From positions 179,071-243,070 of the forward strand of contig JBJHDA010000001.1 in assembly GCA_050486305.1 (NCBI GenBank): a stretch of DNA of 64,000 bases, in the 5' to 3' direction. A program made the position numbers and the translations under genes. Source of the stretch: Candidatus Saccharimonadota bacterium (lineage in GTDB: Bacteria > Patescibacteriota > Saccharimonadia > Saccharimonadales > SLHW01). Under the pieces are notes generated by a model, which was given only the letters and a program-made list of their open reading frames with translations, was not told the DNA's origin and ran no database searches. Positions 1-64,000 of this stretch are shown here, one piece after another; position 1 is the stretch's first letter; the number at the start of each line of letters is the position of its first letter.

Positions 1-748
1 TGCGGTCGAAAAGTGTAATTATAAACTCTGCTCCGCTTGGGTTGTCCCTGTTGTAGTGTGCGCTAATATCGCATTGCTTCACTGACTCGTCAGGTAAAGT
101 GATCCGAACCCTTTCCCAATAGTAAGTACTCGTTACTTTGTTTTTCTGACACTCCTCTATCCATACGCCGAGGGTTTTTTCACTCGGGAATTCCATTCGT
201 ATCGTGTCTTCAAGGGATTTGCCAAATAGCTGACCTGACTCTAGGCCACAGTAAGCGATGCCTGATTCGCTCGCATTCGTGACGTTACGCTGACTATTCA
301 ATACGTACAACGGCAACGGTAAATGATTAACGACGTTGATTGCCTGGATGAGAGAATCGCGTCGATCCTGATCTTCGCTGCTATTTGCGCCTTCTTGGCT
401 CGCAAGCTGGTAGATCTGCAGCGCCATACTGTTAACAAGTTCGTGTCCGGTCCGCACTACCTCAAGGTTTGGCGGTGTTGATTGGTTCTGCTCATGGTTC
501 GGTGCAACGTGTAGAATAGCTTGCGTCAATGCGTTTATCGGTTCAAGGACGGTTCGTGTCAATAGTTCACTGACGACCAGACAAAAACTGATAATACCGG
601 CAAAAACAAGTATGATGCCGATGAATGAATCGATAATATTTTGCTCAAACAATAAATACCACAGAAAAACGGATACGATTCCGACGGAAAGAAGCCCGAT
701 AGTAATTTGGCTGTATACCTGAGCTTTCAGTTTTTTGGAGTGGTCCAT
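1..748 (-). CDS. Membrane-anchored sensor protein, N-terminal part (gene continues beyond left edge); probably a sensor histidine kinase
   Basis: Stop-free frame from ATG (746-748) to the window edge; absent from the ORF track because it is truncated. Hand translation MDHSKKLKAQVYSQITIGLLSVGIVSVFLWYLLFEQNIIDSFIGIILVFAGIISFCLVV... gives two hydrophobic helices, then a linker and a PAS-like soluble region. The kinase core is not in the window. Confidence 0.4.
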   Translation of the reverse strand, partial: MDHSKKLKAQVYSQITIGLLSVGIVSVFLWYLLFEQNIIDSFIGIILVFAGIISFCLVVSELLTRTVLEPINALTQAILHVAPNHEQNQSTPPNLEVVRTGHELVNSMALQIYQLASQEGANSSEDQDRRDSLIQAINVVNHLPLPLYVLNSQRNVTNASESGIAYCGLESGQLFGKSLEDTIRMEFPSEKTLGVWIEECQKNKVTSTYYWERVRITLPDESVKQCDISAHYNRDNPSGAEFIITLFDR

Positions 749-761
749 GCAACCATTATAC

Positions 762-1982
762 TTATGGTTTTACAGAAATCTGATTTTCGTTTGTAGCTAG
801 TGTTATCCAGGTTTGCCCAGGGTTTAATCCGAGAGGAGAACCGTTTTCATCCCCAAAACGTATGTTTTCTTTTTTATTTCGCTTTTCCCAGGTGCCTTTT
901 GTGAGTGTGCCGTCCTGGAATATATACGCGGTTCCGCTGCCAATCGACCGGTATACGGAATATATACCGTCTCGGCTGTGATTTGCGACCATAACAACGA
1001 CAACGTCCGAGGAAATTTGCTTATTTGTTCGTTCATCTACATGAGGCGTACCACCCATAAATCGTTTGTATGTATTCGTTTTGCCATCATAGACAAATCG
1101 CACATTGTAAAGCGGTGATGATATGCGCACCTCCACTTCTTTGGCATCTGGCGAGTCGGATGGCTCGGCATCTTTCCGTGCAAAGCCAGTGTAAGAACTA
1201 CTGTTATAGCCTCGTTTATCATGCACCTTTAGTAGTGAGTTGCGATCGGAGTACATATTGTGTGGAGCGAATCGGGTATTGACGCGTCTATATGCTTCAG
1301 GATTTGCAAACTGGTCTAAATCTTTAACGTTTTCGTTGCGGATTCGGCTAAGGGCATACGGGCTTCCACCCACATGTGCGATCGCTGCATCAAAACCAAG
1401 TACCCAGTCTACATGATTTCTTCTAACAGATCGGATTGGTCCGATATGTTCTGGCTTTTGCTCTTGGTATAGTGCCAGAAAACGAGTAATACTACCTTCA
1501 ACCATTGCCTCAAAGACGACGCCTGCGTCTTGCAGCCCAGATTGCGGCCGAGCATCAGGACTATTTTCGATAACAACAGCAGTAACAGGGAGTTCTGCGA
1601 GCTCAGGCTCTACTTGCATGCCAGTAAGGTTTGATGCGACGGTTGTTGGCTCTGGCTCTGGCTCAGGTTCTGGCTCAACAATAGCTGGCGCTGGCGGTGG
1701 TGGTGCTGGCTTGAGCAAGAAATACAAGCCGCTCGCTGTCCCGACGAGCAGCCCTGCCGCGATTGCAACGATAATAATCTTTTTGTTTTTGCTCGCAGAG
1801 CTCCAGAATTCCCGTATCCACTTAATCGGGTTTCTGGTTCGGGCTTTTTTTGGTTTTGGCGGCACAGAGACAATCGGCTGCACGATATGATTCTCGGGCT
1901 TGTCTGGTTTGGGTGCTGGAGTCAGTTGTGAATGGTTCATGGTTCTATTGCTTCGTTGAGGAGGTTTTATGTCGTCCATCAT
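762..1982 (-). CDS. DUF3048 (YerB-like) domain protein with N-terminal TM anchor and Pro/Glu linker
   Basis: 406-aa ORF. TM helix IIIVAIAAGLLVGTASGLYFLL, linker PPPPAPAIVEPEPEPEPEP, then NSPDARPQSGLQDAGVVFEAMVEGSITRFLALY, which resembles the DUF3048 family. Confidence 0.7.
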   Translation of the reverse strand: MMDDIKPPQRSNRTMNHSQLTPAPKPDKPENHIVQPIVSVPPKPKKARTRNPIKWIREFWSSASKNKKIIIVAIAAGLLVGTASGLYFLLKPAPPPPAPAIVEPEPEPEPEPTTVASNLTGMQVEPELAELPVTAVVIENSPDARPQSGLQDAGVVFEAMVEGSITRFLALYQEQKPEHIGPIRSVRRNHVDWVLGFDAAIAHVGGSPYALSRIRNENVKDLDQFANPEAYRRVNTRFAPHNMYSDRNSLLKVHDKRGYNSSSYTGFARKDAEPSDSPDAKEVEVRISSPLYNVRFVYDGKTNTYKRFMGGTPHVDERTNKQISSDVVVVMVANHSRDGIYSVYRSIGSGTAYIFQDGTLTKGTWEKRNKKENIRFGDENGSPLGLNPGQTWITLATNENQISVKP

Positions 1983-2016
1983 TATTGCTAGCGCCTATTG
2001 TAGCAGAGCCTACGCG

Positions 2017-3459
2017 CTATAAAAGTGCATTTATTTGCGCTTGAATACGCTTGAGGGTCGTTTCTTTTCCTAGTAAAGCCAGTGTTTCAGATAAGCCCGG
2101 CGAGGCAGACGCTTGGGTCGTGGCGATTCGTATAAGACTAAAAAGTACAACAGGCTTTTCTTCTGTGCTTTCCAGTAACTGATTAAGCGCAGCAGTTATC
2201 GTGTCAGTATTGAACGGCTCTGTGTCCGCGAGTGATTGACTGGCTTTGGTGAGCAAGTCGATAAGTTTCTCTGACGGGTAGTTTTTTAGCTTTTTATGAC
2301 TGGAAATCAGGGCTAGGTCGACAGGCCTATCTTTGTAGAAAAAATCGGTTAACTCGGGTATTTCTGAAAGGAATTTCAGGCGTTCTTGGATAACTTTGAG
2401 AACAGCCTTATTATATGATTCATCACGATTCTGAGCAGCCTCAGGCAAATGATTTTTACCGATGTCATACAGTTCGTCCAAGGTGAGGTTGCGAATGAAG
2501 TTACCATTTATCCAGCGAAGTCGCTGCTGGTCAAAAACCGCACCGCCTTTCCCTACTCCGTTCAGCGAGAAAGATCGTATTAACTCATCTTTTGTGAAGA
2601 TTTCTTTTGTTGTGCCATCATTCCAGCCAAGCGTTGCAATGAAGCTCACGAGTGCCTCCGGCAGGAAGCCCTCCCGCAAATAATCAAGAATATCGGTAGC
2701 ACCGTCCCGCTTGCTCAGCTTCTTTTTACCATCAGGGCCAAGAATCGGGGGCATGGTTGCCATAATTGGTGGGGTTATGTCGAGTGCCTCGTATAAATTA
2801 AGATAGTTTGGTACGCTTGCGATAAATTCCTGTCCTCGGATGACGTGACTGATCTTCATTTCATGATCGTCGATAATGTGCGCGAAATTATAGGTAGGAT
2901 AACCATCCGACTTAATAAGAATAAAGTCGTCAATTACTTCCGGTCCGGTTGACAGTTCGCCCATTACTTCATCATGCCAGTTATAGGATTTCGGATTGGA
3001 GGTAAATCGTAACGGTGTATTCCCGTCCCACTCAGGAGGATTGTTCGGGCGGTGGTTACGGTATAGGAATGGTTTTTTTGCCTTTTTAGCATCTTCCCGT
3101 AATTGCTGGATCTCTTCTGGTGTATATGGGTCTGCGTATGCCCTGCCTTGTTGGATAAGCTTCTCGGCCCAATGCATGTAGCGATCTAAACGCTCGCTTT
3201 GACGGTACGGACCAGCCGGACCGCCAATATCTGGACCTTCATCATGCTCAATGCCGAGAGCCTGTAAGCTGGTAATTATATGCTGCTCTGCATCTTCCAC
3301 TTCACGTTTTTTGTCAGTATCTTCAATACGAAGCACAAAAGTGCCGTCATGTTTTCTGGCAACAAGCCAGGCAAATAGAGCTGTTCTTGCAGCGCCTACG
3401 TGCAATAAGCCTGTTGGGCTTGGGGCAAATCGTGTTCTTACCGTATTAGTCTTTGACAT
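2017..3459 (-). CDS. gltX: Glutamyl-tRNA synthetase
   Basis: 480 aa. N-terminus RTRFAPSPTGLLHVGAARTALF (HIGH-type motif), KLSKRDG (KMSKS-type motif), class I GluRS length. Confidence 0.95.
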   Translation of the reverse strand: MSKTNTVRTRFAPSPTGLLHVGAARTALFAWLVARKHDGTFVLRIEDTDKKREVEDAEQHIITSLQALGIEHDEGPDIGGPAGPYRQSERLDRYMHWAEKLIQQGRAYADPYTPEEIQQLREDAKKAKKPFLYRNHRPNNPPEWDGNTPLRFTSNPKSYNWHDEVMGELSTGPEVIDDFILIKSDGYPTYNFAHIIDDHEMKISHVIRGQEFIASVPNYLNLYEALDITPPIMATMPPILGPDGKKKLSKRDGATDILDYLREGFLPEALVSFIATLGWNDGTTKEIFTKDELIRSFSLNGVGKGGAVFDQQRLRWINGNFIRNLTLDELYDIGKNHLPEAAQNRDESYNKAVLKVIQERLKFLSEIPELTDFFYKDRPVDLALISSHKKLKNYPSEKLIDLLTKASQSLADTEPFNTDTITAALNQLLESTEEKPVVLFSLIRIATTQASASPGLSETLALLGKETTLKRIQAQINALL

Positions 3460-3524
3460 TACAATTATCTATATTACTAGGTTAGTGACTGAATGCACAC
3501 ATGTGAGTGCTAGCAGCCAAGTTG

Positions 3525-4586
3525 CTAGAGGCTGTCAACAATCCGCAGAAGCTGATCGCTGCTTAATGAAGAGGCGCCCTCGATGTTGTACCAAATTCCG
3601 CCATCCACCCAGGTCGCATTGCTTCCATTATATATGTAGATAGTCTTGCCTTTGCTTGTTACCGTTTGGTAGAGGCCTTTGTCTTCAACGAAGTTATTTT
3701 TTAGTGCGTCGCTTGTCCAGTCGGTCGATCGCTTTTTTATTTGGAAGTTTCGGTGATCTGTGAGCGATTCATATTGCAGCGCAACGTGTCCAGGGCTGTA
3801 CTCTACCGACCTATTTAGTTGGAATCCAGACGGCTTGTAGGCCGGTATTGAGGCTGCAACCCCCGAGCGATTTGCAGCGAGCTGGACGGATACGACTGGA
3901 GCAAACGCATAGCCAAGAAACGCCAGGCCGCCGAAAACTACCAGTGCGGCAAGAGTATACTTTGTTTTTGCAGAGGCTCCTTGCAGTCGTTCAACACCGC
4001 GCATAATGAAGCCTTTTTTCGGCTCAAAAGCTTCTTCGTGGCCAGTCGCATATTCGAGGGCTCGCTCAGTAATTGAGGTAGGGTTTTCTGTCTTGTGTGT
4101 GTGTTGCTTTTGGCTTGTCGGTTGCGACTGGGTTGGCGCCTTTGTCTTATTTAGAGCAGAGTTATGTGTCGGGTGTAGCTGTTTTTTCGGGCCTGTGGTT
4201 GCATGTGTTGTTTGAAATTTTTTTACGGCAGTGCTTTTAGCGGCCTTAGCTGCTCGTTCAATCCGAGCAAAATTTGTGCTCGGTCGTGGCTGGAGTAAAT
4301 CCTTTTTTTTAGGTGTTTCTTGGGAAAGGTTCGGCTTTGATACGGCGGACCGCATCAGTGTTTTTGATTTTTCCAGTGGTTTTTTTGGTCTAGTTTGCGC
4401 TTGGCGGTTTGTGATCGATGATTTTTTATAATGAAAGTCCATACTCGAATATGCTTTATTCTGACTCTCTTGGCTAGGCTTTCTAGGTGACGATTGGCTC
4501 GTTTCACTGGGCTGCTTCATTGAGATAAGCTTGCCAGTTCTGACATCATAGGTATTGCCATTAAGCTCAATTATATTTTTTGTCAT
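3525..4586 (-). CDS. Hypothetical single-pass membrane protein; low-complexity N-half, C-terminal globular domain (DUF4367-like by eye)
   Basis: 353-aa ORF. Lys/Ser/Thr/Pro/Gln-rich N-half, TM helix YTLAALVVFGGLAFLGYAFAPVV, C-terminus ...TWVDGGIWYNIEGASSLSSDQLLRIVDSL. Confidence 0.5.
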   Translation of the reverse strand: MTKNIIELNGNTYDVRTGKLISMKQPSETSQSSPRKPSQESQNKAYSSMDFHYKKSSITNRQAQTRPKKPLEKSKTLMRSAVSKPNLSQETPKKKDLLQPRPSTNFARIERAAKAAKSTAVKKFQTTHATTGPKKQLHPTHNSALNKTKAPTQSQPTSQKQHTHKTENPTSITERALEYATGHEEAFEPKKGFIMRGVERLQGASAKTKYTLAALVVFGGLAFLGYAFAPVVSVQLAANRSGVAASIPAYKPSGFQLNRSVEYSPGHVALQYESLTDHRNFQIKKRSTDWTSDALKNNFVEDKGLYQTVTSKGKTIYIYNGSNATWVDGGIWYNIEGASSLSSDQLLRIVDSL

Positions 4587-4710
4587 TTTATTTCTTCACA
4601 ATCTCCTGGCCATGCTTGGGATAGCTTAATCACTATCTTATCGTTTATTTGCAAATGTAACAAGATATTTGAAATAAGATTATTCAACAGCGTATACTTA
4701 CCATGCACCT

Positions 4711-6213
4711 ATGGATTATTTAGACCCGGATAAAAAACGTAAACACACCTATCGTTTGTTCATTGGCTATGCGCTGATGGCTGTTGTTATTGGTCTGGGT
4801 ACAATTATTCTCGCGCTGATGGCGTATGGATACACATTTGATCGGTCACAGCGCACCGTTATACAAAACGGTTTGCTGTTCGTAGATATGGGGCCGGTGA
4901 ATGCAGACGTATATATTAATGGCGATTTGCGGGGTCGCGGAAACCAGCGGCTCGTTCTGCCAGCGGATAATTACACGATCGAAATTAGGGAGGAAGGTTA
5001 CCGCACATGGCAAAAAGACATTCGTTTAGCCGGTGGTACGGTCGAGAGGTTTACGTACCCGGTACTGTTTCCGAATGAGCTTAGCCGGTCCACCTACCGT
5101 ACGTTCAAGAGTGAGCCTCAGCTGATTACGACAAGTCCGGATAGGCGATGGATGCTTATACAGGAGTCTCGGGAAATTGATGCATTTGTCTTATATGATT
5201 TACGGCAACAGATAAATCTGCCTACATTCTTTTCGCTGCCATCCGGGGTTATGAGCAGTGATGCTGAGGATAGCACACTCGAGCTTGTTGAATGGTCGAA
5301 CGACAACGAGCATCTGATACTCCGGCACTCTTTTAGGGGTGGACAGGAGTATATCTTGCTAAATCATAACGAGCCAAATACCAGCCAAAATCTTTCAACA
5401 CGATTCTCTGATATTCCGTTTACGAATATCTCACTCATAGACAAAGAGCCTGACGCCTACCACTTATTTAACAGCAATACAGGGGACCTGATACAGGCCG
5501 AACTTGCCGAGGAAGAAACAGAACTCATTCTTGAGGACGTGCTCACGTATCGCTCGCACGGATCGGATAGGATTTTGTATGTATCAAGTGTTCCATTGCC
5601 GACGGAGGAAAACAATGATGCTCGTTACGGCATTTACCTGTATGAAGATGAAGATTCCTACCAGATTACTTCCCTGCCCGCCGGCGAAAGCTCCGATTAC
5701 TTACTTGACCTTGCCCGCTTTAGCGGTTCTTGGTATGTCGTAGTCGGCAATGCAACTGAGGGTCGTTCGATTATTTATAAGGATCCGCTTGAGGCGCTAA
5801 ATCGTAACGGCCAGAGAGCACTTCTACCACTTTTTACATTACGTACAGCCTCGAACCCGGAACGTGTGGCATTTTCTGCCAACGCTCGAAATATAAAAAT
5901 GCAAGCTGGACATGAAATTGCGGTGTTTGATCTGGAGCGGGAGCGTTCTTATCGGTATTCACTAGAGAACGAAGACGTATCTCCAGCCAGCTGGATGGAC
6001 GGACATCGGATAACTGCTGTGCTCGGTAATGTACTTTCGGTTACTGATTTTGATGGAGAAAATCGCCATGAACTTATCCCGTGCAGAGATGAGCACCCGC
6101 CGTTGTTTGATCCTAACTACGAGTACTTGTACTGTGTGGCGCCTTCAAGCGATGGGGACGGTTACGGAGCCCTTATTCGCGCAGCTTTGACAGCAGCGGA
6201 TCAGGATGATTAA
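4711..6213 (+). CDS. PEGA domain-containing membrane-anchored protein
   Basis: 500 aa. N-terminal TM (LFIGYALMAVVIGLGTIILALMAY), then DVYINGDLRGRGNQRLVLPADNYTIEIREEGYRTWQKDIRL, a PEGA-type beta-sandwich pattern, followed by a long C-terminal beta-rich region. Confidence 0.65.
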   Translation: MDYLDPDKKRKHTYRLFIGYALMAVVIGLGTIILALMAYGYTFDRSQRTVIQNGLLFVDMGPVNADVYINGDLRGRGNQRLVLPADNYTIEIREEGYRTWQKDIRLAGGTVERFTYPVLFPNELSRSTYRTFKSEPQLITTSPDRRWMLIQESREIDAFVLYDLRQQINLPTFFSLPSGVMSSDAEDSTLELVEWSNDNEHLILRHSFRGGQEYILLNHNEPNTSQNLSTRFSDIPFTNISLIDKEPDAYHLFNSNTGDLIQAELAEEETELILEDVLTYRSHGSDRILYVSSVPLPTEENNDARYGIYLYEDEDSYQITSLPAGESSDYLLDLARFSGSWYVVVGNATEGRSIIYKDPLEALNRNGQRALLPLFTLRTASNPERVAFSANARNIKMQAGHEIAVFDLERERSYRYSLENEDVSPASWMDGHRITAVLGNVLSVTDFDGENRHELIPCRDEHPPLFDPNYEYLYCVAPSSDGDGYGALIRAALTAADQDD

Positions 6214-6271
6214 GGTCATCAGCTAGAGATCGGATTTGTCCTTAAGATATTCTCTTAGGATTAGTGCTAGA

Positions 6272-7516
6272 CTATCGTCGGCCAGTAAGTCGCTGCCAGA
6301 GCGTAGGTGCATCACTCGGAAGCTCATTCGGCTGGTTGGCCTCATCGGCATCTATCGCTGAACTTTCGCTGTTTTCAGCTGGATCTGGGCTTATCTGTTC
6401 CCCGTAAACAGCCAAACGATTAATTGATGTGCCTGGAGGGTCGCAGGTTATCAATGTAGCAATAGATTCTTTTTCGGGGTGTGAGTCAAGTACGCTGAAG
6501 TCATTCGGCGGGACAACCTCCTTATCAAACACCCGATAAACGTATCTTGTGCCGTCTTTTTCTAGCATAAATGTATCCCCAGGCTCAAGCTGGTTCAATA
6601 GCACAAAAGCAAACTTATAATTGCCTCTGTTTAGTATATTGTTGCTCGAGTGTCCAAAGAAGACGCTGTTCCCGACCTCACCTGGTTCGGGCGTTATCGG
6701 ATAGTGTAATACGCCGTCTTCAAGCGCGTCCTGTACGTCGTCTTCGGCGATCGAATCTGTTCCATAAACAACTGGTATTTCGAGGTTGATTTTGGGAATA
6801 ATTATCTTTGGCTCTTCGCTGACTGGTCCGTTTTCGTCGAGAATAAGAGGTGTTGAGCTCAAAACGGTGCTAGGAGTAATAAATGGCGCAATAAACCGTT
6901 CGTTAAAAAAGCCGAACGCAGCAATTATTATCACGAGACTTCCCATGCCGAGCCCAAAAAGAAGTGACTTCAGGTGTCCATGCTGCTTTTTAGTATTGCT
7001 GGATATTTTATTTAGCAACGATTGCTTGATGTCTGTGATTGATCTGTCGTCGCTGTCGGGTATTTGTTCGTTCTGGTGCAGCTGTCTGGCTTGCGCTGGC
7101 TGCTTGTCGCCCTCTTTAAATGCGCTGCTTTCAAGCGTATCAGGAGTTGATTTGTCTGGATGATAGGCTTTTGATCGATTGTGTTGCTCATAGAACTCCT
7201 GCCACACCTCGTGTTTTTCATTATCCGGTAAACTTTGATAGTAATCGTGCCAGGCAACTTGGATTTCTGCTAATGATTTTCCTGATACGCTTAACTCGTG
7301 CATATAGGCCTGGTGTTTAGATCGCTGTTTTTTTGGCGTACTGTCCGCTAGATGTTTTTCCTCTGATGCAGCTGGCTCGCTTTCGTAAAGTCCTGATATT
7401 TTCTGCCGAATCAAATCTGCAGCAGAAGTACTCCCTTCTTTGTCTCCAAGGGGTTCAATCCGGTGTGTTTTTTTAACCGGTAGATCGTATTGGTTCTCGT
7501 CATCTGGATATGGCAT
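6272..7516 (-). CDS. Sortase family transpeptidase with long N-terminal cytoplasmic extension
   Basis: 414 aa. About 190-aa polar N-terminus, TM (LLFGLGMGSLVIIIAAFGFF), then a sortase core with VFFGHSSN (catalytic His) and TLITCDPPG (catalytic Cys). Confidence 0.75.
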   Translation of the reverse strand: MPYPDDENQYDLPVKKTHRIEPLGDKEGSTSAADLIRQKISGLYESEPAASEEKHLADSTPKKQRSKHQAYMHELSVSGKSLAEIQVAWHDYYQSLPDNEKHEVWQEFYEQHNRSKAYHPDKSTPDTLESSAFKEGDKQPAQARQLHQNEQIPDSDDRSITDIKQSLLNKISSNTKKQHGHLKSLLFGLGMGSLVIIIAAFGFFNERFIAPFITPSTVLSSTPLILDENGPVSEEPKIIIPKINLEIPVVYGTDSIAEDDVQDALEDGVLHYPITPEPGEVGNSVFFGHSSNNILNRGNYKFAFVLLNQLEPGDTFMLEKDGTRYVYRVFDKEVVPPNDFSVLDSHPEKESIATLITCDPPGTSINRLAVYGEQISPDPAENSESSAIDADEANQPNELPSDAPTLWQRLTGRR

Positions 7517-7616
7517 ATTCTAATGTAAGTATAGTACAATGTCCGATGCGTTAGTACTGTACATCTGTATACGATATAATATAATTATTGTATCGTCAAT
7601 AGTTGCATTCGCTTTG

Positions 7617-7701
7617 GCCGGAGTGGCGGAACTGGTAGACGCGCACGACTCAAAATCGTGTGGGGCAACCCGTGAGAGTTCGAGTCTCTCCTCCGGCACC
7701 A
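7617..7701 (+). tRNA. tRNA-Leu (anticodon CAA), CCA encoded
   Basis: Hand-folded cloverleaf: acceptor GCCGGAG/CTCCGGC, anticodon stem CACGA/TCGTG with loop CT-CAA-AA, long variable arm, T-arm GAGAG-TTCGAGT-CTCTC, 3' ACCA. Confidence 0.95.
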
Positions 7702-7711
7702 TCCTCTGTCG

Positions 7712-7746
7712 CCTCCAATTTGGTTGGCTATGGAGGATTTTTTATT
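7712..7746 (+). terminator. Rho-independent terminator after tRNA-Leu
   Basis: Stem CCTCCA...TGGAGG followed by ATTTTTTATT. Confidence 0.55.
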
Positions 7747-8001
7747 GTCCAAGAGAGAAATAGCAGAGCTTGGTATACATCCAATCCTTATCTGTTAAAC
7801 AACAAGAAACCAGCATTTTCAAAGTAACTTAGTGTTTGACGTGTGCAGTTGTTGTTGCGGGTATTGAGAGACTGCCCAGAAAATTAAATGTACGATAGCT
7901 TGGGGTTCGCTACCTTTATCAAGGTAAACACTGAATTTGTGGCTGGGCAGTTAAAAATGCTACTCACATATTGGCAAAAATTAACCGCCCGCTGCTTTTA
8001 C

Positions 8002-8799
8002 TTAATGGACTGCTTCATATACAGCGGTGGTTAATGATTCCAGTTTTTTCTGCGGTTGCTGAGCCAACCAAACAGCTGCCTTACTCGCGATTTGAAGCTG
8101 CCACAGCTCCTCTCGCCACTCTGCATTCGTAACACTGACTTGACCATCAAATGCAACAAAGAACGCATCATGGTGCCGGGTAATGATAGCCAGGTTTCCG
8201 CCAATACTGATATCTTTCAATGCGTGAGCCAGTTGTGGCAACGACATCTCGTACGTGATAAGAGGCTGTCGGGAAGAGTTGCGGATGAATTTCTGGAGCT
8301 GTGACAAGCTGGCCACCAATGTCAATTGAGAAATATTTTCAATCATGCTGGGCGTAGAAACAACGTAGTCTACCGCATCTTTAGTTAGCAGAGTCTCCTT
8401 ATCCTTTTTGGCAAGAAATGCCTCGATTAAAATAGCCGTTTCACTGTTTCTGCCAAAGTCACCAGCGAGTAAGGTGGCGTCTGCCCACTGGCTTGCATCA
8501 AGCAGGTCAGCCAGCGCTCGTTTACTTAGGCTTCCGCTTGGAGTGCTTGGTGCATAGGTGCCGTGTTCAATAATTTTTCCGGCGATTGACTTTAGAGCAT
8601 CCGGCAAGAGCACATTTGCAGTACCAATGCCGACTTTTTCTGCATATGTAAAAGCTTGAACAGGAGCACTGATGCCGTTGGCGTTTCCTCCGACAATCAG
8701 GAGCTTTCCAGCTGAACGTTTTCCTTCAGGCTTGCTCCATAAAAGCTCCGGAAAAGCTGGCTTAGTGGGAGTTTGACTGGTGTAATCTGTAGCTGCCAT
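8002..8799 (-). CDS. YjeF-C/carbohydrate-kinase-like protein (possible NAD(P)H-hydrate dehydratase)
   Basis: 265 aa. GKLLIVGGNANGISAPVQAFTYAEKVGIG resembles the N-terminal nucleotide-binding strand of YjeF_C proteins; the rest is divergent. Confidence 0.4.
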   Translation of the reverse strand: MAATDYTSQTPTKPAFPELLWSKPEGKRSAGKLLIVGGNANGISAPVQAFTYAEKVGIGTANVLLPDALKSIAGKIIEHGTYAPSTPSGSLSKRALADLLDASQWADATLLAGDFGRNSETAILIEAFLAKKDKETLLTKDAVDYVVSTPSMIENISQLTLVASLSQLQKFIRNSSRQPLITYEMSLPQLAHALKDISIGGNLAIITRHHDAFFVAFDGQVSVTNAEWREELWQLQIASKAAVWLAQQPQKKLESLTTAVYEAVH

Positions 8800-9538
8800 T
8801 CTGCTGCCTCATTTCATAAATCATGTTTTTTCGCTCTATTACGATGTTCCAGCCATTTTTTTCTGCTACTTTGAAGAGGTTGCTCTCCGGGTTGAAAGCG
8901 ATAGGTCGATCTACCATTTGCAGCATTTCGATATCACCGCTGGAGTCGCCTACTCCAACGCTTTCCTTAATTGAAAGCTTTTTATCGTCAATAATCTTCC
9001 GAAGGAACTTGTCTTTCCCCTTGTACGTTTTTCTCACATGACCTGTGAAATATTCAGTGCCGCGCTCGTAGTGTTGGCCAACCCAATGGTCAAACCCATA
9101 ATGTTCGGCAAACGGCTCCAATAACTCCGTCTGTGATCCGGATATAGCTATAAGATAGTAACCTTGCTTCTTAAGCTCATTTACTAAGTTTCTGGTATAG
9201 ACGTAGACGTTGTCTTTGTGTTCGGCGATAACTTTTTCGGCAGCTCGCTCAAAGTCGGAAATTTTTAGATTCGGCAACTCTTCGTCAAATATTTCTGCCA
9301 TCGACTGCTCAAACTCGGCGAAGGCTCGTCCGTGTGCACGACGTTGCCAAGCAGTCTCCTTCTCAGCAAGCTGTTCATGAAGCCGCTTTGGCAATGCGTT
9401 CATACGGATGAGCTCGAAAAATACCTCGCGGTACAGCCCGCTCCGAAATAATGTACCGTCAATATCGAACACTGCAAAACGCTCACCCAACGTGGCCGCG
9501 CGTTGTCTAGGGGGAGGGTTGTCGTTTGAATGATTCAT
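8762..9538 (-). CDS. HAD-IB superfamily hydrolase (phosphoserine-phosphatase-like)
   Basis: 258 aa. Motif I FAVFDIDGTLF, motif IV GVGDSSGDIEML, with a cap insertion between them. Confidence 0.75.
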   Translation of the reverse strand: MNHSNDNPPPRQRAATLGERFAVFDIDGTLFRSGLYREVFFELIRMNALPKRLHEQLAEKETAWQRRAHGRAFAEFEQSMAEIFDEELPNLKISDFERAAEKVIAEHKDNVYVYTRNLVNELKKQGYYLIAISGSQTELLEPFAEHYGFDHWVGQHYERGTEYFTGHVRKTYKGKDKFLRKIIDDKKLSIKESVGVGDSSGDIEMLQMVDRPIAFNPESNLFKVAEKNGWNIVIERKNMIYEMRQQNGSYRLHQSNSH

Positions 9539-9580
9539 GCTTCTCGCACCTTTTCTGGACAGAAATGTATATGTATTGTA

Positions 9581-10159
9581 TCACTTATCAATGCCGTGAC
9601 GATCGATATAGTTTTTCGTGCCTAGTGTAATAAGTATGCCAAATGCAATGCCAGTAACCGCTTGTGAATGAGAGAGGAGTGAAGCGTACTCATGAATAGA
9701 AAGCATCGCGAACAGGGAGCCAAGAACGACTACAAACAACAGGACAACACCGATTAGTGAGCGGACAAGATCATTAACGAGCCATGCCGTCATAACATTC
9801 AAGTACACGAAAAAAGCCATACCTATTTGCCGATGCAGCGTATTTAAAAAATCGTTTAATTGATATGGGTATGTGCTCAGGAGTACGATAATGTAACCAG
9901 CACTAAGACCATAGAATAAAAATTTCAAAACACTTGCATAAATATCAGTCTGCTTGATGTGTCGACCAACATTCCAGGTTGTTGCTGCAGCAGCGGTGAA
10001 ACCAAGTGTGTAGAGAAGAGTCGTTTCGCTATATACTCCGTAATTGCTAAATCCGCCTGGCCCCCGATGCACGTCCGGAAGTATGAGTACACACAACAGC
10101 AGTAAAAATACGAAGCTGACTTGGCCGATTGCTACCGATAGGATGGCGTTAGGTTTCAC
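9581..10159 (-). CDS. Polytopic membrane protein, unknown function
   Basis: 192-aa ORF with about 6 hydrophobic helices, lying between two HAD-IB paralogs on the same strand. Confidence 0.55.
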   Translation of the reverse strand: MKPNAILSVAIGQVSFVFLLLLCVLILPDVHRGPGGFSNYGVYSETTLLYTLGFTAAAATTWNVGRHIKQTDIYASVLKFLFYGLSAGYIIVLLSTYPYQLNDFLNTLHRQIGMAFFVYLNVMTAWLVNDLVRSLIGVVLLFVVVLGSLFAMLSIHEYASLLSHSQAVTGIAFGILITLGTKNYIDRHGIDK

Positions 10160-10165
10160 CGATCG

Positions 10166-10885
10166 CTACCTACCCTCAGTCAATAGATAGCTGTTCTTCT
10201 TCGGTCTAAGTTCGTAAACGACATTCTTGCGCTCAACAACGACCCGCCAATTATGTTCTTTTGCATGAGACAGCAAGCCTTTCGTTGGGTTGAACGCGAT
10301 TGGGTCATCGACTAGTTCTAGCATTGAAATATCACTTTCGCTATCTCCGACCGCGATACTTTTTTTGTAGCTGCAGCCATGCTTCTCGACGAGCGAGCGC
10401 AGTATCTGGTCTTTATTTTCAACAATATTTTGCCGTTTACCGGTGAAGTATCCTCGTTGCCTTTCATAGCTATTTCCCACTGCATCGTCAAACCCGTAGT
10501 AGTCGGCAAGCTTTTCGACGATTTCGTGCTGAGAGCCTGATATCGCAAACAGTAGGTATCCTTGCTTTTTGAGACTGCTTATGAGGTCTCGTGAGAATGT
10601 GTAGACCTGATCTTTGTGCTCCTCAAAAACCGTATCGACGACTCTTAGGTACGTCGGGATATCAAGCTGCGTAATCGCGGAGTGATAAGCAGTAACGATT
10701 GCCCGCTCGTACTCTTTATACGAATGTTCGTGCTTACGATATTTCCACTGCATTCGGCTTTCGCGGATTTTATCGTATGCGTCATCGTTTAAGTGCCCTG
10801 TTTTTGCTAATTCATTGACGATACTGTGGTACAGCTGCCACCGGATAATCGTTCCGTCTATATCGAATGCTGCAAATTGCTTCAT
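10166..10885 (-). CDS. HAD-IB superfamily hydrolase (paralog of 8762..9538)
   Basis: 239 aa. FAAFDIDGTII, AVGDSESDISML. Colinear similarity to the other HAD (…KDQVYTFSRDLISSLKKQGYLLFAISGSQ vs …KDNVYVYTRNLVNELKKQGYYLIAISGSQ). Confidence 0.75.
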   Translation of the reverse strand: MKQFAAFDIDGTIIRWQLYHSIVNELAKTGHLNDDAYDKIRESRMQWKYRKHEHSYKEYERAIVTAYHSAITQLDIPTYLRVVDTVFEEHKDQVYTFSRDLISSLKKQGYLLFAISGSQHEIVEKLADYYGFDDAVGNSYERQRGYFTGKRQNIVENKDQILRSLVEKHGCSYKKSIAVGDSESDISMLELVDDPIAFNPTKGLLSHAKEHNWRVVVERKNVVYELRPKKNSYLLTEGR

Positions 10886-11683
10886 TTAAATATCCAATTC
10901 GATACTGACCGGGCAATGATCAGACCCCATTACATCGGGGTGGATTTTTGCGTGCCTTATTTTGCCTTTCAGGCGTTCTGACACCAGGAAATAATCGATC
11001 CGCCACCCAACGTTTCGAGCTCGGGCGTTTGCCCAATGTGTCCACCACGTATAATGCCCATTTCCTTGGGTAAATAATCGGAACGTATCGACGAACCCTT
11101 CATCAATAAACTTTTGGAATCCTTCTCGCTCTTCGTTAGTGAAACCGTGCTTGCCGACGTTTTCTTTTGGTCGGGCGAGATCATCTTCTGTATGGGCTAC
11201 ATTTAGGTCACCGCAAAAAACAACGGGCTTGTTTTTCTCAAGGCGCTTTACATAAGCTAAAAATGCCGGATCCCAGTGCTTCTCGCGCAATTTTAATCGG
11301 CTTAAGTCGCCTTTACTGTTAGGGGTGTAAACGGCAACGAGGTAAAACTGTTCGAACTCCGCACTTATAACCCTCCCCTCTTTTGCCGGATCGCCGTACC
11401 CATCGTCGGCTAGCTCATATTTTTCAGCAATATCTGGATCAAACCCATTTCGAACGCTGAGCGGCTTGATCTTGGTAAAGATCGCGGTGCCACTGTATCC
11501 CGATTTCTCTGCTGAATTCCAGTATTCTTCGTACTGTGGTAGATCTATCTCTGCTTGACCTTGAGCGGCCTTTGTCTCTTGAAGACATAAAATATCGGGG
11601 TTATGGTTTTTGACAAAGTCTTGTATAGCACCTTTTTTTACGACTGCTCTGATGCCGTTTACGTTCCACGAATAGATTTTCAT
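10886..11683 (-). CDS. xth: Exodeoxyribonuclease III (AP endonuclease family 1)
   Basis: 265 aa. MKIYSWNVNGIRA..., LCLQETK, GDLNVAH, SDHCPV motifs. Confidence 0.9.
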   Translation of the reverse strand: MKIYSWNVNGIRAVVKKGAIQDFVKNHNPDILCLQETKAAQGQAEIDLPQYEEYWNSAEKSGYSGTAIFTKIKPLSVRNGFDPDIAEKYELADDGYGDPAKEGRVISAEFEQFYLVAVYTPNSKGDLSRLKLREKHWDPAFLAYVKRLEKNKPVVFCGDLNVAHTEDDLARPKENVGKHGFTNEEREGFQKFIDEGFVDTFRLFTQGNGHYTWWTHWANARARNVGWRIDYFLVSERLKGKIRHAKIHPDVMGSDHCPVSIELDI

Positions 11684-11733
11684 AGATTCAGTATAGCGCC
11701 TGGATAAAAACGTTGCTACAATGCCTGTCTAGA

Positions 11734-12441
11734 ATGTACAAACGAGTACTTATTAAATTCTCTGGTGAACAGTTAGCTGGCGAGCACGATTTTGGAGTTG
11801 ACCCAAAGATTGCAACGTTCCTTGCCGATGAATTAAAGAAAGCGACGCAGACAGGCTGTGAAGTCGTTTTAGTCGTTGGTGGTGGCAACATGGTGCGTGG
11901 TGCCGAAATTGCCGGCAACGGTATCAAGCGCGTCACCGCAGACCAAATGGGTATGCTGAGTGGACTGATGAACGCAATGGCTCTAACAGACATATTCGAG
12001 TACGAAGGCTTACCAACCCGCTGTACGAGTAATATTTATGCTGAGCAAGTTGCTGAGAGCTACTCGTATCGCTTGGCAGAGAAGCACCTGGAGCGTGGCC
12101 GGGTGCTAATAATTGCTGGTGGCCTAGGTCGGCCATACTTCACTCATGACACAGCTGCTGTGTCCTTGGCATTAGAGCTCGATTGTGAGGCGGTGTTAAA
12201 GGCTACGAAGGTTGACGGCGTCTATGACAAAGACCCGAATGAGCACGACAACGCTAAGAAGTTCAAGACACTTGATTATCAGCATGCAGTAGAAAACGGC
12301 GCCATAAAAGTTATGGATAAGGCTGCGCTAGGTCTCGCGATGGAGCAATCAATGCCGGTCGTCGTGTTCGATGTTATGCAGTCAGGTAATATTGAAAAAG
12401 TCATCCGACAAACTGCCGATGTCGGCACGCTTGTCAGCTAG
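11734..12441 (+). CDS. pyrH: UMP kinase
   Basis: MYKRVLIKFSGEQLAGE..., VVGGGN, amino-acid-kinase fold length. ATG at 11734 preferred over the upstream TTG at 11713. Confidence 0.9.
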   Translation: MYKRVLIKFSGEQLAGEHDFGVDPKIATFLADELKKATQTGCEVVLVVGGGNMVRGAEIAGNGIKRVTADQMGMLSGLMNAMALTDIFEYEGLPTRCTSNIYAEQVAESYSYRLAEKHLERGRVLIIAGGLGRPYFTHDTAAVSLALELDCEAVLKATKVDGVYDKDPNEHDNAKKFKTLDYQHAVENGAIKVMDKAALGLAMEQSMPVVVFDVMQSGNIEKVIRQTADVGTLVS

Positions 12442-13089
12442 CCAACCTTTCTGCGCTTCTTGCATAATCATATCGATACTTGTTCTGTATTCTCCTGAGG
12501 AAAGGTCAAGAAAAGACCGGGCGATAACGGGCATATCGTCACGGCAAAACTCACCGAAAAACACTTCATTGGTTGTACCTAAAGTTTGGGTATTTATCAC
12601 AGGCGATCTATAGGTTAATAGGAGTGACTGTACGCCAAGCAAATCCTCACGCGTATAAAACACGGTCCCCGTTAATCTAGCTCCCGGGTGCGGCGGCACT
12701 GGGCCATGCAGGTATTGCCATCCATATTCGGCCCTATCTTGTTGTGGTAATCTCATTCCGGAGAGCACAAACCGCAATGAATCGACTGCTACATTCTTAT
12801 ATTTAAATTCTAACTCCTCCTCGGGCTCAGGAATGTCAGGAAGTTCATGTTTGGCTACGGGGGAATCACCCGATTCCTTAATACGCTTATAAAATCCCAC
12901 AATACATGCCATAAAATCGACTTCACTGCCGTGGCGCATAACTAGGGTTCTCTCTTGTGGTACCGAAGGTCTTGCAGTATCTTTAATGCTTATTGCTATG
13001 TCACCATGTGCCACATGCCCTACTTCGAAAGAACGACAGGAGCCAAGCTCGGTCTCTGGTAGCTTGGCGCTGAGCATCTGTTTACTCAT
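12382..13089 (-). CDS. Hypothetical protein (last gene of Clp-like operon)
   Basis: 235-aa ORF starting 2 nt after the stop of the AAA+ gene. No recognisable motif. Its 3' end overlaps the convergent pyrH 3' end by 60 nt. Confidence 0.5.
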   Translation of the reverse strand: MSKQMLSAKLPETELGSCRSFEVGHVAHGDIAISIKDTARPSVPQERTLVMRHGSEVDFMACIVGFYKRIKESGDSPVAKHELPDIPEPEEELEFKYKNVAVDSLRFVLSGMRLPQQDRAEYGWQYLHGPVPPHPGARLTGTVFYTREDLLGVQSLLLTYRSPVINTQTLGTTNEVFFGEFCRDDMPVIARSFLDLSSGEYRTSIDMIMQEAQKGWLADKRADIGSLSDDFFNIT

Positions 13090-13091
13090 AG

Positions 13092-15455
13092 CTATGAAAT
13101 ATCGACTTCGTCCAAGGTGACGTTATCGCCAGGATTAATTTCTTTTGCGAGGATTTTATTCGCAACGGTATCTTCTACTGTGCGTTGAACGACGCGGCGC
13201 ATCGGGCGGGCTCCGAGGCGCGGATCATATCCAAGTTGAACAATTTTTGTAATAGCTGCAGGCGTAAGCTGTACAGTGATATTCTGGTGGGTAAGTGTTT
13301 TATTAACTTCTTGCAGCATCAGGCCAACCACTTGCACCAACTCTTCTTGCTTCAGCGGCCTGAATAGTACGATTTCATCAAACCGGTTGAGTAGTTCTGG
13401 CTTGAACTGCCCGCTGTTAATAAGCTGATTTGTCAGGCTTTCTTCAAAGTTTTCAAGCTCTTCACCGGCCTCAATATGGCTACGGATTTCTTGAGCGCCA
13501 GCATTTGAGGTGGCGATGATTATTGCATCTTTGAAGGATGCCGTCTTCCCTGCGGTGTCTGTTAGTTGCCCTTCGTCAAGCATTTGCAGTAACAGGTTTA
13601 GGATATTGGGGTGCGCTTTTTCCACCTCGTCCAGCAACACGACAGAGTACGGCTGTTGCCGTACCTTCATAAGCAGGCTGCTGGATACATTTGTGCCGTC
13701 GGAGAGCAGCCGGTTTACGTCGTTTTCATTTTGGAATTCACTCATGTCCATACGAATCATGGCGTCTTGGCTGCCAAAGCAGGTTGCACTAAGCGCTTTA
13801 GCTAATTCTGTCTTTCCGACACCTGTCGGACCAAGAAAAAGGAAGCTTCCCATCGGGCGGTTTGGATTTGTTACCCCCGCTCTTGAGCGCCGGAGTGCGC
13901 TCGCCACAACGCTTACCGCCCGCGATTGGTTTATCATGCGTTTGTGTAGCTCATCTTCTAAGTTTAATAATTTATCAGATTCAACTTCGCTGGCGGCAGA
14001 TAGTCGAACGCCTTGGGTTTCTTCAATCGATTTTTCTATTGATTGTTCGGTGATGACACCGTGATCCGGATATGAAAGTGATTGTTCCAGCAGGCGAATT
14101 GCCCGCCCCGGCTGAGCAATGTCTTGAACGTAGCGATCACTAAGCGGAACAGCTGCCTTGACTGCCTGGTACGTAATAAATGTCTTCTGTCTGTGCTCCA
14201 GGCTAAGTGCAGTATCTTGAAGAATTTGCATCGCGGTTGATTGTTCAGGCTCTTTTAGTACAACTGGGGTTATGGTGCCGGCAAAGCTTGGGTTCTTGGC
14301 TTTTAGTTCTTGGTGGTCACGTGGCGTAATAGCAAGGATAACCTGGACAGAGCCAGATTGCGCGATTGGCTGCAGAAGTTTCGTAGCATCAAACGAGCCG
14401 TGTCCGTCCTCGAAAAACAAATGTGCATTATCCAAGAACAGGATAATGTTTCCGGCATGGGAGGCTTCGTGCAAAAGTAGTGTAACGATATGCTCAATAT
14501 CACCTGGCCGTTGAGCGTTTGAGATGATTGTAGTTGCGTCTAGTCCGATAAGCTGACGGTGCCGGAGTTTCGGATCGTGAGACTCCGCCAGCAGGTTTTG
14601 TGCAAGCGCGTAGACGTGGCTGGTCTTGCCTGCACCGGTATTCCCGATGAGCGCAACCATGCTGGCGCCCTGGGATAACGCACCCTTTAATGCTTGTACG
14701 CCATGTGATCGCATTAAGGTGCCGAAGTGCGCACCTCCGCGCTGGATAGCTTGACTGATATTTGCACCGAATACGTTTAGTTTTGGCGTAAAACCGCTCG
14801 CCCAGTCACGGCCAATGCCGCCATAATACGGCTTCTCTTCATTCATTGTGCGAAAAGCTCGCTCAATCCACTGCTGCACGCTCAAGATATCTGATTCTTG
14901 CAGCTTTAAGCGTTTGCACAATTCTATAACGGCGGCGTTAGTTAACAATAGTGCCGCAACGATATGCCTAATGTCGATAGGTGCGGCTTCGTCACCGGCG
15001 AGACCTGCAGCATACTGTACAACCGCTTCGGTGTCTGCCTCCTGCTGGCTTAATAGGCCACTAATTGTATCCGTGTGAAGCAGCAGTCGGTTGGTAAAAA
15101 AACGAGATTGCCAGTGCGATTCGTATCCGTCCCAGAGCGATTTAGGTGTCTGTTGAGTATGTTTGTTGATTAACCCGAGTGCATCCGTGCTCAGCCTAGC
15201 GCTAAAAGTTTTGCCTTGCGGCGGTAAGGTGGATAAATCACGTTCGTACCAAACAGCCAGCATCCAAAGCAGCAGTGACAGACTTGCGATATAAAACGCC
15301 AGGCTTTGCATGTCGGCAAGAAAATAAAAGGTAATCGCAGCAATGATCCCGACATAGGAGCTATACCGACTAATCTCGTAGCCGGTCTTGCCTATACGTT
15401 TGGCTAACCGTGCCTTACCTGCTCTTGCGCTGCCAGTGTTTATTACTTGGTTCAC
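13092..15455 (-). CDS. ClpA/ClpB-family double AAA+ ATPase with N-terminal transmembrane anchor
   Basis: 787 aa, GTG start overlapping the upstream stop (GTGA). Two hydrophobic helices (YVGIIAAITFYFLADMQSLAFYIASLSLLLWMLAVWY). D1 Walker A GNTGAGKT, D1 Walker B-like IILFLDNAH. D2 Walker A GPTGVGKT, Walker B VVLLDEVEKAH, sensor/ClpB_D2-small GARPMRR. No long M-domain. Confidence 0.85.
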   Translation of the reverse strand: MNQVINTGSARAGKARLAKRIGKTGYEISRYSSYVGIIAAITFYFLADMQSLAFYIASLSLLLWMLAVWYERDLSTLPPQGKTFSARLSTDALGLINKHTQQTPKSLWDGYESHWQSRFFTNRLLLHTDTISGLLSQQEADTEAVVQYAAGLAGDEAAPIDIRHIVAALLLTNAAVIELCKRLKLQESDILSVQQWIERAFRTMNEEKPYYGGIGRDWASGFTPKLNVFGANISQAIQRGGAHFGTLMRSHGVQALKGALSQGASMVALIGNTGAGKTSHVYALAQNLLAESHDPKLRHRQLIGLDATTIISNAQRPGDIEHIVTLLLHEASHAGNIILFLDNAHLFFEDGHGSFDATKLLQPIAQSGSVQVILAITPRDHQELKAKNPSFAGTITPVVLKEPEQSTAMQILQDTALSLEHRQKTFITYQAVKAAVPLSDRYVQDIAQPGRAIRLLEQSLSYPDHGVITEQSIEKSIEETQGVRLSAASEVESDKLLNLEDELHKRMINQSRAVSVVASALRRSRAGVTNPNRPMGSFLFLGPTGVGKTELAKALSATCFGSQDAMIRMDMSEFQNENDVNRLLSDGTNVSSSLLMKVRQQPYSVVLLDEVEKAHPNILNLLLQMLDEGQLTDTAGKTASFKDAIIIATSNAGAQEIRSHIEAGEELENFEESLTNQLINSGQFKPELLNRFDEIVLFRPLKQEELVQVVGLMLQEVNKTLTHQNITVQLTPAAITKIVQLGYDPRLGARPMRRVVQRTVEDTVANKILAKEINPGDNVTLDEVDIS

Positions 15456-15883
15456 CCCAGCACCCCCATAAAAACAAAGACGACAGCTGCCAGCGGTATG
15501 AATGGCCAGATAAGTAGCTCAACCAAGCTTATAACAGCTGCAAAAAATAGTACGATACCAGCAGTTATCAAGACGATAAATCGCACAAAAAACCCAATTA
15601 CCCGGCTAATCGTATTATCAATTCCTGCCCGGAAATATGCGCCAAAGCCAGCCCTCGGTGCTGTTATAATCCGCCGCCATGGCGCAAACAATGTACGCAA
15701 TAAAATCGGTATAGAAAACAGACGATATGCGTCTTGAAGTCGCTTCTCGCCGTGTTTTATAGCAGATAACCAGCCAGCGCCATACCACCACTGAAACAAG
15801 GACAGGATAATCATAGACTTTATTGTAGCACCAAACGAACCTTCTTGATGTACTTGCTCTATTGGGCGTGTGGTAGGATACAT
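15452..15883 (-). CDS. Small polytopic membrane protein (first gene of Clp-like operon)
   Basis: 143-aa ORF; its stop overlaps the AAA+ start codon by 4 nt. Hydrophobic helices at both ends. The start may be an internal Met. Confidence 0.5.
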   Translation of the reverse strand: MYPTTRPIEQVHQEGSFGATIKSMIILSLFQWWYGAGWLSAIKHGEKRLQDAYRLFSIPILLRTLFAPWRRIITAPRAGFGAYFRAGIDNTISRVIGFFVRFIVLITAGIVLFFAAVISLVELLIWPFIPLAAVVFVFMGVLG

Positions 15884-15886
15884 TAT

Positions 15887-16234
15887 ATGGATGCTTCAGA
15901 AGAGCTGAGACAAGGGCCGCCAGTTCATGAGTCTCGAAAAGGATTTGCCGCAGCAAGAACCGAGCAGATACTTTCGTCAGCCAGTTTTTTACTTGAGCTA
16001 GCCCAGGAGGCGCCTCATGCGCGTTGGTCTACGGCTGATGTTGTGCATCAGATAGCTAATGAAACAGGCTTGGCAAGAGCATTAATCATCAACAGCTTAA
16101 AAGAAGCTTCTGAAAGCCAGTTACCGCTTGATGCCGAAGGCTCTATGTTCTATATGGGGGTTCATGAAGGCAGCCAGTATGTGCAAATTGTTCGGCCGCT
16201 CGAGCCGGTGAGCCGATTGCCTGAGGAATTGTAG
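15887..16234 (+). CDS. Hypothetical protein
   Basis: ORF 15845..16234 trimmed to the ATG at 15887 to avoid overlapping the divergent gene. No motif recognised. Confidence 0.35.
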   Translation: MDASEELRQGPPVHESRKGFAAARTEQILSSASFLLELAQEAPHARWSTADVVHQIANETGLARALIINSLKEASESQLPLDAEGSMFYMGVHEGSQYVQIVRPLEPVSRLPEEL

Positions 16235-16248
16235 GCTACGGAGTTAAA

Positions 16249-16857
16249 CTAAACCTTCTCCCAGCTAAAAACAGTGATTTTATCCGGTTGCTTTTCAGTG
16301 TATCCAGCACGATTAAATTGCTCTGGATTCAGGTACACGTTGAATACATAATTTTTTAACAGATTTTGTAGGCCGGGATAACTTTGTGAAGGGTTTGCTA
16401 TTTGAGCGCTGCCTTCGAATTCGAATTGTTCACGAGAGATATCAATGTTGATTTCTTCGTAGAGTGCGCGCTGTAAAGCAGTGTCGGGCGATTCGTTTAT
16501 TTTCATCTTTTCAGCTAACGAGCTACCAAATAGAGAGCGTTTACGCACTCTGCCATCGCTGAACTCTTGCAGTTCTTCGGTAAGTCGATAGGTTAGTCCG
16601 CTCTCAGGATCCAGGTAAAATACATTCGCAGATATCACGGTTACTTTGCGAACGAGCTGCTCGCTCGTATCCGACTCAATCTCGCAAAGCTCCGATTCTC
16701 CATGTAAGATTTCTGCTGCAAGACTATCTATGCCCTTGCTCTGTCCTGTCCCCCAATTTTCTGTGTTAATTCCGTGCCTTGAAAAAAGCTCTTCAAGGAG
16801 GACTATTCTATAACGAACCTCATCCTCAAAACTATGTGTTTTAACCAGCTCACTCAT
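16249..16857 (-). CDS. Hypothetical protein
   Basis: 202-aa ORF with no competing ORF and no motif recognised. Confidence 0.5.
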   Translation of the reverse strand: MSELVKTHSFEDEVRYRIVLLEELFSRHGINTENWGTGQSKGIDSLAAEILHGESELCEIESDTSEQLVRKVTVISANVFYLDPESGLTYRLTEELQEFSDGRVRKRSLFGSSLAEKMKINESPDTALQRALYEEINIDISREQFEFEGSAQIANPSQSYPGLQNLLKNYVFNVYLNPEQFNRAGYTEKQPDKITVFSWEKV

Positions 16858-17107
16858 AAGGTTATTTTACACAATTAATACTTAGCCATAAAATTGCTTG
16901 AAGCGTCAAGATTTTTTCTTTAGCAAACATATACTGGCTAAACCTTCAAAAAGTGTCAGATTAGCTTCCTGGCGGAGAGGGGGTATGACATCGTTGCCAC
17001 TCTGCTAATGCTCGATGCAAGCATTTACCTGTCAGCTTGTGTCATCAAACGCTTCGGTTCGTATTTTGCTGGAGCAAGATACTCTTGGGTTCAAGCCCGG
17101 GCAAGAT

Positions 17108-17135
17108 AAAAAGACCGGCGGCTGCCGGTCTTTTT
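17108..17135 (-). terminator. Rho-independent (bidirectional-looking) terminator after tRNA-Ser
   Basis: AAAAGACCGGC-GGCT-GCCGGTCTTTTT: GC-rich 9-bp stem flanked by an A-run and a T-run, 5 nt from the tRNA 3' end. Confidence 0.6.
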
Positions 17136-17139
17136 ATCT

Positions 17140-17229
17140 TGGCGGAGAGAGAGGGATTCGAACCCTCGGTACGGTTGCCCGTACACACGCTTTCCAAGCG
17201 TGCTCCTTCAGCCACTCGGACACCTCTCC
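17140..17229 (-). tRNA. tRNA-Ser (anticodon GGA), CCA encoded
   Basis: Reverse complement GGAGAGGTGTCCGAGTGGCTGAAGGAGCACGCTTGGAAAGCGTG-(long variable arm GTACGGGCAACCGTAC)-GAGGGTTCGAATCCCTCTCTCTCCGCCA. Anticodon loop TT-GGA-AA. Confidence 0.95.
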
Positions 17230-17335
17230 GTACGTCACTATTTTACGCATTTTTCGCGCCCGTACGCAGTATAGCGAAAAAATTACCACAATAACACCTT
17301 GAACATAAGCGAACTAAAGAAGTACACTAACAATA

Positions 17336-18220
17336 GTGAAACACATAATCGAGCTTCGAGACGTCAGTAAACTGTACGGCTTCGGCGATGCGACTACCGT
17401 TGCTGTCGAAGAAGTCAGTTTGCAAGTCAAAAAGGGTGAGTTTATCGCGATTATGGGGCCGAGTGGATCCGGCAAGTCAACTCTCTTGAATCTTGTTGGC
17501 TTATTAGATCGGCCAACCCAAGGGACGTACCTGCTTCAAGGTCGAAATGTGGCTCGGTTTAGCCAGTGGCGTCGCGCACGGTATCGCCGGGATCGTATTG
17601 GCTTTGTGTTCCAGTCTTTTAATATTCTCCCCTCTTTAACAGCGCTTGAGAACGTTGCCTTGCCTCTTGCATATCGCGGCATGACGCAAACACGTCGACT
17701 CAATCAAGCAGGCCGGGCTCTCGAGCGTGTTGGATTATCAGATCGAGAATATTTTTACCCGAAACAGCTAAGCGGAGGTCAGCTGCAGCGGGTTGCAATA
17801 GCTCGTGCTGTGGTGAACAACCCAGACATTATTATCGCGGATGAGCCAACTGGTAACCTCGATAGTGCTTCAAGTCGAGTTGTTATGGAGCTGCTTAGTG
17901 ATTTACATAAAGCTGGGCATACCATCCTGATGGTAACGCACAATCCGGAACTGACACGTTACGCCAAGCGTGTTCTCTTCATGCACGATGGGCTCGTCAT
18001 CGCTGATGAAGACTCCGACATAGGTGATGTTCCGTCAATGGCCAAGAAACTTTACTTCAAGCCGAAGAAAACAGAAGAGGATGATCTTGCCGGAGTCTCG
18101 GCGTTAATGGGCGCAATCCCGCAGAAAGATACACGAAAAAAGACTAAGAAAAAATCCTCAGTTAAGAAGCGTACAAAATCAAAGACAAAAAAACGCCCAT
18201 CAAGGAGTAAGGCGAAATGA
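17336..18220 (+). CDS. ABC transporter ATP-binding protein (MacB/LolD/FtsE-like) with Lys-rich C-terminal tail
   Basis: 294 aa. Walker [10 protein letters not shown], signature LSGGQLQR, Walker B IIIADEPT. Tail [27 protein letters not shown]. Start is GTG. Confidence 0.85.
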
Positions 18221-19449
18221 TGTTCAAGAACAATTTTCGTATGGCATTAAGCTCGCTTCGCGCCTCCCGCTGGCGGAGCTTTCTCACTATGCTCGGCGTA
18301 ATTATTGGGGTAGTAGCAGTGGTCACTGTCATTTCAATCGGTGAGGGTATAAAGCGGTCGATCACTGCAGAGACAGAAGCGCTTGGTCCGAATGTTATTA
18401 CTGTTATGCCAGGCAACCAAATTGATCGCAGGGACGAAGCAGGCATTATTTTTAACCCGCTTGCCTCAGTCGGATTCTCGTTAACCGAGACTGATGTAAC
18501 GGAAATCCGAGAAATCGAAGGCGCCTATGACGTTGTTCCGTTCGTGCGTGTTCCCGGCACACCTGAAGCCGATGATGTTTCCATGTCCGGCGCAACCATA
18601 CTGGCAGTAACTGGTGATGTGCCGCGGATTTTGAGCCAAGAGGTTCGGTTCGGAACCTGGCACGCCGAAGAGCCAGCAGCCAATCGGGAATTTGCAGTTA
18701 TTGGGAGCGAGGTAGCCGAAGAATTATTCGGCGAATTAGCTCCAATTGGCCGCTCCATGAGCATTGGTGACCGAACGTTCACCGTTCGGGGAATCTTCGC
18801 AGAATTCCCACGTAGCCCCTTGCCGTTCATGTCGACCGATTACAATCGGTCCATTTTCATCGAGTATGAAAACAACGCCCTCTCCTCAAGTACTGGCCGG
18901 AATATATTTCAAATACTTGTGAATCCCTCCGATGCAACACGAGCAGATGACCTGGCAGAAGATATCGACCAAACCCTGCTTGCTTCTCGTGATAATGCCA
19001 GAGATTTCACAGTATTAAAACGCGCAGAAATGGTAAACGTATACGGCGAAGTACTGGATGTCATCACAATAGCAATCTCAGCGATTGCAGCGATATCATT
19101 ATTTGTCGGTGGTGTCGGCATCATGAATATAATGTTTGTGTCTGTGAGCGAGCGCACTGGCGAGATTGGCATCAGGAAGGCTATCGGTGCAACAAACGGT
19201 CAAATAATGTCACAGTTTATTACCGAAGCGATAGTTTTGAGCTTGCTCGGAGGAATCTTCGGCATACTAGGCTCGCTGTTGGTGAACTACTTTATCCGTT
19301 TATTTACGATATTAGAACCGGTAATTATCCCTGAGGTTGTCGTGTTTGCCTCCTTGCTAGCATTCGTTATCGGTGTAGTGTTTGGGGCTATTCCTGCTAT
19401 CCGTGCAGCCCGAAAAGACCCAATTGATGCGCTCAGGTATCGCATCTAA
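18217..19449 (+). CDS. ABC transporter permease, MacB/FtsX family
   Basis: 410 aa, ATGA overlap with the ATPase gene. N-terminal TM, large periplasmic domain, C-terminal FtsX-type 3-TM bundle (GIRKAIGA motif). Confidence 0.85.
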   Translation: MMFKNNFRMALSSLRASRWRSFLTMLGVIIGVVAVVTVISIGEGIKRSITAETEALGPNVITVMPGNQIDRRDEAGIIFNPLASVGFSLTETDVTEIREIEGAYDVVPFVRVPGTPEADDVSMSGATILAVTGDVPRILSQEVRFGTWHAEEPAANREFAVIGSEVAEELFGELAPIGRSMSIGDRTFTVRGIFAEFPRSPLPFMSTDYNRSIFIEYENNALSSSTGRNIFQILVNPSDATRADDLAEDIDQTLLASRDNARDFTVLKRAEMVNVYGEVLDVITIAISAIAAISLFVGGVGIMNIMFVSVSERTGEIGIRKAIGATNGQIMSQFITEAIVLSLLGGIFGILGSLLVNYFIRLFTILEPVIIPEVVVFASLLAFVIGVVFGAIPAIRAARKDPIDALRYRI

Positions 19450-19500
19450 ATCACTGCTTCTTGGGATGTTTTTTACGACGAGCGAGTATACTGTTTCGTA

Positions 19501-19944
19501 ATGTTGCGTATAGCTATCATCTCAGTTGGCAAAAAACATGATTCAATTTTTGAAGCTGCAGTTGCTTATTACGAACAAAAATTGCGCTCAGAATGCAGAC
19601 TCTTATGGAGTATTGTCTCATCTAGTAACGTGGCCGATGAGGGCAAGCAGATACTTAATAAATCGAAGAATAGTTTTGTGGTGTTGCTGGATGAAACAGG
19701 AGAGCCCTATACCTCAACTCAGCTAGCCGCTGTACTGGAGGAGCGCCGCGTTCAATCCCAGAACGACCTAACGCTTATTATCGGCGGCGCCTACGGTGTC
19801 TCCGATGCAGTTCGGCAACGTGCTGATCTGGTAGTATCACTCGGAAAACTTACGTTACCGCATCAACTGGTACGAGTTGTACTGCTGGAGCAGCTTTACC
19901 GGGGATTTTCGATATTGCGCGGTACGAACTATCATCACAAATGA
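19501..19944 (+). CDS. rlmH: 23S rRNA (pseudouridine1915-N3)-methyltransferase
   Basis: 147 aa. SPOUT-type sequence MLRIAIISVGKK..., LIIGGAYGVS..., C-terminus YHHK. Confidence 0.9.
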   Translation: MLRIAIISVGKKHDSIFEAAVAYYEQKLRSECRLLWSIVSSSNVADEGKQILNKSKNSFVVLLDETGEPYTSTQLAAVLEERRVQSQNDLTLIIGGAYGVSDAVRQRADLVVSLGKLTLPHQLVRVVLLEQLYRGFSILRGTNYHHK

Positions 19945-20001
19945 AGTACTGGTGAATTGAACTTGCTTACTGTTCCAGCAAGACTGAAGGTTATTTTCAG
20001 G

Positions 20002-20112
20002 CTAGAGTAATCCCTCAAAGTTTACCTGGTAGTTGTAGCGGGTCCAGTAAATAAATCCCACAGCAATAATCAGCAAAATAACTAGGAATATAGAACGCGT
20101 GACTTCATTCAT
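20002..20112 (-). CDS. Possible 36-aa single-TM micro-protein coupled to sortase
   Basis: Below the ORF-track cutoff. ATG at 20112 overlaps the sortase stop region. Translation MNEVTRSIFLVILLIIAVGFIYWTRYNYQVNFEGLL. Confidence 0.3.
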   Translation of the reverse strand: MNEVTRSIFLVILLIIAVGFIYWTRYNYQVNFEGLL

Positions 20113-20689
20113 GTTTTTCCTCCGCGATGATTACCAAGCGGTTTTCGGCCGTTAAGAGCGGTGTACATGTATAAATTGTTAGCTGTTTGTTATCTGTAGG
20201 CGCTTCAATACTCGTCTCATAGGCTGAAACCGTCTTGATGTTCTGTACGGTGTAGACCGTTGTTGTTCCTTCCCACCGAAGGCCGATTGTGTCGCCGACA
20301 GCTACTTTATCAAGGTGGTAAAGCGGTCCGTTCGGGTGAGCGTAGGTAAAGCGATGTCCGGCGAGTATAATATTTCCGTCTTCATTTGGGTCAGCGCTCC
20401 CGGGACGAAGCCAAACGCCACCTTCGTCAATTACACTAATTGAATCTCCGGTCACGATTTCCTCATCAACTAAGATGTCTGGAATCAGCAATCGATTCCC
20501 TTCTCGGCTCTCACTTGGTTGGGCAGAAACTTGCTGTGAAATACTTGTCCGGGTGTCTGGGTTACGGCTTCCCCACCAGAACGATATAATCGGCAAAAAC
20601 GGAATTATCAGCGCATAGATAGATACTGCGATTACCAGAGCTGCAAGCAGATTATTTATCGTTTTATGCGCCGGAAACCTTACCTTCAT
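20105..20689 (-). CDS. Sortase family transpeptidase
   Basis: 194 aa. N-terminal TM, NIILAGHRF (His), LTIYTCTP (Cys), C-terminal Arg region NRLVIIAE. Confidence 0.8.
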   Translation of the reverse strand: MKVRFPAHKTINNLLAALVIAVSIYALIIPFLPIISFWWGSRNPDTRTSISQQVSAQPSESREGNRLLIPDILVDEEIVTGDSISVIDEGGVWLRPGSADPNEDGNIILAGHRFTYAHPNGPLYHLDKVAVGDTIGLRWEGTTTVYTVQNIKTVSAYETSIEAPTDNKQLTIYTCTPLLTAENRLVIIAEEKHE

Positions 20690-20727
20690 ACGTTATCTAG
20701 TATACGGGCTTACGAAAATAAAAATAC

Positions 20728-20756
20728 TTGCACTATAATACAAAACATGTTATAAT
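20728..20756 (+). promoter_or_regulatory. Sigma70-type promoter of the CAP-domain gene
   Basis: TTGCAC - 17 nt - TATAAT; the -10 element ends 9 nt before the ATG at 20766. Confidence 0.5.
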
Positions 20757-20765
20757 TATGATACA

Positions 20766-21338
20766 ATGAGAGATGTTGTCTTTTGGACGTTTCAAATCGC
20801 TGTACTTTGCGGAGCTGCCTTTACGCTTTGGCTGCTTACGTCTTCACTGCAAGAGCAAGTTATCGGTGGGTCTGTTGCAAATGGGGTGGTCTTGGCAGAT
20901 AGCGATGTTGAGTTTTATCAATCTGTTGATGCTGCTGTTAACCCTGAGGAGCTATATCGTCTAACGAATGCTGAACGCCAACAAAATGGCTCACCTGATC
21001 TCCTTAAAAGTGCTGCGTTGGCAGCACAGGCACAAGAGAGAGCGCAAGACATGCAGGCCGGCGCTTACTATGCTCATAAAAACCCAACAAGCGGCGAGAC
21101 ATTTGCTGACGGGCTTCGTGCAGATGGTGTTGGATACCGTTACGCCTGCGAGAATCTGAATATGACGTTTAGCGCAAATGCATCACTTACGATGTCGGAT
21201 TGGCTAGATAGTCGTGACGGGCATCGTGAATGCATGATGAATCAAGCAGTTACCCATGTCGGCTATGCGGTGGTAGATGTGCCGCTCTCAGAAGGTGAAG
21301 TTTCCTATATCGTCGTTGCTATTTATGCGAGCTTGTAG
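20766..21338 (+). CDS. CAP/SCP-like extracellular domain protein
   Basis: 190 aa. N-terminal TM/signal anchor, then LTNAERQQNG...YYAHKNP...YACENL...GHRECMMN, resembling CAP (SCP/PR-1-like) domains. Confidence 0.55.
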   Translation: MRDVVFWTFQIAVLCGAAFTLWLLTSSLQEQVIGGSVANGVVLADSDVEFYQSVDAAVNPEELYRLTNAERQQNGSPDLLKSAALAAQAQERAQDMQAGAYYAHKNPTSGETFADGLRADGVGYRYACENLNMTFSANASLTMSDWLDSRDGHRECMMNQAVTHVGYAVVDVPLSEGEVSYIVVAIYASL

Positions 21339-21346
21339 ACGTAGAC

Positions 21347-21589
21347 TTACACAAAAAGTGTACTTAGGATATACGCTGCAACTACCACTATCAAAATAGC
21401 CCAGGCGGCTGAGATGAGCTTTTGATTTTTCTTTTTACTGGCCAAGAAGCCATACGTTCCGATCCATAGCCAGATTGCCAGAATTAATAATGTAAAAAAC
21501 GTTTCCATAAGCATTAGTGTAACACTCCTTGTCTTCTTACTTGCAGATATTTTCCGGCTGAGAGGAGGGCTAATAGTTAAAATCTTCAA
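21347..21589 (-). CDS. Small membrane protein
   Basis: 80-aa ORF (likely shorter, from an internal Met) with two hydrophobic helices, directly downstream of the ferric-reductase-like gene. Confidence 0.4.
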   Translation of the reverse strand: MKILTISPPLSRKISASKKTRSVTLMLMETFFTLLILAIWLWIGTYGFLASKKKNQKLISAAWAILIVVVAAYILSTLFV

Positions 21590-22883
21590 AATAGAGCTGG
21601 TTCTCTAATCCGAGCTCTTCTGCTTGGGCTTCGTACGCTCGCATCATGGGCGGCGGCCCACACAAGTAGATCGCGTAATCTTTCAATGACCCGAGCTGAT
21701 CCTGTATGTCTTTTAGGCCGATAATCCCGAACTCATCCTGGCACAAGTACTTATAGTCGAACGCCCGGTGACCTTTTTGAATAATATCAAGTTCTTCTTT
21801 GTCTATGACTTCTTTTTTTGTCCTCGCGCAGTGGAACATTGTTACCTCGGGCGTTAATTTACTGAAGCGGAGGCTGTGTGCCTTACTTAAGAAAGGTGTC
21901 ACTCCGATACCGCCGGCAATCCAGAGCTGCTTCGGGTGCTTCTTGTCGTTAAAAGTAAAGCCACCGTATGGCCCTTTGACGCGGGCGTTCACACCTGGCT
22001 TGAGGTTTCTCATAGCAGCTGTGTGGTCGCCGAGCTCTTTAACGAGGAAGCGCAATTTGGAGCTGTCTTTACTCGAGGCAATTGAAAACGGATGATATAC
22101 GTCCTTGTCAATCGCATCAAATGATATATAGAAAAACTGCCCTGGCTTGAAATTCGCAATTCTGTAGACAGGCTCTAGTTCGATATCAGTAACGTCGCCT
22201 GGCAAAAGCTTTACTGAGGAAACCTTATACTTGTAAAACGGATGCAAAAAATCTCCTAAGAGCGAAAAGTGGACAAATGTCAGTGTAGCGAGCAAGGATA
22301 AGATGAACATGTACCACCACATGAACGGATTACTTGCCAGTACGGAGTCCGGTCCAGACATAAATGCGTGTACTGCGCCGATAATGAACAACACGCCTAG
22401 CCAGCGGTGTACAGCAATGAAAGTTTCATGTTTGACTTTGATGAAGATAGACCAGAGCACCAAAAGGATAAGGCCATAAAGAGAGATTCTGCCCAGCATT
22501 GTAGCGATGCCGGTAAATCCGATGTAATGATGTAAAAGGTCCCCTGCCCCTTTTGTATATAAGTAAGTAATTGTATTGCCGAGCGGATGCATGAGTAGAA
22601 GTGCCATACAGGCCGTACCGAAGAACTTGTGTGCGATATACACCTTATCTAATCCATGAAACCATGAGTCCAGAATTTTATAGCGGCCGCTTAGGATGAG
22701 TGACCACGCAAACATTGCCATTCCGGCAAATGCCGCGGTTTTCTCCATTGATACTCCTGTTATTTCTGTTGCTGTCATTCCGCTAAAATCAAAGCCGATT
22801 ACCCAGCCTATTGTTGGGATAATCGTCACAGCCAAGCTAATTGCCAGTCCAGGGGTGAACCGTATTTTTTTATCTATATCCAT
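21570..22883 (-). CDS. Ferric-reductase-like transmembrane oxidoreductase (FRE/NOX-type TM domain + FAD + NAD(P)H domains)
   Basis: 437 aa. 6 TM helices containing His residues, HPFSIASS (FAD-binding motif), AGGIGVTPF (NAD-binding), C-terminal CGPPPM. Confidence 0.75.
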   Translation of the reverse strand: MDIDKKIRFTPGLAISLAVTIIPTIGWVIGFDFSGMTATEITGVSMEKTAAFAGMAMFAWSLILSGRYKILDSWFHGLDKVYIAHKFFGTACMALLLMHPLGNTITYLYTKGAGDLLHHYIGFTGIATMLGRISLYGLILLVLWSIFIKVKHETFIAVHRWLGVLFIIGAVHAFMSGPDSVLASNPFMWWYMFILSLLATLTFVHFSLLGDFLHPFYKYKVSSVKLLPGDVTDIELEPVYRIANFKPGQFFYISFDAIDKDVYHPFSIASSKDSSKLRFLVKELGDHTAAMRNLKPGVNARVKGPYGGFTFNDKKHPKQLWIAGGIGVTPFLSKAHSLRFSKLTPEVTMFHCARTKKEVIDKEELDIIQKGHRAFDYKYLCQDEFGIIGLKDIQDQLGSLKDYAIYLCGPPPMMRAYEAQAEELGLENQLYFEDFNY

Positions 22884-22971
22884 AAGCGTTTATAGCTGGT
22901 AGTATAACGCATTTTGCCCGTCTGTGTAGACAATTACGAGGGTTGCTGTTTAATTTGTTATAATCCTGCTT

Positions 22972-23262
22972 ATGATTACATTATTTCTGACGTTACATAT
23001 TGCTGGGTCGTTCGTTTTTATCGCGTATGCTGCAGTCGCTGTGTATAAGCTTATTGTAGCGCGCGGCAACGAAAAATTAATGAAACGAGCTGCTGTTATT
23101 ATCGGACTTCATCAGGTAATAACGGGCTTTGGCTTGGCATTCTTAAGTCCAAATATGTCTATTCTCACGGTGTGTATGAGAGGGATAATTCTGGTTGGAA
23201 TACTCTACGGTTTAAGCACTGCAGTAACTCGCCGTCTCGCGTTTGCCAAGCAAATTACGTAA
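22972..23262 (+). CDS. Small 3-TM membrane protein
   Basis: 96-aa hydrophobic ORF. TGtTATAAT lies 7 nt upstream of the ATG. Confidence 0.5.
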   Translation: MITLFLTLHIAGSFVFIAYAAVAVYKLIVARGNEKLMKRAAVIIGLHQVITGFGLAFLSPNMSILTVCMRGIILVGILYGLSTAVTRRLAFAKQIT

Positions 23263-23271
23263 GAATCTTTT

Positions 23272-23766
23272 CTATCGTTTTCCAGGCGCGAGCTTTTCTT
23301 TTAGGTCGGTTTCAAGCCTGAAGTGAATGCCGATTTTAAGCATTTTGACAAACCCGAAGATCCGTAGCGCACGAAGTAATGTAGCGACTGATAGCGGAAG
23401 CGGAATGGCTGCCAGTAGGTACCACCAGTTATACCGTAAAAAATGTGCTCTATGATGCGATAAAAGCAGCCTTCCGCCAAATTCTACGAGTAAAGCGAGG
23501 GCGATGAAGCTGTCAGCGTATTGCATGGCAATTAGCTGCGAAGCTGTAGGCTGCTGCCAAAAAAAGCTGTAAGCAAAAGTAAGGAGGCTTACGAGCACTA
23601 AGAAAAACATCATTAATTCGAGCAGAAACAGTTCCGAACGATGCAAGAGCCCATAATGATAATGGTACCGCTCATGCTGTAAGTGCCGCACAGATTGCTG
23701 CTTCATGACCGCATTATTATACGCCGGATCGAAACTACTGGTAAACTGTTGTGTATGAGTAACCAT
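23272..23766 (-). CDS. Membrane protein with voltage-sensor-like helix
   Basis: 164 aa. TM helices plus LLRALRIFGFVKMLK (S4-like spacing of basic residues). No pore region. Confidence 0.4.
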   Translation of the reverse strand: MVTHTQQFTSSFDPAYNNAVMKQQSVRHLQHERYHYHYGLLHRSELFLLELMMFFLVLVSLLTFAYSFFWQQPTASQLIAMQYADSFIALALLVEFGGRLLLSHHRAHFLRYNWWYLLAAIPLPLSVATLLRALRIFGFVKMLKIGIHFRLETDLKEKLAPGKR

Positions 23767-24465
23767 GCCGAACCATCTCTAAAAGCAGTTTTTATTAACG
23801 CCACATTGAAGCCTTCACCAAGCAAAAGTCATACTGACGGCTTGATCGCAATAAGTAAGGCAATAATGGATAAAAACAATGTGGAAACGACAGTGATACG
23901 GTTGGTAGACTTTGACGTTGCGCCAGGTGTTCAGGCTGACATGACGGAGCATGGCTTCGACAAAGATGAGTGGCCCACCATTCATGCAGATATCATGGAT
24001 GCAGATATTTTGGTGCTTTGTGGTCCGATTTGGCTGGGTGACAACAGCTCGGAGATGAAAAAAGCTATCGAACGACTGTATGCGACATCGGGCGAACTGA
24101 ATAACAAGGGGCAGTACAGTTATTATGGTAAAGTTGGTGGCTGCTTGATTACGGGTAACGAAGATGGCGCCAAGCATTGTGCCATGAATATTCTCTACAG
24201 CTTACAGCACATAGGCTACACGATTCCACCTCAAGCTGACGCTGCTTGGCTAGGCGGTATTGGCCCAGGACCAAGCTATCTAGATGAAGGCTCAGGCGGT
24301 CCGGAGAATGATTTTACAAATCGTAATACTACCTTTATGACCTGGAATCTTATGCACACTGCGCGTCTACTAAAGGGTAATAATGGGATTCCGCCCCAAG
24401 GGAATCAGCCAAACGCCTGGAAGGATGGTCAGCGTTTCGATTTTGAAAACCCTGAGTATCGGTAA
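23755..24465 (+). CDS. Flavodoxin-fold NAD(P)H-dependent FMN reductase family protein
   Basis: ORF trimmed to MSNHAEPSLKAVFINATLKPSPSKSHT... (typical N-terminal strand + phosphate loop), ADILVLCGPIWLG. Confidence 0.7.
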   Translation: MSNHAEPSLKAVFINATLKPSPSKSHTDGLIAISKAIMDKNNVETTVIRLVDFDVAPGVQADMTEHGFDKDEWPTIHADIMDADILVLCGPIWLGDNSSEMKKAIERLYATSGELNNKGQYSYYGKVGGCLITGNEDGAKHCAMNILYSLQHIGYTIPPQADAAWLGGIGPGPSYLDEGSGGPENDFTNRNTTFMTWNLMHTARLLKGNNGIPPQGNQPNAWKDGQRFDFENPEYR

Positions 24466-24504
24466 GTGCCCGCAGTTGTCCTGGGGTTACATCTCGTGAC
24501 TAAA

Positions 24505-24738
24505 CTATAAGTCAAGCAGACGCGATAACGTGTCTTTATCAAAGCCGATTACATATTCGTCGTCTATTTTTGTTACGGGAACACCCATTTGTCCGGTCGC
24601 TTCTACGACGTGCTTCAGGGATTCCTGATCTTGGGTAAGGTCAACTTCTTTGAACTTGACCCCTTTGTCCGCTAAAAACGCTTTTGTCATGTGGCAAAAG
24701 CTGCAGGTTGGTGTGGTGTAGATGGTCACATCTTTCAT
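24505..24738 (-). CDS. Glutaredoxin/NrdH-like small redoxin
   Basis: 77 aa. VTIYTTPTCSFCHMTKAFL (CxxC), GVPV motif. Confidence 0.75.
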   Translation of the reverse strand: MKDVTIYTTPTCSFCHMTKAFLADKGVKFKEVDLTQDQESLKHVVEATGQMGVPVTKIDDEYVIGFDKDTLSRLLDL

Positions 24739-24741
24739 GAC

Positions 24742-25044
24742 TTATTCCTCCTCCAATGATTGGATTGTTTTAATTAATACGTTTGTGCGTTCTATTTCAC
24801 GGTTCGGCTCATAGCAGATTCTTTGGCCCGTCCTGACCGGCTGCAGCAGCCCATGTAGCTCCAAAAGCTTAAGGTGCTGTGACGCGGCTGGAGTAGACAC
24901 GTTTAACTTTTCCGCGATTTCTCCCACGCAGACTCCCTTCTCTTTTAAGAGCAGTTGCATAATTTTGAGGCGGGTCGGATCGCCGAGCACACGGAACAGT
25001 CGTGAAATACCCTGAGCCTTCCTTGAATCCATTGTCGTGTTCAT
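24742..25044 (-). CDS. ArsR/SmtB family transcriptional regulator
   Basis: LFRVLGDPTRLKIMQLLL...VCVGEIAEKLNVSTPAASQHLKLL: winged HTH of the ArsR family. ATG at 25044 with AAGGA 9 nt upstream preferred over the TTG at 25053. Confidence 0.8.
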   Translation of the reverse strand: MNTTMDSRKAQGISRLFRVLGDPTRLKIMQLLLKEKGVCVGEIAEKLNVSTPAASQHLKLLELHGLLQPVRTGQRICYEPNREIERTNVLIKTIQSLEEE

Positions 25045-25067
25045 CTGCAACAATCCTTATATTAAAC

Positions 25068-25087
25068 GTTTAAGTAATTACTTAAAC
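25068..25087. promoter_or_regulatory. Perfect 20-bp palindrome, probable ArsR-family operator
   Basis: GTTTAAGTAATTACTTAAAC equals its own reverse complement; it lies 24 nt upstream of the ArsR start. Confidence 0.55.
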
Positions 25088-25206
25088 ATCATATATTAAG
25101 CCTTCATGTCATGTCAAGCCTCTTGTTACTAGTTCTGTATGAGGGCTATACACCATGTATCGCCGTGCTACACTTGTAGGTACAGTAATGATTGTGATGG
25201 AGCGGC

Positions 25207-26742
25207 ATGATAAAGAGTTCCGAACAAGAAGCATTTTTTACTCCTGAAAAAGAGGCGTTTTTCGACAGGCTGGAGGCAGAAGGCACTGCCCTGACGTTCG
25301 ATGATGTGCGTTTACGGACTGCGCCAAGCGAGGTTAGTCCGAAAGAAGTTGATACACGCTCCCGATTTTCACGAAATGTTGAGCTTAAGGCGCCACTCGT
25401 TAGCGCAGCGATGGACACCGTGACCGAATCAAAGATGGCCATTGCTATCGCGAAGCTAGGCGGCCTTGGAGTGATTCACGCCGGGCTTGAGCCTGAGGTG
25501 CAACGCGATCACGTGAGAAGAGTAAAACTCCATCTAAATGCATTAATTGAGCGACCGGTGACCGTCCAAGAGACTGACACGCTTGGGGATGTGCTTCGTA
25601 GGTGTGATGAAATGGCCTTCGATTTTCGTACGTTTCCTGTAGTAGATAATGAAGGTAGATTAAGCGGTCTTTTGACGCAAAATGATTTTGATTTTGCTGA
25701 GCATACAGCAACTCAGGTGAGCGATGCAATGACACCGAGGGCGGAAATAATGTCAGCTGAGGCGGGTACATCAATTGAAGAGGCCTACCGCACCATGATT
25801 GATCACAAGAAAAAAACGCTACCTTTGCTTAATGAAGATGGGCACGTTGTAGGGCTCTATATTTTCTCTGATGTAAGACGCATTGCTAGAGACAACTCTC
25901 GTGAATACAATGTTGACGGCAAAGGAAGGCTTCGGGTCGCAGCAGCGGTACCCACTGATGATGAGGCTATTGAGCGGGTCGGTATGATGCGGCAGTACCT
26001 GGATGTAGCAGTTATTGACTCAGCTCAAGGAGATTCAAGGTATGCTTTCTTAACCCTTGAGGCATTGAAGGAGGACTTCCCTGACCTCGATGTTGTAGTG
26101 GGTAATATTTCCTCCCCAAAGTCGGCAAGGTTGCTAGCGGATGCCGGGGCGGATGGTATAAAAGTTGGTCAAGGCCCAGGCTCCATATGCACCACACGTG
26201 TTGAAACTGGCATCGGTACTCCTCAGGTCAGCGCTGTATATAACTGCAAGCAAGCAATTTTAGCGTCCAAAAAACCGGATGTCCCGGTTTGTGCTGACGG
26301 CGGTATACGTGAAGCAGGCGATGTCTCTATTGCGATTGCATCTGGCGCGGATTCGGTGATGATGGGCGGTATGTTAGCAGGCACCAATGAAGCGCCAAGC
26401 GATGTCATTGAACTGGAAGATGGCTCAAGGGTTATGGTTTACCGTGGCATGGGTTCACCGAGCGCAATAAGAGACAGTGCTGCAGCGCGTAAGCGGTATG
26501 GCGGTGGCGACCCTTCAGCGATGGTGTTGGCAGAAGGAGTGGAATCATTTGTGCCAATAAAAGGACCAGTTGATGATGTAGTTAGACGAATTGTGCTAGC
26601 GTTACGGAAGTCTATGTCATATGTTGGCGCATCTGACATAAAAACTCACCAGGCTGAAACGCAGCTTTATCGGATAACGAATGCCGGGATGGCCGAATCA
26701 AGGCCACATGACGTGACGGTCGTAAAGGCACCTTACCACTAG
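25207..26742 (+). CDS. guaB: IMP dehydrogenase (with CBS pair)
   Basis: 511 aa. LTFDDVRLRT..., CBS insert, catalytic loop GIKVGQGPGSICTTR, GGIREAGD, MMGGMLAGTNEAP. Confidence 0.95.
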   Translation: MIKSSEQEAFFTPEKEAFFDRLEAEGTALTFDDVRLRTAPSEVSPKEVDTRSRFSRNVELKAPLVSAAMDTVTESKMAIAIAKLGGLGVIHAGLEPEVQRDHVRRVKLHLNALIERPVTVQETDTLGDVLRRCDEMAFDFRTFPVVDNEGRLSGLLTQNDFDFAEHTATQVSDAMTPRAEIMSAEAGTSIEEAYRTMIDHKKKTLPLLNEDGHVVGLYIFSDVRRIARDNSREYNVDGKGRLRVAAAVPTDDEAIERVGMMRQYLDVAVIDSAQGDSRYAFLTLEALKEDFPDLDVVVGNISSPKSARLLADAGADGIKVGQGPGSICTTRVETGIGTPQVSAVYNCKQAILASKKPDVPVCADGGIREAGDVSIAIASGADSVMMGGMLAGTNEAPSDVIELEDGSRVMVYRGMGSPSAIRDSAAARKRYGGGDPSAMVLAEGVESFVPIKGPVDDVVRRIVLALRKSMSYVGASDIKTHQAETQLYRITNAGMAESRPHDVTVVKAPYH

Positions 26743-26849
26743 TGTTTAGTGCTGCATGTAGGTCTGCCACAAAAATCACCTGCCCTTTTGGTATAACCAA
26801 ACTACCCGCGTCAGGTAAACCTGACTGAGGTTGTGATAGAATATCCCTT

Positions 26850-27359
26850 ATGAACCAGCCTAAAACAAAAAGCACCGGTAAAACCGCTTCCTCGCCACGG
26901 GAAAAATTACTTGAACATATAGAAAACAACGCCTCTAAAAGCGACTTTGTCAGCTGGTTAAACAACCAGCATGGCGGAGCATACAGTGACAGCTCTGACT
27001 GGTCTGCGATTAAAAAATCAATCTTAGGCTCAAAAATGTCCAGTGGAGAACTTCATTCTTATGCTGCAAGCCTCAGCTCGGAAGCAGACATCAAGAAGCT
27101 TTTAAAAGACGTTGAGACTCAGACAAGCGAAGCACAGGTTGTCGCAGATAAATTGTCGCTACTCTCAACCTTAAAGAAGTTTGCAGTGGCTACTGGCGGC
27201 GCTTGCTTGTTATCCGGCGTATTATTGCTTTCTGCAGCGGCTGCATTTTGGCTTGGCATACTTACCTTTAATGAGATAGAGAGCGTTTATCTAATCGGTG
27301 TCAGCTTATTGATCGGTCTGCTTCAGCTTTTGGCGGGGATACTGCTGGTTACTGAGTAA
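26850..27359 (+). CDS. Hypothetical protein with C-terminal double TM anchor
   Basis: 169-aa ORF. TGaTAGAAT lies 7 nt upstream of the ATG. C-terminal hydrophobic helices. Confidence 0.5.
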   Translation: MNQPKTKSTGKTASSPREKLLEHIENNASKSDFVSWLNNQHGGAYSDSSDWSAIKKSILGSKMSSGELHSYAASLSSEADIKKLLKDVETQTSEAQVVADKLSLLSTLKKFAVATGGACLLSGVLLLSAAAAFWLGILTFNEIESVYLIGVSLLIGLLQLLAGILLVTE

Positions 27360-28779
27360 GATCTGCAGCCACGACAAAATATGAAACAGCTAAAATAGTC
27401 GCAAGTAATGCATAAAGAAAAATAATGCCGCCACGAAACAGAAGTTTCCACCGCGCTTTTTCTACGCCGCCGAGCAAGTAGCCAAACCAGCCGATTATCA
27501 CCCAGACAATAACCAACATGAGTGATTGTCGTTGAACAAAAAACAGAAGCACGGATGCGAGCGCAATAATCGCAAACGGTATTAGTGGGAAAAGCGGAGT
27601 CCGGAATGGTCGCGGGAGATACGGTCGCTTTTTTCTTAACAGCATTATTGATACAGCAATATTAATCAGGCCAAGCAGGTATACGGTGTTGCTCATATAG
27701 GCAACAAAGTTGATGGCTTGTGAGACGACGAGAAGTGCTGCAAATACACTGCACGCTACGACCGCTCGTGCTGGCACCTTGGATCGATTTGTTTTCGTCA
27801 GGAATTTACCGAAAAAGCCTTCGTGAGCAATGGCGAACAATCTGCGAGAAGTTATCATAACGGCAGCAATCAACGACCCGCCCGTTGCTAGTAAAGCGGC
27901 TGGAATAACAATGTATATGCCGGCACCACCCAATGTTTCAGCGACGGCAAGCAACGGAGCGTCGGATCCGGCAATTGTCTCCTGTGATGCACCAAGCAGA
28001 GTGATGTATGCGACGGCAGAGAACACAAATGCGCTTACCAGGATAGTTACTATGAGCGCAATCGGTATGGTTTTGCCAGGATTTTTTGCTTCACCGGCAA
28101 GCGTTGCGACATATTCATAACCAACAAATGAAGTGAAAATAAGTGCTGTGGCCGCCAGTACTCCGGTAATCCTAAACTCGTCGAATGTGATTGATCCGAG
28201 GTTGTAAGGGCTTTGTGTAACATAAACGGCATACGCGCAAAAAAGTAATAGTAAAATCGTAACGCTGACTGCCTCTGCCTTCCCTGCCTTTCTGATGCCT
28301 TTAATATTTATTCCTGCTGCTGCGACGAGAGCAGCCAACGAAATAATAAGAGGACTAACCCCCAGAACGAGCCCTAGATAAAAACCGAACCCCAGTGCAT
28401 TTATAGCAAGGTAACCGATATCACCAAGCAATACCGTCCATGAGAAAAGAAAAGGAAATACTCGCTTTTTAAATGCGGTAAAAACATAGGCGAGGTCAGC
28501 TCCAGGTCGCGGAATCGTCGTACCAACCTCGGCATAGAGCAAGCCGCCTAAGAGTGCGAGGGCTCCGCCAAGCAAGAAAGCCAGTGGTGTATAGGCGCCG
28601 GCCAGTTCTACTCCACCTGCCAGTAGAACAAAAATACTTCCGCCTATAGTTCCAGAGATTCCTATGATGCACAGCAGTGCTACACCGATGTCACGCTTCA
28701 AGCCTTGTCGCGGCGAATTTATAAACATTAGCAATAAGTATACCCTACAGAAACCAAGCTGCCAGACAGTAGAGAGCAT
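27349..28779 (-). CDS. APC-superfamily amino acid/polyamine permease
   Basis: 476 aa, about 12 TM. N-terminal GTIGGSIFVLLAGG-type motif characteristic of APC transporters. Confidence 0.8.
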   Translation of the reverse strand: MLSTVWQLGFCRVYLLLMFINSPRQGLKRDIGVALLCIIGISGTIGGSIFVLLAGGVELAGAYTPLAFLLGGALALLGGLLYAEVGTTIPRPGADLAYVFTAFKKRVFPFLFSWTVLLGDIGYLAINALGFGFYLGLVLGVSPLIISLAALVAAAGINIKGIRKAGKAEAVSVTILLLLFCAYAVYVTQSPYNLGSITFDEFRITGVLAATALIFTSFVGYEYVATLAGEAKNPGKTIPIALIVTILVSAFVFSAVAYITLLGASQETIAGSDAPLLAVAETLGGAGIYIVIPAALLATGGSLIAAVMITSRRLFAIAHEGFFGKFLTKTNRSKVPARAVVACSVFAALLVVSQAINFVAYMSNTVYLLGLINIAVSIMLLRKKRPYLPRPFRTPLFPLIPFAIIALASVLLFFVQRQSLMLVIVWVIIGWFGYLLGGVEKARWKLLFRGGIIFLYALLATILAVSYFVVAADLTQ

Positions 28780-28841
28780 AGGTTATAGCGCTTGTGCTAT
28801 AATTTCGGATAAATAAGCTTAAAATTACATAACGAGGTTTC

Positions 28842-30749
28842 ATGGATATAAAACCACCGGGGACAAACGACGAAAAAAACAATAAGGATACAACGCAAAA
28901 CGAGCCTTCGGGTTCTCAACCAGCAGCAGATGGTCAAACGGATAACCTTTCGAGTCCGAAGCCATTCACAATGGACGATCCCGCACAGGTTGTACAGCAG
29001 ACTTCAACGCCGTCGTCTGACACTGCTGAGGATGTCACGCCGAAGCCGTTTACTATGGATGACAGTGACGTAGCCACAGATGCTCCTGCTAGCTCGGCAA
29101 CTCCGGCATCGGCACGTACGGCTCCGACGAGTGAGACAGATTCTACACAGATGGAGACAGAACTGACAACGAACACACAGGCAGCGAATCAGCCCAGCGA
29201 ACCTGTTGAAAATCAGGAAGCAGTCCCCTCTTCATTAATGGGCAAGCATCCACAAGAAGATTCTGCAGATCCAGCTGAAGCGCCAGAAAAAGTCGAGCAA
29301 AATCCTCCGATTGCAAACATTGCTGCTGATGGCACACCTGCTTCTCCAGCGTCGCCATTACCAGGTGATACGAATGCCACGGATACAGCTTCTGGCTCAT
29401 CGGAGAAAAAGCGAAGCAAATTGCCCCTTATCATAGGCGGTGTGTTATTGCTCGTTGCTGCATTGGCTGGCTTTGTTTTTGGTTACTATTTGCCAAATCA
29501 GCCAGAGAATGTCTACAGCGCAGGGATTGAGCGGACAGGAGATGCCGTTGAAGAACTCGTCGTGCAAGCTACTCACATAGAGCAGCTTGAAGAACTATCA
29601 CTTATGGAGCTAACCGGCGATATAAAAGTCACAGGTGATGGAATGGCGTTTGAGGGCGACTTTACCTCTCGGTTCGATGACGGAAAATCAGATAGTTCTT
29701 TTATTATTTCCATGAGTGGTGATAGCGCTGACCAGCGGCTTGAGATGGGGGCAAACATTATCACTGATATCGCTGAAGGAAGCCAATTTCCTGATATATT
29801 CTTTCAGGTGCGAGGACTTGAAGCGCTTGGCGCTGACATGTTCCTCCCGGGCATATCAAACTACGAGAACCGCTGGATACATGTTAACGCTGACTACATA
29901 AAAGAAGCGCTTGAAGATATGGAGATTGATGGTGATGATGCTTTTGATGATATTAGACCGGAAGATTTCGCCGATGCTGCACGGACTGCCGCAGCAATAA
30001 CAAACAAATACGTTTTTAGCAGCGGAGAAAATGCTGTCGTTGAACTGGAAGAATTCACCGGGGAAGAAGATTTTGACGATATACGGACGTTTCGTTATGA
30101 CGTCTCAATTAACGTAGATAATGCACGAGCGTATTGTGTGGAGTTAAGTGAAGCAATGATCGAAACCGAGCTATATAGGAAAATTGATGGTGCGGACGAA
30201 GAGCGCCGAACGACTTTGAAGGAAGATGCCAGAACATCTTGTGATGAACTTTCAGACGATGATTTTACTGACACAGATATTACGATGTGGGTAGATCGGC
30301 GCACGAAACTTATTCATAAGGTTCGTTTTAGTGAAGCGTCTAACCGGGATAGCTATATTGAGTTCGGCCAGCGCTACGCTGGAGGTGATGACATTGAAGT
30401 TTTTGTTGCCGCTGAGCTACCGGAGGAAAACCAATCATTCGTCTTTACGGTGTATTTCAATATTGATACGAACGTAACGACAGGACGATTGACAGTAGAT
30501 GATACGAGCAGTGCAAACCCATATAATGTTGAAGCAAATATGGAAGTGAAGCCATTTGATGCATCTGTTGAGATACAACGCCCCGGAGATGCTGTTCCGA
30601 TTGAGACAATAATAGATGAGATCATGACTGGATTCTTTGAGCCGCAACCTGTTGATGGCATGACATTTGACGAGGATTTTGATTTCGAGCCGCAGCAACC
30701 GCGCGGCGAACCATCATTCCTCGAGACAATGGATAGGCTATTCCTGTAG
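28842..30749 (+). CDS. Large acidic single-pass surface protein, unknown function
   Basis: 635 aa. About 190-aa disordered N-terminus with a duplicated PKPFTMDD motif, one TM (LPLIIGGVLLLVAALAGFVFGYY), then a 420-aa highly acidic ectodomain. Confidence 0.6.
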   Translation: MDIKPPGTNDEKNNKDTTQNEPSGSQPAADGQTDNLSSPKPFTMDDPAQVVQQTSTPSSDTAEDVTPKPFTMDDSDVATDAPASSATPASARTAPTSETDSTQMETELTTNTQAANQPSEPVENQEAVPSSLMGKHPQEDSADPAEAPEKVEQNPPIANIAADGTPASPASPLPGDTNATDTASGSSEKKRSKLPLIIGGVLLLVAALAGFVFGYYLPNQPENVYSAGIERTGDAVEELVVQATHIEQLEELSLMELTGDIKVTGDGMAFEGDFTSRFDDGKSDSSFIISMSGDSADQRLEMGANIITDIAEGSQFPDIFFQVRGLEALGADMFLPGISNYENRWIHVNADYIKEALEDMEIDGDDAFDDIRPEDFADAARTAAAITNKYVFSSGENAVVELEEFTGEEDFDDIRTFRYDVSINVDNARAYCVELSEAMIETELYRKIDGADEERRTTLKEDARTSCDELSDDDFTDTDITMWVDRRTKLIHKVRFSEASNRDSYIEFGQRYAGGDDIEVFVAAELPEENQSFVFTVYFNIDTNVTTGRLTVDDTSSANPYNVEANMEVKPFDASVEIQRPGDAVPIETIIDEIMTGFFEPQPVDGMTFDEDFDFEPQQPRGEPSFLETMDRLFL

Positions 30750-30782
30750 GCAAACGATACAAGATATTGGTATACAAAAAAT

Positions 30783-31529
30783 ATGCAAGAAGCGCACGCG
30801 TCACAACACAGTAATCATCCTGCTCTTGATGTACAGGGCGTATTCATCGACATTAAAAAAACAGCAATACTACACGATGTTTCTTTTCGTATAGCGCCAG
30901 GAACTGTTATTGGTTTGCTTGGTCCATCCGGTTCTGGAAAAACAACCCTGATGCGTTCTATTGTCGGGCTGCAGTATGTTAGAGACGGCAAAATAAGCGT
31001 ACAAGGCTTGCTTGCTGGCGATCGCTCGTTGTCGCGCCGCATCGGTTATGTTACTCAATCCCCTTCTGTGTACTCGGACCTGACGGTGCGAGAAAATGTG
31101 CGCTATTTTGCTCGTATAACAGGGGCCAGTAAGCAGAGCGTTGAGGATACGCTGGATAGGGTCGGACTTTCTGATTTTGCTGGTCGTGTTGTCTCAAGCT
31201 TATCAGGCGGCCAACGGGCGCGGGTTTCACTGTCTATTGCTCTTGTTCATGACCCCGATATCTTGATCCTAGATGAGCCAACCGTAGGGCTGGACCCTGT
31301 GTTAAGAAAACAACTATGGGAGCATTTTCACTCATTGGCAAATGAAGGAAAAACACTTTTGGTTTCAAGTCATGTAATGGATGAAGCAGAGCGCTGCGAT
31401 CGAATTGTCCTATTAAGGGGCGGAAGAGTAATTGCTGATGATACGATTGATAATTTACGCGCGAAGAGCCATAAAGAACGAATGGATGACATATTTATAT
31501 CGCTCATAAACGAGGAGGCGCAGGAGTGA
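30783..31529 (+). CDS. ABC transporter ATP-binding protein (ABC-2/DrrA-like)
   Basis: 248 aa. GPSGSGKTT, LSGGQRARV, ILILDEPT. Confidence 0.85.
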   Translation: MQEAHASQHSNHPALDVQGVFIDIKKTAILHDVSFRIAPGTVIGLLGPSGSGKTTLMRSIVGLQYVRDGKISVQGLLAGDRSLSRRIGYVTQSPSVYSDLTVRENVRYFARITGASKQSVEDTLDRVGLSDFAGRVVSSLSGGQRARVSLSIALVHDPDILILDEPTVGLDPVLRKQLWEHFHSLANEGKTLLVSSHVMDEAERCDRIVLLRGGRVIADDTIDNLRAKSHKERMDDIFISLINEEAQE

Positions 31530-32263
31530 GTCCGAAAAGGGTTGCAGCCACCGCTGGGAGGATATTTCGGCAGCTAAAGCGTGATCCGCGCACTATTGCT
31601 CTTATGTTGGTTGTACCAGTCATGGTACTCGTTATACTTCGGTTTGTTTTTGCTGATGCTCTGGAGTTGTATGACGCTTTTGCGCCGATGATGATAGGTA
31701 TCATGACGTTTATCGTCATGTTTGTTATTTCAAGTATCGCTACGCTTAGAGAGCGACAGAGCGGTACACTGGAGCGATTGTTGATTTCGCCAATGACGAG
31801 GCTAGACGTTATTTTAGGTTATGCCTTGGCGTTTGGCTCAACGTCTTTACTGCAGTCAGGTATAGTGACCGCAGTGGTTATTGGAGCTTTCGAAGTTGCG
31901 ATCGCTGCAAATTTTACTTCTGTCTTGTTGGTTGCTGTATTATCTGGTTTGGTTGGCATGTCGTTTGGACTGTTTCTAAGCGGTTTTGCATCCAGTGAAT
32001 TTCAGGCGGTGCAGTTTATGCCTGCCTTTGTTTTGCCGCAGATTTTCTTAGTAGGAATTTTTATACCTCGTGACCAAATGGCACGAGGCCTAGAAATAGC
32101 ATCTAACATCCTCCCGCTTACCTATGTCGTTGAGGCTATGCAGGAGCTAACTATGCATGCAAATTGGACGAGTGAATTATCTGTTTCAATTATGGTGCTT
32201 GTCGGCTTTGGTTTGGGATCGCTGCTGCTGGCAAGTATGACGATGCGTCGAGTTCAAAAATAG
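31526..32263 (+). CDS. ABC-2 type transporter permease
   Basis: 245 aa, 6 TM, GTGA start/stop overlap with the ATPase gene (its GTG start is tabulated as M in the ORF track). Confidence 0.8.
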   Translation: MSPKRVAATAGRIFRQLKRDPRTIALMLVVPVMVLVILRFVFADALELYDAFAPMMIGIMTFIVMFVISSIATLRERQSGTLERLLISPMTRLDVILGYALAFGSTSLLQSGIVTAVVIGAFEVAIAANFTSVLLVAVLSGLVGMSFGLFLSGFASSEFQAVQFMPAFVLPQIFLVGIFIPRDQMARGLEIASNILPLTYVVEAMQELTMHANWTSELSVSIMVLVGFGLGSLLLASMTMRRVQK

Positions 32264-32286
32264 CACAAACTGGTATACTTACTACC

Positions 32287-33576
32287 ATGAAACAGGTGAA
32301 GTATTGGCTCGTTGGTTTTGTGGTACTGGTGAGTGGGTTGCTCACGGTACTATTACACGACAGTGTAAAGGCCGAGGCAGGAGCATCGCTCATATACACT
32401 ACTGAAGTTCGTGAGGACATAAAAGCCGGCACCGTGCTGGATATCCAGCGGTCAATAAATCGTGCTGAGCAAGCCGATGCGGATTACTTGATTATTAAGC
32501 TGGATACACCAGGCGGATTATTACAGTCTACCCGAACAATTGTGGAGGCTATGCAGACCAGCAATGTGCCGATAGTCGTGTATGTTGATCAGCCAGGCGG
32601 CTGGGCATTTTCTGCTGGCACAATCATTTTACTGGCTGCAGATGAAGCTATTGTTCACCCAAATGCCTCTATCGGTGCAGCACAGCCATTTACCCAAGGT
32701 GAGACCAATGAGACGCAAGATGAGAAGGCCTTGGAGGCTACCGTATCATGGATACGATCTATTGCGGATGAGCAAGGTAGAGATAAGGATATTGCAGAGT
32801 TGTTCGTTCGAGAAAACTTAACGCTCGGAGGCACGGATGCGCTTGAACAGAACGTTATCAATCAGGTAGCAAGCAATTTCGAAGAAGTGCTTCAGTACCT
32901 AGGGGCAGAAGACGCCGAAGTAATTGAGATCCGACCGTCACTTACCGCACGCGTACTAAACATTCTTTCCTCGCCTTTCTTAGTGTCGCTATTTATCACG
33001 CTTGGCTCTTTGGCGTTGCTGCTGGCAATCCGATCCGGTGAGTTTGAGTTTACTGCAGTTGTCGGGATTATTCTTTTGCTCATTGGCCTATGGGGCATCG
33101 GAGTTATCGAGTTCACGGTGCTCGGCATCGGGCTTCTGCTGCTTGGTGCAGTGTTGGTTATGATCGAAGCGTTTGATCAGCCTGGCTTTGGGCTGTTTGG
33201 AGCTGGTGGCATTTTGGCAATTTTAGCCGGCGTATTTACCTTGAGCGAGGAACCGTTTTATGCGCCTGAGGTTTTTAGTATCGCTACGCTCATAACGCTT
33301 GTTACGCTTTTGATTGCAGTCGTTGCGCTTGTGTTTATCAGTCGCGCACTTGCTCGGTCGATAAAATCAAAACCGGTGTCTGGCAAAGAAGGACTTATCG
33401 GCAAAGAGGCGGTTGTTACACAGGCACTGTCACCGAAAGGACGAGTATTAGTAGAAGGCCAATCCTGGCAAGCAGAGCTTGCTGATAATCGGCAGAAGGC
33501 GCCAAAAAGTACAAAAACGTGTATCATGGAGTTAAGGGGAAATACGTTAATAGTAAAGAAGAAGGGAGATAAGTAA
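32287..33576 (+). CDS. NfeD-family membrane-bound ClpP-class serine protease
   Basis: 429 aa. ClpP-like N-domain ([22 protein letters not shown]), 4-5 TM, C-terminal OB-like NfeD domain ([26 protein letters not shown]). Confidence 0.75.
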
Positions 33577-34328
33577 TGGATTTTATCGTACTGTTGTTCT
33601 GGCTAGTTGTTTTGGCTATGTTTATTGCGCCTGCTACCGTTCGTATAACGAATGAATATGAGCGGGGTGTTATTTTTCGGCTTGGCCGGTTCTCTGCGGT
33701 TAAAGGTCCGGGTCTTTTCCTTATCATTCCATTTATTGACAAGATGGTAAAAGTGGATCTTCGTGTCGTGACCATGGATGTACCGCCACAGGAAGTTATT
33801 AGTGAGGACAATGTCCCAATAAAAGTTGATGCGGTGGTTTATTTCCGTGTGTCAGATCCGCAAAAGGCGACAATTGATATCGAGAACTTTCGTATGGCAA
33901 CCTCCCAAGTTTCACAAACGACCCTGCGTACCGTTACTGGCTCATCAAGTCTTGACGAAATTCTGACGAATCGAGAAAAGGTCAACGAGCGGCTGCATAG
34001 TATTATTGATGAAGCGACTGACCCTTGGGGAATCAAGGTAACTTCGGTTGAGGTCAAGCATGTAGAAATTCCGACAAACATGCAGCGCGCAATTGCGAAA
34101 CAGGCTGAAGCGGAACGAATGCGACGTGCAAAGATTATCCTGGCCGAGGGAGAATATCAGGCTTCAGAGAAACTGAAGCAAGCTGGCGATGTGCTTGGTG
34201 CCTCTCCGATTGCCTTGCGATACCTCGAAACGCTAACTGACGCGGCGAAAGAACCGAATACGACTGTTCTCTTCCCTATGGAAATGATTAGTTTTGTGAA
34301 CGACATCATCAATAAGCCGAAAAAATAA
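33576..34328 (+). CDS. SPFH/Band-7 (stomatin-like) protein
   Basis: 250 aa. ATG overlaps the NfeD stop (TAATG). [12 protein letters not shown]..., classical stomatin core and coiled-coil [14 protein letters not shown]. Confidence 0.85.
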
Positions 34329-34394
34329 TCAAGTAAAGAACTTCTAGGACTTAGCTAGTCAATTGTAATTCGTGTTTATGTGGGGAAATCAGGG

Positions 34395-35609
34395 TTACGA
34401 ACTTATGAATGTTCGGGCTGTTCCACCCTGTCCGGCACGACCAGTTCGGCCGATCCGGTGGACGTAGGTGTCATGTGTTTGAGGCTGGTCGAAGTTTACG
34501 ACTAGGTGGACGTTTGGTATGTCCAGTCCACGAGCAGCGACATCGGTCGCGACTAAGACAGAAGAATCAGAGTTCTTGAATGCTTTTAGTGCTCGCTGTC
34601 TTTGTGACTGTGACTTATTGCCATGGATAGCCTGCGCTTGATGACCTTGCTTTGCGAGTGTATCAGCTAAGCGCTGTACCCCGTGCTTTGTTTCGCCAAA
34701 TACAAGAACTTTTCCATACTCAGGGCGTTGAAGAAGCTCTACTAAATGTTCAATTTTTTCTTCTTTTGTATTGGCCACAATAACATTCTGGTCGATGTGT
34801 TCGCTGGTTATGGTCGGTGTCGTTGATATTAGCGTTGCATCATTTTGGATTCCCTGCAGCAAACGTGAAACGGCTGGGGTCATGGTAGCACTAAAGCATG
34901 CGACCTGCTTTTTGGCGGGAAGCGTCTGCATAATGAACTGCATGTCCGGCAAAAAGCCCATATCAAGCATTTGATCAGCTTCGTCTAGTACGAGCGTTTT
35001 GGTCTGCCCAAGCTTCAGCTCACCTTGCTTCAGTAGATCCTTTAGTCGACCCGGCGTACCAATAACGACATTTACTCCACGGCGCAATTCACTTTTTTGC
35101 CGCTGTATGTTTGCTCCGCCTACGCAAACGACAGAGAATAACCCTAGTCCTCGCGCGAATGACCTGAACTCTTCGCTGACCTGCTGCGCAAGCTCGCGGG
35201 TTGGCGTTATAACAAGTGCTGCGTTTCGGCTTTTTTGCTGTAGTAACTGGTGGATAATCGGGAGCAAGAAGGCCGCTGTTTTACCAGTTCCGGTACTTGC
35301 AAGGCCGATTACATCACCGCCATCCATTAATGGCCGAATTGTTTTGTCCTGGATTGGTGTTGGCGTCTCGTACCCTTTACTCGATACGTTTTTCTGAAGA
35401 TTAGCGTGAAAACCAAAGTCAGAAAACGTGTGCGTCGCCTGCTCTGTCTCTGCGGTCTGTAGCGGTACAGCCTTATTAATGTATCGTTTTGGGTCGATAT
35501 ACGATTGCTTATTTCGGAATCCGCCTTTTCTGGAGCGGTTCCCGCCGTGAAACGATTTCGATTTAAATGATTGTCGCCGCGTCGGCGAACTGGAATAGCG
35601 TCTATTCAT
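34395..35609 (-). CDS. DEAD-box ATP-dependent RNA helicase
   Basis: Q-motif FSDFGF...TPIQ, motif I ASTGTGKT, motif II VLDEADQM, SAT, HRIGRTGRAG. ATG at 35609 has AAGGA upstream. Confidence 0.9.
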   Translation of the reverse strand: MNRRYSSSPTRRQSFKSKSFHGGNRSRKGGFRNKQSYIDPKRYINKAVPLQTAETEQATHTFSDFGFHANLQKNVSSKGYETPTPIQDKTIRPLMDGGDVIGLASTGTGKTAAFLLPIIHQLLQQKSRNAALVITPTRELAQQVSEEFRSFARGLGLFSVVCVGGANIQRQKSELRRGVNVVIGTPGRLKDLLKQGELKLGQTKTLVLDEADQMLDMGFLPDMQFIMQTLPAKKQVACFSATMTPAVSRLLQGIQNDATLISTTPTITSEHIDQNVIVANTKEEKIEHLVELLQRPEYGKVLVFGETKHGVQRLADTLAKQGHQAQAIHGNKSQSQRQRALKAFKNSDSSVLVATDVAARGLDIPNVHLVVNFDQPQTHDTYVHRIGRTGRAGQGGTARTFISS

Positions 35610-35869
35610 TAGTTTTCCTTTGTATATATAATAATATTCTCGCAAGATGGAACAGCGAGAAAATACAAACGATTCACTAATTACTCGACATTCAAAGATT
35701 TACGATTGGGCTAACTGTACCATAAGCACTGTTCATGGTCAACTGCATTTAATTGCAACGCACAGTATTTGCGCTGACGTCACCCAATCTAGCATATTTC
35801 ATAAACATCGCTACAACGCTTCTTATCAGCTATCTGCCACAGCCGCATAAGTCAAGCTATCATGTTTTG

Positions 35870-35986
35870 TCATCCGTCGTCTCTAGATATTTTCTTTCTG
35901 ACGTCTTTCGCCTTTTGTTTTGCCCGGCCCTTCATCTCATGCATCTTATTCTCTGCTTTATTCGAGCTATCTTTACGCTTTACCAT
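35870..35986 (-). CDS. Possible 38-aa basic micro-protein (stress-protein-like)
   Basis: Below the ORF-track cutoff. GGGGGTGG Shine-Dalgarno 6 nt upstream of the ATG. Translation MVKRKDSSNKAENKMHEMKGRAKQKAKDVRKKISRDDG. Directly downstream of 36003..36281. Confidence 0.45.
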   Translation of the reverse strand: MVKRKDSSNKAENKMHEMKGRAKQKAKDVRKKISRDDG

Positions 35987-36002
35987 GTTGACCACCCCCT
36001 GC

Positions 36003-36281
36003 TTATTCGGTTAAATTATTATTCTCGTCGTTGTTATTTTCTTCATCGTCCCCATTAAATAGCCCATTATCGTTGGTTGCTGGCTCCTCCTCGTCCTCTT
36101 CTTCAATAGGAGCTACATCATTGGTATCAAGTGCTTCCTCAATCCCTTCTTGGATTTGTGTTTCAAGATTCTCTCCAGCTCGGTTGTAGGCTGTCCATGC
36201 GAAGATTATTCCTGCTATAGCGAGCACGAGTGCTACCCATGCAACTACACTTGCTGCGCCGGATTGTTTGTATTCTGCCAT
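36003..36281 (-). CDS. Small membrane-anchored acidic protein
   Basis: 92 aa. One TM (VVAWVALVLAIAGIIFAW) followed by an Asp/Glu/Asn-rich tail. Confidence 0.5.
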   Translation of the reverse strand: MAEYKQSGAASVVAWVALVLAIAGIIFAWTAYNRAGENLETQIQEGIEEALDTNDVAPIEEEDEEEPATNDNGLFNGDDEENNNDENNNLTE

Positions 36282-36402
36282 ACTTCTACCCCTTTCATTA
36301 GTGTAACGATGTGCGAATAGTAGAAAAGAATTCAGCTCTACGCTGTAAATAAAGTAACAGGATAGACTACTATTTTCTCTAATAGAGTTTTGAGCCTGGT
36401 GG

Positions 36403-38457
36403 CTAACCTAAATGTAGTTTTCGTAAAAATTGAGCATTTATAGCGACAATAATCGTGGACAGCGACATAAGGACCGCGCCGACCGCAGGCGCCAGGATAA
36501 TCCCGAACCCAGCGAGCACTCCGGCAGCCAATGGTATAGCTAGCACGTTATATCCGGTTGCCCATGCTAGATTTTGCTGCATCTTTCGGAAGCTTACCTT
36601 TGACAGCCTGAAGATCTTGCTTACACTGCGAGGATCGTTTGATGCTAATACAATGCCAGCTGACTCTATGGCAACATCAGTTCCTGCCCCAATTGCGATG
36701 CCGATATCTGCCTGGACAAGTGCAGGCGCATCATTTACGCCATCGCCGACCATCGCGACGCGCTTGTCTTCTTTCTGGAGCCTCTTAACTGTGTCCGTCT
36801 TATGTTCGGGTAACACTTCGGCAAAATATTGATCAATTCCGAGCTCTTTAGCAACCCAGGCAGCTACGGGCGCAGAGTCACCTGTTAACATGGCAACACT
36901 TACGCCGGTTTTTTTGAGTTGCGCCACAGCATCGTACGACTCTTCGCGTATTTCATCCGTAAACGTCAATGCTCCGATAACGTCACGGTCTTTTAGAACA
37001 TAAATGACAGTTTTACCCTCTTCTCCTGCTTGTTTTATTTTACCGAGGAGACTATTTGGAATGTCGACTCTTTGTTCGGCGAGTAATTGCGGGCCGCCAA
37101 CGTGTATAACATCTTTATCAATCAAGGCCTTTACACCTTTTCCTGGCAGAGATTGAAACTCAGTCGCTTTCCGTACCTTTATCTTTTCTTCCATTGCCTT
37201 TCGGACAACCGCTTGCGCTATCGGATGCTGAGAGTCGGCTTCAACAGCGGCAGCTAACCCGAGCAGTTTTCCCTCGTTCGTATGAGCCGCTGGAAAGATG
37301 TCAGCGACCCCTTGCTCACCTCGAGTGAGCGTCCCTGTCTTATCAAATAACACTACGTCTATATTTCGGGCGTTCTCCAGTGCTGCCCGGTCCCTGACTA
37401 ATAGGCCGTTTCGCGCTGCGAGCGTCGTTGAGATTGAGGTAACCAAAGGGATTGCTAGCCCAAGTGCGTGCGGACAGGCAATAATTAAGACGGTGACGGT
37501 TCGCTCAAGTGCGAAGTCGCTGCCCTGCCCGCTGAAGGCAAGCCAACCAAAAAATGTGACTGCTGCTACGCTAAGAGCTATATATGTTAGATAGAATGCG
37601 GCCCTGTCTGCCAATACTTGCGAACGTGACTTTGAGTTCTGTGCTTCTGCGACAAGCCGCATAATTCCGGCCAACATGGTTGATTCACCCGTTTTCGTAA
37701 CTTTGACGCGCAATGAACCCTCTCCATTAATGGTGCCTCCTATAACCTCGTCATCTAGGCTCTTTTTTATGGGCTTTGATTCGCCGGTTACCATCGATTC
37801 ATTAACTTTGGATTCTCCGTCGACTACTAACCCGTCAATCGGTATGCTTGCACCAGGTCGGACGAGGACAATGTCACCTTGCTTAAGGTCGCTTACAGCA
37901 ACTGTGCGAGTCGAACCTCCTTCTATTAGTTCAGCTTCGTCTGGCAAAAGCTTAGCTAGCTCCTGGAGTGCTCCCTGGGCACTTTGAATAGAGCGCATTT
38001 CCATCCAGTGTCCAAACAGCATAATTGTAATTAGGGTGGCAAGCTCCCAGAAGAACTCCATGCCTTCAATGAGAAACAAGGTCGCTACACTATAGGTATA
38101 AGCAACAATAATAGCCAGAGAGATAAGCGTCATCATGCCAGGGAGCCGCTGCTTCAGTTCTGACGTCGCTCCTTTTATAAAAACACCGCCCCCATAGAAA
38201 AAAACGATTGTCCCTAGTAGGGCTGGCACCCATTCACTCGCCGGAAATGCTGGCGCAGTGAATCCAATCCATTCTTGTATCATAGGTGAATAAAGCACGA
38301 CGGGGATAGAAATCAGCAAACTTAACCAAAACTTCTGCCGGAACATATCTGGGCTATGGCCAGCATGCTTATCATGATTTTCTGATGATTCATCGTGCGG
38401 CGCATTGTTATGATGATGCATCGCCTTTTCATTATTGCTTTGTTCGTGACAGTGCAT
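36403..38457 (-). CDS. copB: Copper-translocating P1B-type ATPase, CopB-like (His-rich N-terminus, CPH motif)
   Basis: 684 aa. N-terminus MHCHEQSNNEKAMHHHNNAPHDESSENHDKHAGH, TM CPHALGLAIP, phosphorylation site DKTGTLT, hinge VGDGVNDAPAL. Confidence 0.9.
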   Translation of the reverse strand: MHCHEQSNNEKAMHHHNNAPHDESSENHDKHAGHSPDMFRQKFWLSLLISIPVVLYSPMIQEWIGFTAPAFPASEWVPALLGTIVFFYGGGVFIKGATSELKQRLPGMMTLISLAIIVAYTYSVATLFLIEGMEFFWELATLITIMLFGHWMEMRSIQSAQGALQELAKLLPDEAELIEGGSTRTVAVSDLKQGDIVLVRPGASIPIDGLVVDGESKVNESMVTGESKPIKKSLDDEVIGGTINGEGSLRVKVTKTGESTMLAGIMRLVAEAQNSKSRSQVLADRAAFYLTYIALSVAAVTFFGWLAFSGQGSDFALERTVTVLIIACPHALGLAIPLVTSISTTLAARNGLLVRDRAALENARNIDVVLFDKTGTLTRGEQGVADIFPAAHTNEGKLLGLAAAVEADSQHPIAQAVVRKAMEEKIKVRKATEFQSLPGKGVKALIDKDVIHVGGPQLLAEQRVDIPNSLLGKIKQAGEEGKTVIYVLKDRDVIGALTFTDEIREESYDAVAQLKKTGVSVAMLTGDSAPVAAWVAKELGIDQYFAEVLPEHKTDTVKRLQKEDKRVAMVGDGVNDAPALVQADIGIAIGAGTDVAIESAGIVLASNDPRSVSKIFRLSKVSFRKMQQNLAWATGYNVLAIPLAAGVLAGFGIILAPAVGAVLMSLSTIIVAINAQFLRKLHLG

Positions 38458-38459
38458 AG

Positions 38460-38951
38460 CTAAGCCTGCTGTCCCACCGGATATTTATCAGGATTTTTCA
38501 TAAATGACTGCTTGCAACCAGCACCACAAAAATAGAATGTCTCACCTTTTTTTTCTACCTTTTCGGGGGCTTCTGAAGCTGCCATCCTCATGCCACAGAC
38601 GATGTCGTGAACAAGCGGATACAGGCTCTTAGGGCTAGCGCTGAGTAAGCTCGAATCAGGGGCCCCATCATGCTCAACCAAAAATTGGCGGACAAGGCTA
38701 CAGGCCTTTGCGATCTTTTTATTGCTTAACGCGTAATAAACCGTTGTTCCCTCTTTGCGACTATTTAGTACCCCAGCTTGACGTAGGAGGCCGAGATGTT
38801 GCGAGACGTTTGACTGTGGGATTCCAAGCATAGAAACCATCTGGTTTACTGATAGTTCGCCGTGTGTGAGTAATTGGATAATTTCAAGGCGTTTTTGGCT
38901 TGCGATAACCTTAAAGATGTCTTCTTGTCTTTTAAATAGTTTTTCATACAT
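38460..38951 (-). CDS. ArsR/SmtB-family metalloregulator with C-terminal YHS/TRASH-like metal-binding domain
   Basis: KVIASQKRLEIIQLL...LSVNQMVSMLGIPQSNVSQHLGLL (ArsR wHTH). C-terminus ETFYFCGAGCKQSFMKNPDKY (YHS/TRASH pattern). ATG at 38951. Confidence 0.75.
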   Translation of the reverse strand: MYEKLFKRQEDIFKVIASQKRLEIIQLLTHGELSVNQMVSMLGIPQSNVSQHLGLLRQAGVLNSRKEGTTVYYALSNKKIAKACSLVRQFLVEHDGAPDSSLLSASPKSLYPLVHDIVCGMRMAASEAPEKVEKKGETFYFCGAGCKQSFMKNPDKYPVGQQA

Positions 38952-39056
38952 GCGACAAAGTATAACACATATATTCAAATATTAGAATGTTTGCATATAC
39001 AAAAAAATAATGCTATTTTTGAGACATAGAAACGTAATACAAGGATTGCAAAAAAC

Positions 39057-39578
39057 ATGGGAAAACTGCGCACAAACATGAATATAAAGGGGTGGTCGCT
39101 CCTTCTCTCCCCTGTAGTAATCATTATGCTAGCCGTAAGCTTCTTTGCAATAAACACAAATGAGCGTCTATCTATGCCATGGCATGAAAATAGCTCCGGT
39201 GCTACCCATGAGCTCATTGTATATAAGTCTGCCACGTGTGGTTGCTGTGATATACATGCGGATTACCTTATAGCACAAGGGTACCGAGTTGAGAAAGTTG
39301 ATACTGAGAACATGGAGGAAATAAAAGACCGATATAGCGTGCCTAGGGAGCTTTGGAGCTGTCATACAACAATAGTTAATGGCGGTGAGTATTTCATTGA
39401 GGGGCACATACCCGTAGAAGCAATTGAGGAGTTGCTTGAGTCAGAGCCTGAGATAGCAGGAATAGGTATGCCCGGTATGCCATCTGGTTCTCCTGGTATG
39501 CCCGGTCCGAAGTATGAACCATTCGAAATAATGCAGGTAGACGAAGACGGGAACGTTAGCCGTTTTATGAGCATATGA
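39057..39578 (+). CDS. DUF411 (CopG-like) metal-binding protein
   Basis: 173 aa. Signal anchor, YKSATCGCCDIHADYL (CxCC), WSCHTTIVNGGEYFIEGHIP, Met/Pro-rich GMPGMPSGSPGMPGP. Confidence 0.7.
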   Translation: MGKLRTNMNIKGWSLLLSPVVIIMLAVSFFAINTNERLSMPWHENSSGATHELIVYKSATCGCCDIHADYLIAQGYRVEKVDTENMEEIKDRYSVPRELWSCHTTIVNGGEYFIEGHIPVEAIEELLESEPEIAGIGMPGMPSGSPGMPGPKYEPFEIMQVDEDGNVSRFMSI

Positions 39579-40117
39579 TCATGAATAAAAAGCACCTTAC
39601 CCTATCTCTAGCCTCAGCAGTTATCATTCTCGCTCCACAAAGAGTACTAGCACATTGTCCGCTATGCACGGCAGGCGCTGGTGCAATAGCAGCAGCCGCA
39701 CTCGCGCTGGGAGTAAGAATAGAAGCGGTGGGTATCTTGGTTGGCGCATTTGCAGCAGCTCTCGGATTTTATCTTGCGAATCGGATAAAACGACGCTACG
39801 TCAAAGGCCAGAAATGGCTTGTTGTTATCGGTACATTTCTCCTAACTATAGTGCCGCTGGTTCCGTTTATGTATGTCGAGCCTTACCCGCTTGTCATTTA
39901 TTGGTTCGGTGAAATGGGCTCGGCTTTCAATCGTGTTTATTTGGTAGATCGATTTGTATTCAGCTCGATTATTGGCGGAATGCTTATGACCATTTCACCT
40001 CTAATAAGCGCTGGTTTGACAAAGTTAAGGGAGGGCAAACGGCTGCCGTATCAAAGTCTTTTGGTGACGTTCATACTGTTATTCGTCGTATCATTTATCG
40101 TGCAGTTTGCAATCTAG
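39575..40117 (+). CDS. Membrane protein with N-terminal CxxC (HCPLC)
   Basis: 180 aa, ATGA overlap with the DUF411 gene. AHCPLCTAGAG immediately after the signal-like segment, then 4-5 TM. Confidence 0.5.
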   Translation: MIMNKKHLTLSLASAVIILAPQRVLAHCPLCTAGAGAIAAAALALGVRIEAVGILVGAFAAALGFYLANRIKRRYVKGQKWLVVIGTFLLTIVPLVPFMYVEPYPLVIYWFGEMGSAFNRVYLVDRFVFSSIIGGMLMTISPLISAGLTKLREGKRLPYQSLLVTFILLFVVSFIVQFAI

Positions 40118-40120
40118 GCT

Positions 40121-40552
40121 ATGGAAATTCTTGCAGTTTTTTTTGCGATAACAATCCTATTCATTGTGTTGTTAGCGATGAAAAAAGTAACAACTTATCG
40201 CTTCTGTGTTTTATGTGTTAGCGTTAGTCTTAGTTGGGTCGGACTCCTTCTGTTGCTCCAGCTTGGTTTTTTTGAGAATGTCGCTCTAGTTGCCTTGCTG
40301 ATGGGCCAGAGTGTTGTGGGTTTATACTATTTTGCAGAAAAGCGGCTGCCGCAGCAGTATATGGTCTTTCGCCTCGCTGGCCTTCTAACGCTTACGTACG
40401 CTGCTTATGCGATTCTTATCGGTTTTAATCTGCTACCCTTGTTTTTGCTTGTTCCAGTCTGGTCTATAAGCGGCTTACTTTATGCCTACAGAAATACACC
40501 GCGAGTAAAATCAACGGTAGAGCACATTTTGGCTTGTTGCCGCGACTGGTAG
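40121..40552 (+). CDS. Membrane protein with intramembrane CxxC (CVLC) and C-terminal CC
   Basis: 143 aa, 4 TM. RFCVLCVS in TM2, ends HILACCRDW. Confidence 0.5.
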   Translation: MEILAVFFAITILFIVLLAMKKVTTYRFCVLCVSVSLSWVGLLLLLQLGFFENVALVALLMGQSVVGLYYFAEKRLPQQYMVFRLAGLLTLTYAAYAILIGFNLLPLFLLVPVWSISGLLYAYRNTPRVKSTVEHILACCRDW

Positions 40553-40561
40553 AGGGTGCAT

Positions 40562-41887
40562 CTATTCGTAAATGAGCTCGGCGACCATGCCACCGGCTAC
40601 GTGCATAAGCTCATGGCAGTGGAACATCCAGCGTCCAGGGTTGTTGGCCGTAAATTCGACGTCATATATTTCGCCCGGAGTAAGCGGTTGATTGTTCCGT
40701 AGCTGTCGAGGCCCTGGCGGCACTTCGTTGCCGTCGATCGCTGCGATTTCGTACTGATGACCATGCAGGTGCATTGGGTGTATGGCGCTAGAGCTGGAAT
40801 TGATCATACGCACGCGAACTCGATCGCCTTCAGATACGCTGAAAACCTCTGGGTTTGGAAAAATCCTGCCGTTAATCGGATAAATACCTGCTTCAGGACG
40901 TTCGGTCAATACCATAGTGAATTCTTTGTCAGGCGGCTGGTAGCCGATTGGCTCTATGACAAACGGGCCTGACAGTCCCATGTCAACGTGTTTATATTCG
41001 TCACCATGGTGCGAACCGTGCGAGTGGTAGTATCGTGTACCTGCTGGATCTGCTGTGAACTCGTAGGTGAAGGAATCACCCGGCTTGACGGCATCCTGGG
41101 TTACGCCTGGCACACCATCTGCTTCTATCGGGACATCGATGCCATGCCAGTGTACGGTTGTCGCTTCTGGCAGCTTATTTTCAAATATAATACGAACTTG
41201 GTCGCCTTCAGTTACTCGAATCTCAGGGCCCGGCAACTGCCCGGCGAACCCCCAAGACTCCAGCTGTACACCATCTGCATACTCCCACACAATGTGCTCT
41301 GCAGTTAAACGAAACTCTTTTACGCCGTCTACGACTTCATACTCGAGCCGTTCTATTGCATCCTTATATGAACGTATCGGTAAATCCCCTTCATAGGGTT
41401 CAATTCCTCGGTCTATCGACATTTCATGACTAACCCTCGAGCTGCCTCCAGTGCCATCATCAGTCACAGTCAAAACGGCGTCATGTCCGTTATGGAACTT
41501 ACAGTTTACGAGCGTTTCCTCTACCGCACGATCAACGCGGAGGGTCGTTGTCTCTCCTGGGTTTATAACTTCGTCGAAATTTAACTCATCTATAGTCACA
41601 GAGTGCCGTAGACTTCCCTCGTTATAAAACTCAATTACATCACCGACGTTCGCCTCTAAATAGCCAGCCGGCAAGCCTGCATCAACTTGCTCAAAATACA
41701 TCTCACCAACGTTAACGGTTATTGTGGCAGACTCTGAATCACTGACAGTGGCTTCGTCAGTAAAAACAAAATATGCCTGCGCAGCGAGAGAAATTGTTAA
41801 GAGTGCGAGAGCAACCCCGACTATTTTTACGTAACGGCTTTTTTTCAGCAGTTGAACTAAGTCACTATTGAGTAATGTATTCAGCAT
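40562..41887 (-). CDS. Multicopper oxidase with extra N-terminal cupredoxin domain
   Basis: 441 aa. Copper-ligand motifs HWHG, HSHG, HPMHLHGH, HCHELMH. N-terminal TM plus a plastocyanin-like domain. Confidence 0.85.
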   Translation of the reverse strand: MLNTLLNSDLVQLLKKSRYVKIVGVALALLTISLAAQAYFVFTDEATVSDSESATITVNVGEMYFEQVDAGLPAGYLEANVGDVIEFYNEGSLRHSVTIDELNFDEVINPGETTTLRVDRAVEETLVNCKFHNGHDAVLTVTDDGTGGSSRVSHEMSIDRGIEPYEGDLPIRSYKDAIERLEYEVVDGVKEFRLTAEHIVWEYADGVQLESWGFAGQLPGPEIRVTEGDQVRIIFENKLPEATTVHWHGIDVPIEADGVPGVTQDAVKPGDSFTYEFTADPAGTRYYHSHGSHHGDEYKHVDMGLSGPFVIEPIGYQPPDKEFTMVLTERPEAGIYPINGRIFPNPEVFSVSEGDRVRVRMINSSSSAIHPMHLHGHQYEIAAIDGNEVPPGPRQLRNNQPLTPGEIYDVEFTANNPGRWMFHCHELMHVAGGMVAELIYE

Positions 41888-43982
41888 AATTATTAGGTAT
41901 GGTTAATATACCGTTCCCTCCCCAGGCTCCGTCGTGCAGTCGAATGTGTCCGAGCGTTTCAAGCTCGTCTACATCTATGACGCTTATGACTCGAGCGTAT
42001 TTATTTGATACGTATCCGTAGTAGCCGCCACCTTCCTTTTCGCCAAAAACAATACCGTGCGCGCCTGCGGCTGCTGGCAGCGTAGTAATTACTTCAAGGG
42101 TATCTAGTGAAATTACGCTAACGTCGCCAGTTCCAGTGTTTGGTACGAAGACATGCTCACCGTTTGGCGCAGGCATGGCCCATATCGGCAGTGAGCCGAC
42201 TTGCACATCTTTTACATGCTCCATTGTTTCAAGGTCAACAAACATCACCCTTCCTTCTAGCAGCAGGCTTATCATTGCGTATTTTCCATCATTAGTTATT
42301 TGGGTAGCAAGCGGGAGGCCGGGTGCATCAAATGTCTCAACCACTTCTTCTGTGTCGAGGTCGATAATATCGAACTTTTCAGATAATGTTGCGGCGACTG
42401 TCATCCACTTGCCGCTCGGATCAATCCATATACCATGCGGACCGAATGATGTCTGGATTTCTCCGATTTCTTCAAGGTCACTGTTTAGTATGACGACTTT
42501 GCTCTCGTTGTTTATCGTAACGTAGATTCTGTCTTTATCTGGGTCCGGGTGGACGAAAAGATGTGCTGGCGCGTTACCTAGCGTAACGGTGTCTACCACT
42601 TCTTTGGTCTCAATGTCTATTTTGGAGACTTTGTCGCTGTGCCATTGTGTCTGGAATATATAGCGATTATCGTATGTGTTCCATAAGTTGTGTGGATTGT
42701 TAAAGTTTTCGTCCGATATTATTTCTTTCGTCTGCCAAGTTGCAGCATCAAGTACAGTAATCGTACCCGGGAATTCTTGCCCTTCAATTCGTTCAAACTG
42801 CGTGTTGAGCCATATTTCACCAATGCCTGGAATCTCAGGTGCAGACAGCAGCTCGCTTTCATCAAATTCGTCATCCGGCGGCCAGAGTGAATCTACTGGG
42901 GCCTCTTCGCCTACTACCACCATACCCTTCATGTATGGATGGGTTGGGCAGATGTATTCGTAAACACCTTCCTCAGTAAATGTATGACGGAACTCCATCC
43001 CGTCTTCCAGATGTCCGACGGGTGCCATATCACTGGAGAACGATTCGGGCCCGCTTATGGAATGTATCGGGTGAGTATGAACCGTATGATTCTCAGAGCC
43101 ATGAGCCCTTACCTTGCTTGGTCTTGGCCAAAAACTTGTAAATGCGTCGTATTCGACCTCATCTTCACCGCAGTGGTGCCATATCACGGTATCGCCTTTA
43201 TTGATCTCCAGCACATCCTGATGGAACCACGGCGGCGCTTCGCTAACGCAAACGAAATGCTCCCGCGCTTCTCCTTGGGTTCGGTTGCTGATTGTTAAAA
43301 CAAGCCCAACCGCAAGAACAGCAATGATGGTGACTGCCATTAGCGCCTTGTTGAGCCACGGTAGTTTTGGTTTTTTCGGAAGTTCGGTACTATTTGTAGT
43401 TAATAGCGGTGCACCTCGTAAGCTAGAAAATAGTAAGAAATAGAGCCCTAGGTAGCCCGTCAATACTGCACCTAGCACAAGCAACAGATAAAAGTTCATA
43501 ATAAACAAGTACGAAAAGTCGGTTACTTGCATCATGACGCCAAGAATCAGCACGGTGAACCACGATACGCCAGACAGTCCTCCGGTAGATGCTAGCAGCC
43601 ACAGTTTATTGCGCACTTCATCTGTCGCAAGGCTCTTATCCTGGTGACGCTGCAGCATAGGCAAGATTTTCTTGTGGAAGATATAGCCGTTTATCGAAAG
43701 TATTGTTACGATGGTCATTTTTACCCAAAAGAGCTGGCTGCCGTCGCTCAAGCTGAAGTAGTGCGGGTTCACAATAACCAAAGATATACCGCTAAGAACC
43801 AGCAGTGTTAGCCCGGTAACGACGACCTTCGATATTGTCTCTATCAGTCTTAGTTGGCCACTAGTGATTGTCTTATCCCAGATGCTACGCAGGAACGTAG
43901 CATCGGTGGTCGCCGCACCACCTACTCCCATGGCGACACCGACAAGATGAATAATTAACAAAATCGGCTGTATAAATTCCAT
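41865..43982 (-). CDS. Fusion protein: polytopic membrane domain + type-1 cupredoxin + YVTN-type beta-propeller
   Basis: 705 aa. About 7 TM in the first 240 aa. GDTVIWHHC...YEYICPTHPYMKGMVVV (C-x2-H-x2-M blue-copper pattern). Then repeated ~40-aa units (RIYVTINNESKVVILN, KFDIIDLDT, GRVMFVDLET, GDVSVISLDT, ARVISVIDVD). Confidence 0.75.
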   Translation of the reverse strand: MEFIQPILLIIHLVGVAMGVGGAATTDATFLRSIWDKTITSGQLRLIETISKVVVTGLTLLVLSGISLVIVNPHYFSLSDGSQLFWVKMTIVTILSINGYIFHKKILPMLQRHQDKSLATDEVRNKLWLLASTGGLSGVSWFTVLILGVMMQVTDFSYLFIMNFYLLLVLGAVLTGYLGLYFLLFSSLRGAPLLTTNSTELPKKPKLPWLNKALMAVTIIAVLAVGLVLTISNRTQGEAREHFVCVSEAPPWFHQDVLEINKGDTVIWHHCGEDEVEYDAFTSFWPRPSKVRAHGSENHTVHTHPIHSISGPESFSSDMAPVGHLEDGMEFRHTFTEEGVYEYICPTHPYMKGMVVVGEEAPVDSLWPPDDEFDESELLSAPEIPGIGEIWLNTQFERIEGQEFPGTITVLDAATWQTKEIISDENFNNPHNLWNTYDNRYIFQTQWHSDKVSKIDIETKEVVDTVTLGNAPAHLFVHPDPDKDRIYVTINNESKVVILNSDLEEIGEIQTSFGPHGIWIDPSGKWMTVAATLSEKFDIIDLDTEEVVETFDAPGLPLATQITNDGKYAMISLLLEGRVMFVDLETMEHVKDVQVGSLPIWAMPAPNGEHVFVPNTGTGDVSVISLDTLEVITTLPAAAGAHGIVFGEKEGGGYYGYVSNKYARVISVIDVDELETLGHIRLHDGAWGGNGILTIPNNYAEYITQ

Positions 43983-44060
43983 ATTTTTGTATGCTCAACC
44001 TTACTATATAAGCCGAGTATACACCATAAGCGTTTTCTGTTTAAGTATTTACCGCTTATG

Positions 44061-44474
44061 TTATGCCCAAGCTGTTAGGATAGCCGATGCCACCAGTATG
44101 CCGACAAGGTAGTAGCCTGTATCAATCGCGGTGAGCTTATGCGGTCGGCCAGCGAATATCGCGTTGTTTAGCATGGTAGCCCCGACAAAGCCAAGCCACA
44201 GCCAGGCACCCGTGGCTAGGCTTTCGCCAATTGTTCCTACTCCGATGAGTGCTAAGACATGCGCTAACACGTAGCACAAAACAAACAGTAGTATAAAAGT
44301 GGCGATAAACGGTCCGGCACTCGGCGAATCTGACTTTTCCTTCAGTTTTTCAGCCATTCCTGACAGTTTCGTCCATTGCTTGGCGAACAGTACCGTGTAC
44401 CAGAGCCCTCCGATCAAGAAAAAGACGACAGTGGCAACCAGTACTGCCAGTAGGTTTACATCGACATCGAACAT
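44061..44474 (-). CDS. DUF1761 family membrane protein
   Basis: 137 aa. VNLLAVLVATVVFFLIGGLWYTVLFAKQW... is typical of DUF1761. Confidence 0.6.
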   Translation of the reverse strand: MFDVDVNLLAVLVATVVFFLIGGLWYTVLFAKQWTKLSGMAEKLKEKSDSPSAGPFIATFILLFVLCYVLAHVLALIGVGTIGESLATGAWLWLGFVGATMLNNAIFAGRPHKLTAIDTGYYLVGILVASAILTAWA

Positions 44475-44572
44475 CTTGATCCCTCCGCTACTTACTATTA
44501 CGTAGCATTATACTACGCTAGTGCTTACCGAGTCACGATGTTATCCGCTGCACCGACGTTATTTGGCTACCG

Positions 44573-45235
44573 TTAGCTGTTTTTTGCTTTTGTCCGGACA
44601 AGGTGCGAGGCGATGAAAGCGACGAACAAGCCAAATATGACGGCTCCTGCAAACATGGCAAATATGCCGACTGCCCTTCCCCCGGAGGTCATCGGGTATA
44701 CTTCGCCGACACCGGTATTCGTCATAACCTCAGAGATAAACCAGAAACTGTCATAAAAATTATTAACAAACGGGTTTATGTGTTGCTCGAAGTAATAAAA
44801 TGCCAGCGACCCACCAAGCAGAACAGTACCCAGCATCGTAACGATCAGTGCCATTCGCGTTTCCTTAAGGATACGGCCGAGCGACCGAGAAAAGAGACTT
44901 ATTCTCGCGATCATGCTCGTCATTCTAATTATTCTGAGAACCCTGATCAGCATCAGACCCCTTAGAGCCTGCGTGCCAGTAGCAGTAACTGGAATTGATG
45001 CTAGAATTTGCCACCAGTTTTCTTTCATGAATTTCTTTTTCGCCCTGCTCTCAGATAAGCGTACAAGGAATTCTAGACCAAACACCAGCGCAATACCCAG
45101 GTCGATTATCCGGACCATCACCAGCGCTTCACCGGTCAAATCGCCTGTTAGCTCAAGCAACAGCAAGCCAACACTGATGAGCGCCAGGCTAACGAGTAAA
45201 GAATCATTAAATATCCTGATTTTGTTTGTATTCAT
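44573..45235 (-). CDS. Voltage-gated-type ion channel family protein (atypical selectivity filter)
   Basis: 220 aa. S4-like LIRVLRIIRMTSMIARISLFSR, pore helix FWFISEVMTNTGVGEVYP (TGVGE instead of TVGYG), final TM. Confidence 0.65.
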   Translation of the reverse strand: MNTNKIRIFNDSLLVSLALISVGLLLLELTGDLTGEALVMVRIIDLGIALVFGLEFLVRLSESRAKKKFMKENWWQILASIPVTATGTQALRGLMLIRVLRIIRMTSMIARISLFSRSLGRILKETRMALIVTMLGTVLLGGSLAFYYFEQHINPFVNNFYDSFWFISEVMTNTGVGEVYPMTSGGRAVGIFAMFAGAVIFGLFVAFIASHLVRTKAKNS

Positions 45236-45309
45236 TACTCATATAATACATGAGAGGCCACTTTTTATATAACCATAAGCTGACCCCTGAGCTCGTGTAT
45301 AATTTAAAT

Positions 45310-45702
45310 ATGGTACACGAAGACATCCAGGCGTATAACGACTCACTAGCTGAAGGCGATAAAGAAATAGGCAAACTGCTTTGCAAAGAGATCGATCGTA
45401 GCTTGCCAAGAGCGGAAAATAAAATATGGCACGCCCACCCTGTCTGGTTTTTAGACGGCAATCCGATCGTCGGTTACAGCAAGCTAAAAGACTGCGTCCG
45501 GCTGATGTTTTGGAGCGGCCAGTCGTTTGGTGAGCCGGGCCTATCGCCAGAAGGAAGCTTTAAGGCTGCTGAAGCTCGCTACACTGATGCTAGCCAGGTA
45601 GATGTAGAGGATTTGAAGCGTTGGCTCGAAAAGTCAGAAAAGATTCAATGGGATTACAAGAACATTGTTAAACGCCGCGGCGAATTAGTGAGATTGAAGT
45701 AG
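45310..45702 (+). CDS. DUF1801 (YdhG-like) domain protein
   Basis: Trimmed to MVHEDIQAYNDSL...KIWHAHPVWFLDGNPIVGYSKLKDCVRLMFWSG. TATAAT lies 6 nt upstream of the ATG. Confidence 0.6.
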   Translation: MVHEDIQAYNDSLAEGDKEIGKLLCKEIDRSLPRAENKIWHAHPVWFLDGNPIVGYSKLKDCVRLMFWSGQSFGEPGLSPEGSFKAAEARYTDASQVDVEDLKRWLEKSEKIQWDYKNIVKRRGELVRLK

Positions 45703-45817
45703 GTATCGCCTCGGTTAATCGTTGGCGCCCCTGTTCAAACCGGTAAGGTAACGAGCCCTTTTCTTTAGGCCGAGTCACTATACTTTGTTGATAAGTACAG
45801 TAAGTATAATAAGTCTC

Positions 45818-46387
45818 ATGAGTAAGAGCATTAAAGAAAGGCTAACTGGAGGACACCCCAACTCACTTGGCGAAGTCGTAGCTGTAACAGAAAATGTCCT
45901 AAAGGATAGCAGCAGGCAGCTGTTTAATGAGCTTTGTGATACCTACAATTCAGATAACGAAGTTGTTCGCTTGCGTGTCAGTAGTGCGTTAAAAAGGGTT
46001 TGTGGGCTTCACCGCGATTCGCTGTCGGCGAGTGTTCAACCGAAACCTGAATGGATACTCAATAGATTTGATTGGCTAATTAAAGATATTGGATGGACCC
46101 TGGATCAGCCTTCTGCAAAGTGGGCTATTGCTCAAATTATTCAGGAACTTCAGCATAAAATAAATAAAGAGCAACGCGATAAAGCTATAAAGCTACTTAA
46201 AAACAATCTAGAGACTGAAGCAGACTGGATTGTGCAGAACACGACAGCCGACACCTTGGCTGACTTTGCTGCTAGTGACGTCGAATTAAAAAGATGGTTA
46301 GCTCCTAGACTAGAAAAAATGAAAAAAGACAGAAGAAGATCAGTATCATCTAAAGCTGCAAAGTTACTCAAAAGCCTAGATGGCTAA
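45818..46387 (+). CDS. Hypothetical helical-repeat protein
   Basis: Trimmed to MSKSIKERLTGGHPNSLGEV.... TATAAT lies 7 nt upstream of the ATG. HEAT/alkylation-repair-like helical character, by eye only. Confidence 0.45.
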   Translation: MSKSIKERLTGGHPNSLGEVVAVTENVLKDSSRQLFNELCDTYNSDNEVVRLRVSSALKRVCGLHRDSLSASVQPKPEWILNRFDWLIKDIGWTLDQPSAKWAIAQIIQELQHKINKEQRDKAIKLLKNNLETEADWIVQNTTADTLADFAASDVELKRWLAPRLEKMKKDRRRSVSSKAAKLLKSLDG

Positions 46388-46415
46388 ACTTTGAAGTTCA
46401 GTTCTGGCTTGGGTA

Positions 46416-46452
46416 TACAAAAAGTCAGAACCGTTTTCACCGTTCTGACTTT
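46416..46452 (-). terminator. Hairpin terminator (better on minus strand; may act bidirectionally)
   Basis: AAAGTCAGAAC...GTTCTGACTTT 11-bp stem. The minus-strand reading is followed by TTTTTG. Confidence 0.45.
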
Positions 46453-46489
46453 GCCTGCTCAATCTTGGCTCAACACACTGGTCTAGTAC

Positions 46490-46527
46490 GAAAATAAAAA
46501 ATCCAGTAGTGTGAATGCTTACTGGAT
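46490..46527 (-). terminator. Rho-independent terminator downstream of NERD-helicase gene
   Basis: ATCCAGTA-11 nt-TACTGGAT stem, followed on the minus strand by TTTTTTATTTT. Confidence 0.55.
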
Positions 46528-46548
46528 ACCCTGTAAAATTTATACTAT

Positions 46549-46575
46549 TGGCTCCGCGTACTGGTCTAGAACCCA
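46549..46575 (-). other. tRNA 3'-half-like fragment (possible degenerate att repeat of tRNA-Asn 3' end)
   Basis: Minus-strand TGGGTTCTAGACCAGTACGCGGAGCCA: T-loop-like TTCTAGA, 7-nt acceptor strand, discriminator G, CCA. About two-thirds of positions match the last 27 nt of the tRNA-Asn at 55457..55531, in the same orientation. No 5' half is present. Confidence 0.35.
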
Positions 46576-46616
46576 TAAACAGGGGTAAAGTGAGACAAAT
46601 GAGACACCTGTGGCTA

Positions 46617-48215
46617 CTATTTGATATTTTTGCCCGTAAAGACGATTAATCGCGATCGTGCTCTTGTCATGCCTACAAGTAGCGCCTCCTCTTTGTCTTC
46701 TTTAGAGAAAACGTCGGTACATATTACGACTTTACTATCGAGGCCTTTTAAGTCGTAGGCATTGCCGTTGATTATCGAGTTTGATTTCTCGAATTTTTCC
46801 CACTCTACATCCCTGACCAAAGTAAACGTTACACCGTCTTTTAGCTTAGTGTTTTTCCTATTTCTTTCTGACATTACGCTTGTAGAGTGTTTTGAGATGC
46901 TGACAACCATGATTTCCCTAGGCGCAACCCCAGACTTAAGTAGTTCATTTATTTTGCCTACTACTTCTTGGGGGTACTTGCTATAGTCCACGTTTATTCC
47001 TTTATACGGAATTTTATGTATCTCAGGTTCTATACCAAGAGGATTTCGCCTTACTTTACCTACTCGTAATGGTGTCATTTTTCTAATGTAGGCATTTATG
47101 CTGGCGCTGTTTCGATAGTTGTATTTCAGGGGATATAAAACGACATCGTCTCTTTTTATTAACTGTTCTAGCGTGCTCCTCTCACTTCTTCCAAATGTAT
47201 CTTGGTTCAGGTCAATATAAATTCTGAATCTACCGCTAATAAAGCCACCATTGAGATAACCTTCTAGAGTTTTTATTTCATCATTATTTAAATAATCTTG
47301 AGCCTCATCCAATATTAAGTAATCATATTTATCATGGTCTACGCTGAGCATTGTTGTTGTCGTAACATGAACGTATTTTGGTTTATGGTTTAATCTTGCA
47401 GTTACATCGAAGGCAACTTTGTTCCTGATAGCTCGATTGAAGCAAACATAAAGTGTCTTTACGCCAGCTTTTTCATTTTCCACTAGCTGCTCGACGGCCA
47501 GTATAGTTTTACCCGAGCCAGGTGGACCTTCTACAACCATCCTTTTTACAGCTGCTAGAGCATCAAATGCAATATTTTGTTCCTCGCTTAATAACAATAC
47601 TTTTTCGTCGACAGCAGAGCTAATATCCCTTATATAGTCCTTATAATTAGGAACTAATATTTCTTTGATCTTTTCCTGAGTGTTATCTGAGAGGGAACGA
47701 TGTCCTCCGAAGCGATTTTGAGTATAAGCTATAAGTCTACTCACGTATTTTCGTGGATTAAGCATAAAACCTGTATCGAAATATTGCTCTATGTCCCATG
47801 CTGTATCGGGTGCTTTGTTTAGCTTGTACTCCGGGAATGCACATGCATAATGACCAAGTGGATTTTGTTCGAGCGCAACTCCTCTACTCTGCAAGAAGCG
47901 CCAAAGCCCATAGAAGTTACTTTTAGCTTGACCAAAGGGGTCTATTTTGTGCTGACTACCCCAGTGATCTTTCGTATACCAGATTCCATCTTCTATCGAG
48001 ATTTCACCACCCTTAACTTCTAGTACGTATATGCCAGCAGACCCCACAAATACAAAATCAATTTCGCGGTCTTGCCCTCTATTTGGTGTAAAGGAGCAGC
48101 TTGCGACTACAAAACTAATCTTGCCCTTTAGCTCAGAAGATCTGACCGTTTCGAGCACACTCAATACTTCTTTTTCTACTGAAGGCATGCGTTTCTGAGT
48201 GCCGTATACAATCAT
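46617..48215 (-). CDS. NERD-domain nuclease fused to SF1 (DUF2075/UvrD-like) helicase; Nhi-like
   Basis: 532 aa. NERD pattern REIDFVFVGSAGIYVLEVKGG, Walker A GPPGSGKT, Walker B YLILDEAQDY, C-terminal helicase motif LLVGMTRARSRLIVF. Confidence 0.8.
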   Translation of the reverse strand: MIVYGTQKRMPSVEKEVLSVLETVRSSELKGKISFVVASCSFTPNRGQDREIDFVFVGSAGIYVLEVKGGEISIEDGIWYTKDHWGSQHKIDPFGQAKSNFYGLWRFLQSRGVALEQNPLGHYACAFPEYKLNKAPDTAWDIEQYFDTGFMLNPRKYVSRLIAYTQNRFGGHRSLSDNTQEKIKEILVPNYKDYIRDISSAVDEKVLLLSEEQNIAFDALAAVKRMVVEGPPGSGKTILAVEQLVENEKAGVKTLYVCFNRAIRNKVAFDVTARLNHKPKYVHVTTTTMLSVDHDKYDYLILDEAQDYLNNDEIKTLEGYLNGGFISGRFRIYIDLNQDTFGRSERSTLEQLIKRDDVVLYPLKYNYRNSASINAYIRKMTPLRVGKVRRNPLGIEPEIHKIPYKGINVDYSKYPQEVVGKINELLKSGVAPREIMVVSISKHSTSVMSERNRKNTKLKDGVTFTLVRDVEWEKFEKSNSIINGNAYDLKGLDSKVVICTDVFSKEDKEEALLVGMTRARSRLIVFTGKNIK

Positions 48216-48315
48216 TGTCCTGGTATCATATCACGCGTGTGTTGTTCATTAACTTCGACAATTAAGCAACTAGCTTGTATTGTTTATGTTCGAGTTGTCC
48301 AAGATCTCTTAATGG

Positions 48316-49533
48316 CTATGTCTTGGAAAGATTACTGATTAATGCATCTATTATGAGCTTAATGCCGTGCCAGTCCTGCTCCTTGATTAAGTTATTATTC
48401 TTTTGCGCTGATTTTAGCTTATCTTTGAACGCTTGCTGTATCTTCGATTTCTCAAGGAGCTCCCCTTGATACTTACCAAGTTTATTCATGTACCCAGTCC
48501 ACTGGACTTGCCTGAATTCGCCTTTAGTGTTTTTGAGGGTATCTTCACCAAGGTAAAGTTCAATTGCTCCAGCCAGTCCGTTAATGTTCATTTTTGCGTT
48601 TCCATTGGGGCCTATTGTCGGATAGTTATTGGCCAATTCAATGTCAGGATAATGCATAACTCTGTAGTTTGCAGGCAGTGAGAATGTTTTTAACGCTGAA
48701 GTAGCCTCATGTGCAGCTGAATCATTATCAAAAATCGCTATAATCCTGTTTGATATGCCTGCTGCAGCAAAGCTTTTCAATGTTTTGACCAAAGCACTAG
48801 CTCCGCCTTCAGTTTTATAGTTAGTGTCAAGAAATTTAATATAGTTTGTGAGGTGTGGGTATAGAAGCTCAATCGACTCTTTCAGGACCCTACGATCAAA
48901 GACTCCTTCAGTAAGAACGATTGGCGGGGAGCTATATCGCTGCATATTACCTGCGGCCTCACCAAATTCAACCATGGAATCGTCATACCAGCCTTCATAG
49001 GCAAACTCGCTTACATCTAAAGTTACGTTTGACATGTCGTCAATATTTTTTAGGCTGTAATAGAGTGCAAAACAGGAATCATACTCTAGGATATCTAAAA
49101 GTTTTGTCTTATTCTCTTCAGAAAGCCTTTTATTGCCGTTATAGGAGCTTAAAAGCTCGCTAATCTGACGATTCTTTTCCGAATAGTATTCTTTTAAGAG
49201 TTTATCGTTAACGGAAGGGGCCCTTTCTAGCTCGTAGCCAGCAACCTCCTGAAGAAAAAGCCTAAAGGTTTCTTCGCTGTAGCCGAGCACATTCAAGCGC
49301 TCTTTTAGCTCCTTCGCCCTCCTAGCAAAAAACATAATAGAGAAGTTTTCTCCATCATCCTCATAGTCTTTATACGCATTTAATTTTCTATCTTTGATGA
49401 TGTTTATAGCTTCGTCGCCAGAGGCTTTAATGATGTCGTCTTTGCTAAATAGGCTCATTATCGAATAGTCTAAGTCATTCCGCCATTGGAACACCTCTTT
49501 ATCGTCTACATATAGATAAGCAAACACACTCAT
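48316..49533 (-). CDS. Toprim/DUF4435-like putative nuclease with unknown ~190-aa N-terminal domain
   Basis: 405 aa, ATGA overlap with the upstream gene. The C-terminal half has PPIVLTEGVFDRRVL (Toprim Glu) and RIIAIFDNDSAAHEA (DxD). No P-loop. Confidence 0.55.
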   Translation of the reverse strand: MSVFAYLYVDDKEVFQWRNDLDYSIMSLFSKDDIIKASGDEAINIIKDRKLNAYKDYEDDGENFSIMFFARRAKELKERLNVLGYSEETFRLFLQEVAGYELERAPSVNDKLLKEYYSEKNRQISELLSSYNGNKRLSEENKTKLLDILEYDSCFALYYSLKNIDDMSNVTLDVSEFAYEGWYDDSMVEFGEAAGNMQRYSSPPIVLTEGVFDRRVLKESIELLYPHLTNYIKFLDTNYKTEGGASALVKTLKSFAAAGISNRIIAIFDNDSAAHEATSALKTFSLPANYRVMHYPDIELANNYPTIGPNGNAKMNINGLAGAIELYLGEDTLKNTKGEFRQVQWTGYMNKLGKYQGELLEKSKIQQAFKDKLKSAQKNNNLIKEQDWHGIKLIIDALISNLSKT

Positions 49534-50705
49534 AAGTTAGCCCTATTCGATTTTTTGCTTAAAGGAGTGCGGTTTTTTTTGACGATTTTCTTTTTATTAT
49601 CGAGGATCAGTTTTTTCAGGTCTTCTTCAGATTCATACGCCTTTATTCGACCATTTAGGTACCCGAGTCGGTATGAAATACCGTCGCTCATAAGGCGCCA
49701 ATTGGTTTCTTGCAGGATATCGTTGACTAGCTTCTTTAAGGTTTTCCTGCTGTCGTAATCGGCTCGATCTGATTTACTGTCTAAGCAGCTGAAGCCTACA
49801 CGTACATCTTGTCCAATCTCTGGTTTATCGAGGGTAAACTCAATATACCCCGCTTCTTCAAGTGGTTCAGATAGTAGTGGTATCAGTTCAGCAATCTTTG
49901 GTTTTTTTATCTCTTTTACTGCGTCGTATATATGCTTGTTGTCTCGCTTTTCCTTCATCTCCTCGCCTAGTCGTGCCATAGTTTCGAAATCTCGTGTTAT
50001 TTTGAAGAGTCGCTCTCGGAATTCTTTGTCTTCGAGACAAAAATGATACCGGTCTTTATCGAAATCGGGGTCAGGCTTCTCTTCCCTACTTGAATAGCTC
50101 ATCTTCTCTTTAAAGCTATGACTGCAGTTAGTGCATGAGTATGTGATTGTGATTGATTTTTTGGTCTTGCTTGTTTTATGTGTCACCTCACTCTGACATT
50201 TCGGGCAAAGGGACGGCTTTACTTCCCGTGCTTCTCCGTCTTCCCAAAAAGCGCTGTTTTTCTCGCAGTGTTGACACCGAAGCATAAATAAAACTTCTTC
50301 GGGGTCGTCAAAATCGTATTCTTCGCCTCGGTGCATGAGAGATTTATCGATGATTCGCATCCCCTTCTTGTTGCAATGGCGGCAGTACGGTTCTTCCGAT
50401 AGTCGCGCGTTAGCTATCTGCTCGTCCTTCGCTTCGTCGCGAGCCATCCAATCATTGATTGTGTTTTCACGTTGTTCATAGCGGCGAAGCAACTTATTGC
50501 CGACCGTTTCCATGTAGAAGATATTCACCAAGAACGCATTGCCTGGCCTATCGATTTTCTCATTTTTGGGTAGTTTACTTTTAAATTCAGAGCAGAATTT
50601 ATCGTAATAAGCCTTGCCACGGCGAGCAGCATCGACAGTCAATCTGTCGTAGAGATATTCATAATGATGGCGTTCTTTTAAGTGCATATATACGTGAACA
50701 ATCAA
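49530..50705 (-). CDS. Double zinc-ribbon protein, unknown function
   Basis: 391 aa (TTG at 50705, or ATG at 50687). Four CxxC pairs: CRHC...CQHC and CPKC...CTNC. Charged helical C-terminal half. No NTPase motif. Abuts the effector stop codon. Confidence 0.6.
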   Translation of the reverse strand: MIVHVYMHLKERHHYEYLYDRLTVDAARRGKAYYDKFCSEFKSKLPKNEKIDRPGNAFLVNIFYMETVGNKLLRRYEQRENTINDWMARDEAKDEQIANARLSEEPYCRHCNKKGMRIIDKSLMHRGEEYDFDDPEEVLFMLRCQHCEKNSAFWEDGEAREVKPSLCPKCQSEVTHKTSKTKKSITITYSCTNCSHSFKEKMSYSSREEKPDPDFDKDRYHFCLEDKEFRERLFKITRDFETMARLGEEMKEKRDNKHIYDAVKEIKKPKIAELIPLLSEPLEEAGYIEFTLDKPEIGQDVRVGFSCLDSKSDRADYDSRKTLKKLVNDILQETNWRLMSDGISYRLGYLNGRIKAYESEEDLKKLILDNKKKIVKKNRTPLSKKSNRANL

Positions 50706-51224
50706 CTACATAAGATAAAGCCAGCTGAGTGAAACTGCTGCTGATGCTCCTCCAATAACGAAAAGCATCAGCGCATCATTAAAATGCTGGTGCTTGTTCG
50801 TAGCGATACACGCAGATACATGGACTTGAGAAAGCAGTTCCTCTTCATAGGCTTTACTCGTCAACGTCTTCATTTTCTTTTTATACGAAGTAAATGGCAT
50901 TTCTTTGATGTGGTTAAAGTACGTTAGTGATAACTGATCTTCAGTAATAGACTGCCCCTTGTTAGACAAACTCGAGCGTAAAGACCGCAAACACTTAAGT
51001 AGGCCGTATATCAAAAAAATATAAGCGAGCGTAATTAGTATCACTAGCAGGATTCCGACGTCCAGGTATTTTTCAGAGAGTTGCTGTAAAAAAAGTGGGG
51101 TAACGAATGCCATGAAGGCGCCCTGGAGAGCAAAAAATATTCCTAATTTTTGATCGACTGCTCTTATCCACTCGTGAATACGAGCTAGGTTCTTTTCGTA
51201 TACAGCAACTTTATCAAATGTCAT
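50706..51224 (-). CDS. Pycsar-type transmembrane effector-like protein (3 TM)
   Basis: 172 aa, ATGA overlap with the cyclase gene. N-terminus ARIHEWIRAVDQKLGIFFALQGAF (the x-D-x-K-then-TM pattern recalled for Pycsar TM effectors), two central TM and one C-terminal TM. Confidence 0.6.
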   Translation of the reverse strand: MTFDKVAVYEKNLARIHEWIRAVDQKLGIFFALQGAFMAFVTPLFLQQLSEKYLDVGILLVILITLAYIFLIYGLLKCLRSLRSSLSNKGQSITEDQLSLTYFNHIKEMPFTSYKKKMKTLTSKAYEEELLSQVHVSACIATNKHQHFNDALMLFVIGGASAAVSLSWLYLM

Positions 51225-52057
51225 GACAGCATACCGTCCTGTACTTTATCTTTACATATGTCGCACCATAGTCCTGGTGCGTAATAAACCCTATCATCTT
51301 TAATATCATCGTTAGTACTAGTGTCAAAGCTTTGCCACAATTCTGAGTCGGGTTGTGGGTTTCCTGCTAGGTCATGACCGCAATGCATAATCGCATACCT
51401 ATGCTTTGTGTTGAGTGCTCTATAGGTAGCTTCCGAGATTACTAGCATTGAACCTTTGGTTGGGTCAAAATACCTATCAACCTCGTAGATGTCTTTAGAT
51501 AATGATGCGACTTTTGCTGCGTTATTTATCAAGCGCCCCGCCCAAACTTCATTATTGTTGCGCGGTCCTCTTTTGCCCATTCGTTTAACAAGCAGTTTAT
51601 CGATACTTATTCCTGCCTTGAAGTTAAATACATGTTGCTCATCTTGGAATTTTGGCCTGATATGTTTTCGGAAAAAACTACTGAAGGTTAACGCAGCAAC
51701 TAAAGCGCGAAAAGGTGCATCTTCTCCTTCAAAAATTCCAAATGCACCGTCTCCCTTGATGTCTATATATTCAGCTTCAATGCCTTCGAGCGAAAGAACA
51801 TCTATCAGCGTTTGAGTGAAGTAATCATAAATTTTTGCCATTGTTTTAGAGTGTTTTTTGTAAGACATCTTCGAGGAACGATCAAGATCAATAAATAAGC
51901 AAACAAACTTTTCATCACCGCCTACCCATACTGGCGATTCAAGATATGATTCTTCATAGATTCGCTTTATAGAACTTATTTCTTCGATGCGAAAATTATC
52001 GTATCGATATTCTGCTTTGTTTTTTAAGTCTTTATTGATATCGTCGATTGGTTTCAT
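51221..52057 (-). CDS. Class III nucleotide cyclase-like protein (Pycsar PycC-like candidate)
   Basis: 278 aa. FVCLFIDLDRSS (metal Asp strand), IDIKGDGAFGIFEG (K-x-GD), NEVWAGRLINNAAKVAS (G-x-x-V/I-N-x-A-x-R/K-like). Cys/His-rich C-terminus HCGHD...WCDICKDK. Confidence 0.6.
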   Translation of the reverse strand: MKPIDDINKDLKNKAEYRYDNFRIEEISSIKRIYEESYLESPVWVGGDEKFVCLFIDLDRSSKMSYKKHSKTMAKIYDYFTQTLIDVLSLEGIEAEYIDIKGDGAFGIFEGEDAPFRALVAALTFSSFFRKHIRPKFQDEQHVFNFKAGISIDKLLVKRMGKRGPRNNNEVWAGRLINNAAKVASLSKDIYEVDRYFDPTKGSMLVISEATYRALNTKHRYAIMHCGHDLAGNPQPDSELWQSFDTSTNDDIKDDRVYYAPGLWCDICKDKVQDGMLS

Positions 52058-52070
52058 ACTAGTCCTTTAG

Positions 52071-52703
52071 CTATATAGTATTCCTTGATGGTCCTGTTAG
52101 CACCTGAACCACCCTCCCTACAATCACTGCGTCCGACTGATCTTCTTCGTGAAGAAAAATAGGGCCAAAATCTTCGGAGGATTCTGAAATTAAGGCAACT
52201 TGATTGTTCAGTGGGTCTGGGTAGAACTTTTTTATATTCGCCATCCCATCGACAACAGCAACGACGTAGTCACCCTCGACTGGCTGGAATGACTTGCTGT
52301 CAACTACGACAAAGTCACCATCATTTATTGGCTCGCCTTGTACTCTTGCCCTATTCATAGACATGCCTTTGGCCCTAAGAGCGAAAAGATCGGTTCGATT
52401 GTTTGTTCGTAAAAGCTTAGAGGATACTTTTAGGTGTCCTTGAACTCTTTCATCTGCAAATATGTCAGCAGGACCACAGTTAGCTGAACCTACTATAGGT
52501 ATAGCCACGAGCTCAAAATTTCTGTTTGTGTTTTCCGCCATACCGTATGAGAGCATAAAACCTTTAGCCTTCAGCTTGTCAAGGTGATATTTAATAATCT
52601 GAGGACTCTTAGCTCCGACTTTTTCTGCTAGTTCACTCAAACTGTAACGTTCGATGCTTTCTTCCCTCGCTATATTAAGTAGCTTTTCCTGTATTCTATG
52701 CAT
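52071..52703 (-). CDS. LexA/S24-family repressor-peptidase (wHTH + S24 domain)
   Basis: Trimmed to MHRIQEKLLNIAREE...LSELAEKVGAKSPQIIKYHLDKLKAKGF (wHTH). C-terminus LRAKGMSMN (Ser) ...GDFVVVD...VAVVDGMANIKKF (Lys). Confidence 0.75.
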   Translation of the reverse strand: MHRIQEKLLNIAREESIERYSLSELAEKVGAKSPQIIKYHLDKLKAKGFMLSYGMAENTNRNFELVAIPIVGSANCGPADIFADERVQGHLKVSSKLLRTNNRTDLFALRAKGMSMNRARVQGEPINDGDFVVVDSKSFQPVEGDYVVAVVDGMANIKKFYPDPLNNQVALISESSEDFGPIFLHEEDQSDAVIVGRVVQVLTGPSRNTI

Positions 52704-52709
52704 ATATCG

Positions 52710-52718
52710 ATTATAACA
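52710..52718 (-). promoter_or_regulatory. Extended -10 (TGtTATAAT) 6 nt upstream of the repressor ATG; leaderless-type promoter
   Basis: The minus strand reads TGTTATAAT-CGATAT-ATG. Confidence 0.45.
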
Positions 52719-52892
52719 CAGTAAAGTTTTACGAACGTTGTACATAAAACTATTTTAAAACTACAACTCGTAGCGTATAGTGCAGACATCAGGACGCTAT
52801 ATGTGTGGTCTTGAAATAAAAATTAATGCGAAAGCAAAGGCAAACAAGTATTTACTCTATGCGTTGGCCTTTCAATATAAGGAGGGTACGTT

Positions 52893-53222
52893 ATGTACCA
52901 AAAATTACAAAATATAAACAAGAACAATGACAGGAATACTACGCCTTTTTTGACCAGGCTTGTCGTTTGGCAGAAATCGGCTGTAGTGCCTGGGTTAAAC
53001 CCATCCACCTGGCGAAAAGATCCTTGCGGTGCTTTGATGAGATGGGATCTTTACGGTGATACAACTCCAGGCGGTTTTGGCTGGGAGGTTGACCATAGGA
53101 TTCCGATTGCTGGTGGCGGCGGAAACAGTATTGCCAATCTTCAGGCACTTCAGTGGCAAAATAATCGAAGCAAAGGTCGCAGTAGTTCACAGGGTTACTG
53201 CGTCATTACCTACAGGAGCTGA
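52893..53222 (+). CDS. HNH endonuclease
   Basis: 109 aa. Strong SD AAGGAGGG. WEVDHRIPIAGGGGNSIANLQALQWQNNRSKG (H-N-N/H pattern). Confidence 0.75.
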   Translation: MYQKLQNINKNNDRNTTPFLTRLVVWQKSAVVPGLNPSTWRKDPCGALMRWDLYGDTTPGGFGWEVDHRIPIAGGGGNSIANLQALQWQNNRSKGRSSSQGYCVITYRS

Positions 53223-53224
53223 CC

Positions 53225-53689
53225 ATGTCAAAAGTAAAAAAGTCAAAAACGAATGTGGCAGGCCTCAGCGCTGTTTACAGTGGCGTACTGCAAAACCTAT
53301 CAATGATGCAGTCTGCCGACAATGCCATAGAATCAAAAGCCAGTGGTGTCGTTGCTTTTTCATTAACAGCCATTGCGTTATTGGTAAGCAATATCCAGGA
53401 GTGGCATCTTATTGCTGTATCAAGCTTATTCATTTTGATCGCAGCACTTTATTTGGGTGTTTGGTGTCTGCGTATACGAAATTACCGTAGCGCAACCGTT
53501 GTCTTTGAGGATAATCCCGATTATTTCAGCAAAGACAGCGAACAGCTCGTGAAGCAATTAATATCAGATGCTGAAGGAGCTAACACCGATGCGTCAGCCA
53601 TTCTTGATAAAAAATCATTAGCTTTCCGGCGGGCGCTTATATTATTCGTGGTCGGTACTTTAGTCGGTATATTTTCACTTAATTTTTAA
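53225..53689 (+). CDS. 3-TM protein resembling the Pycsar-type effector at 50706..51224
   Basis: 154 aa, starts 2 nt after the HNH stop. Same layout as the effector: polar N-terminus with D-x-x-x-x-K, two TM, CLRxxxxRS after TM2 (WCLRIRNYRS vs KCLRSLRS), C-terminal F-x-x-AL-x-LFV-x-G TM. Confidence 0.5.
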   Translation: MSKVKKSKTNVAGLSAVYSGVLQNLSMMQSADNAIESKASGVVAFSLTAIALLVSNIQEWHLIAVSSLFILIAALYLGVWCLRIRNYRSATVVFEDNPDYFSKDSEQLVKQLISDAEGANTDASAILDKKSLAFRRALILFVVGTLVGIFSLNF

Positions 53690-53713
53690 CTCGTAGCAAT
53701 ATAAGGAGCAGCA

Positions 53714-53854
53714 ATGTCAGAAAAATCACCAAAGCAGAATCCCCTACCGAAGCCGAACAAGACTCGTGTATACAAAGGCACAGGAAGGCCAGCCGTGCGG
53801 CAACCACTTCCGCCACCTAATCGGACTAGACCATATCGTAAGGGCTTGAGGTAA
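53714..53854 (+). CDS. Possible 46-aa basic Pro-rich micro-protein
   Basis: Below the ORF-track cutoff. AAGGAG 5 nt upstream of the ATG. Translation MSEKSPKQNPLPKPNKTRVYKGTGRPAVRQPLPPPNRTRPYRKGLR. Confidence 0.3.
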   Translation: MSEKSPKQNPLPKPNKTRVYKGTGRPAVRQPLPPPNRTRPYRKGLR

Positions 53855-53866
53855 TCATTCACACCT

Positions 53867-54310
53867 ATGGCGGCACCGAAGGTAAGAAGAATTCTAAAGC
53901 GTTTATTGCAAGATCCTGAATTTCAGGAGTTATCTGCCAAGGCTCAGGCTGATCCGAAGAACGTAAAGCAATACGTCATGCAGGCTCGAAAGAGATTCAA
54001 TCTATCACCCTACTGGGAAATTTTACTCGAACATATCCTAATACTCGGTAGTTTTAACGAAAAAATTTTACACAGCGGCTTAGCGATCGAGCGCAGTCAT
54101 GACCCTGTCACAGGTCGCGAATACTTTAAGATCGTCGTCTTCCCGGAAACAACACAAAAAGAAGTAGTTGCTACATACGGTCGCATTACAAAGCAGTATC
54201 AGCAAAGCGAGCAAACTATTGATGTGCGCTCAGCCAAACGTGATGAAGTCGAGTATCGTGCGCTCCAGCTTCATTTAAAAGGAAAAAACAAGGCACATCA
54301 AGCGTGGTAA
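53867..54310 (+). CDS. Hypothetical protein
   Basis: 147-aa ORF with no recognisable motif. Confidence 0.45.
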   Translation: MAAPKVRRILKRLLQDPEFQELSAKAQADPKNVKQYVMQARKRFNLSPYWEILLEHILILGSFNEKILHSGLAIERSHDPVTGREYFKIVVFPETTQKEVVATYGRITKQYQQSEQTIDVRSAKRDEVEYRALQLHLKGKNKAHQAW

Positions 54311-54758
54311 CTGGGGCTCGAAGCAGTTTGCCTTCAAGGGTCTTCTCAAATGCGGCAGCTGTGGTGCTGATGTCATTGGTGAGGAAAAGTTCAAAAGACT
54401 AAAAAGCGGTGATGTGAATCGTCATGTGTACTATCGCTGTACTAAGCGAAAAGATCCGAATTGCCCAGAGCGATATATCAACGAAAAAGTATTATGCGAA
54501 ACGCTGATGCAATTTATAGAGAAAGAAGCCGATAATTTGGATATAAGCAGTTCCCTGCGTGCAAAGGTAGAGCAACACACGGAAGCCACACGGTCATTGC
54601 TTGACCATTATAGTGTGAAGGTCAGCCTAGCCAACCCTTTGAGCGAATACGCCCGCTATGTACTCACAAAAGGCATCGAAAAGGATAGGCATGAGCTGGC
54701 CAAGGGCATACAGCAACGGCTTCTATTCAAGAACGGGAAGTTAAAGATCAAAGGCTAA
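54279..54758 (+). pseudogene. Truncated large serine recombinase (only zinc-ribbon + coiled-coil C-terminal part)
   Basis: The frame is open from 54279 (TAA at 54276). Reads ...KRGNWGSKQFAFKGLLKCGSCGADVIGEEKFKRLKSGDVNRHVYYRCTKRKDPNCPERYINEKVL..., the recombinase zinc beta-ribbon pattern. The resolvase catalytic and recombinase domains are missing, and there is no ATG before the GTG at 54414. Confidence 0.6.
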
Positions 54759-54761
54759 CTA

Positions 54762-55142
54762 CTATTGAGTTAGTTGAATGACAATCATTGTTCCGGCTAC
54801 AAGTGCGACAATCGGGAAAATTAGATATAAAACGATAGCTCTAGCTGCACTTCCTATTCTAGAGCTTATTGCTTTCCTGTCTTTATCGGAAATTGCAATT
54901 TTTTCTCCTTTTTCCGTGAGCTCCAAGCCCTTGAATTTATAGCTCCAGTCTCCGATTGATATGCCTCCAGAAACACTTCTCGTTATTGCAAGATTCTTGC
55001 TTATAAGATAGCTCACGGTATTTTCACCATACGCATCAATTGCTGAATCATACCTGTAGCCAGTGCTGGAGTTGTCTAATATTGTGTCTGCGCACTCAAT
55101 AGCTTTTCTGTTTTTAGCATAGTGGTATAGCCTCTTTATCAT
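54762..55142 (-). CDS. Hypothetical tail-anchored membrane protein
   Basis: 126-aa ORF with C-terminal TM AIVLYLIFPIVALVAGTMIVI. Confidence 0.45.
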   Translation of the reverse strand: MIKRLYHYAKNRKAIECADTILDNSSTGYRYDSAIDAYGENTVSYLISKNLAITRSVSGGISIGDWSYKFKGLELTEKGEKIAISDKDRKAISSRIGSAARAIVLYLIFPIVALVAGTMIVIQLTQ

Positions 55143-55400
55143 AATGTGTACATTCTAATATTAATTACATTATTATCTATATCTATTATATAAAATCTTT
55201 TTTAACGGGGGCTGGTAAAGCAACAAGGTCTGCTTTATGCTCACTGGATAGTCATGAGCTAGAGCAGTCTAAGTCGGAACGGAATTACGGAGGTTAGAGT
55301 GCTAGCTGCGTAATGTTTACTGGTTCTAGCACAGCTAGCCACTTATTTTATGATTATGGCAATCGGTCATGAACCCGGTAACAGATGAGGGGTCATTTGA

Positions 55401-55435
55401 CAAAAATGAAAAGACCAGGTCTAGTAACCTGGTCT
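55401..55435 (-). terminator. Rho-independent terminator after tRNA-Asn
   Basis: AGACCAGGT-CTAGTA-ACCTGGTCT 9-bp stem, followed on the minus strand by TTTTCATTTTTG; 21 nt downstream of the tRNA. Confidence 0.65.
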
Positions 55436-55456
55436 ACCTCTGTTGATGCTGAGTTT

Positions 55457-55531
55457 GGCTCCCGGGGCCGGACTCGAACCGGCAACCTATGCGTTAACAG
55501 CGCACCGCTCTACCATTGAGCTACCCGGGAA
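55457..55531 (-). tRNA. tRNA-Asn (anticodon GUU), CCA encoded
   Basis: Reverse complement TCCCGGGTAGCTCAATGGTAGAGCGGTGCGCTGTTAACGCATAGGTTGCCGGTTCGAGTCCGGCCCCGGGAGCCA. Anticodon loop CT-GTT-AA; clean cloverleaf. Confidence 0.95.
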
Positions 55532-55654
55532 TATCGTTATTAGACTGCTGAATTATACCGAACTGTTTGGATTACTTCAAACAGTTCTTAGCGTATAGCA
55601 AATGCGGGGACACTGGCAAGACAGCTATATGCTGTTCAGCGTAGCTATTATTTA

Positions 55655-57211
55655 CTACCTGAAAGGGTTATGATTGCGTTTACTAGCCAGTATTGCTGAT
55701 ACTGACCAGCCTTGGATTAGTTGAGGAGGTTGCTCTACGAGATGAAGGATATCCCTGTGTGAATCATATACGTAAATCTCGCTATTGTTTAGTTCTACGC
55801 GGTCAACACTGTCGCCACGCACGTGCTCAGGAAAGCAATTTGTTTCTTCTACGATTTTAAATAGTCTAGATTCGATATCCTCCGCTATATCGGTGTAGCC
55901 ATGTTTATACAAGCCGTTAACTATTTGTTTTGTGTCCCACATCCAAATCAGTCCAGTATGATATCCGCCCGGATTGTAGCCTTTTTCTGAGCGGGCTAGC
56001 GTACGTACACCATAAGGGGCTAACATGTCATCACTGGTAATTGTCTCAATGACACCGTAACGTTTTGCGATGGTTTCGCCGTCAATATTGTCAAGAATCC
56101 GGGTCTGGAGCAGATGCCCCATATTAGATGAACGTACTTGAACTTGACGTAGGCTGCCTTTCTCATCTCTGTCCGTGGCAAGCGCAAAGTACCCGCCGTT
56201 CGGGTCGTCGACCCAAAATTTCTCAAGCACTGCCCCGCGTAGCTGCTCAGCTTTTGAGCGTAGTCTGTTGGCTGTTTCTGTGTCATTACAGTGACTTTCG
56301 AGCGTTTCCGCAGCATCAATAAGTGCATCATACGCGAGCCCTTGAACCTCGATGGAGGCAATTCCGGCATCGTGGTTAGCCAAACTCCCATCAGCATGCA
56401 CATACGCTTTCGCAGAATCTTTCCAAGCTTGGCTTGCCATGCCGCCCTTCTGGGCGCCATTTTTAAACTCTAACAGTCCTTCTGGGTTTTGGGACATCCT
56501 ATTTTCTAACCATTCGACAGATAGCCGCAGGCTATCGATTATTGTTCTCTCTTGCTGGTCCAAGGCTGTGTACTGGCTTTGCAGAAAAGCCGGCTCTTTC
56601 CTCGAATGTGTTGCAATAGCAGAAATGAACTGCGGGGTGGCGTCAATCGAGCCGTAAAACGGGAAGCCCCAACCGAGCCTTTCAGAAAACTTTACCCCGA
56701 TGGGATCGTCTGCCGCCCGGTTTAACAGGATGATTCTGCCTGGCTCCTCTTGTCGAAAGGGAGTGCCGGGCATGTAAGTTTCGTGTTTCAGTCCTTGGGT
56801 TTTTGCTAGGTCTATAATCGTAGCTGGCAGTAACGCTGGATAATGCTCGTGCAGATCTAGCGCAATCCTAAGAGCATCTCTACCATGTACGACCTCATAT
56901 TTCCGCAACGCCTCAATATCGGCATTTTCTTCAGTAGATAGAGATGCTACTGCAGGACCTCGTGTACCTATGTATGAGGCATGATCGACCTGACAAAGGC
57001 GTAACAGCTCTCGGACTGCTGAGGCGGGGCGGCTTGGGTGCTGCATACTTACATCTTCTATGTGTACTACGTTTTCGTGGGGCGATAGCCAGTTGTAGCT
57101 CCGATATAGCTCAGTTAACGCGATATTAGCCGGTTGCTCAATTAGTCGTTGCGGCAATTCATCGATGGTAAGAATCGGCGGTTTTATTTTTTCTTGCTCA
57201 AAGTTGTCCAT
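55655..57211 (-). CDS. (alpha/alpha)6-barrel glycosidase, glycogen-debranching (amylo-alpha-1,6-glucosidase/GDE_C)-like
   Basis: 518 aa. HGRDALRIA, FYGSIDATPQFI, WKDS...HADGS, GYHTGLIWMWD patterns typical of GDE_C-type enzymes. Confidence 0.6.
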   Translation of the reverse strand: MDNFEQEKIKPPILTIDELPQRLIEQPANIALTELYRSYNWLSPHENVVHIEDVSMQHPSRPASAVRELLRLCQVDHASYIGTRGPAVASLSTEENADIEALRKYEVVHGRDALRIALDLHEHYPALLPATIIDLAKTQGLKHETYMPGTPFRQEEPGRIILLNRAADDPIGVKFSERLGWGFPFYGSIDATPQFISAIATHSRKEPAFLQSQYTALDQQERTIIDSLRLSVEWLENRMSQNPEGLLEFKNGAQKGGMASQAWKDSAKAYVHADGSLANHDAGIASIEVQGLAYDALIDAAETLESHCNDTETANRLRSKAEQLRGAVLEKFWVDDPNGGYFALATDRDEKGSLRQVQVRSSNMGHLLQTRILDNIDGETIAKRYGVIETITSDDMLAPYGVRTLARSEKGYNPGGYHTGLIWMWDTKQIVNGLYKHGYTDIAEDIESRLFKIVEETNCFPEHVRGDSVDRVELNNSEIYVYDSHRDILHLVEQPPQLIQGWSVSAILASKRNHNPFR

Positions 57212-57240
57212 AATGCTTATCTAATCTATTATCATTATAG

Positions 57241-58617
57241 ATGAGTAAGTCAGTTCACGTAACACAAAAATTGAAAAAATCAGAAATACAAGAGTTGGTT
57301 AATGATGCAGAGTCTATTCTTGACCAGCTCATTACGGATAGGGGTATTTATGCTTCAAGTAGCGAGGGCTGGAAAGGGGTCTATCATGCCTGGTTTGGTC
57401 GTGATAGTGCAATTACGGCAGATCTTATATCTTCTGCGCTTTCACTGGGTGGAAGCACCAAGCTGGCGAAACGAGCACTGGATGCATTACTGTCCTTTGC
57501 TCACTGGCAAGGCACAAAAGACGATGTAAAAACGGGCCAAGAGCTCGGGAAGATACCCCATGAGATAAGAGAAATTCACAAGGAAAACGAAGAAATTCAC
57601 AGCGTTTTACATGCTGCAAATACCAACAAGCTGCCATGGTATGTAGATAAAGGTTCCGGACTAATGCTTAATTGGGACAGCTGTGACAGTACTCCGCTCT
57701 GGATAATTGCAGTCGTTCGATTGCATAAACGGCTTGGAGTGGCGATTAACAAACAAACGAGCGAGCGTATAAGAGCAGGGCTTTTATGGTGCTTGCGCAA
57801 CCTGGAGCAATGTAACGGCCTCGCATGCTTTGTTAGTGCAAGGGAGCAAAAAGGACGGATATACAGCGGCCTAGACAACCAAGGATGGAAGGACAGCTTG
57901 CATATTTACCAATACCCCGATGGTTCTCTTGCAAGACACCCAATAAAAGATATTTTGATAAACGCGGAAGTTTGGACTGCTTTACATCTGGGTGCAGAAG
58001 TATTTCAGCCTCACGACCGTCAATTTGCGGAAGAGTTAAAGAAACAAGCAGAGCTGTTAAAGCGCCGCATTAATACATACGACAAGGGTTTTTTGTACGA
58101 CACAAGTGAATACGAGCAGCCATTTTTTGCTGAAATAATAGATGGTGATAACAAAAAACTTGCACGTACGACCATCGATATCCCGGCATGTCTGTGGGCA
58201 AATTATCAAAACGAAGCGGCTCTTGCTAGCGATGCGATCCCCTACATAGTAAGGCGCACAATGAGTGAGGATATGTTTAATCCCCTGGCTGGCATACGAA
58301 ATTACGGCCTTGGCACAGAGTTTAAGCAAGGCACAGGCTACCATGGCGGCTCAAACGTTTACTGGCCGTTTATGTCTGCGTTGGTGTCGGTTGGCTTTAA
58401 TGAGTTTGGGTATAAGGGTGAAGCGAAGAAGGTCGCATCTGCACTATTGACCGCTATTAAGGCCAATGGCTCTAATATCGAAATGTTCCTAGAAGAGCCT
58501 GACGGTTCATTTGCTAATTGGCATCATCCAACAAAAACAAAGCACCAAAGCGCAGTAGATCAAGCCTGGACTGCTGCAGGAGTGTATTACTGCGGGCATA
58601 TGCTACTCGCAGATTAG
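57241..58617 (+). CDS. (alpha/alpha)6-barrel glycosidase, GDE_C/GH15-like (paralog class of the divergent neighbour)
   Basis: 458 aa. YHAWFGRDSAITADL, DSTPLWI, GWKDSLHIYQYPDGS, YHGGSNVYWPF, DQAWTAAG. Confidence 0.6.
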   Translation: MSKSVHVTQKLKKSEIQELVNDAESILDQLITDRGIYASSSEGWKGVYHAWFGRDSAITADLISSALSLGGSTKLAKRALDALLSFAHWQGTKDDVKTGQELGKIPHEIREIHKENEEIHSVLHAANTNKLPWYVDKGSGLMLNWDSCDSTPLWIIAVVRLHKRLGVAINKQTSERIRAGLLWCLRNLEQCNGLACFVSAREQKGRIYSGLDNQGWKDSLHIYQYPDGSLARHPIKDILINAEVWTALHLGAEVFQPHDRQFAEELKKQAELLKRRINTYDKGFLYDTSEYEQPFFAEIIDGDNKKLARTTIDIPACLWANYQNEAALASDAIPYIVRRTMSEDMFNPLAGIRNYGLGTEFKQGTGYHGGSNVYWPFMSALVSVGFNEFGYKGEAKKVASALLTAIKANGSNIEMFLEEPDGSFANWHHPTKTKHQSAVDQAWTAAGVYYCGHMLLAD

Positions 58618-58680
58618 ACCAAGGAACAACATTAAAGTTGTAATTTATGCTATACTTCGGGTTAGTCTTGGGACTATTTT

Positions 58681-59850
58681 ATGAAAATTGCAGTTATAGC
58701 GCCGCCTTGGCTAAAGACTTATCCAGGCTGCTTCTACGGAATAGAAATATTTATCCATAACCTCTGTAGCGCCCTTCACGAGCAGGGCCACGAGGTGGTT
58801 CTTTTTACAGTAAAGGGTACGACGACTCCAGCAACGAAGCGGTATTGGTACCATGACACGGAGCAATACAAGCATATACACAGACGTTGGTATGAGGCTG
58901 TTCCGGTGGTTGCTGCTCACATGCTCTATAGCCTGAATGTTATACGACAGAGTGGTGATTTCGATATCATTCACGACAATAATAGTTTTATGGGGCCATC
59001 AATGCTTGCGTTCGCCTCTAATGACTTACCGCCGATTTTGCATACCTTGCATGAGCCGCTACAGAATAAAAAACTAGCAAAAAGTAAAATCCCGGATACT
59101 CGTGCTATGTTTGAGGAGTTGAGCCACACCCGGCGGATGTACTTTAACGGTGTATCAGAATCGCAGCTAAAGAATGCGCCAGATAAGCTTAAGTCCCGTA
59201 TCGCCGGAGTTGTCCATAACGCGGTTGATATCTCCGGATATGTTTTCTCAAGCAAAAAACAAAGATATTTTCTGAGTGTTGGGAGAGTTGCGAAAGATAA
59301 AGGTCAAGCAATAGCTGCAAAGCTCTGTAGCGAACTAGGTGTTCCGTTAAAGATGGCTGGAACAGTAGGTGCAACTATCCGGACAAAGCGGCAGCTCCAG
59401 CAAGAGCTAGCCGATCCAACGCCATCATCACGTAAAGACCCAGACTTTTTGTATTATAAAAATAAAGTATTACCCTATATTAAGCCAGGTAAGATTGATT
59501 ACATCGGTACTGTATTTAGCGAGAAAAAAGCTGCACTATTTTCTCAGGCAAGAGCCTTCTTGATGCCGATTACGTGGGAGGAGCCATTTGGCTTAGCGGT
59601 AATTGATGCGCTTGCGAGTGGTACGCCAGTCGTTGCAATGAAGAGAGGTGCTATGCCAGAGATTATCCAGCATGGGGTGAATGGTTTCTTGGCTCGGAAT
59701 GAAGCAGAGTTTAAAAAATACATGCAGCGCGTTGACGAAATCGACCCTGCTGTCTGCCGACAATCCGTAATAGATAATTTCTCTTCAAATGTTATGGCTG
59801 AAAATTATATAAAGCTATATAAAAAAGTAATCGCTTCAGTTGCGCCTTAA
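58681..59850 (+). CDS. Glycosyltransferase family 4 (GT-B, glycogen-synthase-like)
   Basis: 389 aa. MKIAVIAPPW...GIEIFIHNL, C-terminal EEPFGLAVIDALASGTPVVA (E-x7-E region). Confidence 0.75.
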   Translation: MKIAVIAPPWLKTYPGCFYGIEIFIHNLCSALHEQGHEVVLFTVKGTTTPATKRYWYHDTEQYKHIHRRWYEAVPVVAAHMLYSLNVIRQSGDFDIIHDNNSFMGPSMLAFASNDLPPILHTLHEPLQNKKLAKSKIPDTRAMFEELSHTRRMYFNGVSESQLKNAPDKLKSRIAGVVHNAVDISGYVFSSKKQRYFLSVGRVAKDKGQAIAAKLCSELGVPLKMAGTVGATIRTKRQLQQELADPTPSSRKDPDFLYYKNKVLPYIKPGKIDYIGTVFSEKKAALFSQARAFLMPITWEEPFGLAVIDALASGTPVVAMKRGAMPEIIQHGVNGFLARNEAEFKKYMQRVDEIDPAVCRQSVIDNFSSNVMAENYIKLYKKVIASVAP

Positions 59851-60300
59851 GGAAATAGCTCGCTTTATATTCCTGTCTTCATCGCGGCGCTTAATGGTTT
59901 CACGCTTATCGTACTTCTTTTTTCCTCGTGCAGCAGCAATGCGCACCTTTATGTAGCGACCATTTGTAAGTATGTCTAGCGGGATGATAGTTCTCCCCTG
60001 CTGCTTGGCTGTAATGAGGGCGTTTATTTCCTTGCGTTTTGCTAACAGCTTTCTGGCCCGGGTCTGCTCTGCTTCTGGAATATGGATACTCTTATCGCCG
60101 GTAATCGTAGCGTTTATAAGCCATAGTTCGTTGTCTTTTACGGTGACATAAGCGCCGCGCAATTGGCCATGGCCGCGCCTGAGCGATTTGGTTTCCGCAC
60201 CCGTTAGAGCAACACCAACTAACAAGCTATCCTCTACAGCATAGTCGAAACGGGCCCTTCGGTTGGTGATAGCCTTCTTTTCAGGCTTCTTCTTTGCCAT
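59836..60300 (-). CDS. smpB: SsrA-binding protein
   Basis: ITNRRARFDYAVEDSLLVGVALTGAETKSLR..., basic C-terminal tail. ATG at 60300 preferred over the TTG at 60306. Convergent 15-nt overlap with the GT4 gene. Confidence 0.9.
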   Translation of the reverse strand: MAKKKPEKKAITNRRARFDYAVEDSLLVGVALTGAETKSLRRGHGQLRGAYVTVKDNELWLINATITGDKSIHIPEAEQTRARKLLAKRKEINALITAKQQGRTIIPLDILTNGRYIKVRIAAARGKKKYDKRETIKRRDEDRNIKRAISLRRN

Positions 60301-60385
60301 AAGCAATAGTATGCCTTACTTCTCAAAACTTGACAAGTAGTATATTTATATGGTATAGTGTACAATAAGAAAAGTATACTTAAGC

Positions 60386-61579
60386 TTAGCGCTGTTCTCT
60401 AATCTTCTCGTTCAGCTGCCTGGTGTACTGCAGTTCCTCCCGGGCGATCTCCCAGAAGCTGTCATCATCATTGTTGACCTTGCGGTAGTACCACCACTCT
60501 ACGCCCCACATGTCGAGCTCCCGTATACCCGTATCACGGCCGTACTGGAACCGGTCACGTAGCATTTCCGGACTCATAGACTTATAAAGCTCCTCGGTCG
60601 ATGCATCGAGCATGCTCTTGCCGACTGGTAGCCACGGCTCTGCCTGCAGTTCATGGATCACCGTATCACGCCCAGTCGTCAACTTTGCACCCCCAGCTAA
60701 GAATGCATAGAACCAGGCCGGCAGAGGATACTCAAAGTAGCGTTTTGTTATTGTGTTGTCCCAAACACGCTTGTAAATTGAGGCGCCAATGATATCCGCC
60801 CGGGGCTCCCGTACTGGCCAGCTCGGGGTGGCGTTATTACTGCGGCTGACGATAACTGGCTTGGTGGGGTCAAGTTCTTTTACAAATTCAAATGAGTCGA
60901 CAAGCCGTTCGCGGCTGTGATCAGGGCAAACACCAAATACATCAAGAAGAAACTCATTCTCCAGCTGATAACTTACGAGTGCCGGGCTGTCTTTATAGCG
61001 CTCAATGGTTGCCTGCATGTAATCCTTCAGGAGTGGGTACCATGTGTCCATCGGTTCGCCTTGTAGCCAGCTCGGCTTATGGCACTCTGGCCAACGGGGC
61101 TGCCGTAAGCCGATAGCGAGCGAGATAGAGACACCCCGCTCTTCTGCGAACTCAAATTGCCAATCTAGCTCACTAAAGTCGTATACGCCCGGCTCAACTT
61201 CGTGCTCGTTCCAATAGCTGACGAGCCTGAGGTGCTCAAAGCCGAGATCATCCGTCATTGCCAGGTAAACTTCTTGCGGATCGAGACCATAGAAGGCGGC
61301 ATATCGCGGGATAAACGTTGCGCCGATTTGATACGGCCTACCTTGATTGGAGACGATATACCACTGAGCGACGACATACATCAGCATAACGCCAACGAAT
61401 ACAATGGCTAACAGTGCTGCGGTGATGCGACGTGTCCAGGTTTTATTGATCCAGTCGAAAAGTGCATGGTAGACAGAAGACAAAACGGTTCGTAGTTTTT
61501 TTACGAATGGAGCTACAGCGGTACTTTGCTTTTTTTTGGAGGATTTTTTCTTCTTGTTCTGAGTTTTGTTCTTCGGCAT
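60386..61579 (-). CDS. Membrane-anchored TIM-barrel glycoside hydrolase (GH5/GH42-like)
   Basis: 397 aa. Lys-rich N-terminus, TM, FEHLRLVSYWNEHEVEPGVYDFSELD..., YQLENEF (acid/base NE-type motif). Confidence 0.5.
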   Translation of the reverse strand: MPKNKTQNKKKKSSKKKQSTAVAPFVKKLRTVLSSVYHALFDWINKTWTRRITAALLAIVFVGVMLMYVVAQWYIVSNQGRPYQIGATFIPRYAAFYGLDPQEVYLAMTDDLGFEHLRLVSYWNEHEVEPGVYDFSELDWQFEFAEERGVSISLAIGLRQPRWPECHKPSWLQGEPMDTWYPLLKDYMQATIERYKDSPALVSYQLENEFLLDVFGVCPDHSRERLVDSFEFVKELDPTKPVIVSRSNNATPSWPVREPRADIIGASIYKRVWDNTITKRYFEYPLPAWFYAFLAGGAKLTTGRDTVIHELQAEPWLPVGKSMLDASTEELYKSMSPEMLRDRFQYGRDTGIRELDMWGVEWWYYRKVNNDDDSFWEIAREELQYTRQLNEKIREQR

Positions 61580-61600
61580 TTGCTACACTAGTTTACAGTA

Positions 61601-62449
61601 ATGAGAGATAAAACACTAACGCTTAGCGTTATTATACCAACCTATAACGAAGAAGACTACATCGCTGCTTGCCTGGATGCAATTGCAGCGCAGACCGAGA
61701 TGCCAGACGAGGTCATTGTCGTGGATAATAACTCCTCTGACAGCACTGTTAAGATTGCGAAACAATATAGCTTTGTAACGGTGCTAAAAGAATCGGAGCA
61801 AGGCGTCCGGTTTGCAAGGAACACTGGTTTTAATAGGGTCAAGAATGATCTTATCGGACGGATCGATGCCGATACACGTCTCTCGGCTGACTGGTGCAAG
61901 CGTGCCAGAGAGTTGTTTGCCAAAAACCAGACGATTGCTGCTGCGACCGGCCCATGCTCGTATTATGATATGCCGCTCCAGCGAGTTGGCTTGTCACTGG
62001 ATAACGCTGTTCGGCGGACGGTGTTCATGCTCGGTGATATGCCGGTATTATACGGGAGCAACATGGTGCTTAGGACAACTGCTTGGCATGCAATTAGAGG
62101 GGATGTGTGCATGGGCGGAGAGATTTATGAAGATTATGATATCTCAATCCATCTGGCTGACAACGACTTAACAACACTGTATGATCAGCGACTGATTTGT
62201 GGAGTTTCGGCTCGCCGTCTTGATGACGATCCGCGCAGTTTTGCGCGCAATATGCGGCTACATACGCACACCTACGCAGTGCACGGGCTCACAAGTAAGC
62301 TTGGTCGTGCCGGACAGATAGTATATTTAGCGGTATACCCACCTATGAAGGTGCTCAGGAAGCTGTATAGCCCGGAGGAACGAAGGCTGTCGCTCAAGAA
62401 AGCACTGAAGGAAAAGACAACCGCGCGCCCCGATAGCCGGAACTACTAG
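61601..62449 (+). CDS. Glycosyltransferase family 2
   Basis: 282 aa. LSVIIPTYNEEDYI, VVDNNSSD, RIDADT (DxD-type). Confidence 0.8.
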   Translation: MRDKTLTLSVIIPTYNEEDYIAACLDAIAAQTEMPDEVIVVDNNSSDSTVKIAKQYSFVTVLKESEQGVRFARNTGFNRVKNDLIGRIDADTRLSADWCKRARELFAKNQTIAAATGPCSYYDMPLQRVGLSLDNAVRRTVFMLGDMPVLYGSNMVLRTTAWHAIRGDVCMGGEIYEDYDISIHLADNDLTTLYDQRLICGVSARRLDDDPRSFARNMRLHTHTYAVHGLTSKLGRAGQIVYLAVYPPMKVLRKLYSPEERRLSLKKALKEKTTARPDSRNY

Positions 62450-62511
62450 AGCAAAAGTAAAAACACCGCTACTTAAATAACGGTGTTTTATGAGAGTGCG
62501 CTTTTTGCTGC

Positions 62512-62949
62512 TTATTTCTTCTTCTTGATGGATATTTTCTTTGGCTTTGGCAACTCTTTGAATGGGACGGTGACGCTCAAAACACCGTTTTCTAGGTGGG
62601 CATCTATCTTTTCTTCATCAGCATGTTCAGGTAGCTGGATACGCCTGTAGAAGCTGCTGCTTGATTCGCGTACGACATACTTTTTCTTCTTGTCTTCTTC
62701 TTTTTCGTGCTTTTCTGCACGGATAACGAGGGCACCTTTGTCTACACTGATATCGACATCTTGTTCGTCGAAATGCGGCAAATGTGCCTCTACTACCATT
62801 TCGCTGTCATCTTTTGTGTAAACGTCCGTTGCGGGTAGCATGTTTTTCGCCGTACTGAACATGCTGTCATCCCAGCCGTCACCAAAGAATTGCCGTTGCA
62901 GCTCACGCAACTCCTGGAATGGGTCAAACCGTTGTAGTTTATTAGCCAT
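62512..62949 (-). CDS. Hsp20/alpha-crystallin small heat-shock protein
   Basis: 145 aa. PATDVYTKDDSEMVVEAHLPHF..., alpha-crystallin core ending GVLSVTVPF. Confidence 0.9.
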   Translation of the reverse strand: MANKLQRFDPFQELRELQRQFFGDGWDDSMFSTAKNMLPATDVYTKDDSEMVVEAHLPHFDEQDVDISVDKGALVIRAEKHEKEEDKKKKYVVRESSSSFYRRIQLPEHADEEKIDAHLENGVLSVTVPFKELPKPKKISIKKKK

Positions 62950-63031
62950 AGTTCTTACCCCCTTTAATTCATTATTTTTCGTGGATCTCCCTCCTCATCA
63001 GCCTGAGCTGATGAGGGCTCCACCCACTGTA

Positions 63032-63061
63032 ATTATAAAAAAGTTGGCACTCTCATGTCAA
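63032..63061 (-). promoter_or_regulatory. Sigma70-type promoter of hsp20
   Basis: Minus strand TTGACA (63061-63056) - 18 nt - TATAAT (63037-63032). The -35 element sits inside the CIRCE spacer. Confidence 0.6.
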
Positions 63062-63070
63062 GAGTGCTAG
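63044..63070. promoter_or_regulatory. CIRCE operator (HrcA-binding inverted repeat)
   Basis: TTGGCACTC-N9-GAGTGCTAG versus consensus TTAGCACTC-N9-GAGTGCTAA (8/9 in each arm). Confidence 0.75.
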
Positions 63071-63233
63071 CGGCAGTGCGCAGTAGCGTGCTGCCAGGCG
63101 AGGTTAGCTCTCGCGGAAATTTCGAAACCCCGAGTGAGGTGTAGCCGTAGCTACATCGAGATGGATTGACGGAATTTACGTGGAGATAAGCAGTTATGGA
63201 GTGCGCTAATGTGTACTGCATGCTAGCGCTCTT

Positions 63234-63250
63234 GGCATGGTCAAGAGTGC
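63234..63250. repeat. 17-nt repeat GGCATGGTCAAGAGTGC, copy 1 (inside a CIRCE-like IR with 13-nt spacer)
   Basis: Identical to 63483..63499. Shares CATG(G)TCAAGAGTGC with the true CIRCE right half. Context CTAGCGCTC-N13-GAGTGCCAA. Confidence 0.7.
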
Positions 63251-63482
63251 CAAAAATCTATGCATCATATCAGCAAGTTTGTCGGCAAAGCCAACAACTT
63301 TGCTGATATTTTTGACGCATGGCAGTGTTGAAATTTCTAGTGCTCACTTACCGTACCGATTGGTACGGCTCGCTGTGCGCTTCAATTTCGCCTCGCCCTG
63401 GATTCAAATGCAAAGATTTTACCGGCTTGGAGCAGTAAGCGCGATTTTCTGAAGTCCGAGCGAAGCTCAGCTCCTCATCGTG

Positions 63483-63499
63483 GGCATGGTCAAGAGTGC
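63483..63499. repeat. 17-nt repeat GGCATGGTCAAGAGTGC, copy 2 (half-site only)
   Basis: Exact copy of 63234..63250. No convincing left arm. Confidence 0.7.
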
Positions 63500-63522
63500 G
63501 AATAGACTACTAAAACGCTTAG

Positions 63523-64000
63523 CTAAAAATCGATGCCTTTATTGGCGAGATACTTATCGTCGAAGTGGTGTTTGATTTTTTTCATCTCTGTGGCGATGTC
63601 TACGTGCTCTAGAAGCTCTTTGGGAAAGTTGCGACCGGTTAAGCAGAGGCTTGTGCGGTTCGCTTTTTGCGTAATGAGTTTTTTAAGCTGAGACCTTGTT
63701 AGCAGTCCGTCGTGAACAGCGTTATTGATTTCGTCGCAGATGACGAGGTCATAATCGCCGCTTGTCGCACAGTCCATCGCTGTGCTTAAGGTCTCTTTTG
63801 CGGCGGCTTTGTGCTGTGCTTCGGTTACGTGTTGCTCGCTTAACTCACCAGCGTTGTAAAACCCCTTCCCTCCTTTGTAGAGGTATAAATCTTCTTTGTA
63901 TATCGATTGGATATCTCGGATAAATACGTGCTCGCCGACTCCCCAGTATTTTATAAACTGTATATAAGCCACCTTCCAACGGTTACCAAGCGCACGCGCC
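63523..64000 (-). CDS. Cob(I)yrinic acid a,c-diamide adenosyltransferase (CobA/CobO/BtuR family), 5' end beyond right edge
   Basis: The frame stays open to the window edge (...ARALGNRWKVAYIQFIKYWGVGE...). LVICDEINNAV..GLL and SLCLTGRNFPKELLEHVDIATEMKKIKHHF are typical of this family. Confidence 0.75.
   Translation of the reverse strand, partial: ARALGNRWKVAYIQFIKYWGVGEHVFIRDIQSIYKEDLYLYKGGKGFYNAGELSEQHVTEAQHKAAAKETLSTAMDCATSGDYDLVICDEINNAVHDGLLTRSQLKKLITQKANRTSLCLTGRNFPKELLEHVDIATEMKKIKHHFDDKYLANKGIDF

Follow-up and report, generated by a model that had tools for sequence, protein, structure and literature searches.

A probable remnant of a phage-derived integrative element with defence-family cargo beside the 3' end of tRNA-Asn in Saccharibacteria

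The window analysed here is a stretch of 64 kb from a ~630 kb contig of a CPR bacterium. It carries a tRNA-Asn(GTT) gene with encoded CCA on the minus strand at 55456..55530 (ARAGORN), one base away from the 55457..55531 given for the same gene in the original prediction. A promoter-like site lies close by (55580..55552), the tRNA-Asn region is 90% identical to that of a relative, L040, and a terminator scan identified the intrinsic terminator of the gene at 55402..55435 (minus strand; -18.6 kcal/mol, z -4.65). Because the tRNA is on the minus strand, the adjoining island at 46465..55455 lies on its 3' side. GC content of this segment is 0.412 compared with 0.4666 ± 0.0043 (minimum 0.458) in other 9-kb windows, and its tetranucleotide distance is 0.225 compared with 0.092 ± 0.005. 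The GC values confirm the earlier claim of about 9 kb that are AT-richer than their flanks (41.2% against 46.7 ± 0.4% GC), and the segment is an insertion of foreign composition.

The minus strand of the island encodes a 532-aa fusion of a NERD nuclease-like domain with an SF1 helicase (46617..48215; Pfam NERD 1.5e-8, SLFN-g3_helicase 1.5e-9) that matches the PADLOC RTasNERD-Hel model over its full length (4e-33), a 405-aa HEPN/Toprim-associated protein (48316..49533; Pfam HEPN_Toprim_N 4e-4, PADLOC AriAB Toprim region 4.9e-5) whose full-length plasmid homologs carry the same annotation, and a 391-aa protein with weak Zn-ribbon matches in Pfam (49530..50705). The Zn-ribbon gene is the first in this conserved three-gene module and overlaps the 405-aa gene by 4 nt. 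Values of dN/dS in the module range over 0.05-0.13, with 0.047 for the NERD-helicase (92% aa identity to L003), 0.10 for the 405-aa protein and 0.13 for the Zn-ribbon protein (85% aa identity to L003). Next on the same strand are genes for a PycTM membrane effector (50706..51224; Pfam PycTM 1.5e-8, above cut-off, PADLOC PycTM 2.2e-30) and, by homology, a PycC pyrimidine cyclase (51221..52057; PADLOC PycC 1.1e-61), which overlap by 4 nt and correspond to the effector and cyclase of the Pycsar system (PMC11224242). The cyclase matches the uridylate cyclase structure PDB 8JSZ (5.2e-25) and has a C-terminal motif, HCGH...CDIC, read from its sequence. Upstream of PycC on the same strand lies a gene for an S24 peptidase or LexA- or CI-type repressor (52071..52745; Pfam Peptidase_S24 2.8e-17, phrog_4 repressor 6.9e-20), although its TIGR00498 LexA score of 72.9 falls below the cut-off of 110.95. 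The plus strand encodes a 109-aa HNH endonuclease-like protein (52893..53222; Pfam HNH 4.6e-4, below the curated cut-off; phrog_1035 endonuclease VII 2.1e-8) and a 154-aa protein with weak PycTM-like matches (53225..53689; PADLOC PycTM 1.8e-4 and a weak precomputed PF18967), possibly an orphan membrane effector. A further minus-strand ORF (54762..55142; GC 0.394) encodes 126 aa with a hydrophobic C-terminal stretch read from sequence and has no family match in Pfam, PADLOC, NCBIfam or PHROGs.

The cargo originally listed (NERD-helicase, Toprim-like, Zn-ribbon, cyclase, TM effector, S24 and HNH proteins) is thus borne out by Pfam, PADLOC, PHROGs and PDB, and Pfam and PHROGs agree with the further claim that the window's island contains no phage structural or replication genes. 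Judged by sequence matches, the cargo genes belong to defence families, and they would be expected to have anti-phage activity. The Pycsar genes, the Zn-ribbon/HEPN-Toprim gene pair and the NERD-SF1 helicase would have been kept intact under purifying selection; on infection, PycC would produce a cyclic pyrimidine and PycTM would then permeabilise the membrane.

The island also contains a large serine recombinase pseudogene on the plus strand (54246..54758; Pfam Zn_ribbon_recom 2.5e-10) that aligns to positions 359-481 of the 651 in the phrog_95 integrase, is 56-57% identical to a recombinase in the relative L046, and is reduced to the end of the recombinase domain plus the Zn ribbon and C-terminal part. 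A C-terminal stump had been predicted at 54279..54758; the stump is real but its start is not, as homology begins at 54246 and runs through an in-frame stop at 54276-54278. The missing N-terminus was sought in vain, with no Resolvase match anywhere in the 64-kb window, and the gene is a pseudogene without its catalytic domain. Overlapping its 5' end is a 147-aa gene of the element-family backbone (53867..54310, plus strand), 43% identical to a 179-aa protein of L003 whose gene adjoins those for a ParB-methylase and a large terminase. Homology to the L003 protein stops at 54229. We posit that a single deletion, with its junction at ~54230-54246, took the phage body together with the catalytic two-thirds of the recombinase, and that excision would therefore no longer be possible. 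The serine recombinase was presumably the integrase of this element; its link to the repeats described below is correlative, with the window and L046 as its two loci.

At the distal end of the island lies W1 (46549..46607, minus strand), in which ~35 nt of conserved sequence lead into a mimic of the 3' end of tRNA-Asn, laid out as a T-arm-like stretch, a 7-nt acceptor-like stretch, G and CCA. The mimic includes the tRNA-3'-end-like fragment noted earlier at 46549..46575 (46573..46549 on the minus strand reads GGTTCTAGACCAGTACGCGGAGCCA). Homologous copies of W1 were found in L003, L039, L041, L043, L046, L050 and L098 (nhmmer 4e-24), and at least 12 copies of the ~60-nt element end occur in seven contigs. 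With respect to the last 25 nt of the resident tRNA-Asn, the fragment matches at 18/25 positions, its best non-self match in the window, whereas the same scoring gives 17/25 for the window's tRNA-Leu 3' end, 16/25 for that of tRNA-Ser and up to 16/25 for unrelated sequence. A match of at least 18/25 occurs somewhere in 7.8% of 500 window shuffles, which makes the observed match borderline alone and persuasive only once comparative data are added. A profile built from seven copies matches tRNA-Asn in register at its 3' end in three cases, L046 (E 0.012), the window (E 3.1) and L040 (E 5.4), and the motif GGTTCKAGACCWG-N6-GAGCCA has 62 matches to real tRNA genes in metagenomes, 60 of which are tRNA-Asn.

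W1 is followed by term1, a weak hairpin and T-run (46491..46528, minus strand; -8.6 kcal/mol, z -2.2) whose sequence is conserved in L003, L039 and L041 and recurs behind the relatives' repeat copies, and by W2 (46466..46489, minus strand; GTACTAGACCAGTGTGTTGAGCCA), a second, truncated repeat copy (family profile E 6.3e-5). The blastn alignment with L003 runs through W2 and stops at 46465, which places the distal boundary at ~46465 rather than at 46549 as previously proposed. A strong hairpin and T-run, term2 (46418..46452, minus strand; -18.2 kcal/mol, z -4.07), separates W2 from a convergent, low-GC 200-aa gene outside the repeats (45785..46387, plus strand; GC 0.408), which has no homolog at any related locus, shows only a sub-threshold HEAT_2 match and probably represents cargo that this hotspot took up earlier. 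The best reading of W1 and W2 in tandem would be a scar left at the junction of two elements that arrived one after the other. Serine integrases normally recombine only attP with attB, and tandem integration is unusual for them; this aspect of the two-element reading counts against our main explanation.

On the tRNA side, a weak att-like or left-end sequence (CATCTGTTACCGGGTTCATGACCGATTGCCA; 55357..55387, minus strand) matches the family profile in register (E 1.7), and sequence similar to 55352-55384 is found at the end of the L046 island just past its tRNA-Asn (p ~0.003), so that 55357..55387 may be the tRNA-proximal element end. TAGACCAG, the motif central to the distal repeats, also occurs within the stem of the tRNA terminator (motif count), and this strong, retained terminator loosely resembles the one behind a displaced tRNA end in L040 (p 0.09). 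Homology with L040, which is island-free, ends one base past the CCA. The tRNA-side junction is placed somewhere in 55350-55455, a range rather than a point; the interval originally proposed for it, 55143 to 55400, is a candidate only, and any position given to the strand exchange is likewise putative. The analysis recovered neither an attP in free or circular form nor an intact set of attB, attL and attR.

Relatives provide evidence for insertion at this site. In L040, tRNA-Asn (8485-8559) lies 1.4 kb from an ortholog of the ion-channel gene next to the window's island, with no island between them, the layout sought as an empty site; L040 is however distant (65% aa identity for the ion channel, and different genes between it and tRNA-Asn), and none of the relatives compared supplied an empty site from a close relative. 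L003, L039 and L043, which represent one species as their distal flank is identical, hold three different contents at the hotspot, and L041 shows a fourth arrangement. Proteins of the module are 85-92% identical to those of L003 with dS of 0.44-0.87, compared with 68-74% identity and dS of at least 3 for flank proteins and the same relative, a three- to seven-fold lower dS for island genes which shows that the island moved recently by horizontal transfer. The order in L046 is tRNA-Asn (minus strand), two small genes, a serine recombinase (plus strand), methylases, Shedu SduA (4.6e-76) and an end copy, spanning 12.2 kb from tRNA-Asn to end copy. The L046 recombinase is broken by frameshifts, for which long-read sequencing errors are a possible cause. 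In L050, a ParB-methylase and a PDC-S53 helicase lie beside the end copy. A search of IMG/VR recovered none of the closely related elements. Both the element end and the architecture are conserved in relatives: a member of this family would have a large serine recombinase at its tRNA-proximal end, a central phage body (ParB-methylase, terminase) and a slot for anti-phage cargo at its distal end, closed by the ~60-nt sequence imitating the last 25-30 nt of tRNA-Asn and then a terminator.

We consider it likely that a phage-derived integrative element of this kind entered a Saccharibacteria (CPR) chromosome on the tRNA-Asn 3' side and that 46465..55455 is its immobilised remnant, and the interval between tRNA-Asn, as the anchor, and the ion-channel gene is probably an integration hotspot. 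The insertion evidence from relatives, the low dS of island genes and the recombinase pseudogene support the original view of a decayed integrative island with defence cargo adjoining tRNA-Asn.

Continued activity of the hotspot is improbable by comparison. Under this explanation the repeats, each a tRNA-Asn mimic plus terminator, are exchange sites for small cassettes, and it seems just as doubtful that the island is a cassette array served in trans by a recombinase from an infecting phage or from another part of the genome. L003, L039 and L041 do have repeat-plus-terminator arrays of two to four units that bound segments of 0.06 to 5 kb, an exact 21-nt direct repeat flanks a 5-kb segment in L003, three different contents occupy the site within one species and a different defence gene adjoins the conserved end in each genome. 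Such arrays are also expected, however, to be left behind when integration recurs and deletion follows, no recombinase adjoins them in the short contigs available, and the repeat has no conserved fold (W1, z +0.79), unlike the attC sites of integrons; the search for a trans recombinase in the host genome covered 64 kb.

Quite unlikely, too, is an island with a tyrosine integrase that integrated within the resident tRNA-Asn, copying the 3' end of the gene and leaving 46549..46575 as a displaced, neutrally eroded copy. The fragment has the orientation and register of a tRNA 3' end in addition to its 18/25 match, displaced tRNA-Asn 3' halves occur on many metagenome contigs, and L040 bears a scar of precisely this kind: 134 nt downstream of its tRNA-Asn, 16 nt of the 3' end are repeated exactly. 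Yet the fragment shows no decay: copies in four other genomes are 85-94% identical to it, positions mismatched to the tRNA included, which largely refutes duplication. It also came with the island, as L003 homology passes through it; ACGCGGA, its acceptor half, is unable to form a stem with the 5' acceptor strand of tRNA-Asn; it is nearer to L046-type tRNA-Asn (20/25) than to the resident gene; and a tyrosine integrase is absent from both the window's island and L046. The tRNA-3'-end-like fragment originally described is hence real but is not an old, eroded att duplication; comparison across genomes places it within the conserved, element-borne ~60-nt end that mimics the tRNA-Asn 3' end.

A native, fast-evolving, AT-rich accessory region with a chance resemblance to tRNA is scarcely credible: the 18/25 match by itself would arise by chance somewhere in the window with a probability of ~0.08, Rfam has no tRNA-like match at the fragment and a two-sequence profile of the unit misses the resident tRNA, but the region is absent from L040, the low island dS and the recombinase pseudogene argue against it, end copies lie beside defence cargo in seven contigs, L046 shares the tRNA-Asn-to-repeat layout, and the motif is specific to tRNA-Asn.

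The asn-tRNA islands of enterobacteria are well-known examples of genomic islands and prophages associated with tRNA genes. The remnant shares with tRNA-gene islands its position at the tRNA 3' side, foreign composition, a tRNA-proximal recombinase gene, a tRNA-like repeat at the far end, tandem scars and strain-variable content. It differs in that its recombinase is a large serine recombinase rather than a tyrosine integrase and its distal repeat, 72-80% tRNA-like, is a conserved part of the element and not an exact copy of the host gene. The island type is already well known; the host, a CPR bacterium with a tiny genome rather than an enterobacterium, is unusual. Temperate phages and satellites, including P2/P4-type prophages, reportedly have defence hotspots (described, it is said, by Rousset and colleagues in 2022), and here too the anti-phage system at a fixed spot beside the attachment site changes from relative to relative: the NERD-helicase module in the window and L003, with Pycsar upstream of it in the window only, Shedu SduA in L046, PDC-S53 in L050 and a type I RM methylase stub in L041. 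The phage family is however unrelated and the host phylum different, and since the window's phage body is deleted only the hotspot survives. A disabled remnant would still carry anti-phage genes that look functional from their sequences.

Pycsar, as Tal and colleagues are said to have described it in 2021, comprises a PycC cyclase and a PycTM effector. The window likewise has a two-gene operon with overlapping genes, a cyclase matching PycC models full-length and also the AnPycC uridylate cyclase structure (8JSZ), and an effector above the Pfam cut-off, but differs in having the repressor gene directly upstream on the same strand and HCGH...CDIC as its putative C-terminal metal motif where AnPycC has C-x-C...C-x-x-H. 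The integrases of the temperate phages phiC31, Bxb1 and A118 are large serine recombinases, and the window's Zn ribbon and C-terminal region belong to the same family. Partial rather than exact similarity between element end and target is expected if a single protein recognises half-sites in both attP and attB; in contrast to these integrases, the window's recombinase lacks its catalytic domain, attP and attB are putative only, and both tRNA 3' end targeting and tandem arrays are atypical. Lastly, the window's NERD-helicase resembles Nhi, AbiO and the RT-associated NERD helicases of DRT systems in PADLOC in joining NERD and SF1 helicase in one polypeptide, and fits the RT-associated model full-length, but no reverse transcriptase lies near the gene, which is linked instead to Zn-ribbon and HEPN/Toprim-associated proteins. 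On plasmids, the HEPN/Toprim-associated protein stands alone.

The AT-rich stretch beside tRNA-Asn represents a known kind of feature, a defence island or prophage remnant associated with a tRNA gene. The tRNA-Asn(GTT) gene lies on the minus strand (55456..55530, ARAGORN), and low-GC DNA begins directly on its 3' side, as located by ARAGORN and composition combined. The interval 46465..55455 has a GC content of 0.412 compared to 0.4666 ± 0.0043 (minimum 0.458) for other 9-kb intervals of the window, i.e. more than 12 SD below them, and a tetranucleotide distance to the rest of the window of 0.225 compared to 0.092 ± 0.005 (maximum 0.102). Both values fall outside those of the other intervals, consistent with the AT-richer stretch reported from inspection; the HIP1 motif, which would point to a cyanobacterial origin, is not enriched in the window. 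The original prediction also placed the distal limit at 46549, the edge of a fragment (46549..46575) resembling a tRNA 3' end. Over 4215 bp, an ENA contig carrying a related element (L003) is 87% identical at the nucleotide level to window positions 50678..46465, a segment spanning three genes discussed below, the fragment, the hairpin behind it and a truncated second repeat copy (W2, 46466..46489, minus strand). Since this homology continues past the fragment and stops exactly where W2 ends, the distal boundary is 46465. The tRNA-side junction is somewhere within 55455 to about 55350, and the tRNA terminator (55402..55435, minus strand) shows no significant similarity to the displaced terminator of an island-free relative (p 0.09).

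Two Logan contigs of SRR31311414, the sole further assembly of the same strain (100% identical, covering 38969..46580 and 46577..59232), are interrupted at precisely the fragment's 5' edge (46577..46580), where they overlap by just 4 nt; low coverage or a heterogeneous junction may be the reason. Just beyond the repeats, a gene for a 200-aa protein (45785..46387) has an island-like GC content of 0.408 and a homolog in none of the related loci; the hotspot probably reaches up to the ion-channel gene on that side.

Comparison with related genomes, although these are distant (ion channel 65–75% identical at the amino acid level), upholds the inference of an integrative island at tRNA-Asn, as the interval between tRNA-Asn and the ion-channel gene is variable among them. 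The island is absent from L040, a 418-kb contig in which 1.4 kb separates tRNA-Asn from the ion-channel ortholog and homology to the window ceases one base past the CCA. This contig carries an exact 16-nt copy of the tRNA-Asn 3' end (CCGGCCCCGGGAGCCA, 8694..8709) 134 nt downstream of the tRNA, and the terminator behind it is homologous to the flank following a repeat copy in L039, another relative. The 16-nt repeat is a classical integration scar, and the site looks like the product of near-complete deletion of an older insert. Three further relatives (L039, L041 and L043) hold other content at the same locus, as judged from ion-channel ortholog contexts. Their identical distal flanks indicate that L003, L039 and L043 represent one species, in which the hotspot contains a 5-kb cassette, a 2.3-kb cassette and no insert, respectively. 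L041 has four repeat copies, and its conserved end directly adjoins a truncated type I methylase. Proteins of the three-gene module are 85–92% identical between the window and L003 (dS 0.44–0.87) compared to 68–74% for flank proteins (dS at least 3), a disparity that indicates recent horizontal transfer of the module.

This module occupies the distal end of the island on the minus strand and comprises a 532-aa NERD-SF1 helicase (46617..48215; Pfam, PADLOC), a 405-aa HEPN/Toprim-associated protein (48316..49533; Pfam, PADLOC, plasmid homologs) and a 391-aa Zn-ribbon protein (49530..50705; Pfam). It is followed, also on the minus strand, by genes for PycTM (50706..51224), PycC (51221..52057) and an S24/LexA-type repressor (52071..52745; Pfam, NCBIfam, PHROGs). 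Four plus-strand features come next, namely an HNH-like protein (52893..53222; Pfam, PHROGs), a weakly PycTM-like 154-aa protein (53225..53689; PADLOC), a 147-aa protein (53867..54310) and a large-serine-recombinase remnant (54246..54758). Nearest the tRNA is a minus-strand open reading frame (54762..55142) for a 126-aa protein with a C-terminal hydrophobic stretch and without a family match. As predicted, the Pfam and PHROGs matches in the island include no phage structural, packaging or replication genes.

On L003, both the helicase and the 405-aa protein have relatives at 90% identity or more; there, ahead of the module come a homolog of the 147-aa gene (43% identical) and then a ParB-methylase and a large terminase (TerL). 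The presence of the latter two beside shared genes indicates that the element family is phage-derived. Pycsar is absent from L003, so the two elements have both ends in common and differ in the middle. Module dN/dS values of 0.05–0.13 indicate functional genes, and the Zn-ribbon/HEPN-Toprim/NERD-helicase combination is part of no catalogued system. Defence-associated reverse transcriptases (DRT) with a NERD helicase require an adjacent reverse transcriptase gene, whereas the island helicase has none, Pfam and PADLOC detecting no such domain in any island open reading frame. Sequence searches returned no solved-structure relative of the 405-aa protein and no plasmid homolog of the 391-aa protein; homologs of the 405-aa protein on plasmids occur singly, which gives no support for the module as a widespread system. 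Neither the helicase nor the recombinase remnant retrieved relatives when used as IMG/VR queries.

The adjacent PycC and PycTM genes overlap by 4 nt and, by gene content, constitute a Pycsar system for which cCMP or cUMP synthesis and phage protection are putative functions. PycC matches its PADLOC model (1.1e-61) over 6–240 of 248 positions as well as PDB 8JSZ (5.2e-25), which is the AnPycC uridylate cyclase (PMC11224242). PycTM scores 35.4 bits against Pfam PF18967, over the cut-off of 27.2, and matches the PADLOC PycTM model at 2.2e-30. Near its C-terminus PycC carries the motif HCGH...(36 aa)...CDIC, which may form a zinc site comparable to the clade D uridylate cyclase zinc finger (PMC11224242), with a different ligand order. 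A cassette at the same hotspot in L003 (13690..14670, also in L004) codes for a metallo-beta-lactamase-fold protein that has an Anti-Pycsar Apyc1 match among precomputed Pfam results and no PADLOC match; in the window, this hotspot holds Pycsar itself.

The claim that the C-terminal stump of a large serine recombinase lies near the tRNA is well supported: the remnant, about 0.7 kb from tRNA-Asn, matches Zn_ribbon_recom (2.5e-10) and positions 359–481 of the 651 in phrog_95. Its end was correctly placed at 54758; its start was put at 54279, the reading frame opening after an in-frame stop (54276–54278), and homology extends upstream of this stop to 54246. Just the tail of the recombinase domain is left ahead of the Zn ribbon, and the N-terminal Resolvase catalytic domain with its nucleophilic serine is absent, making the stump a pseudogene; a homolog, P0153, carries PF07508 and PF13408. 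A search for the missing N-terminus, as proposed in the original prediction, gave no Resolvase match in the window, including by tblastn with the Resolvase segment of L046 (best E 0.43). L046 contains the closest homolog of the stump (57% identical) and has the same layout as the window, with tRNA-Asn (minus strand) followed by two small genes, a serine recombinase (plus strand), methylases, Shedu SduA and a copy of the conserved end 12.2 kb from the tRNA (nhmmer 1.8e-8; seven-copy profile 2.7e-17). The L046 recombinase (9307..10609) retains the YxRxSS catalytic motif and is split over three reading frames; as the contig name suggests a long-read assembly, these frameshifts may be sequencing errors in a gene that is intact in reality. 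Another end copy, in L050, lies beside an HTH_17 protein, a PDC-S53 helicase and a ParB-methylase. In each genome, therefore, a different defence gene occupies the slot adjoining the conserved end.

The fragment had been interpreted as an eroding duplicate of the resident tRNA gene. Its sequence (GGTTCTAGACCAGTACGCGGAGCCA, 46573..46549, minus strand) matches the last 25 nt of the tRNA at 18 positions, the top non-self match in the window, compared to 17 for the real tRNA-Leu, 16 for tRNA-Ser and up to 16 for unrelated sequence. As 18/25 or better occurs somewhere in 7.8% of shuffled windows, the match taken alone is borderline. The tRNA region and the distal repeat share the exact strings GAGCCAA (7 nt) and TAGACCAG (8 nt, within the tRNA terminator). 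Of the six occurrences of the latter in the window, one each falls in W2, the tRNA terminator and the conserved element end that holds the fragment (W1, 46549..46607), all three on the minus strand. GAGCCAA is common to the resident tRNA end and most repeat copies, with two reading GAGCCAT and one AAGCCAA. A two-sequence nhmmer profile matched neither the resident tRNA nor the region downstream; a seven-copy profile recovered W1 (4e-24) and W2 (6e-5), and its best weak matches, all in register, are to the 3' ends of tRNA-Asn in L046 (E 0.012), the window (E 3.1) and L040 (E 5.4). In metagenomes, GGTTCKAGACCWG-N6-GAGCCA matches 62 real tRNA genes, 60 of them tRNA-Asn, and many displaced tRNA-Asn halves; IMG/VR scans with two DNA motifs gave chance matches only. 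W1 is moreover closer to the tRNA-Asn of L046 (20/25) than to the resident gene (18/25). Together, the profile, the motif specificity and this preference identify the fragment as a conserved tRNA-Asn 3'-end mimic that belongs to the element, and not as an eroding duplicate. A single recombinase binding both attP and attB would make such partial site similarity expected. The reading of the repeat as an RNA gene was dropped, as Rfam returned no match for either the fragment or L003 and L004 and W1 has no significant fold (z +0.79); W1 therefore acts as DNA.

The main interpretation of the original prediction is supported, and its att-site explanation and distal boundary are to be corrected. With regard to the history of the island, the 147-aa gene is homologous to its L003 counterpart up to 54229 and recombinase homology starts at 54246, both on the plus strand, and in L003 the phage body comes after the 147-aa homolog. 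A single deletion with a junction at about 54230–54246 could have removed the phage body together with the catalytic part of the recombinase. At the distal end, W1 and the weak hairpin and T-run behind it (46491..46528, minus strand), followed by W2, look like the junction of two tandem elements. We consider improbable a more far-reaching reading, in which the repeat units (tRNA-Asn mimic plus terminator) are exchange sites of a serine-recombinase cassette system in Saccharibacteria that swaps 0.06–5 kb defence or accessory cassettes downstream of tRNA-Asn, with the Zn-ribbon/HEPN-Toprim/NERD-helicase trio as a previously undescribed anti-phage system within it. If true, it would operate like an integron with different enzymology: integrons combine an IntI tyrosine integrase with structured attC sites, whereas Pfam detects no tyrosine recombinase in the island and the repeat lacks both a significant fold and an Rfam family.

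Genomic islands with defence genes have already been reported in Patescibacteria (PMC12455944), and a tRNA-associated defence island or prophage remnant leaves current concepts unchanged. Particular to this one are the CPR host, a serine rather than a tyrosine recombinase, tRNA-Asn-mimic ends in arrays and an uncatalogued module. The genomes of CPR bacteria are very small, and how these bacteria resist phages is still poorly understood (PMC6509639); in the present case, about 9 kb of a roughly 630-kb contig is given over, at a recognisable hotspot, to defence genes of outside origin. The strong purifying selection on Pycsar and the NERD-helicase module suggests real phage pressure on these episymbionts. 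For searching Saccharibacteria metagenomes for further islands of this type and the temperate phages underlying them, the conserved end, as a combination of tRNA-Asn and repeat, provides a simple handle.

On the other side of tRNA-Asn lie two divergent genes (55655..57211 and 57241..58617) for distantly related MGH1-like glycoside hydrolase proteins, next to a GT4 glycosyltransferase, a three-gene block that is the sole synteny kept with more distant Saccharimonadales. The best named homologs of the flanking glycoside hydrolase belong to Candidatus Saccharimonadales, which places the window in a small CPR/Saccharibacteria genome. A glycoside hydrolase query of genome contigs found no close relative, and the contigs with the nearest homologs (L037 and L038, about 54% identity) were rejected as empty sites, as they keep this block alone and lack tRNA-Asn there. 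Beyond the opposite end of the island, the window shares with L040 and L043 a conserved copper-handling cluster of native GC content (38969..43982), which comprises DUF411, a multicopper oxidase and a YNCE beta-propeller protein with a cupredoxin domain. tRNA-Asn is a frequent tandem-integration target in unrelated high-GC bacteria too, with soil metagenome contigs (L047, L065, L081, L105, L117 and L146) in which an identical 3' half of tRNA-Asn, spanning the anticodon loop to the CCA, is present two or three times.

Follow-up and report, generated by a model that had tools for sequence, protein, structure and literature searches.

Organization of the Locus

The window, as the whole stretch of 64,000 nucleotides is called here, contains a compact run of minus-strand genes in which a LexA-like S24 gene is followed by a nucleotide cyclase gene (PycC) and by the gene for a predicted three-transmembrane (TM) effector (PycTM) (Table 1). 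The S24 stop codon sits 13 nt ahead of the PycC start. The PycC stop overlaps the PycTM start in TCATGACA (ATGA), an overlap already described in an earlier sequence-only reading of this DNA, and both ORFs are present at the coordinates given there, on the minus strand. The surrounding DNA forms a low-GC island of about 9 kb (46400-55410), with a GC content of 0.412 versus 0.467 in the remaining window.

Table 1. Features of the island, with positions in the window and the basis of each assignment.
Feature	Position	Strand	Basis or remark
NERD nuclease-helicase fusion, 532 aa	46617..48215	-	PADLOC; Pfam NERD and SLFN-g3_helicase
Multi-zinc-ribbon protein, 385 aa	49530..50687	-	Directly downstream of PycTM; contexts of homologues
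PycTM, predicted three-TM Pycsar effector, 172 aa	50706..51224	-	PADLOC; Pfam PF18967; TM segments; conserved Lys
PycC, predicted uridylate cyclase, 278 aa	51221..52057	-	PADLOC; PDB; AF2/Foldseek; residue conservation
LexA-like S24 repressor, predicted self-cleaving, 210 aa	52071..52703	-	Pfam Peptidase_S24; PHROG; LexA alignment
Extended -10-like element TGTTATAAT	52710-52718	-	Ends 6 nt before the S24 ATG; just downstream of the palindrome
27-bp palindrome AGTTTTATGTACAACGTTCGTAAAACT, candidate operator	52725..52751	-	9-nt arms with 1 mismatch; 9-nt spacer
Small HNH protein	52893-53222	+	Pfam, E=4.6e-4; PHROG endonuclease VII, E=2e-8
154-aa three-TM protein, distantly PycTM-like	53225-53689	+	PADLOC PycTM, E=1.8e-4
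Large serine recombinase remnant, C-terminal third only, catalytic domain missing	54282..54758	+	tblastn; Pfam
tRNA-Asn(GTT)	55456..55530	-	ARAGORN; Rfam RF00005, 72.7 bits

The 3' end of the tRNA-Asn gene points toward the island, and this gene likely marks both the integration site and the right border; a terminator-like hairpin is present at 55412-55435. No convincing direct repeats, such as a duplicated tRNA 3' end, were found flanking the island, so the left border (~46.4-46.6 kb) is set by GC content only. The recombinase remnant corresponds to residues 271-422 of the 434-residue recombinase of locus L052 (47% identity, E=4e-42) and matches Pfam Zn_ribbon_recom above the cut-off (E=2.5e-10). 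The NERD-helicase matches the PADLOC models RTasNERD-Hel (E=4e-33) and Nhi (E=7e-11) and is a candidate for a separate defence gene in the same island. On the opposite strand, the gene for the 154-aa protein starts 2 nt after the HNH gene, and the pair is divergent from the S24-Pycsar genes. The 154-aa protein has the PycTM-like three-TM layout, and its lysines before TM1 and TM3 align with the hallmark lysines of PycTM. At least 10 metagenome loci likewise have a homologous small HNH gene that diverges from S24. Scans of viral contigs gave no close relative of the island and a single distant PycC-PycTM pair, on an IMG/VR contig.

The 385-aa protein has at least 594 homologues, the best 120 listed being 64-86% identical to it. 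Elsewhere these homologues adjoin large serine recombinases, a ParB-N6_N4 methyltransferase, an HTH_23 gene and a terminase, with no Pycsar, and three distant relatives on IMG/VR contigs have the same backbone. The gene comes after PycTM also in L006, L008 and L010. For the AF2 model of the protein (pLDDT 72), a fold search found nothing at E<0.04. The gene for the 385-aa protein belongs to the conserved backbone of a mobile element of Saccharibacteria. A role for the protein as a third component of Pycsar was rejected, since it is far more widespread than PycC and is found on mobile-element backbones without Pycsar; it probably stands outside the system.

Organism-named relatives of GltX (64-67% identity) are all from Candidatus Saccharimonadales, and the contig that holds the window measures 629,769 bp. 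[quoted passage not shown] The decayed tRNA-linked island, the LexA-like gene upstream and the second cyclase of related loci, which is described below, are context that the earlier reading did not contain.

The Cyclase and Its Catalytic Residues

The cyclase belongs to the PycC branch of the class III nucleotide cyclases and is laid out as an N-terminal helix, a cyclase core and a C-terminal ribbon with a predicted zinc site. The PADLOC PycC model PDLC02369 matches it with E=1.1e-61 and a second model, PDLC00763, with E=5.6e-46; these two models also rank first for AnPycC, the Anabaena enzyme, and the matches extend through the C-terminal region. The general Guanylate_cyc model gave no match in a Pfam profile search. 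The nearest solved relative by single-sequence comparison with the PDB is AnPycC (8jsz_A, 'uridylate cyclase', E=5e-25), and a profile search extends this match over residues 21-276 (E=3.4e-57). The AF2 model of the cyclase (pLDDT 90.7) likewise retrieves 8jsz as the best Foldseek match (E=2.5e-19, TM 0.74/0.79). BcPycC (7r65) is the runner-up, so that by both sequence and fold the two Pycsar cyclases stand on top of the PDB ranking with generic class III cyclases after them. Identity to AnPycC is about 27-35% (27% in the Foldseek alignment). The profile search and the structural comparison had both been proposed in the sequence-only reading, and their outcome agrees with its assignment.

The three class III hallmarks that the same reading had picked out are all present and contain residues that are invariant across 47 homologues: D57 in FIDLD, K101, G102, D103 and G104 in IKGDG, and W172, A173, G174, N178 and K182 in WAGRLINNAAK. 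The metal-binding aspartate pair, on which that reading had made the cyclase assignment depend, is retained as D57/D103 and aligns with D62/D106 of AnPycC. The transition-state residues N178 and K182 are intact. The residues F60, K104 and F109 of AnPycC contact UTP and are needed for cUMP synthesis according to mutagenesis (PMC11224242). Their counterparts in the window are F55, found in 45 of the 47 homologues, and K101 and F106, found in all 47.

The Zinc Ribbon and Comparison with Known Pycsar Cyclases

The ribbon is a feature of clade D in a clade scheme that reportedly goes back to Tal et al. 2021. In AnPycC (PDB 8JSZ), a clade D enzyme, zinc is bound by C221, C223, C260 and H263; the ribbon is conserved throughout the clade, and both cUMP synthesis and defence need it (PMC11224242). 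The Cys/His positions in the tail of the window protein, C226, H228, C265 and C268, align in register with these ligands, and the four-position ribbon is thus present and predicted to bind zinc. Two of the four ligands are swapped, with His in place of Cys at 228 and Cys in place of His at 268, giving C-x-H...C-x-x-C in the window versus C-x-C...C-x-x-H in AnPycC. All 47 homologues have C226 and C265; at position 268, 46 of them have Cys or His, and at position 228, His or Cys occurs in 33 and Asn or Asp in 12. The sequence-only reading was right that a Cys/His-rich C-terminal extension exists, but not that it is unusual, because its ligands align with those of the published ribbon and such a tail is ordinary for clade D. 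The rank of AnPycC as best solved match and the two top PADLOC models in common with it speak indirectly for a place of the window cyclase in clade D.

AnPycC has been shown experimentally to synthesize cUMP, with a PycTM partner (PMC11224242). The window cyclase has in common with it the N-terminal helix, the class III core, the ribbon and the PycTM partner, together with the metal aspartate pair, the three residues that contact UTP and the four positions of the zinc ligands. It differs in its branch, whose members come mostly from CPR genomes, in its host, a CPR episymbiont-type bacterium rather than a cyanobacterium, and in the LexA-like gene directly upstream. BcPycC of Burkholderia cepacia (7R65), a clade B cUMP synthase, has the same fold and catalytic motifs, but it is without a zinc ribbon and is closer to the second cyclase of related loci than to the window cyclase. 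A recent preprint defines a Pycsar-2 subclade with a C-terminal domain named AGS-C, which presumably is the zinc ribbon; the window pair fits the description of Pycsar-2, whereas CPR hosts and LexA-like regulators do not figure in the sections consulted (bioRxiv 10.64898/2026.08.12.744502).

The close relatives of the cyclase come mostly from CPR metagenome-assembled genomes, and the branch is accordingly found predominantly in CPR genomes, and several homologues bear the plain annotation 'class 3 adenylate cyclase'. In most close relatives the locus has a second cyclase, which is clade-B-like and resembles BcPycC (E ~1e-22); the window locus is without one. In other CPR genomes, the same Pycsar module is nested within type I restriction-modification (R-M) operons. 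The literature collection searched contained no paper on Pycsar in CPR/Patescibacteria, the two being co-mentioned only in a cold-seep virome atlas, and nothing relevant that links Pycsar with LexA.

The Effector

The 172-aa protein is placed by its sequence in the PycTM / pJV1-spdB3 family of three-TM effectors. It matches the PADLOC PycTM model PDLC02364 (E=2.2e-30) and Pfam PF18967 (E=1.5e-8, 35.4 bits against a gathering score of 27.2), and it has hydrophobic segments at residues 27-45, ~55-75 and 151-169. These matches and segments bear out the sequence-only reading, which had named the protein a Pycsar TM effector and had taken AVDQK before a TM helix as its hallmark: the lysine of this motif, K26, which precedes TM1, is 100% conserved in 43 PycTM-family sequences. 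K144, before TM3, is 97% conserved in the same set. A sequence search of the PDB gave no solved structure for PycTM or for a 405-aa protein. A PycTM-family gene is encoded in 43 of 47 clustered cyclase-bearing loci and adjoins the cyclase in all locus maps displayed.

The LexA-Like Gene Upstream

The S24 ORF begins with an ATG at 52703, its frame being open from 52745. The protein matches Pfam Peptidase_S24 (E=2.8e-17) and the PHROG family phrog_4, 'transcriptional repressor' (E=7e-20); the match of its N-terminus to LexA_DNA_bind is weak and below the Pfam cut-off (E=0.0012). In comparison with E. coli LexA, the G-x-S-M motif keeps its serine, and the lysine and the glycine of the cleavage site are likewise invariant, with a cysteine preceding this glycine. 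The Ser-Lys dyad and the cleavage site are intact, and the protein is predicted to cleave itself. It is probably encoded by the first gene of a PycC-PycTM operon.

Of 20 close loci, 11 have an S24 gene adjoining the Pycsar module, and among the 80 closest metagenomic homologues of the window S24 none precedes a PycC. Elsewhere, the closest homologues precede R-M systems, CBASS or housekeeping genes: S24 stands ahead of CBASS in L065 and probably in L099, ahead of type II R-M in about 20 loci, and between phosphoketolase plus acetate kinase and MscL in a housekeeping gene order. The housekeeping placement indicates that the family includes chromosomal LexA genes, not just repressors of elements. 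Furthermore, the relationships among S24 proteins are discordant with those of PycC. On both grounds, S24 was rejected as a dedicated, co-evolving Pycsar regulator; because it is not specific to Pycsar and its relationships are discordant, the argument for co-regulation is the 13-nt spacing by itself. The palindrome and the -10-like element may represent an operator and a promoter. Other S24 loci also have upstream palindromes, with differing sequences. An operator motif common to S24 loci was rejected: only L006 and L008 share one, TACGCTAnTAGCGTA, and the palindrome of the window is its own.

Repressor-linked defence operons are known from lambda cI-rexAB, from CBASS regulated by CapH/CapP and from the WYL regulators BrxR/CapW. 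The window shares with them a repressor gene directly upstream of an abortive-infection or defence operon, and also the recurrence of one repressor family before differing defence systems, here Pycsar, CBASS and type II R-M. The window regulator differs in being a putative S24 LexA/UmuD-like protein, neither a WYL protein nor an HTH plus metallopeptidase pair. The contexts tentatively suggest that LexA-family S24 genes in CPR bacteria head an interchangeable slot for defence cargo, occupied by Pycsar in the window and 10 related loci and elsewhere by CBASS or type II R-M, a generalization that is possible but still doubtful.

Proposed Mechanism and Alternative Explanations

Profiles, structure and context agree with the sequence-only reading that a Pycsar cyclase and a TM effector are paired in a CPR-type genome. 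The preferred interpretation, to which a probability of roughly 80% is given, is that the two genes form a Pycsar system for abortive infection, of the clade D or 'Pycsar-2' type, making cUMP, located on a decayed element behind a LexA-like gene. In this interpretation, the pair is the cargo of a decayed, tRNA-linked integrative element. PycC would be a class III cyclase that works as a homodimer and carries a zinc-binding ribbon. Judging from known systems, phage infection would raise its output, and UTP would most likely be converted to 3',5'-cUMP. The translationally coupled PycTM would sense cUMP and disrupt the membrane, and the infected cell would stop growing before the phage cycle is completed. 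Since the pair lies 13 nt downstream on the same strand, PycC and PycTM are probably transcribed from the S24 promoter, which would be autoregulated and may be DNA-damage responsive. Should the two cyclases of related loci work together, a locus with one cyclase may act in another way.

Which nucleotide is made is extrapolated from AnPycC, to which identity is just ~27-35%. The same architecture could produce another messenger to which the TM effector responds, cCMP as in clade E or a purine cyclic nucleotide such as the cGMP of Pucsar. The 27% identity to the characterized uridylate cyclase in the Foldseek alignment leaves room for this, as does the diversification of substrates among Pycsar-related cyclases, Pucsar also having three-TM effectors (bioRxiv 10.64898/2026.08.12.744502). 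It is nevertheless rather improbable. The residues essential for cUMP synthesis in AnPycC are conserved in the window cyclase and, save for F55 in two cases, in all 47 homologues, whereas for the clade E enzyme the positions reported to matter are F100, R142 and Q144, a different set by comparison of published residues (PMC11224242). Both top solved matches are cUMP synthases. The N-terminal helix, the zinc ribbon and the exclusive TM partner make up the Pycsar-2 signature, for which a preference for UTP is predicted, and Pucsar is sister to a different subclade, Pycsar-1 (bioRxiv 10.64898/2026.08.12.744502). The zinc-ribbon architecture and the AnPycC-like UTP residues also argue against membership in Pucsar itself.

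A different question is whom the module serves. Instead of host immunity, it could be an exclusion module of the mobile element, like rexAB with lambda cI, or a relic that no longer functions. The recombinase is truncated, and the gene downstream of PycTM belongs to a mobile-element backbone. S24 has matches among phage repressor families, does not share the relationships of PycC, and in L010, L013, L016, L020 and L023 is divergent from a backbone of ParB-methyltransferase, HTH_23 and recombinase genes; the distant PycC-PycTM pair on an IMG/VR contig points in the same direction. The decay of the element means that the system could be a relic, yet both ORFs are intact, every catalytic, specificity and zinc residue is conserved, and translational coupling is retained, while some S24 homologues occur in plain housekeeping contexts. 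This explanation is considered unlikely, though less so than another messenger, and it is compatible with the preferred interpretation, because the molecular mechanism would be identical. Far less probable than either is a housekeeping signalling pair, in which a physiological cyclase and a membrane protein would be unrelated to phage defence. The failure of Guanylate_cyc to match and the plain adenylate cyclase annotation of several homologues could be cited for it. However, the matches of both proteins to Pycsar-specific models are strong, the two best structural matches are Pycsar cyclases, the low-GC island holds further defence-like genes, the module of relatives is embedded in R-M operons and mobile elements, and its distribution is patchy.

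Implications

The pair in the window is a standard Pycsar system and not a new one, and its cyclase provides a natural example of the clade D zinc ribbon with Cys and His swapped. Abortive-infection immunity based on cyclic pyrimidines evidently reaches into the Candidate Phyla Radiation, where this PycC branch is carried mainly by genomes of Saccharibacteria, the Parcubacteria group and Gracilibacteria that are well under 1 Mb. That genomes so reduced have kept a suicide system implies that they are under real pressure from phages. The same system can now be compared in versions with one and with two cyclases. The recurrence of Pycsar, CBASS and R-M directly behind LexA-like genes in CPR bacteria provides a testable idea on how toxic immunity is controlled. 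If the idea of a shared slot is true, several unrelated immune systems would depend on a single switch that cleaves itself and possibly senses DNA damage, and the Pycsar operon of the window would be induced by repressor self-cleavage upon infection or DNA damage, a logic of defence regulation not described for Pycsar. The suicide of an infected, ultra-small episymbiont would then also sever its attachment to the host bacterium.

The Cyclase and Its Effector

Both minus-strand reading frames that the sequence-only reading had taken for a Pycsar cyclase (PycC, 278 aa) and its transmembrane effector (PycTM, 172 aa) are present, and the PycC stop codon overlaps the PycTM start codon, as proposed, within GCTGTCATGACATTT. 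An AAGGA Shine-Dalgarno-like motif lies 5' of the PycC frame. The 172-aa protein is recognized by the PADLOC PycTM model (E = 2.2e-30) and by the Pfam PycTM profile PF18967 (35.4 bits, gathering score 27.2). The 278-aa protein has no match among Pfam profiles, though it matches the PADLOC Pycsar cyclase models PDLC02369 (E = 1.1e-61, residues 4-273) and PDLC00763 (5.6e-46). Judged by these matches, which lie far beyond chance, the Pycsar pair is real, and a functional clade D-type Pycsar system is the best-supported reading of it.

A database search gave 119 PycC homologues, of which 47 were aligned. Among these, both aspartates that bind metal in class III cyclases, D57 (FIDLD) and D103 (IKGDG), are invariant, in keeping with the hallmarks read earlier, as are K101, F106, N178, K182, C226, W264 and C265. 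The closest solved relative by sequence is 8jsz_A, named 'uridylate cyclase' (E = 5e-25), which is AnPycC from Anabaena, and the runner-up is 7r65, the clade B cUMP synthase BcPycC from Burkholderia cepacia; the family profile matches 8jsz_A with E = 3.4e-57 over PycC residues 21-276. An AlphaFold2 model built from the homologue alignment (mean pLDDT 90.7) gives the same order in a Foldseek search of the PDB, with 8jsz at the top (E = 2.5e-19, TM 0.74/0.79), 7r65 second and generic adenylate/guanylate cyclases below.

AnPycC is a clade D enzyme that produces cUMP, for which F60, K104 and F109 are required, and it binds metal via D62 and D106. Its C-terminal 'zinc-binding ribbon' (C221, C223, C260 and H263) is a feature conserved by clade D alone, and both cUMP synthesis and defence against phage together with the partner AnPycTM require it (PMC11224242). 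In HMMER alignments, with the one-residue difference between the numbering of the chain and that of the paper taken into account, F60, K104 and F109 correspond to F55, K101 and F106 of the window PycC, D62 and D106 to D57 and D103, and the four ribbon ligands to C226, H228, C265 and C268, with identity swapped at ligands 2 and 4 only. Since its ligands map onto those of AnPycC, the Cys/His-rich tail that had been considered unusual is the known clade D hallmark and is already explained by the literature. The top two PADLOC models for AnPycC, queried as residues 28-273 only and rebuilt from the printed alignment, are the same as those for the window PycC. A 2026 preprint describes a 'Pycsar-2' subclade with the same architecture as the window PycC and places the cGMP-making 'Pucsar' clade as sister to another subclade (10.64898/2026.08.12.744502).

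Hydrophobic segments at residues 27-45, about 55-75 and 151-169 bear out the three-TM layout of PycTM. The lysine of its AVDQK motif, K26, lies just before TM1 and is invariant in 43 family members drawn from related loci; conservation among them reaches 97% for K144, ahead of TM3, and exceeds 90% for W19, F103 and Q133. The PycTM sequence has no match among solved structures. The related PucTM is reported to assemble into a hexameric cylinder enclosing a central channel and to show an abortive-infection growth phenotype (10.64898/2026.08.12.744502), and by analogy it may serve as a working model for the window effector. PycC, a zinc-ribbon class III cyclase, would make cUMP upon infection, and PycTM would sense the cUMP and abort the infection by collapsing the membrane. 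The operon would probably be transcribed from the promoter of the LexA-like gene upstream.

Gene Order in Related Loci

In most close relatives PycC adjoins a second cyclase of 233-284 aa (PADLOC PDLC02367, 1e-48 to 1e-68), found in the four loci tabulated and in L012, L013, L015, L016, L020, L024, L032, L037 and L044. This enzyme is clade-B-like (BcPycC, about 1e-22) and without a zinc ribbon; both metal aspartates are kept, but roughly half of the copies have Tyr/Glu in place of the Asn/Lys pair. It is absent from the window, where the gap of only 13 nt upstream of PycC (52058-52070) leaves no room for it. The single-cyclase layout of S24, PycC, PycTM and zinc-ribbon protein is common to the window and locus L010. 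Type I restriction-modification (R-M) genes also accompany the pair, which is flanked by hsdS and hsdR in L014 and L024 and by hsdM and hsdS in L021, and is downstream of hsdM-hsdS in L017. L019 also belongs with these Candidate Phyla Radiation (CPR) loci that pair PycC-PycTM with type I R-M.

Features of the window and of related loci
Feature	Position	Strand	Remarks
NERD nuclease-SF1 helicase fusion	46617-48215	-	PADLOC RTasNERD-Hel 4e-33, Nhi 7e-11
405-aa protein	48316-49533	-	4-nt overlap with zinc-ribbon gene
Multi-zinc-ribbon protein	49530-50687	-	385 aa
PycTM	50706-51224	-	172 aa
PycC	51221-52057	-	278 aa
S24 repressor	52071-52703	-	
Palindrome	52725-52751		27 bp
18-nt repeat	52763-52780		upstream of S24
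Small HNH protein	52893-53222	+	
154-aa three-TM protein	53225-53689	+	2 nt after HNH gene; weak PycTM match (PADLOC 1.8e-4)
Large serine recombinase remnant	54282-54758		C-terminal third, without catalytic domain
tRNA-Asn	55456-55530		3' end abuts right edge of island
18-nt repeat	55581-55598		beside tRNA-Asn promoter
Copper-handling cluster	36403-43982	-	
Second cyclase, L002	7201-7986		
Second cyclase, L004	7238-7993		
Second cyclase, L006	6220-6951		
Second cyclase, L008	5270-6001		
Example S24-homologue locus, L077	1571-3539		
Example S24-homologue locus, L065	5671-8451		CBASS operon after S24

The Upstream S24 Repressor

PycC is preceded at a distance of 13 nt by a same-strand gene for a LexA-like, predicted self-cleaving repressor (Peptidase_S24 2.8e-17, PHROG repressor family 7e-20), and the N-termini of its homologues (MHxIQ...) place its true start at 52703. 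Alignment of the window copy with E. coli LexA and nine homologues taken from related loci shows three residues without variation: the serine of G-x-S-M, the lysine and the glycine of the cleavage site. In the window copy a Cys precedes this glycine, as in the cleavage site of UmuD. An extended -10-like element, TGTTATAAT, just upstream of the start and the 27-bp palindrome beyond it are the putative promoter and operator. An 18-nt repeat containing TAGCGTATAG occurs twice in the region, and the S24 promoters of L006 and L008 have a common palindrome, TACGCTAnTAGCGTA, with the same half-site as this repeat.

Of 20 close loci, 11 have S24 beside the Pycsar module, nine of them on the same strand, with spacing from overlap to about 220 nt and a small ORF in the wider gaps; in five of the 11, S24 is divergent from a ParB-methyltransferase/HTH_23/recombinase backbone. 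A Pycsar-specific partnership is rejected on two grounds. A metagenome scan with the window S24 gave at least 374 relatives, and PycC lies downstream of none of the best 80 (L061-L140, 41-48% identity); kinship is also discordant, the window S24 being closest to those of L002, L010, L013 and L023 and the window PycC to those of L006 and L008. In about 20 of the best 80 loci S24 is followed by a Dcm-type methyltransferase and a restriction enzyme (type II R-M), and in L065 by a CBASS operon (HNH-SAVED effector 4.6e-140, CD-NTase 4.3e-73, E2 1.3e-29), as is probably the case in L099, given its matching gene sizes and similar N-termini. Some homologues have housekeeping genes as neighbours: those for phosphoketolase and acetate kinase to one side, those for MscL and a P-type ATPase to the other. 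L070 is another example of this variety of neighbours. From the varied neighbours and the discordance it follows that S24 is a CPR LexA-family gene often heading a variable defence-cargo slot; the window copy may be a repressor of the element or the LexA of the host itself.

The Surrounding Island

The GC content is 0.412 over about 46.4-55.4 kb, compared with 0.467 elsewhere in the window, and 0.394 in PycC-PycTM. The recombinase remnant has 47% identity to residues 271-422 of a 434-aa relative and matches Zn_ribbon_recom. No flanking repeat was found around the island. A decayed integrative element with defence cargo is the best description of it.

Three same-strand genes lie 3' of the Pycsar pair. 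The first, encoding the multi-zinc-ribbon protein, was considered as a Pycsar component and rejected, since its homologues sit in mobile-element backbones without Pycsar. It has at least 594 homologue clusters, the best 120 of which share 64-86% identity. In other Saccharibacteria these homologues lie beside serine recombinases, a ParB-N6_N4 methyltransferase, an HTH_23 gene, a terminase and a roughly 500-aa protein, with no Pycsar genes nearby, and distant relatives on IMG/VR contigs have the same backbone. We read the family as a backbone gene that marks a Saccharibacteria mobile element; its structure model gave no fold match. Other examples of this conserved family are in L052, L055 and L058. 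The 405-aa protein matches HEPN_Toprim_N (4e-4) and PADLOC AriAB (5e-5, residues 192-287) weakly and has no relatives among the fetched loci. The NERD-helicase, at the island's left end, may be a defence gene in its own right. On the opposite strand, the 154-aa protein bears the PycTM hallmark lysines ahead of TM1 and TM3, and homologues of the small HNH protein are divergent from S24 in at least ten metagenome loci. The two may form a separate effector pair, or the 154-aa protein may be a second cNMP-responsive effector.

Host and Distribution

The window glutamyl-tRNA synthetase has thousands of relatives, and those among the best 120 that bear organism names are all 'Candidatus Saccharimonadales bacterium' (64-67% identity). 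Named PycC relatives come from Saccharibacteria, Parcubacteria, Jacksonbacteria, Nomurabacteria and Patescibacteria. The CPR host suspected in the sequence-only reading is supported. A copper-handling cluster of a CopA-type P-type ATPase, a multicopper oxidase and a 705-aa beta-propeller/cupredoxin-like protein is a large outlay for a 0.6-Mb genome.

When one genome per GTDB species was scanned, PycC loci at 42% identity or more proved to be mostly from CPR MAGs, and relatives at 27-38% to be from cyanobacteria, proteobacteria and others. This PycC branch is largely a CPR one. Some MAGs with close PycC relatives are labelled Gammaproteobacteria (L010, L015, L018, L037), Actinomycetota (L011) or Fusobacteriales (L021), which could reflect binning or labelling error or episymbiont-host transfer; L010 has a CPR-type mobile-element backbone. 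The literature search found no paper treating Pycsar in CPR bacteria. The strong CPR distribution of this branch is modestly new. So is the finding that CPR genomes repeatedly place Pycsar, CBASS and R-M behind LexA-like genes, a pattern suggestive of control logic common to these defences.

Follow-up and report, generated by a model that had tools for sequence, protein, structure and literature searches.

Within the 64,000-nucleotide stretch of DNA analyzed here (the window), a 154-residue membrane protein with three transmembrane segments (the TM protein; plus strand, 53225..53689) belongs to a cyclase-less sub-family of the PycTM/pJV1-SpdB3 superfamily, and its constant genetic partner in relatives is a conserved micro-ORF, not an HNH gene or a cyclase gene. 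A sequence-only reading of this DNA had instead coupled the TM protein to a small HNH endonuclease encoded just upstream; we find that this pair is a one-off juxtaposition and not a system. With moderate confidence, we propose that the TM protein and its peptide partner form a cyclase-independent membrane effector carried on a mobile element, with the HNH gene as a swappable passenger.

The TM gene starts at an ATG (53225) that lies 2 nt past the HNH stop codon, with AGGAG upstream. Hydropathy analysis of its product shows a hairpin at residues 39-86 and a third segment at residues 131-154, and an AF2 model (pLDDT 95.5) predicts helices at residues 11-56, 62-82, and 105-153. The sequence-only reading had likened this architecture to that of a second membrane protein in the window, the effector of a canonical Pycsar system (minus strand, 50706..51224; Pfam PycTM 1.5e-8, above the cut-off; PADLOC PycTM 2.2e-30). 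Hydropathy and the AF2 model both agree with that comparison: the Pycsar effector shows the same 2+1 layout, at residues 27-47, 49-82, and 151-172.

By BLASTP, the two membrane proteins are not significantly similar, aligning only over the C-terminal 22 residues (E 0.013). Profile-profile alignment with hhalign of a 111-sequence TM family against an 18-sequence PycTM family reveals remote homology over nearly the full length, cytosolic region included (Prob 92.1%, E 6.3e-7, 128 columns). Detection requires a deep alignment, as shallow profiles (a 4-sequence alignment or a single-sequence comparison) gave only 20-25% probability. PADLOC PycTM models match 77 of the 111 TM-family members, and one of them (PDLC02364) matches the window's TM protein over approximately its full length (E 1.8e-4, 19.9 bits). 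The Pfam PycTM model (PF18967) gave no match to the TM protein in a local scan, none of the 111 family members reaches E 0.01 with it, and a precomputed Pfam entry for PycTM on the TM protein is marked “weak”; the link to PycTM thus rests on the PADLOC models and hhalign. A fold search of the PDB and BFVD with the TM model returned nothing below E 0.08, and a sequence-profile search of the PDB with the TM family gave no significant match. Judged by sequence, the TM protein and the neighboring Pycsar effector are remote homologues, and the TM protein combines the TM hairpin, C-terminal helix, helical cytosolic region, and profile-detectable homology of the superfamily. The proposal that the window holds two related membrane proteins, only one of them linked to a cyclase, therefore stands.

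The motifs said to be shared by the two proteins fared unevenly. A [D/E]-x-K motif before TM1 is conserved in both families (E36/K38 in the TM protein, D24/K26 in the Pycsar effector), as part of a common N-L...[D/E]-x-K pattern, and so is the C-terminal helix motif with its K-x3-F-x9-G spacing. The third proposed motif did not hold up: C-L-R-x4-R-S is exact in the TM protein only, against C-L-R-x2-R-S in the Pycsar effector, and neither family conserves C-L-R. Like PycTM, the TM protein carries a helical cytosolic insert between TM2 and TM3, but the conserved motif in this region differs: T-E-D-Q-L-S-x-T-x-F-x-H-I, which is invariant in the cyclase-linked family, is absent from the TM family, which instead conserves Y...V...Y...L-L-x-Q-L-I-x-D-A-E.

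The TM family comprises 127 representative clusters (50% identity) in a profile search, and we sampled the genomic context of 10 of them. A genome locus search with the 4-sequence TM alignment found two loci, and the same search returned no loci from JGI metagenomes or IMG/VR viral contigs. Directly 3′ of the window's TM gene lies a micro-ORF (plus strand, 53714..53854) that encodes a basic, proline-rich peptide of 46 residues with two LPxPNxTRxYxKG repeats, and that has AAGGAG 8 nt upstream of its start. Micro-ORFs of the same family, whose motif LPxPNxTRPxKKG occurs in one to three repeats, lie directly 3′ of the TM gene in L001, L002, L003, L010, L011, L098, L012, L101, and L102. Of eight independent lineages, seven carry the micro-ORF (the window, L002, the L001/L003/L010/L011 group, L098, L012, L101, and L102); it was not found in the most distant one, L105. 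TM protein identity falls to ~25% across the lineages that bear the micro-ORF, and a Shine-Dalgarno sequence precedes it in all of them except L012. Synonymous to non-synonymous codon differences between close relatives are 9:1, 5:2, and 11:1, and the micro-ORF is under purifying selection.

In five of the six lineages checked, the micro-ORF is in frame with the TM gene, and it could alternatively be an ancestral C-terminal tail of the TM protein or be reached by read-through; no fused version is found among the 127 representatives. Our suggestions for the role of the peptide are guesses: it might inhibit the TM protein, activate it, or do something unrelated. The conserved adjacency resembles that of small-protein toxin-antitoxin pairs with abortive-infection activity, in which a potentially toxic membrane protein has a tightly linked, very small, conserved, and co-transcribed partner, and which likewise occur in mobile elements and defence islands. 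The order of the genes is unusual for such pairs, with the peptide after the membrane protein and not before it, and the peptide differs from known antitoxins in being proline-rich and basic.

Upstream of the TM gene, the HNH gene (plus strand, ATG at 52893 to TGA at 53222) encodes a small stand-alone endonuclease of 109 residues, and its Shine-Dalgarno sequence (AAGGAGG) ends 6 nt before the ATG. The assignment as an HNH nuclease is well founded. The Pfam HNH model matches with E 4.6e-4 and 20.7 bits, 0.7 bits short of the cut-off of 21.4, and is annotated on relatives of the protein; the family conserves G-W-E-[IV]-D-H...N-L-Q-x-L-Q-W-Q-N-N-R-x-K; and the family profile matches the HNH domains of ZRANB3, Cas8f-HNH, and Cas9 in the PDB. 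Within the family, residues D67-H68, N82, and N90/N91 do not vary and form the D-H...N...N/H catalytic pattern of a ββα-Me core. The sequence-only reading was also correct on the coordinates, the strong Shine-Dalgarno sequence, the 2-nt gap between the genes, and the 154-residue length of the TM protein. At least 244 HNH relatives occur in metagenome contigs, phage contigs among them; members of this family are found alone in phages and also beside integrases. The window's protein shares the ββα-Me motif with stand-alone phage HNH endonucleases and is 42-56% identical to small HNH proteins of phage and prophage contigs, but it has neither zinc-binding cysteine pairs nor a DNA-binding extension. 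Its gene, like those in L018 and L078, is the first past a presumably repressor-controlled divergent promoter and does not lie beside a terminase gene.

The adjacency of the HNH and TM genes is unique to this genome. None of the 10 other TM-family lineages has an HNH gene upstream of the TM gene, and no TM-family or PycTM gene lies near the HNH homologue at any of 78 HNH loci whose downstream flank spans 500 nt or more. The sequence-only reading had itself made the coupling depend on conservation of the pair in related genomes, where our search found none. The closest HNH homologue (L015) is followed by a 3-TM ORF, but that ORF differs in architecture and has no HMM match. The same divergent slot in related elements holds either HNH alone or DUF2188, a 103-residue protein, the TM protein, and the peptide, and L020, L023, and L068 combine HNH, DUF2188, and the 103-residue gene in different orders. 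Between L002, which carries the TM cassette, and L018, which carries HNH only, the regulators share 74% identity, so that the cargo differs behind nearly the same regulator. HNH is best read as a swappable, co-transcribed passenger and not as a dedicated partner of the TM gene.

This regulator is an S24-family, LexA/CI-like repressor (minus strand, 52071..52745) with an N-terminal wHTH and an autoprotease, and its gene heads the Pycsar-bearing operon (Pfam Peptidase_S24 2.8e-17; LexA_DNA_bind 1.2e-3). Its invariant residues include A-N-C-G-P-A, with a UmuD-like C-G cleavage site (C90-G91), G127-x-S129-M130 with the serine, and I-K with the lysine (K172). Its sequence thus holds the S24 domain, Ser-Lys dyad, cleavage site, and N-terminal DNA-binding domain of LexA/CI/UmuD self-cleaving repressors. 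By the TIGR00498 lexA model, which gives 72.9 bits, under its cut-off of 110.95, it is not the housekeeping LexA. Orthologues with 42-43% identity are transcribed divergently from the TM cassette in L001 and L002 and from HNH in L018 and L078, and the repressor is absent from more distant TM loci. In the window, the S24-Pycsar operon lies on the minus strand and the HNH-TM genes on the plus strand, so the two are indeed divergent, as the sequence-only reading had it. They are separated by 147 nt (52746..52892), presumed to hold the promoters and operators of both operons. This region contains one sigma-70-like site on the plus strand (52754-52781) and two on the minus strand, no more than expected by chance, and no convincing palindromic operator.

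The locus lies within a decayed integrative element, as indicated by low GC (0.39-0.43 over 46-55.5 kb versus 0.45-0.50 in the flanks) and a truncated serine recombinase beside a tRNA-Asn gene. The large serine recombinase remnant (plus strand, 54312..54734) is a C-terminal third only: in a tblastn search, residues 321-458 of the L002 recombinase align to it (37% identity, E 4e-21), and the N-terminal catalytic part is missing. The tRNA-Asn gene (minus strand, 55456..55530; ARAGORN; Rfam 72.7 bits) marks the right edge of the low-GC island. A tRNA-like stretch at ~46545-46590, considered as a left att repeat of tRNA-Asn, has no significant similarity to it. Between the micro-ORF and the recombinase remnant, a 147-residue protein (plus strand, 53867..54310) has no family match and no homologue in any retrieved locus, and was found only in this genome. 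The gene for a Zn-ribbon protein of 391 residues (minus strand, 49530..50705) is a backbone gene of the element, conserved beside the regulator in L001 and L011 with 37-39% identity over ~375 residues.

In phage lambda, the CI repressor of the cI-rexA-rexB region is flanked by membrane-acting exclusion or abortive-infection genes. The present locus is similar to this and other prophage immunity regions in that an S24-family CI/LexA-like repressor in an integrated element is flanked by membrane-acting genes, here Pycsar in the operon that the repressor gene heads and the TM gene on the far side of the divergent promoter. It differs in that there is no sequence relation to RexA or RexB, the element is decayed, and control by the repressor is one that we infer.

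The Pycsar cyclase, PycC (minus strand, 51221..52057; PADLOC PycC 1.1e-61), is a neighbor that lies outside the HNH-TM cassette, on the opposite strand from the TM gene and in an operon with its own PycTM; the TM protein has no same-operon cyclase of the kind that marks Pycsar effectors. A phmmer search with the window's PycC gave no match at any TM locus outside the window, and precomputed Pfam lists and PADLOC scans revealed no cyclase beside the TM gene in L001, L002, L012, L098, L101, or L102. For L010 and L011 this check was a raw ORF reading only, and L003 and L105 have very little flanking sequence. The micropeptide that follows the TM sub-family is missing at canonical PycTM loci, that of the window among them. 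Since the sub-family is without PycC at every other locus examined, a signal-independent use of these TM proteins is plausible.

PycTM has been described as the pJV1-SpdB3 3TM family, and EcPucTM is described as forming a hexameric channel (bioRxiv 10.64898/2026.08.12.744502). On the model of the hexameric PucTM/PycTM channels, the TM protein may oligomerize into a membrane pore that would arrest or kill the cell, in abortive infection or superinfection exclusion. Its cytosolic helical domain, with an acidic L-I-x-D-A-E patch, would be controlled by the basic micropeptide, most likely as a labile, antitoxin-like inhibitor, and not by a cyclic nucleotide. Where the S24 repressor is present, transcription would answer to its RecA-stimulated self-cleavage. 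The TM and peptide genes would occupy an accessory slot divergent from the repressor that holds interchangeable small genes, and HNH would be a cargo gene that came to lie 2 nt 5′ of the TM gene and to be co-transcribed with it.

It is very unlikely, in our judgment, that the cyclic pyrimidine produced by the adjacent PycC has a second receptor in the TM protein, such that one signal fires two membrane effectors. Its remote homology to PycTM does extend through the cytosolic region, and PycC lies in the same island, ending 836 nt from the HNH start. Against this, the Pycsar operon already includes a canonical effector of its own, no other locus of the sub-family has a cyclase neighbor, and a published test of chimeric Pycsar/Thoeris pairs, a different system that bears on the point only indirectly, showed no cross-activation of effectors (PMC13069673). 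The absence from the TM family of the invariant cytosolic motif of the cyclase-linked family also makes a signal shared by both effectors the less likely option. We give equally little credence to HNH and TM as a true two-component defence module of small nuclease and membrane effector with no cyclic-nucleotide signal. Their 2-nt spacing shows joint expression here, and hence a possible local functional interaction; the genes have separate Shine-Dalgarno sequences and no terminator between them, and the gene directly 5′ of TM elsewhere is often DNA-acting (NOV_C, type II methyltransferase, MmeI). The 103-residue upstream protein of relatives may also be DNA-acting: by eye it shows G-V-Y-V-I...D-V-G-E-S...R...H...E, and one distant relative, in L020, matches Pfam GIY-YIG at E 0.03. 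As a GIY-YIG nuclease, however, it has no Pfam match at E 0.01 and PDB profile searches are negative; a weak match to PADLOC PDC-S14 (1e-4) was also found. Against the module stand the missing adjacency in all 10 other TM lineages and all 78 HNH loci, the occurrence of this HNH family alone in phages and beside integrases, and a regulator that carries either HNH or the TM cassette.

Unlikely, though deserving more weight, is that the element uses the TM protein and peptide for its own life cycle and not for defence, in holin-like lysis timing or SpdB3-like DNA transfer (“spread”). The superfamily takes its name from SpdB3, a spread protein of Streptomyces plasmid pJV1, the locus sits inside an integrative element beside a CI-like switch, and HNH homologues in two phage contigs (L007 and L008) have lysis genes (PG_binding_1, Peptidase_M15_3) and structural genes nearby. 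Yet no endolysin or transfer gene adjoins any TM locus examined, IMG/VR viral contigs gave no TM-family match, and more distant family members have defence-island and not lysis or transfer surroundings: in L098 a NOV_C/PD-T4-1-like gene lies on one side and a ThsB_TIR gene on the other, and L101 and L105 come after restriction-modification genes. We consider it rather doubtful that the TM protein and the LPxPNxTRPxKKG micropeptide form a portable, signal-nucleotide-independent effector cassette behind interchangeable DNA-acting partners, with the peptide as gate or antitoxin. In this reading the partners would be HNH here and, elsewhere, the possibly GIY-YIG-like 103-residue protein, a NOV_C nuclease, or restriction-modification enzymes. 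If true, it would amount to a class of defence module not yet described, one that arose from the Pycsar effector family and was rewired away from cyclases.

Overall, the outcome for the original HNH-TM proposal is mostly negative. Three-TM proteins of the PycTM type are known to act as receptors for cyclic nucleotides that a neighboring cyclase produces. A sub-family of 127 clusters that is without a cyclase at every sampled locus, and usually with a micropeptide, suggests a second mode of control for this putative pore-forming scaffold, and the TM and peptide genes would offer a simple two-gene system for studying the gating of such effectors. Phage defence in Saccharibacteria is poorly known, and the locus illustrates the shuffling of accessory and defence genes behind a LexA/CI-like switch in mobile elements of probable Saccharibacteria.

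We identified the HNH and transmembrane (TM) genes just as the sequence-only reading had described them. The HNH gene runs on the forward strand from an ATG at 52893 to a TGA at 53222, encodes 109 amino acids, and is preceded by an AAGGAGG motif ending 6 nt before the start codon. The TM gene (53225..53689, forward strand) begins 2 nt past the HNH stop codon and encodes a 154-amino acid membrane protein. We found no terminator-like site between the two genes or 3' of them. The HNH protein scores slightly below the Pfam HNH cut-off (E 4.6e-4; 20.7 bits versus 21.4), its relatives conserve the ββα-Me signature G-W-E-[IV]-D-H...N-L-Q-x-L-Q-W-Q-N-N-R-x-K, and the family profile matches HNH domains of known structure in ZRANB3, Cas8f-HNH, and Cas9. 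The AF2 model of the TM protein is confident (pLDDT 95.5) and comprises helices at residues 11-56, 62-82, and 105-153.

The Pycsar system on the opposite strand is canonical, with the cyclase PycC at 51221..52057 (reverse strand; PADLOC 1e-61) and its effector PycTM at 50706..51224 (reverse strand; Pfam 1.5e-8, PADLOC 2e-30). In BLASTP, the TM protein aligns with this effector through its C-terminal helix alone (E 0.013); the PADLOC PycTM model matches the TM protein over almost its full length (E 1.8e-4). A 5.8-billion-sequence set contained only three close homologues, and a profile of these four sequences retrieved 127 representative clusters from a 1.84-billion-protein library. PADLOC PycTM models match 77 of the 111 full-length family members (best 3e-11), and the Pfam PycTM model reaches E 0.01 with none of the 111. 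Comparison in hhalign of the 111-sequence TM-family profile with an 18-sequence profile built on the window's canonical PycTM gave a probability of 92.1% and an E of 6.3e-7 over 128 columns (residues 23-154 versus 11-170), bearing out the proposed kinship: at the level of sequence, the two window membrane proteins are remotely related. They share a layout in which a TM hairpin is followed by a C-terminal TM helix. Among the motifs said to link them, [D/E]-x-K before TM1 and K-x3-F-x9-G in TM3 are conserved in both families, but the proposed C-L-R-x4-R-S is not, reading C-L-R-x2-R-S in canonical PycTM and varying in both. PycTM has been described as a "pJV1-SpdB3 family 3TM" protein, and the related PucTM assembles into a hexameric channel, each protomer contributing three TM helices (2026 preprint, 10.64898/2026.08.12.744502). 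Overall, the evidence supports assignment of the TM protein to the PycTM/SpdB3 3-TM superfamily, within a cyclase-less sub-family.

The suggestion that one cyclic-nucleotide signal serves two effectors finds no support. We found no PycC relative in any of the TM-family loci examined outside the window, and no cyclase occurs among the neighbours of TM-family genes where these are annotated. Moreover, the cytosolic motif T-E-D-Q-L-S-x-T-x-F-x-H-I, invariant in the cyclase-linked family, is missing from the TM family, which keeps Y...V...Y...L-L-x-Q-L-I-x-D-A-E in its place. Cross-talk of the TM protein with the neighbouring PycC is therefore very unlikely to our minds, despite their proximity. 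The other proposal, a signal-independent HNH-linked module, agrees with the lack of cyclases in other TM-family loci but fails in its HNH link, since the adjacency is not conserved.

We compared the window with related loci from other genomes and from metagenome and phage contigs (L numbers). The TM proteins most similar to the window's (45-52% identity) occur in five loci, L001, L002, L003, L010, and L011, the last two from Candidatus Saccharibacteria MAGs. In all five, an unrelated 103-amino acid protein is encoded directly upstream of the TM gene, usually with a DUF2188 gene ahead of it. This 103-113-amino acid family (L001 7179..7490; L002 1998..2309; L010 265..576; L011 7672..7983; L101 4593..4934; L020 2165..2494) is the commonest upstream neighbour, is usually paired with DUF2188, and ends in PPCGIR. 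It shows a GIY-YIG-like pattern by eye, and one relative matches Pfam GIY-YIG (E 0.03); PDB profile searches with the family were negative. In more distant loci, the upstream neighbour is a 135-amino acid gene of no known family (L102), a NOV_C/PD-T4-1-like gene (L098 2888..5288, with a ThsB_TIR gene on the other side of the TM gene), or a methyltransferase whose 3' end the TM gene overlaps, of type II restriction-modification in L101 (1..4465) and MmeI-type in L105 (3..2182); L012 has none. On the HNH side, we found at least 244 relatives in metagenome contigs and three in viral contigs. Among 78 retrieved loci with at least 500 nt downstream of HNH, none matched the TM-family or PycTM HMMs; only six had a downstream TM-containing ORF of any kind, none related to the TM family. 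The HNH family also occurs in phage contigs and beside integrases.

With the pairing absent from all other loci examined, the supposed HNH-TM system is a one-off juxtaposition, and a genuine partnership, for all the 2-nt spacing, has little chance of being correct. The evidence instead supports HNH as a swappable passenger. Since the upstream neighbour frequently encodes a DNA-acting enzyme (HNH, NOV_C, methyltransferases, possibly the GIY-YIG-like protein), the cassette might be a portable effector that can be combined with various DNA-targeting partners, an idea we consider improbable, if slightly less so than a dedicated HNH partnership.

The HNH gene diverges from an S24 LexA/CI-like gene (52071..52745, reverse strand; Pfam Peptidase_S24 2.8e-17) that heads the Pycsar operon. 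Its product retains the LexA-type G-M-S-M serine, the lysine, and the C-G cleavage site, and scores under the LexA equivalog cut-off. In L001 and L002, orthologues (42-43% identity) are transcribed divergently from the TM cassette; in L018 and L078, an orthologue diverges from a lone HNH gene. Although 74% identical, the S24 proteins of L002 and L018 face different genes, the former DUF2188, the 103-amino acid gene, TM, and peptide, and the latter HNH; cargo has therefore been swapped behind one and the same switch. L020, L023, and L068 also combine HNH, DUF2188, and the 103-amino acid family, in other arrangements. In L078 (2001..6164), the S24 orthologue faces an operon of HNH, three genes of no known family, and a ParB-like/DNA-methyltransferase fusion, an arrangement that resembles an intact phage early region and hints at the origin of HNH. 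In the window, the Pycsar genes are second and third in an operon (49530..52745, reverse strand) that starts with S24 and ends with a conserved Zn-ribbon gene (49530..50705, reverse strand), a backbone gene that L001 and L011 also carry. The regulator-to-Zn-ribbon interval holds Pycsar in the window and an unrelated 347-amino acid gene in L001; in L011, which has an HTH-Panacea regulator rather than S24, it is empty. The interval resembles a hotspot where defence genes are taken up as cargo, under the control of a DNA-damage-type switch.

A large serine recombinase, whose gene is intact in L002, is reduced in the window to its C-terminal third (54312..54734, forward strand), encoded downstream of the cassette; a tRNA-Asn gene (55456..55530, reverse strand) follows. 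The element is probably immobilised. GC content is 0.39-0.43 over about 46 to 55.5 kb, versus 0.45-0.50 outside. A tRNA-like stretch near 46545-46590 was considered as the left border, but its similarity to tRNA-Asn is not significant, and this border was not found. The low-GC island also encodes, within 46617..49533 (reverse strand), a defence-like 532-amino acid NERD-helicase (PADLOC RTasNERD-Hel 4e-33) and a defence-like 405-amino acid protein with weak HEPN/Toprim-N (Pfam 4e-4) and AriAB (PADLOC 5e-5) matches.

Directly 3' of the TM gene, a 46-codon micro-ORF (53714..53854, forward strand), with AAGGAG 8 nt upstream, encodes MSEKSPKQNPLPKPNKTRVYKGTGRPAVRQPLPPPNRTRPYRKGLR. This very basic, proline-rich peptide contains 10 Pro, 13 Lys/Arg, and one acidic residue, and two LPxPNxTRxYxKG repeats. 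Homologues with 58-66% identity follow the TM gene in all five close loci, and in L098 identity is 47% for the micropeptide against only 34% for the TM protein. L012 (MSENKLPKPRKTRPIKKSE) and L101 (MSEDSPLPQPNKTRPIKKGVV) encode single-repeat versions and L102 a three-repeat version; only L105, the most distant locus, has none. Synonymous to non-synonymous codon differences of 9:1, 5:2, and 11:1 in the three closest loci indicate that the micro-ORF is coding and under purifying selection. In five of six lineages checked, it shares its reading frame with the TM gene, one or two stop codons separating the two, and none of the 127 representatives is a TM-micropeptide fusion. The evidence thus supports the micropeptide as the true partner of the TM protein, and this conserved 3-TM and micropeptide pair is the modestly novel part of our findings.

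The evidence also supports a location of the pair within a decayed integrative element, in a slot whose cargo varies. The two proteins could serve the element's own lysis or transfer, which we regard as unlikely, though the least so of the alternatives. We favor a defensive role: by analogy with PycTM and PucTM, the TM protein would form a membrane pore for abortive infection or exclusion, with the micropeptide taking over the cyclic nucleotide's role as regulator. The micropeptide would most likely be a labile inhibitor binding an acidic cytosolic patch of the TM protein, and the S24 repressor, where present, would probably tie expression to DNA damage.
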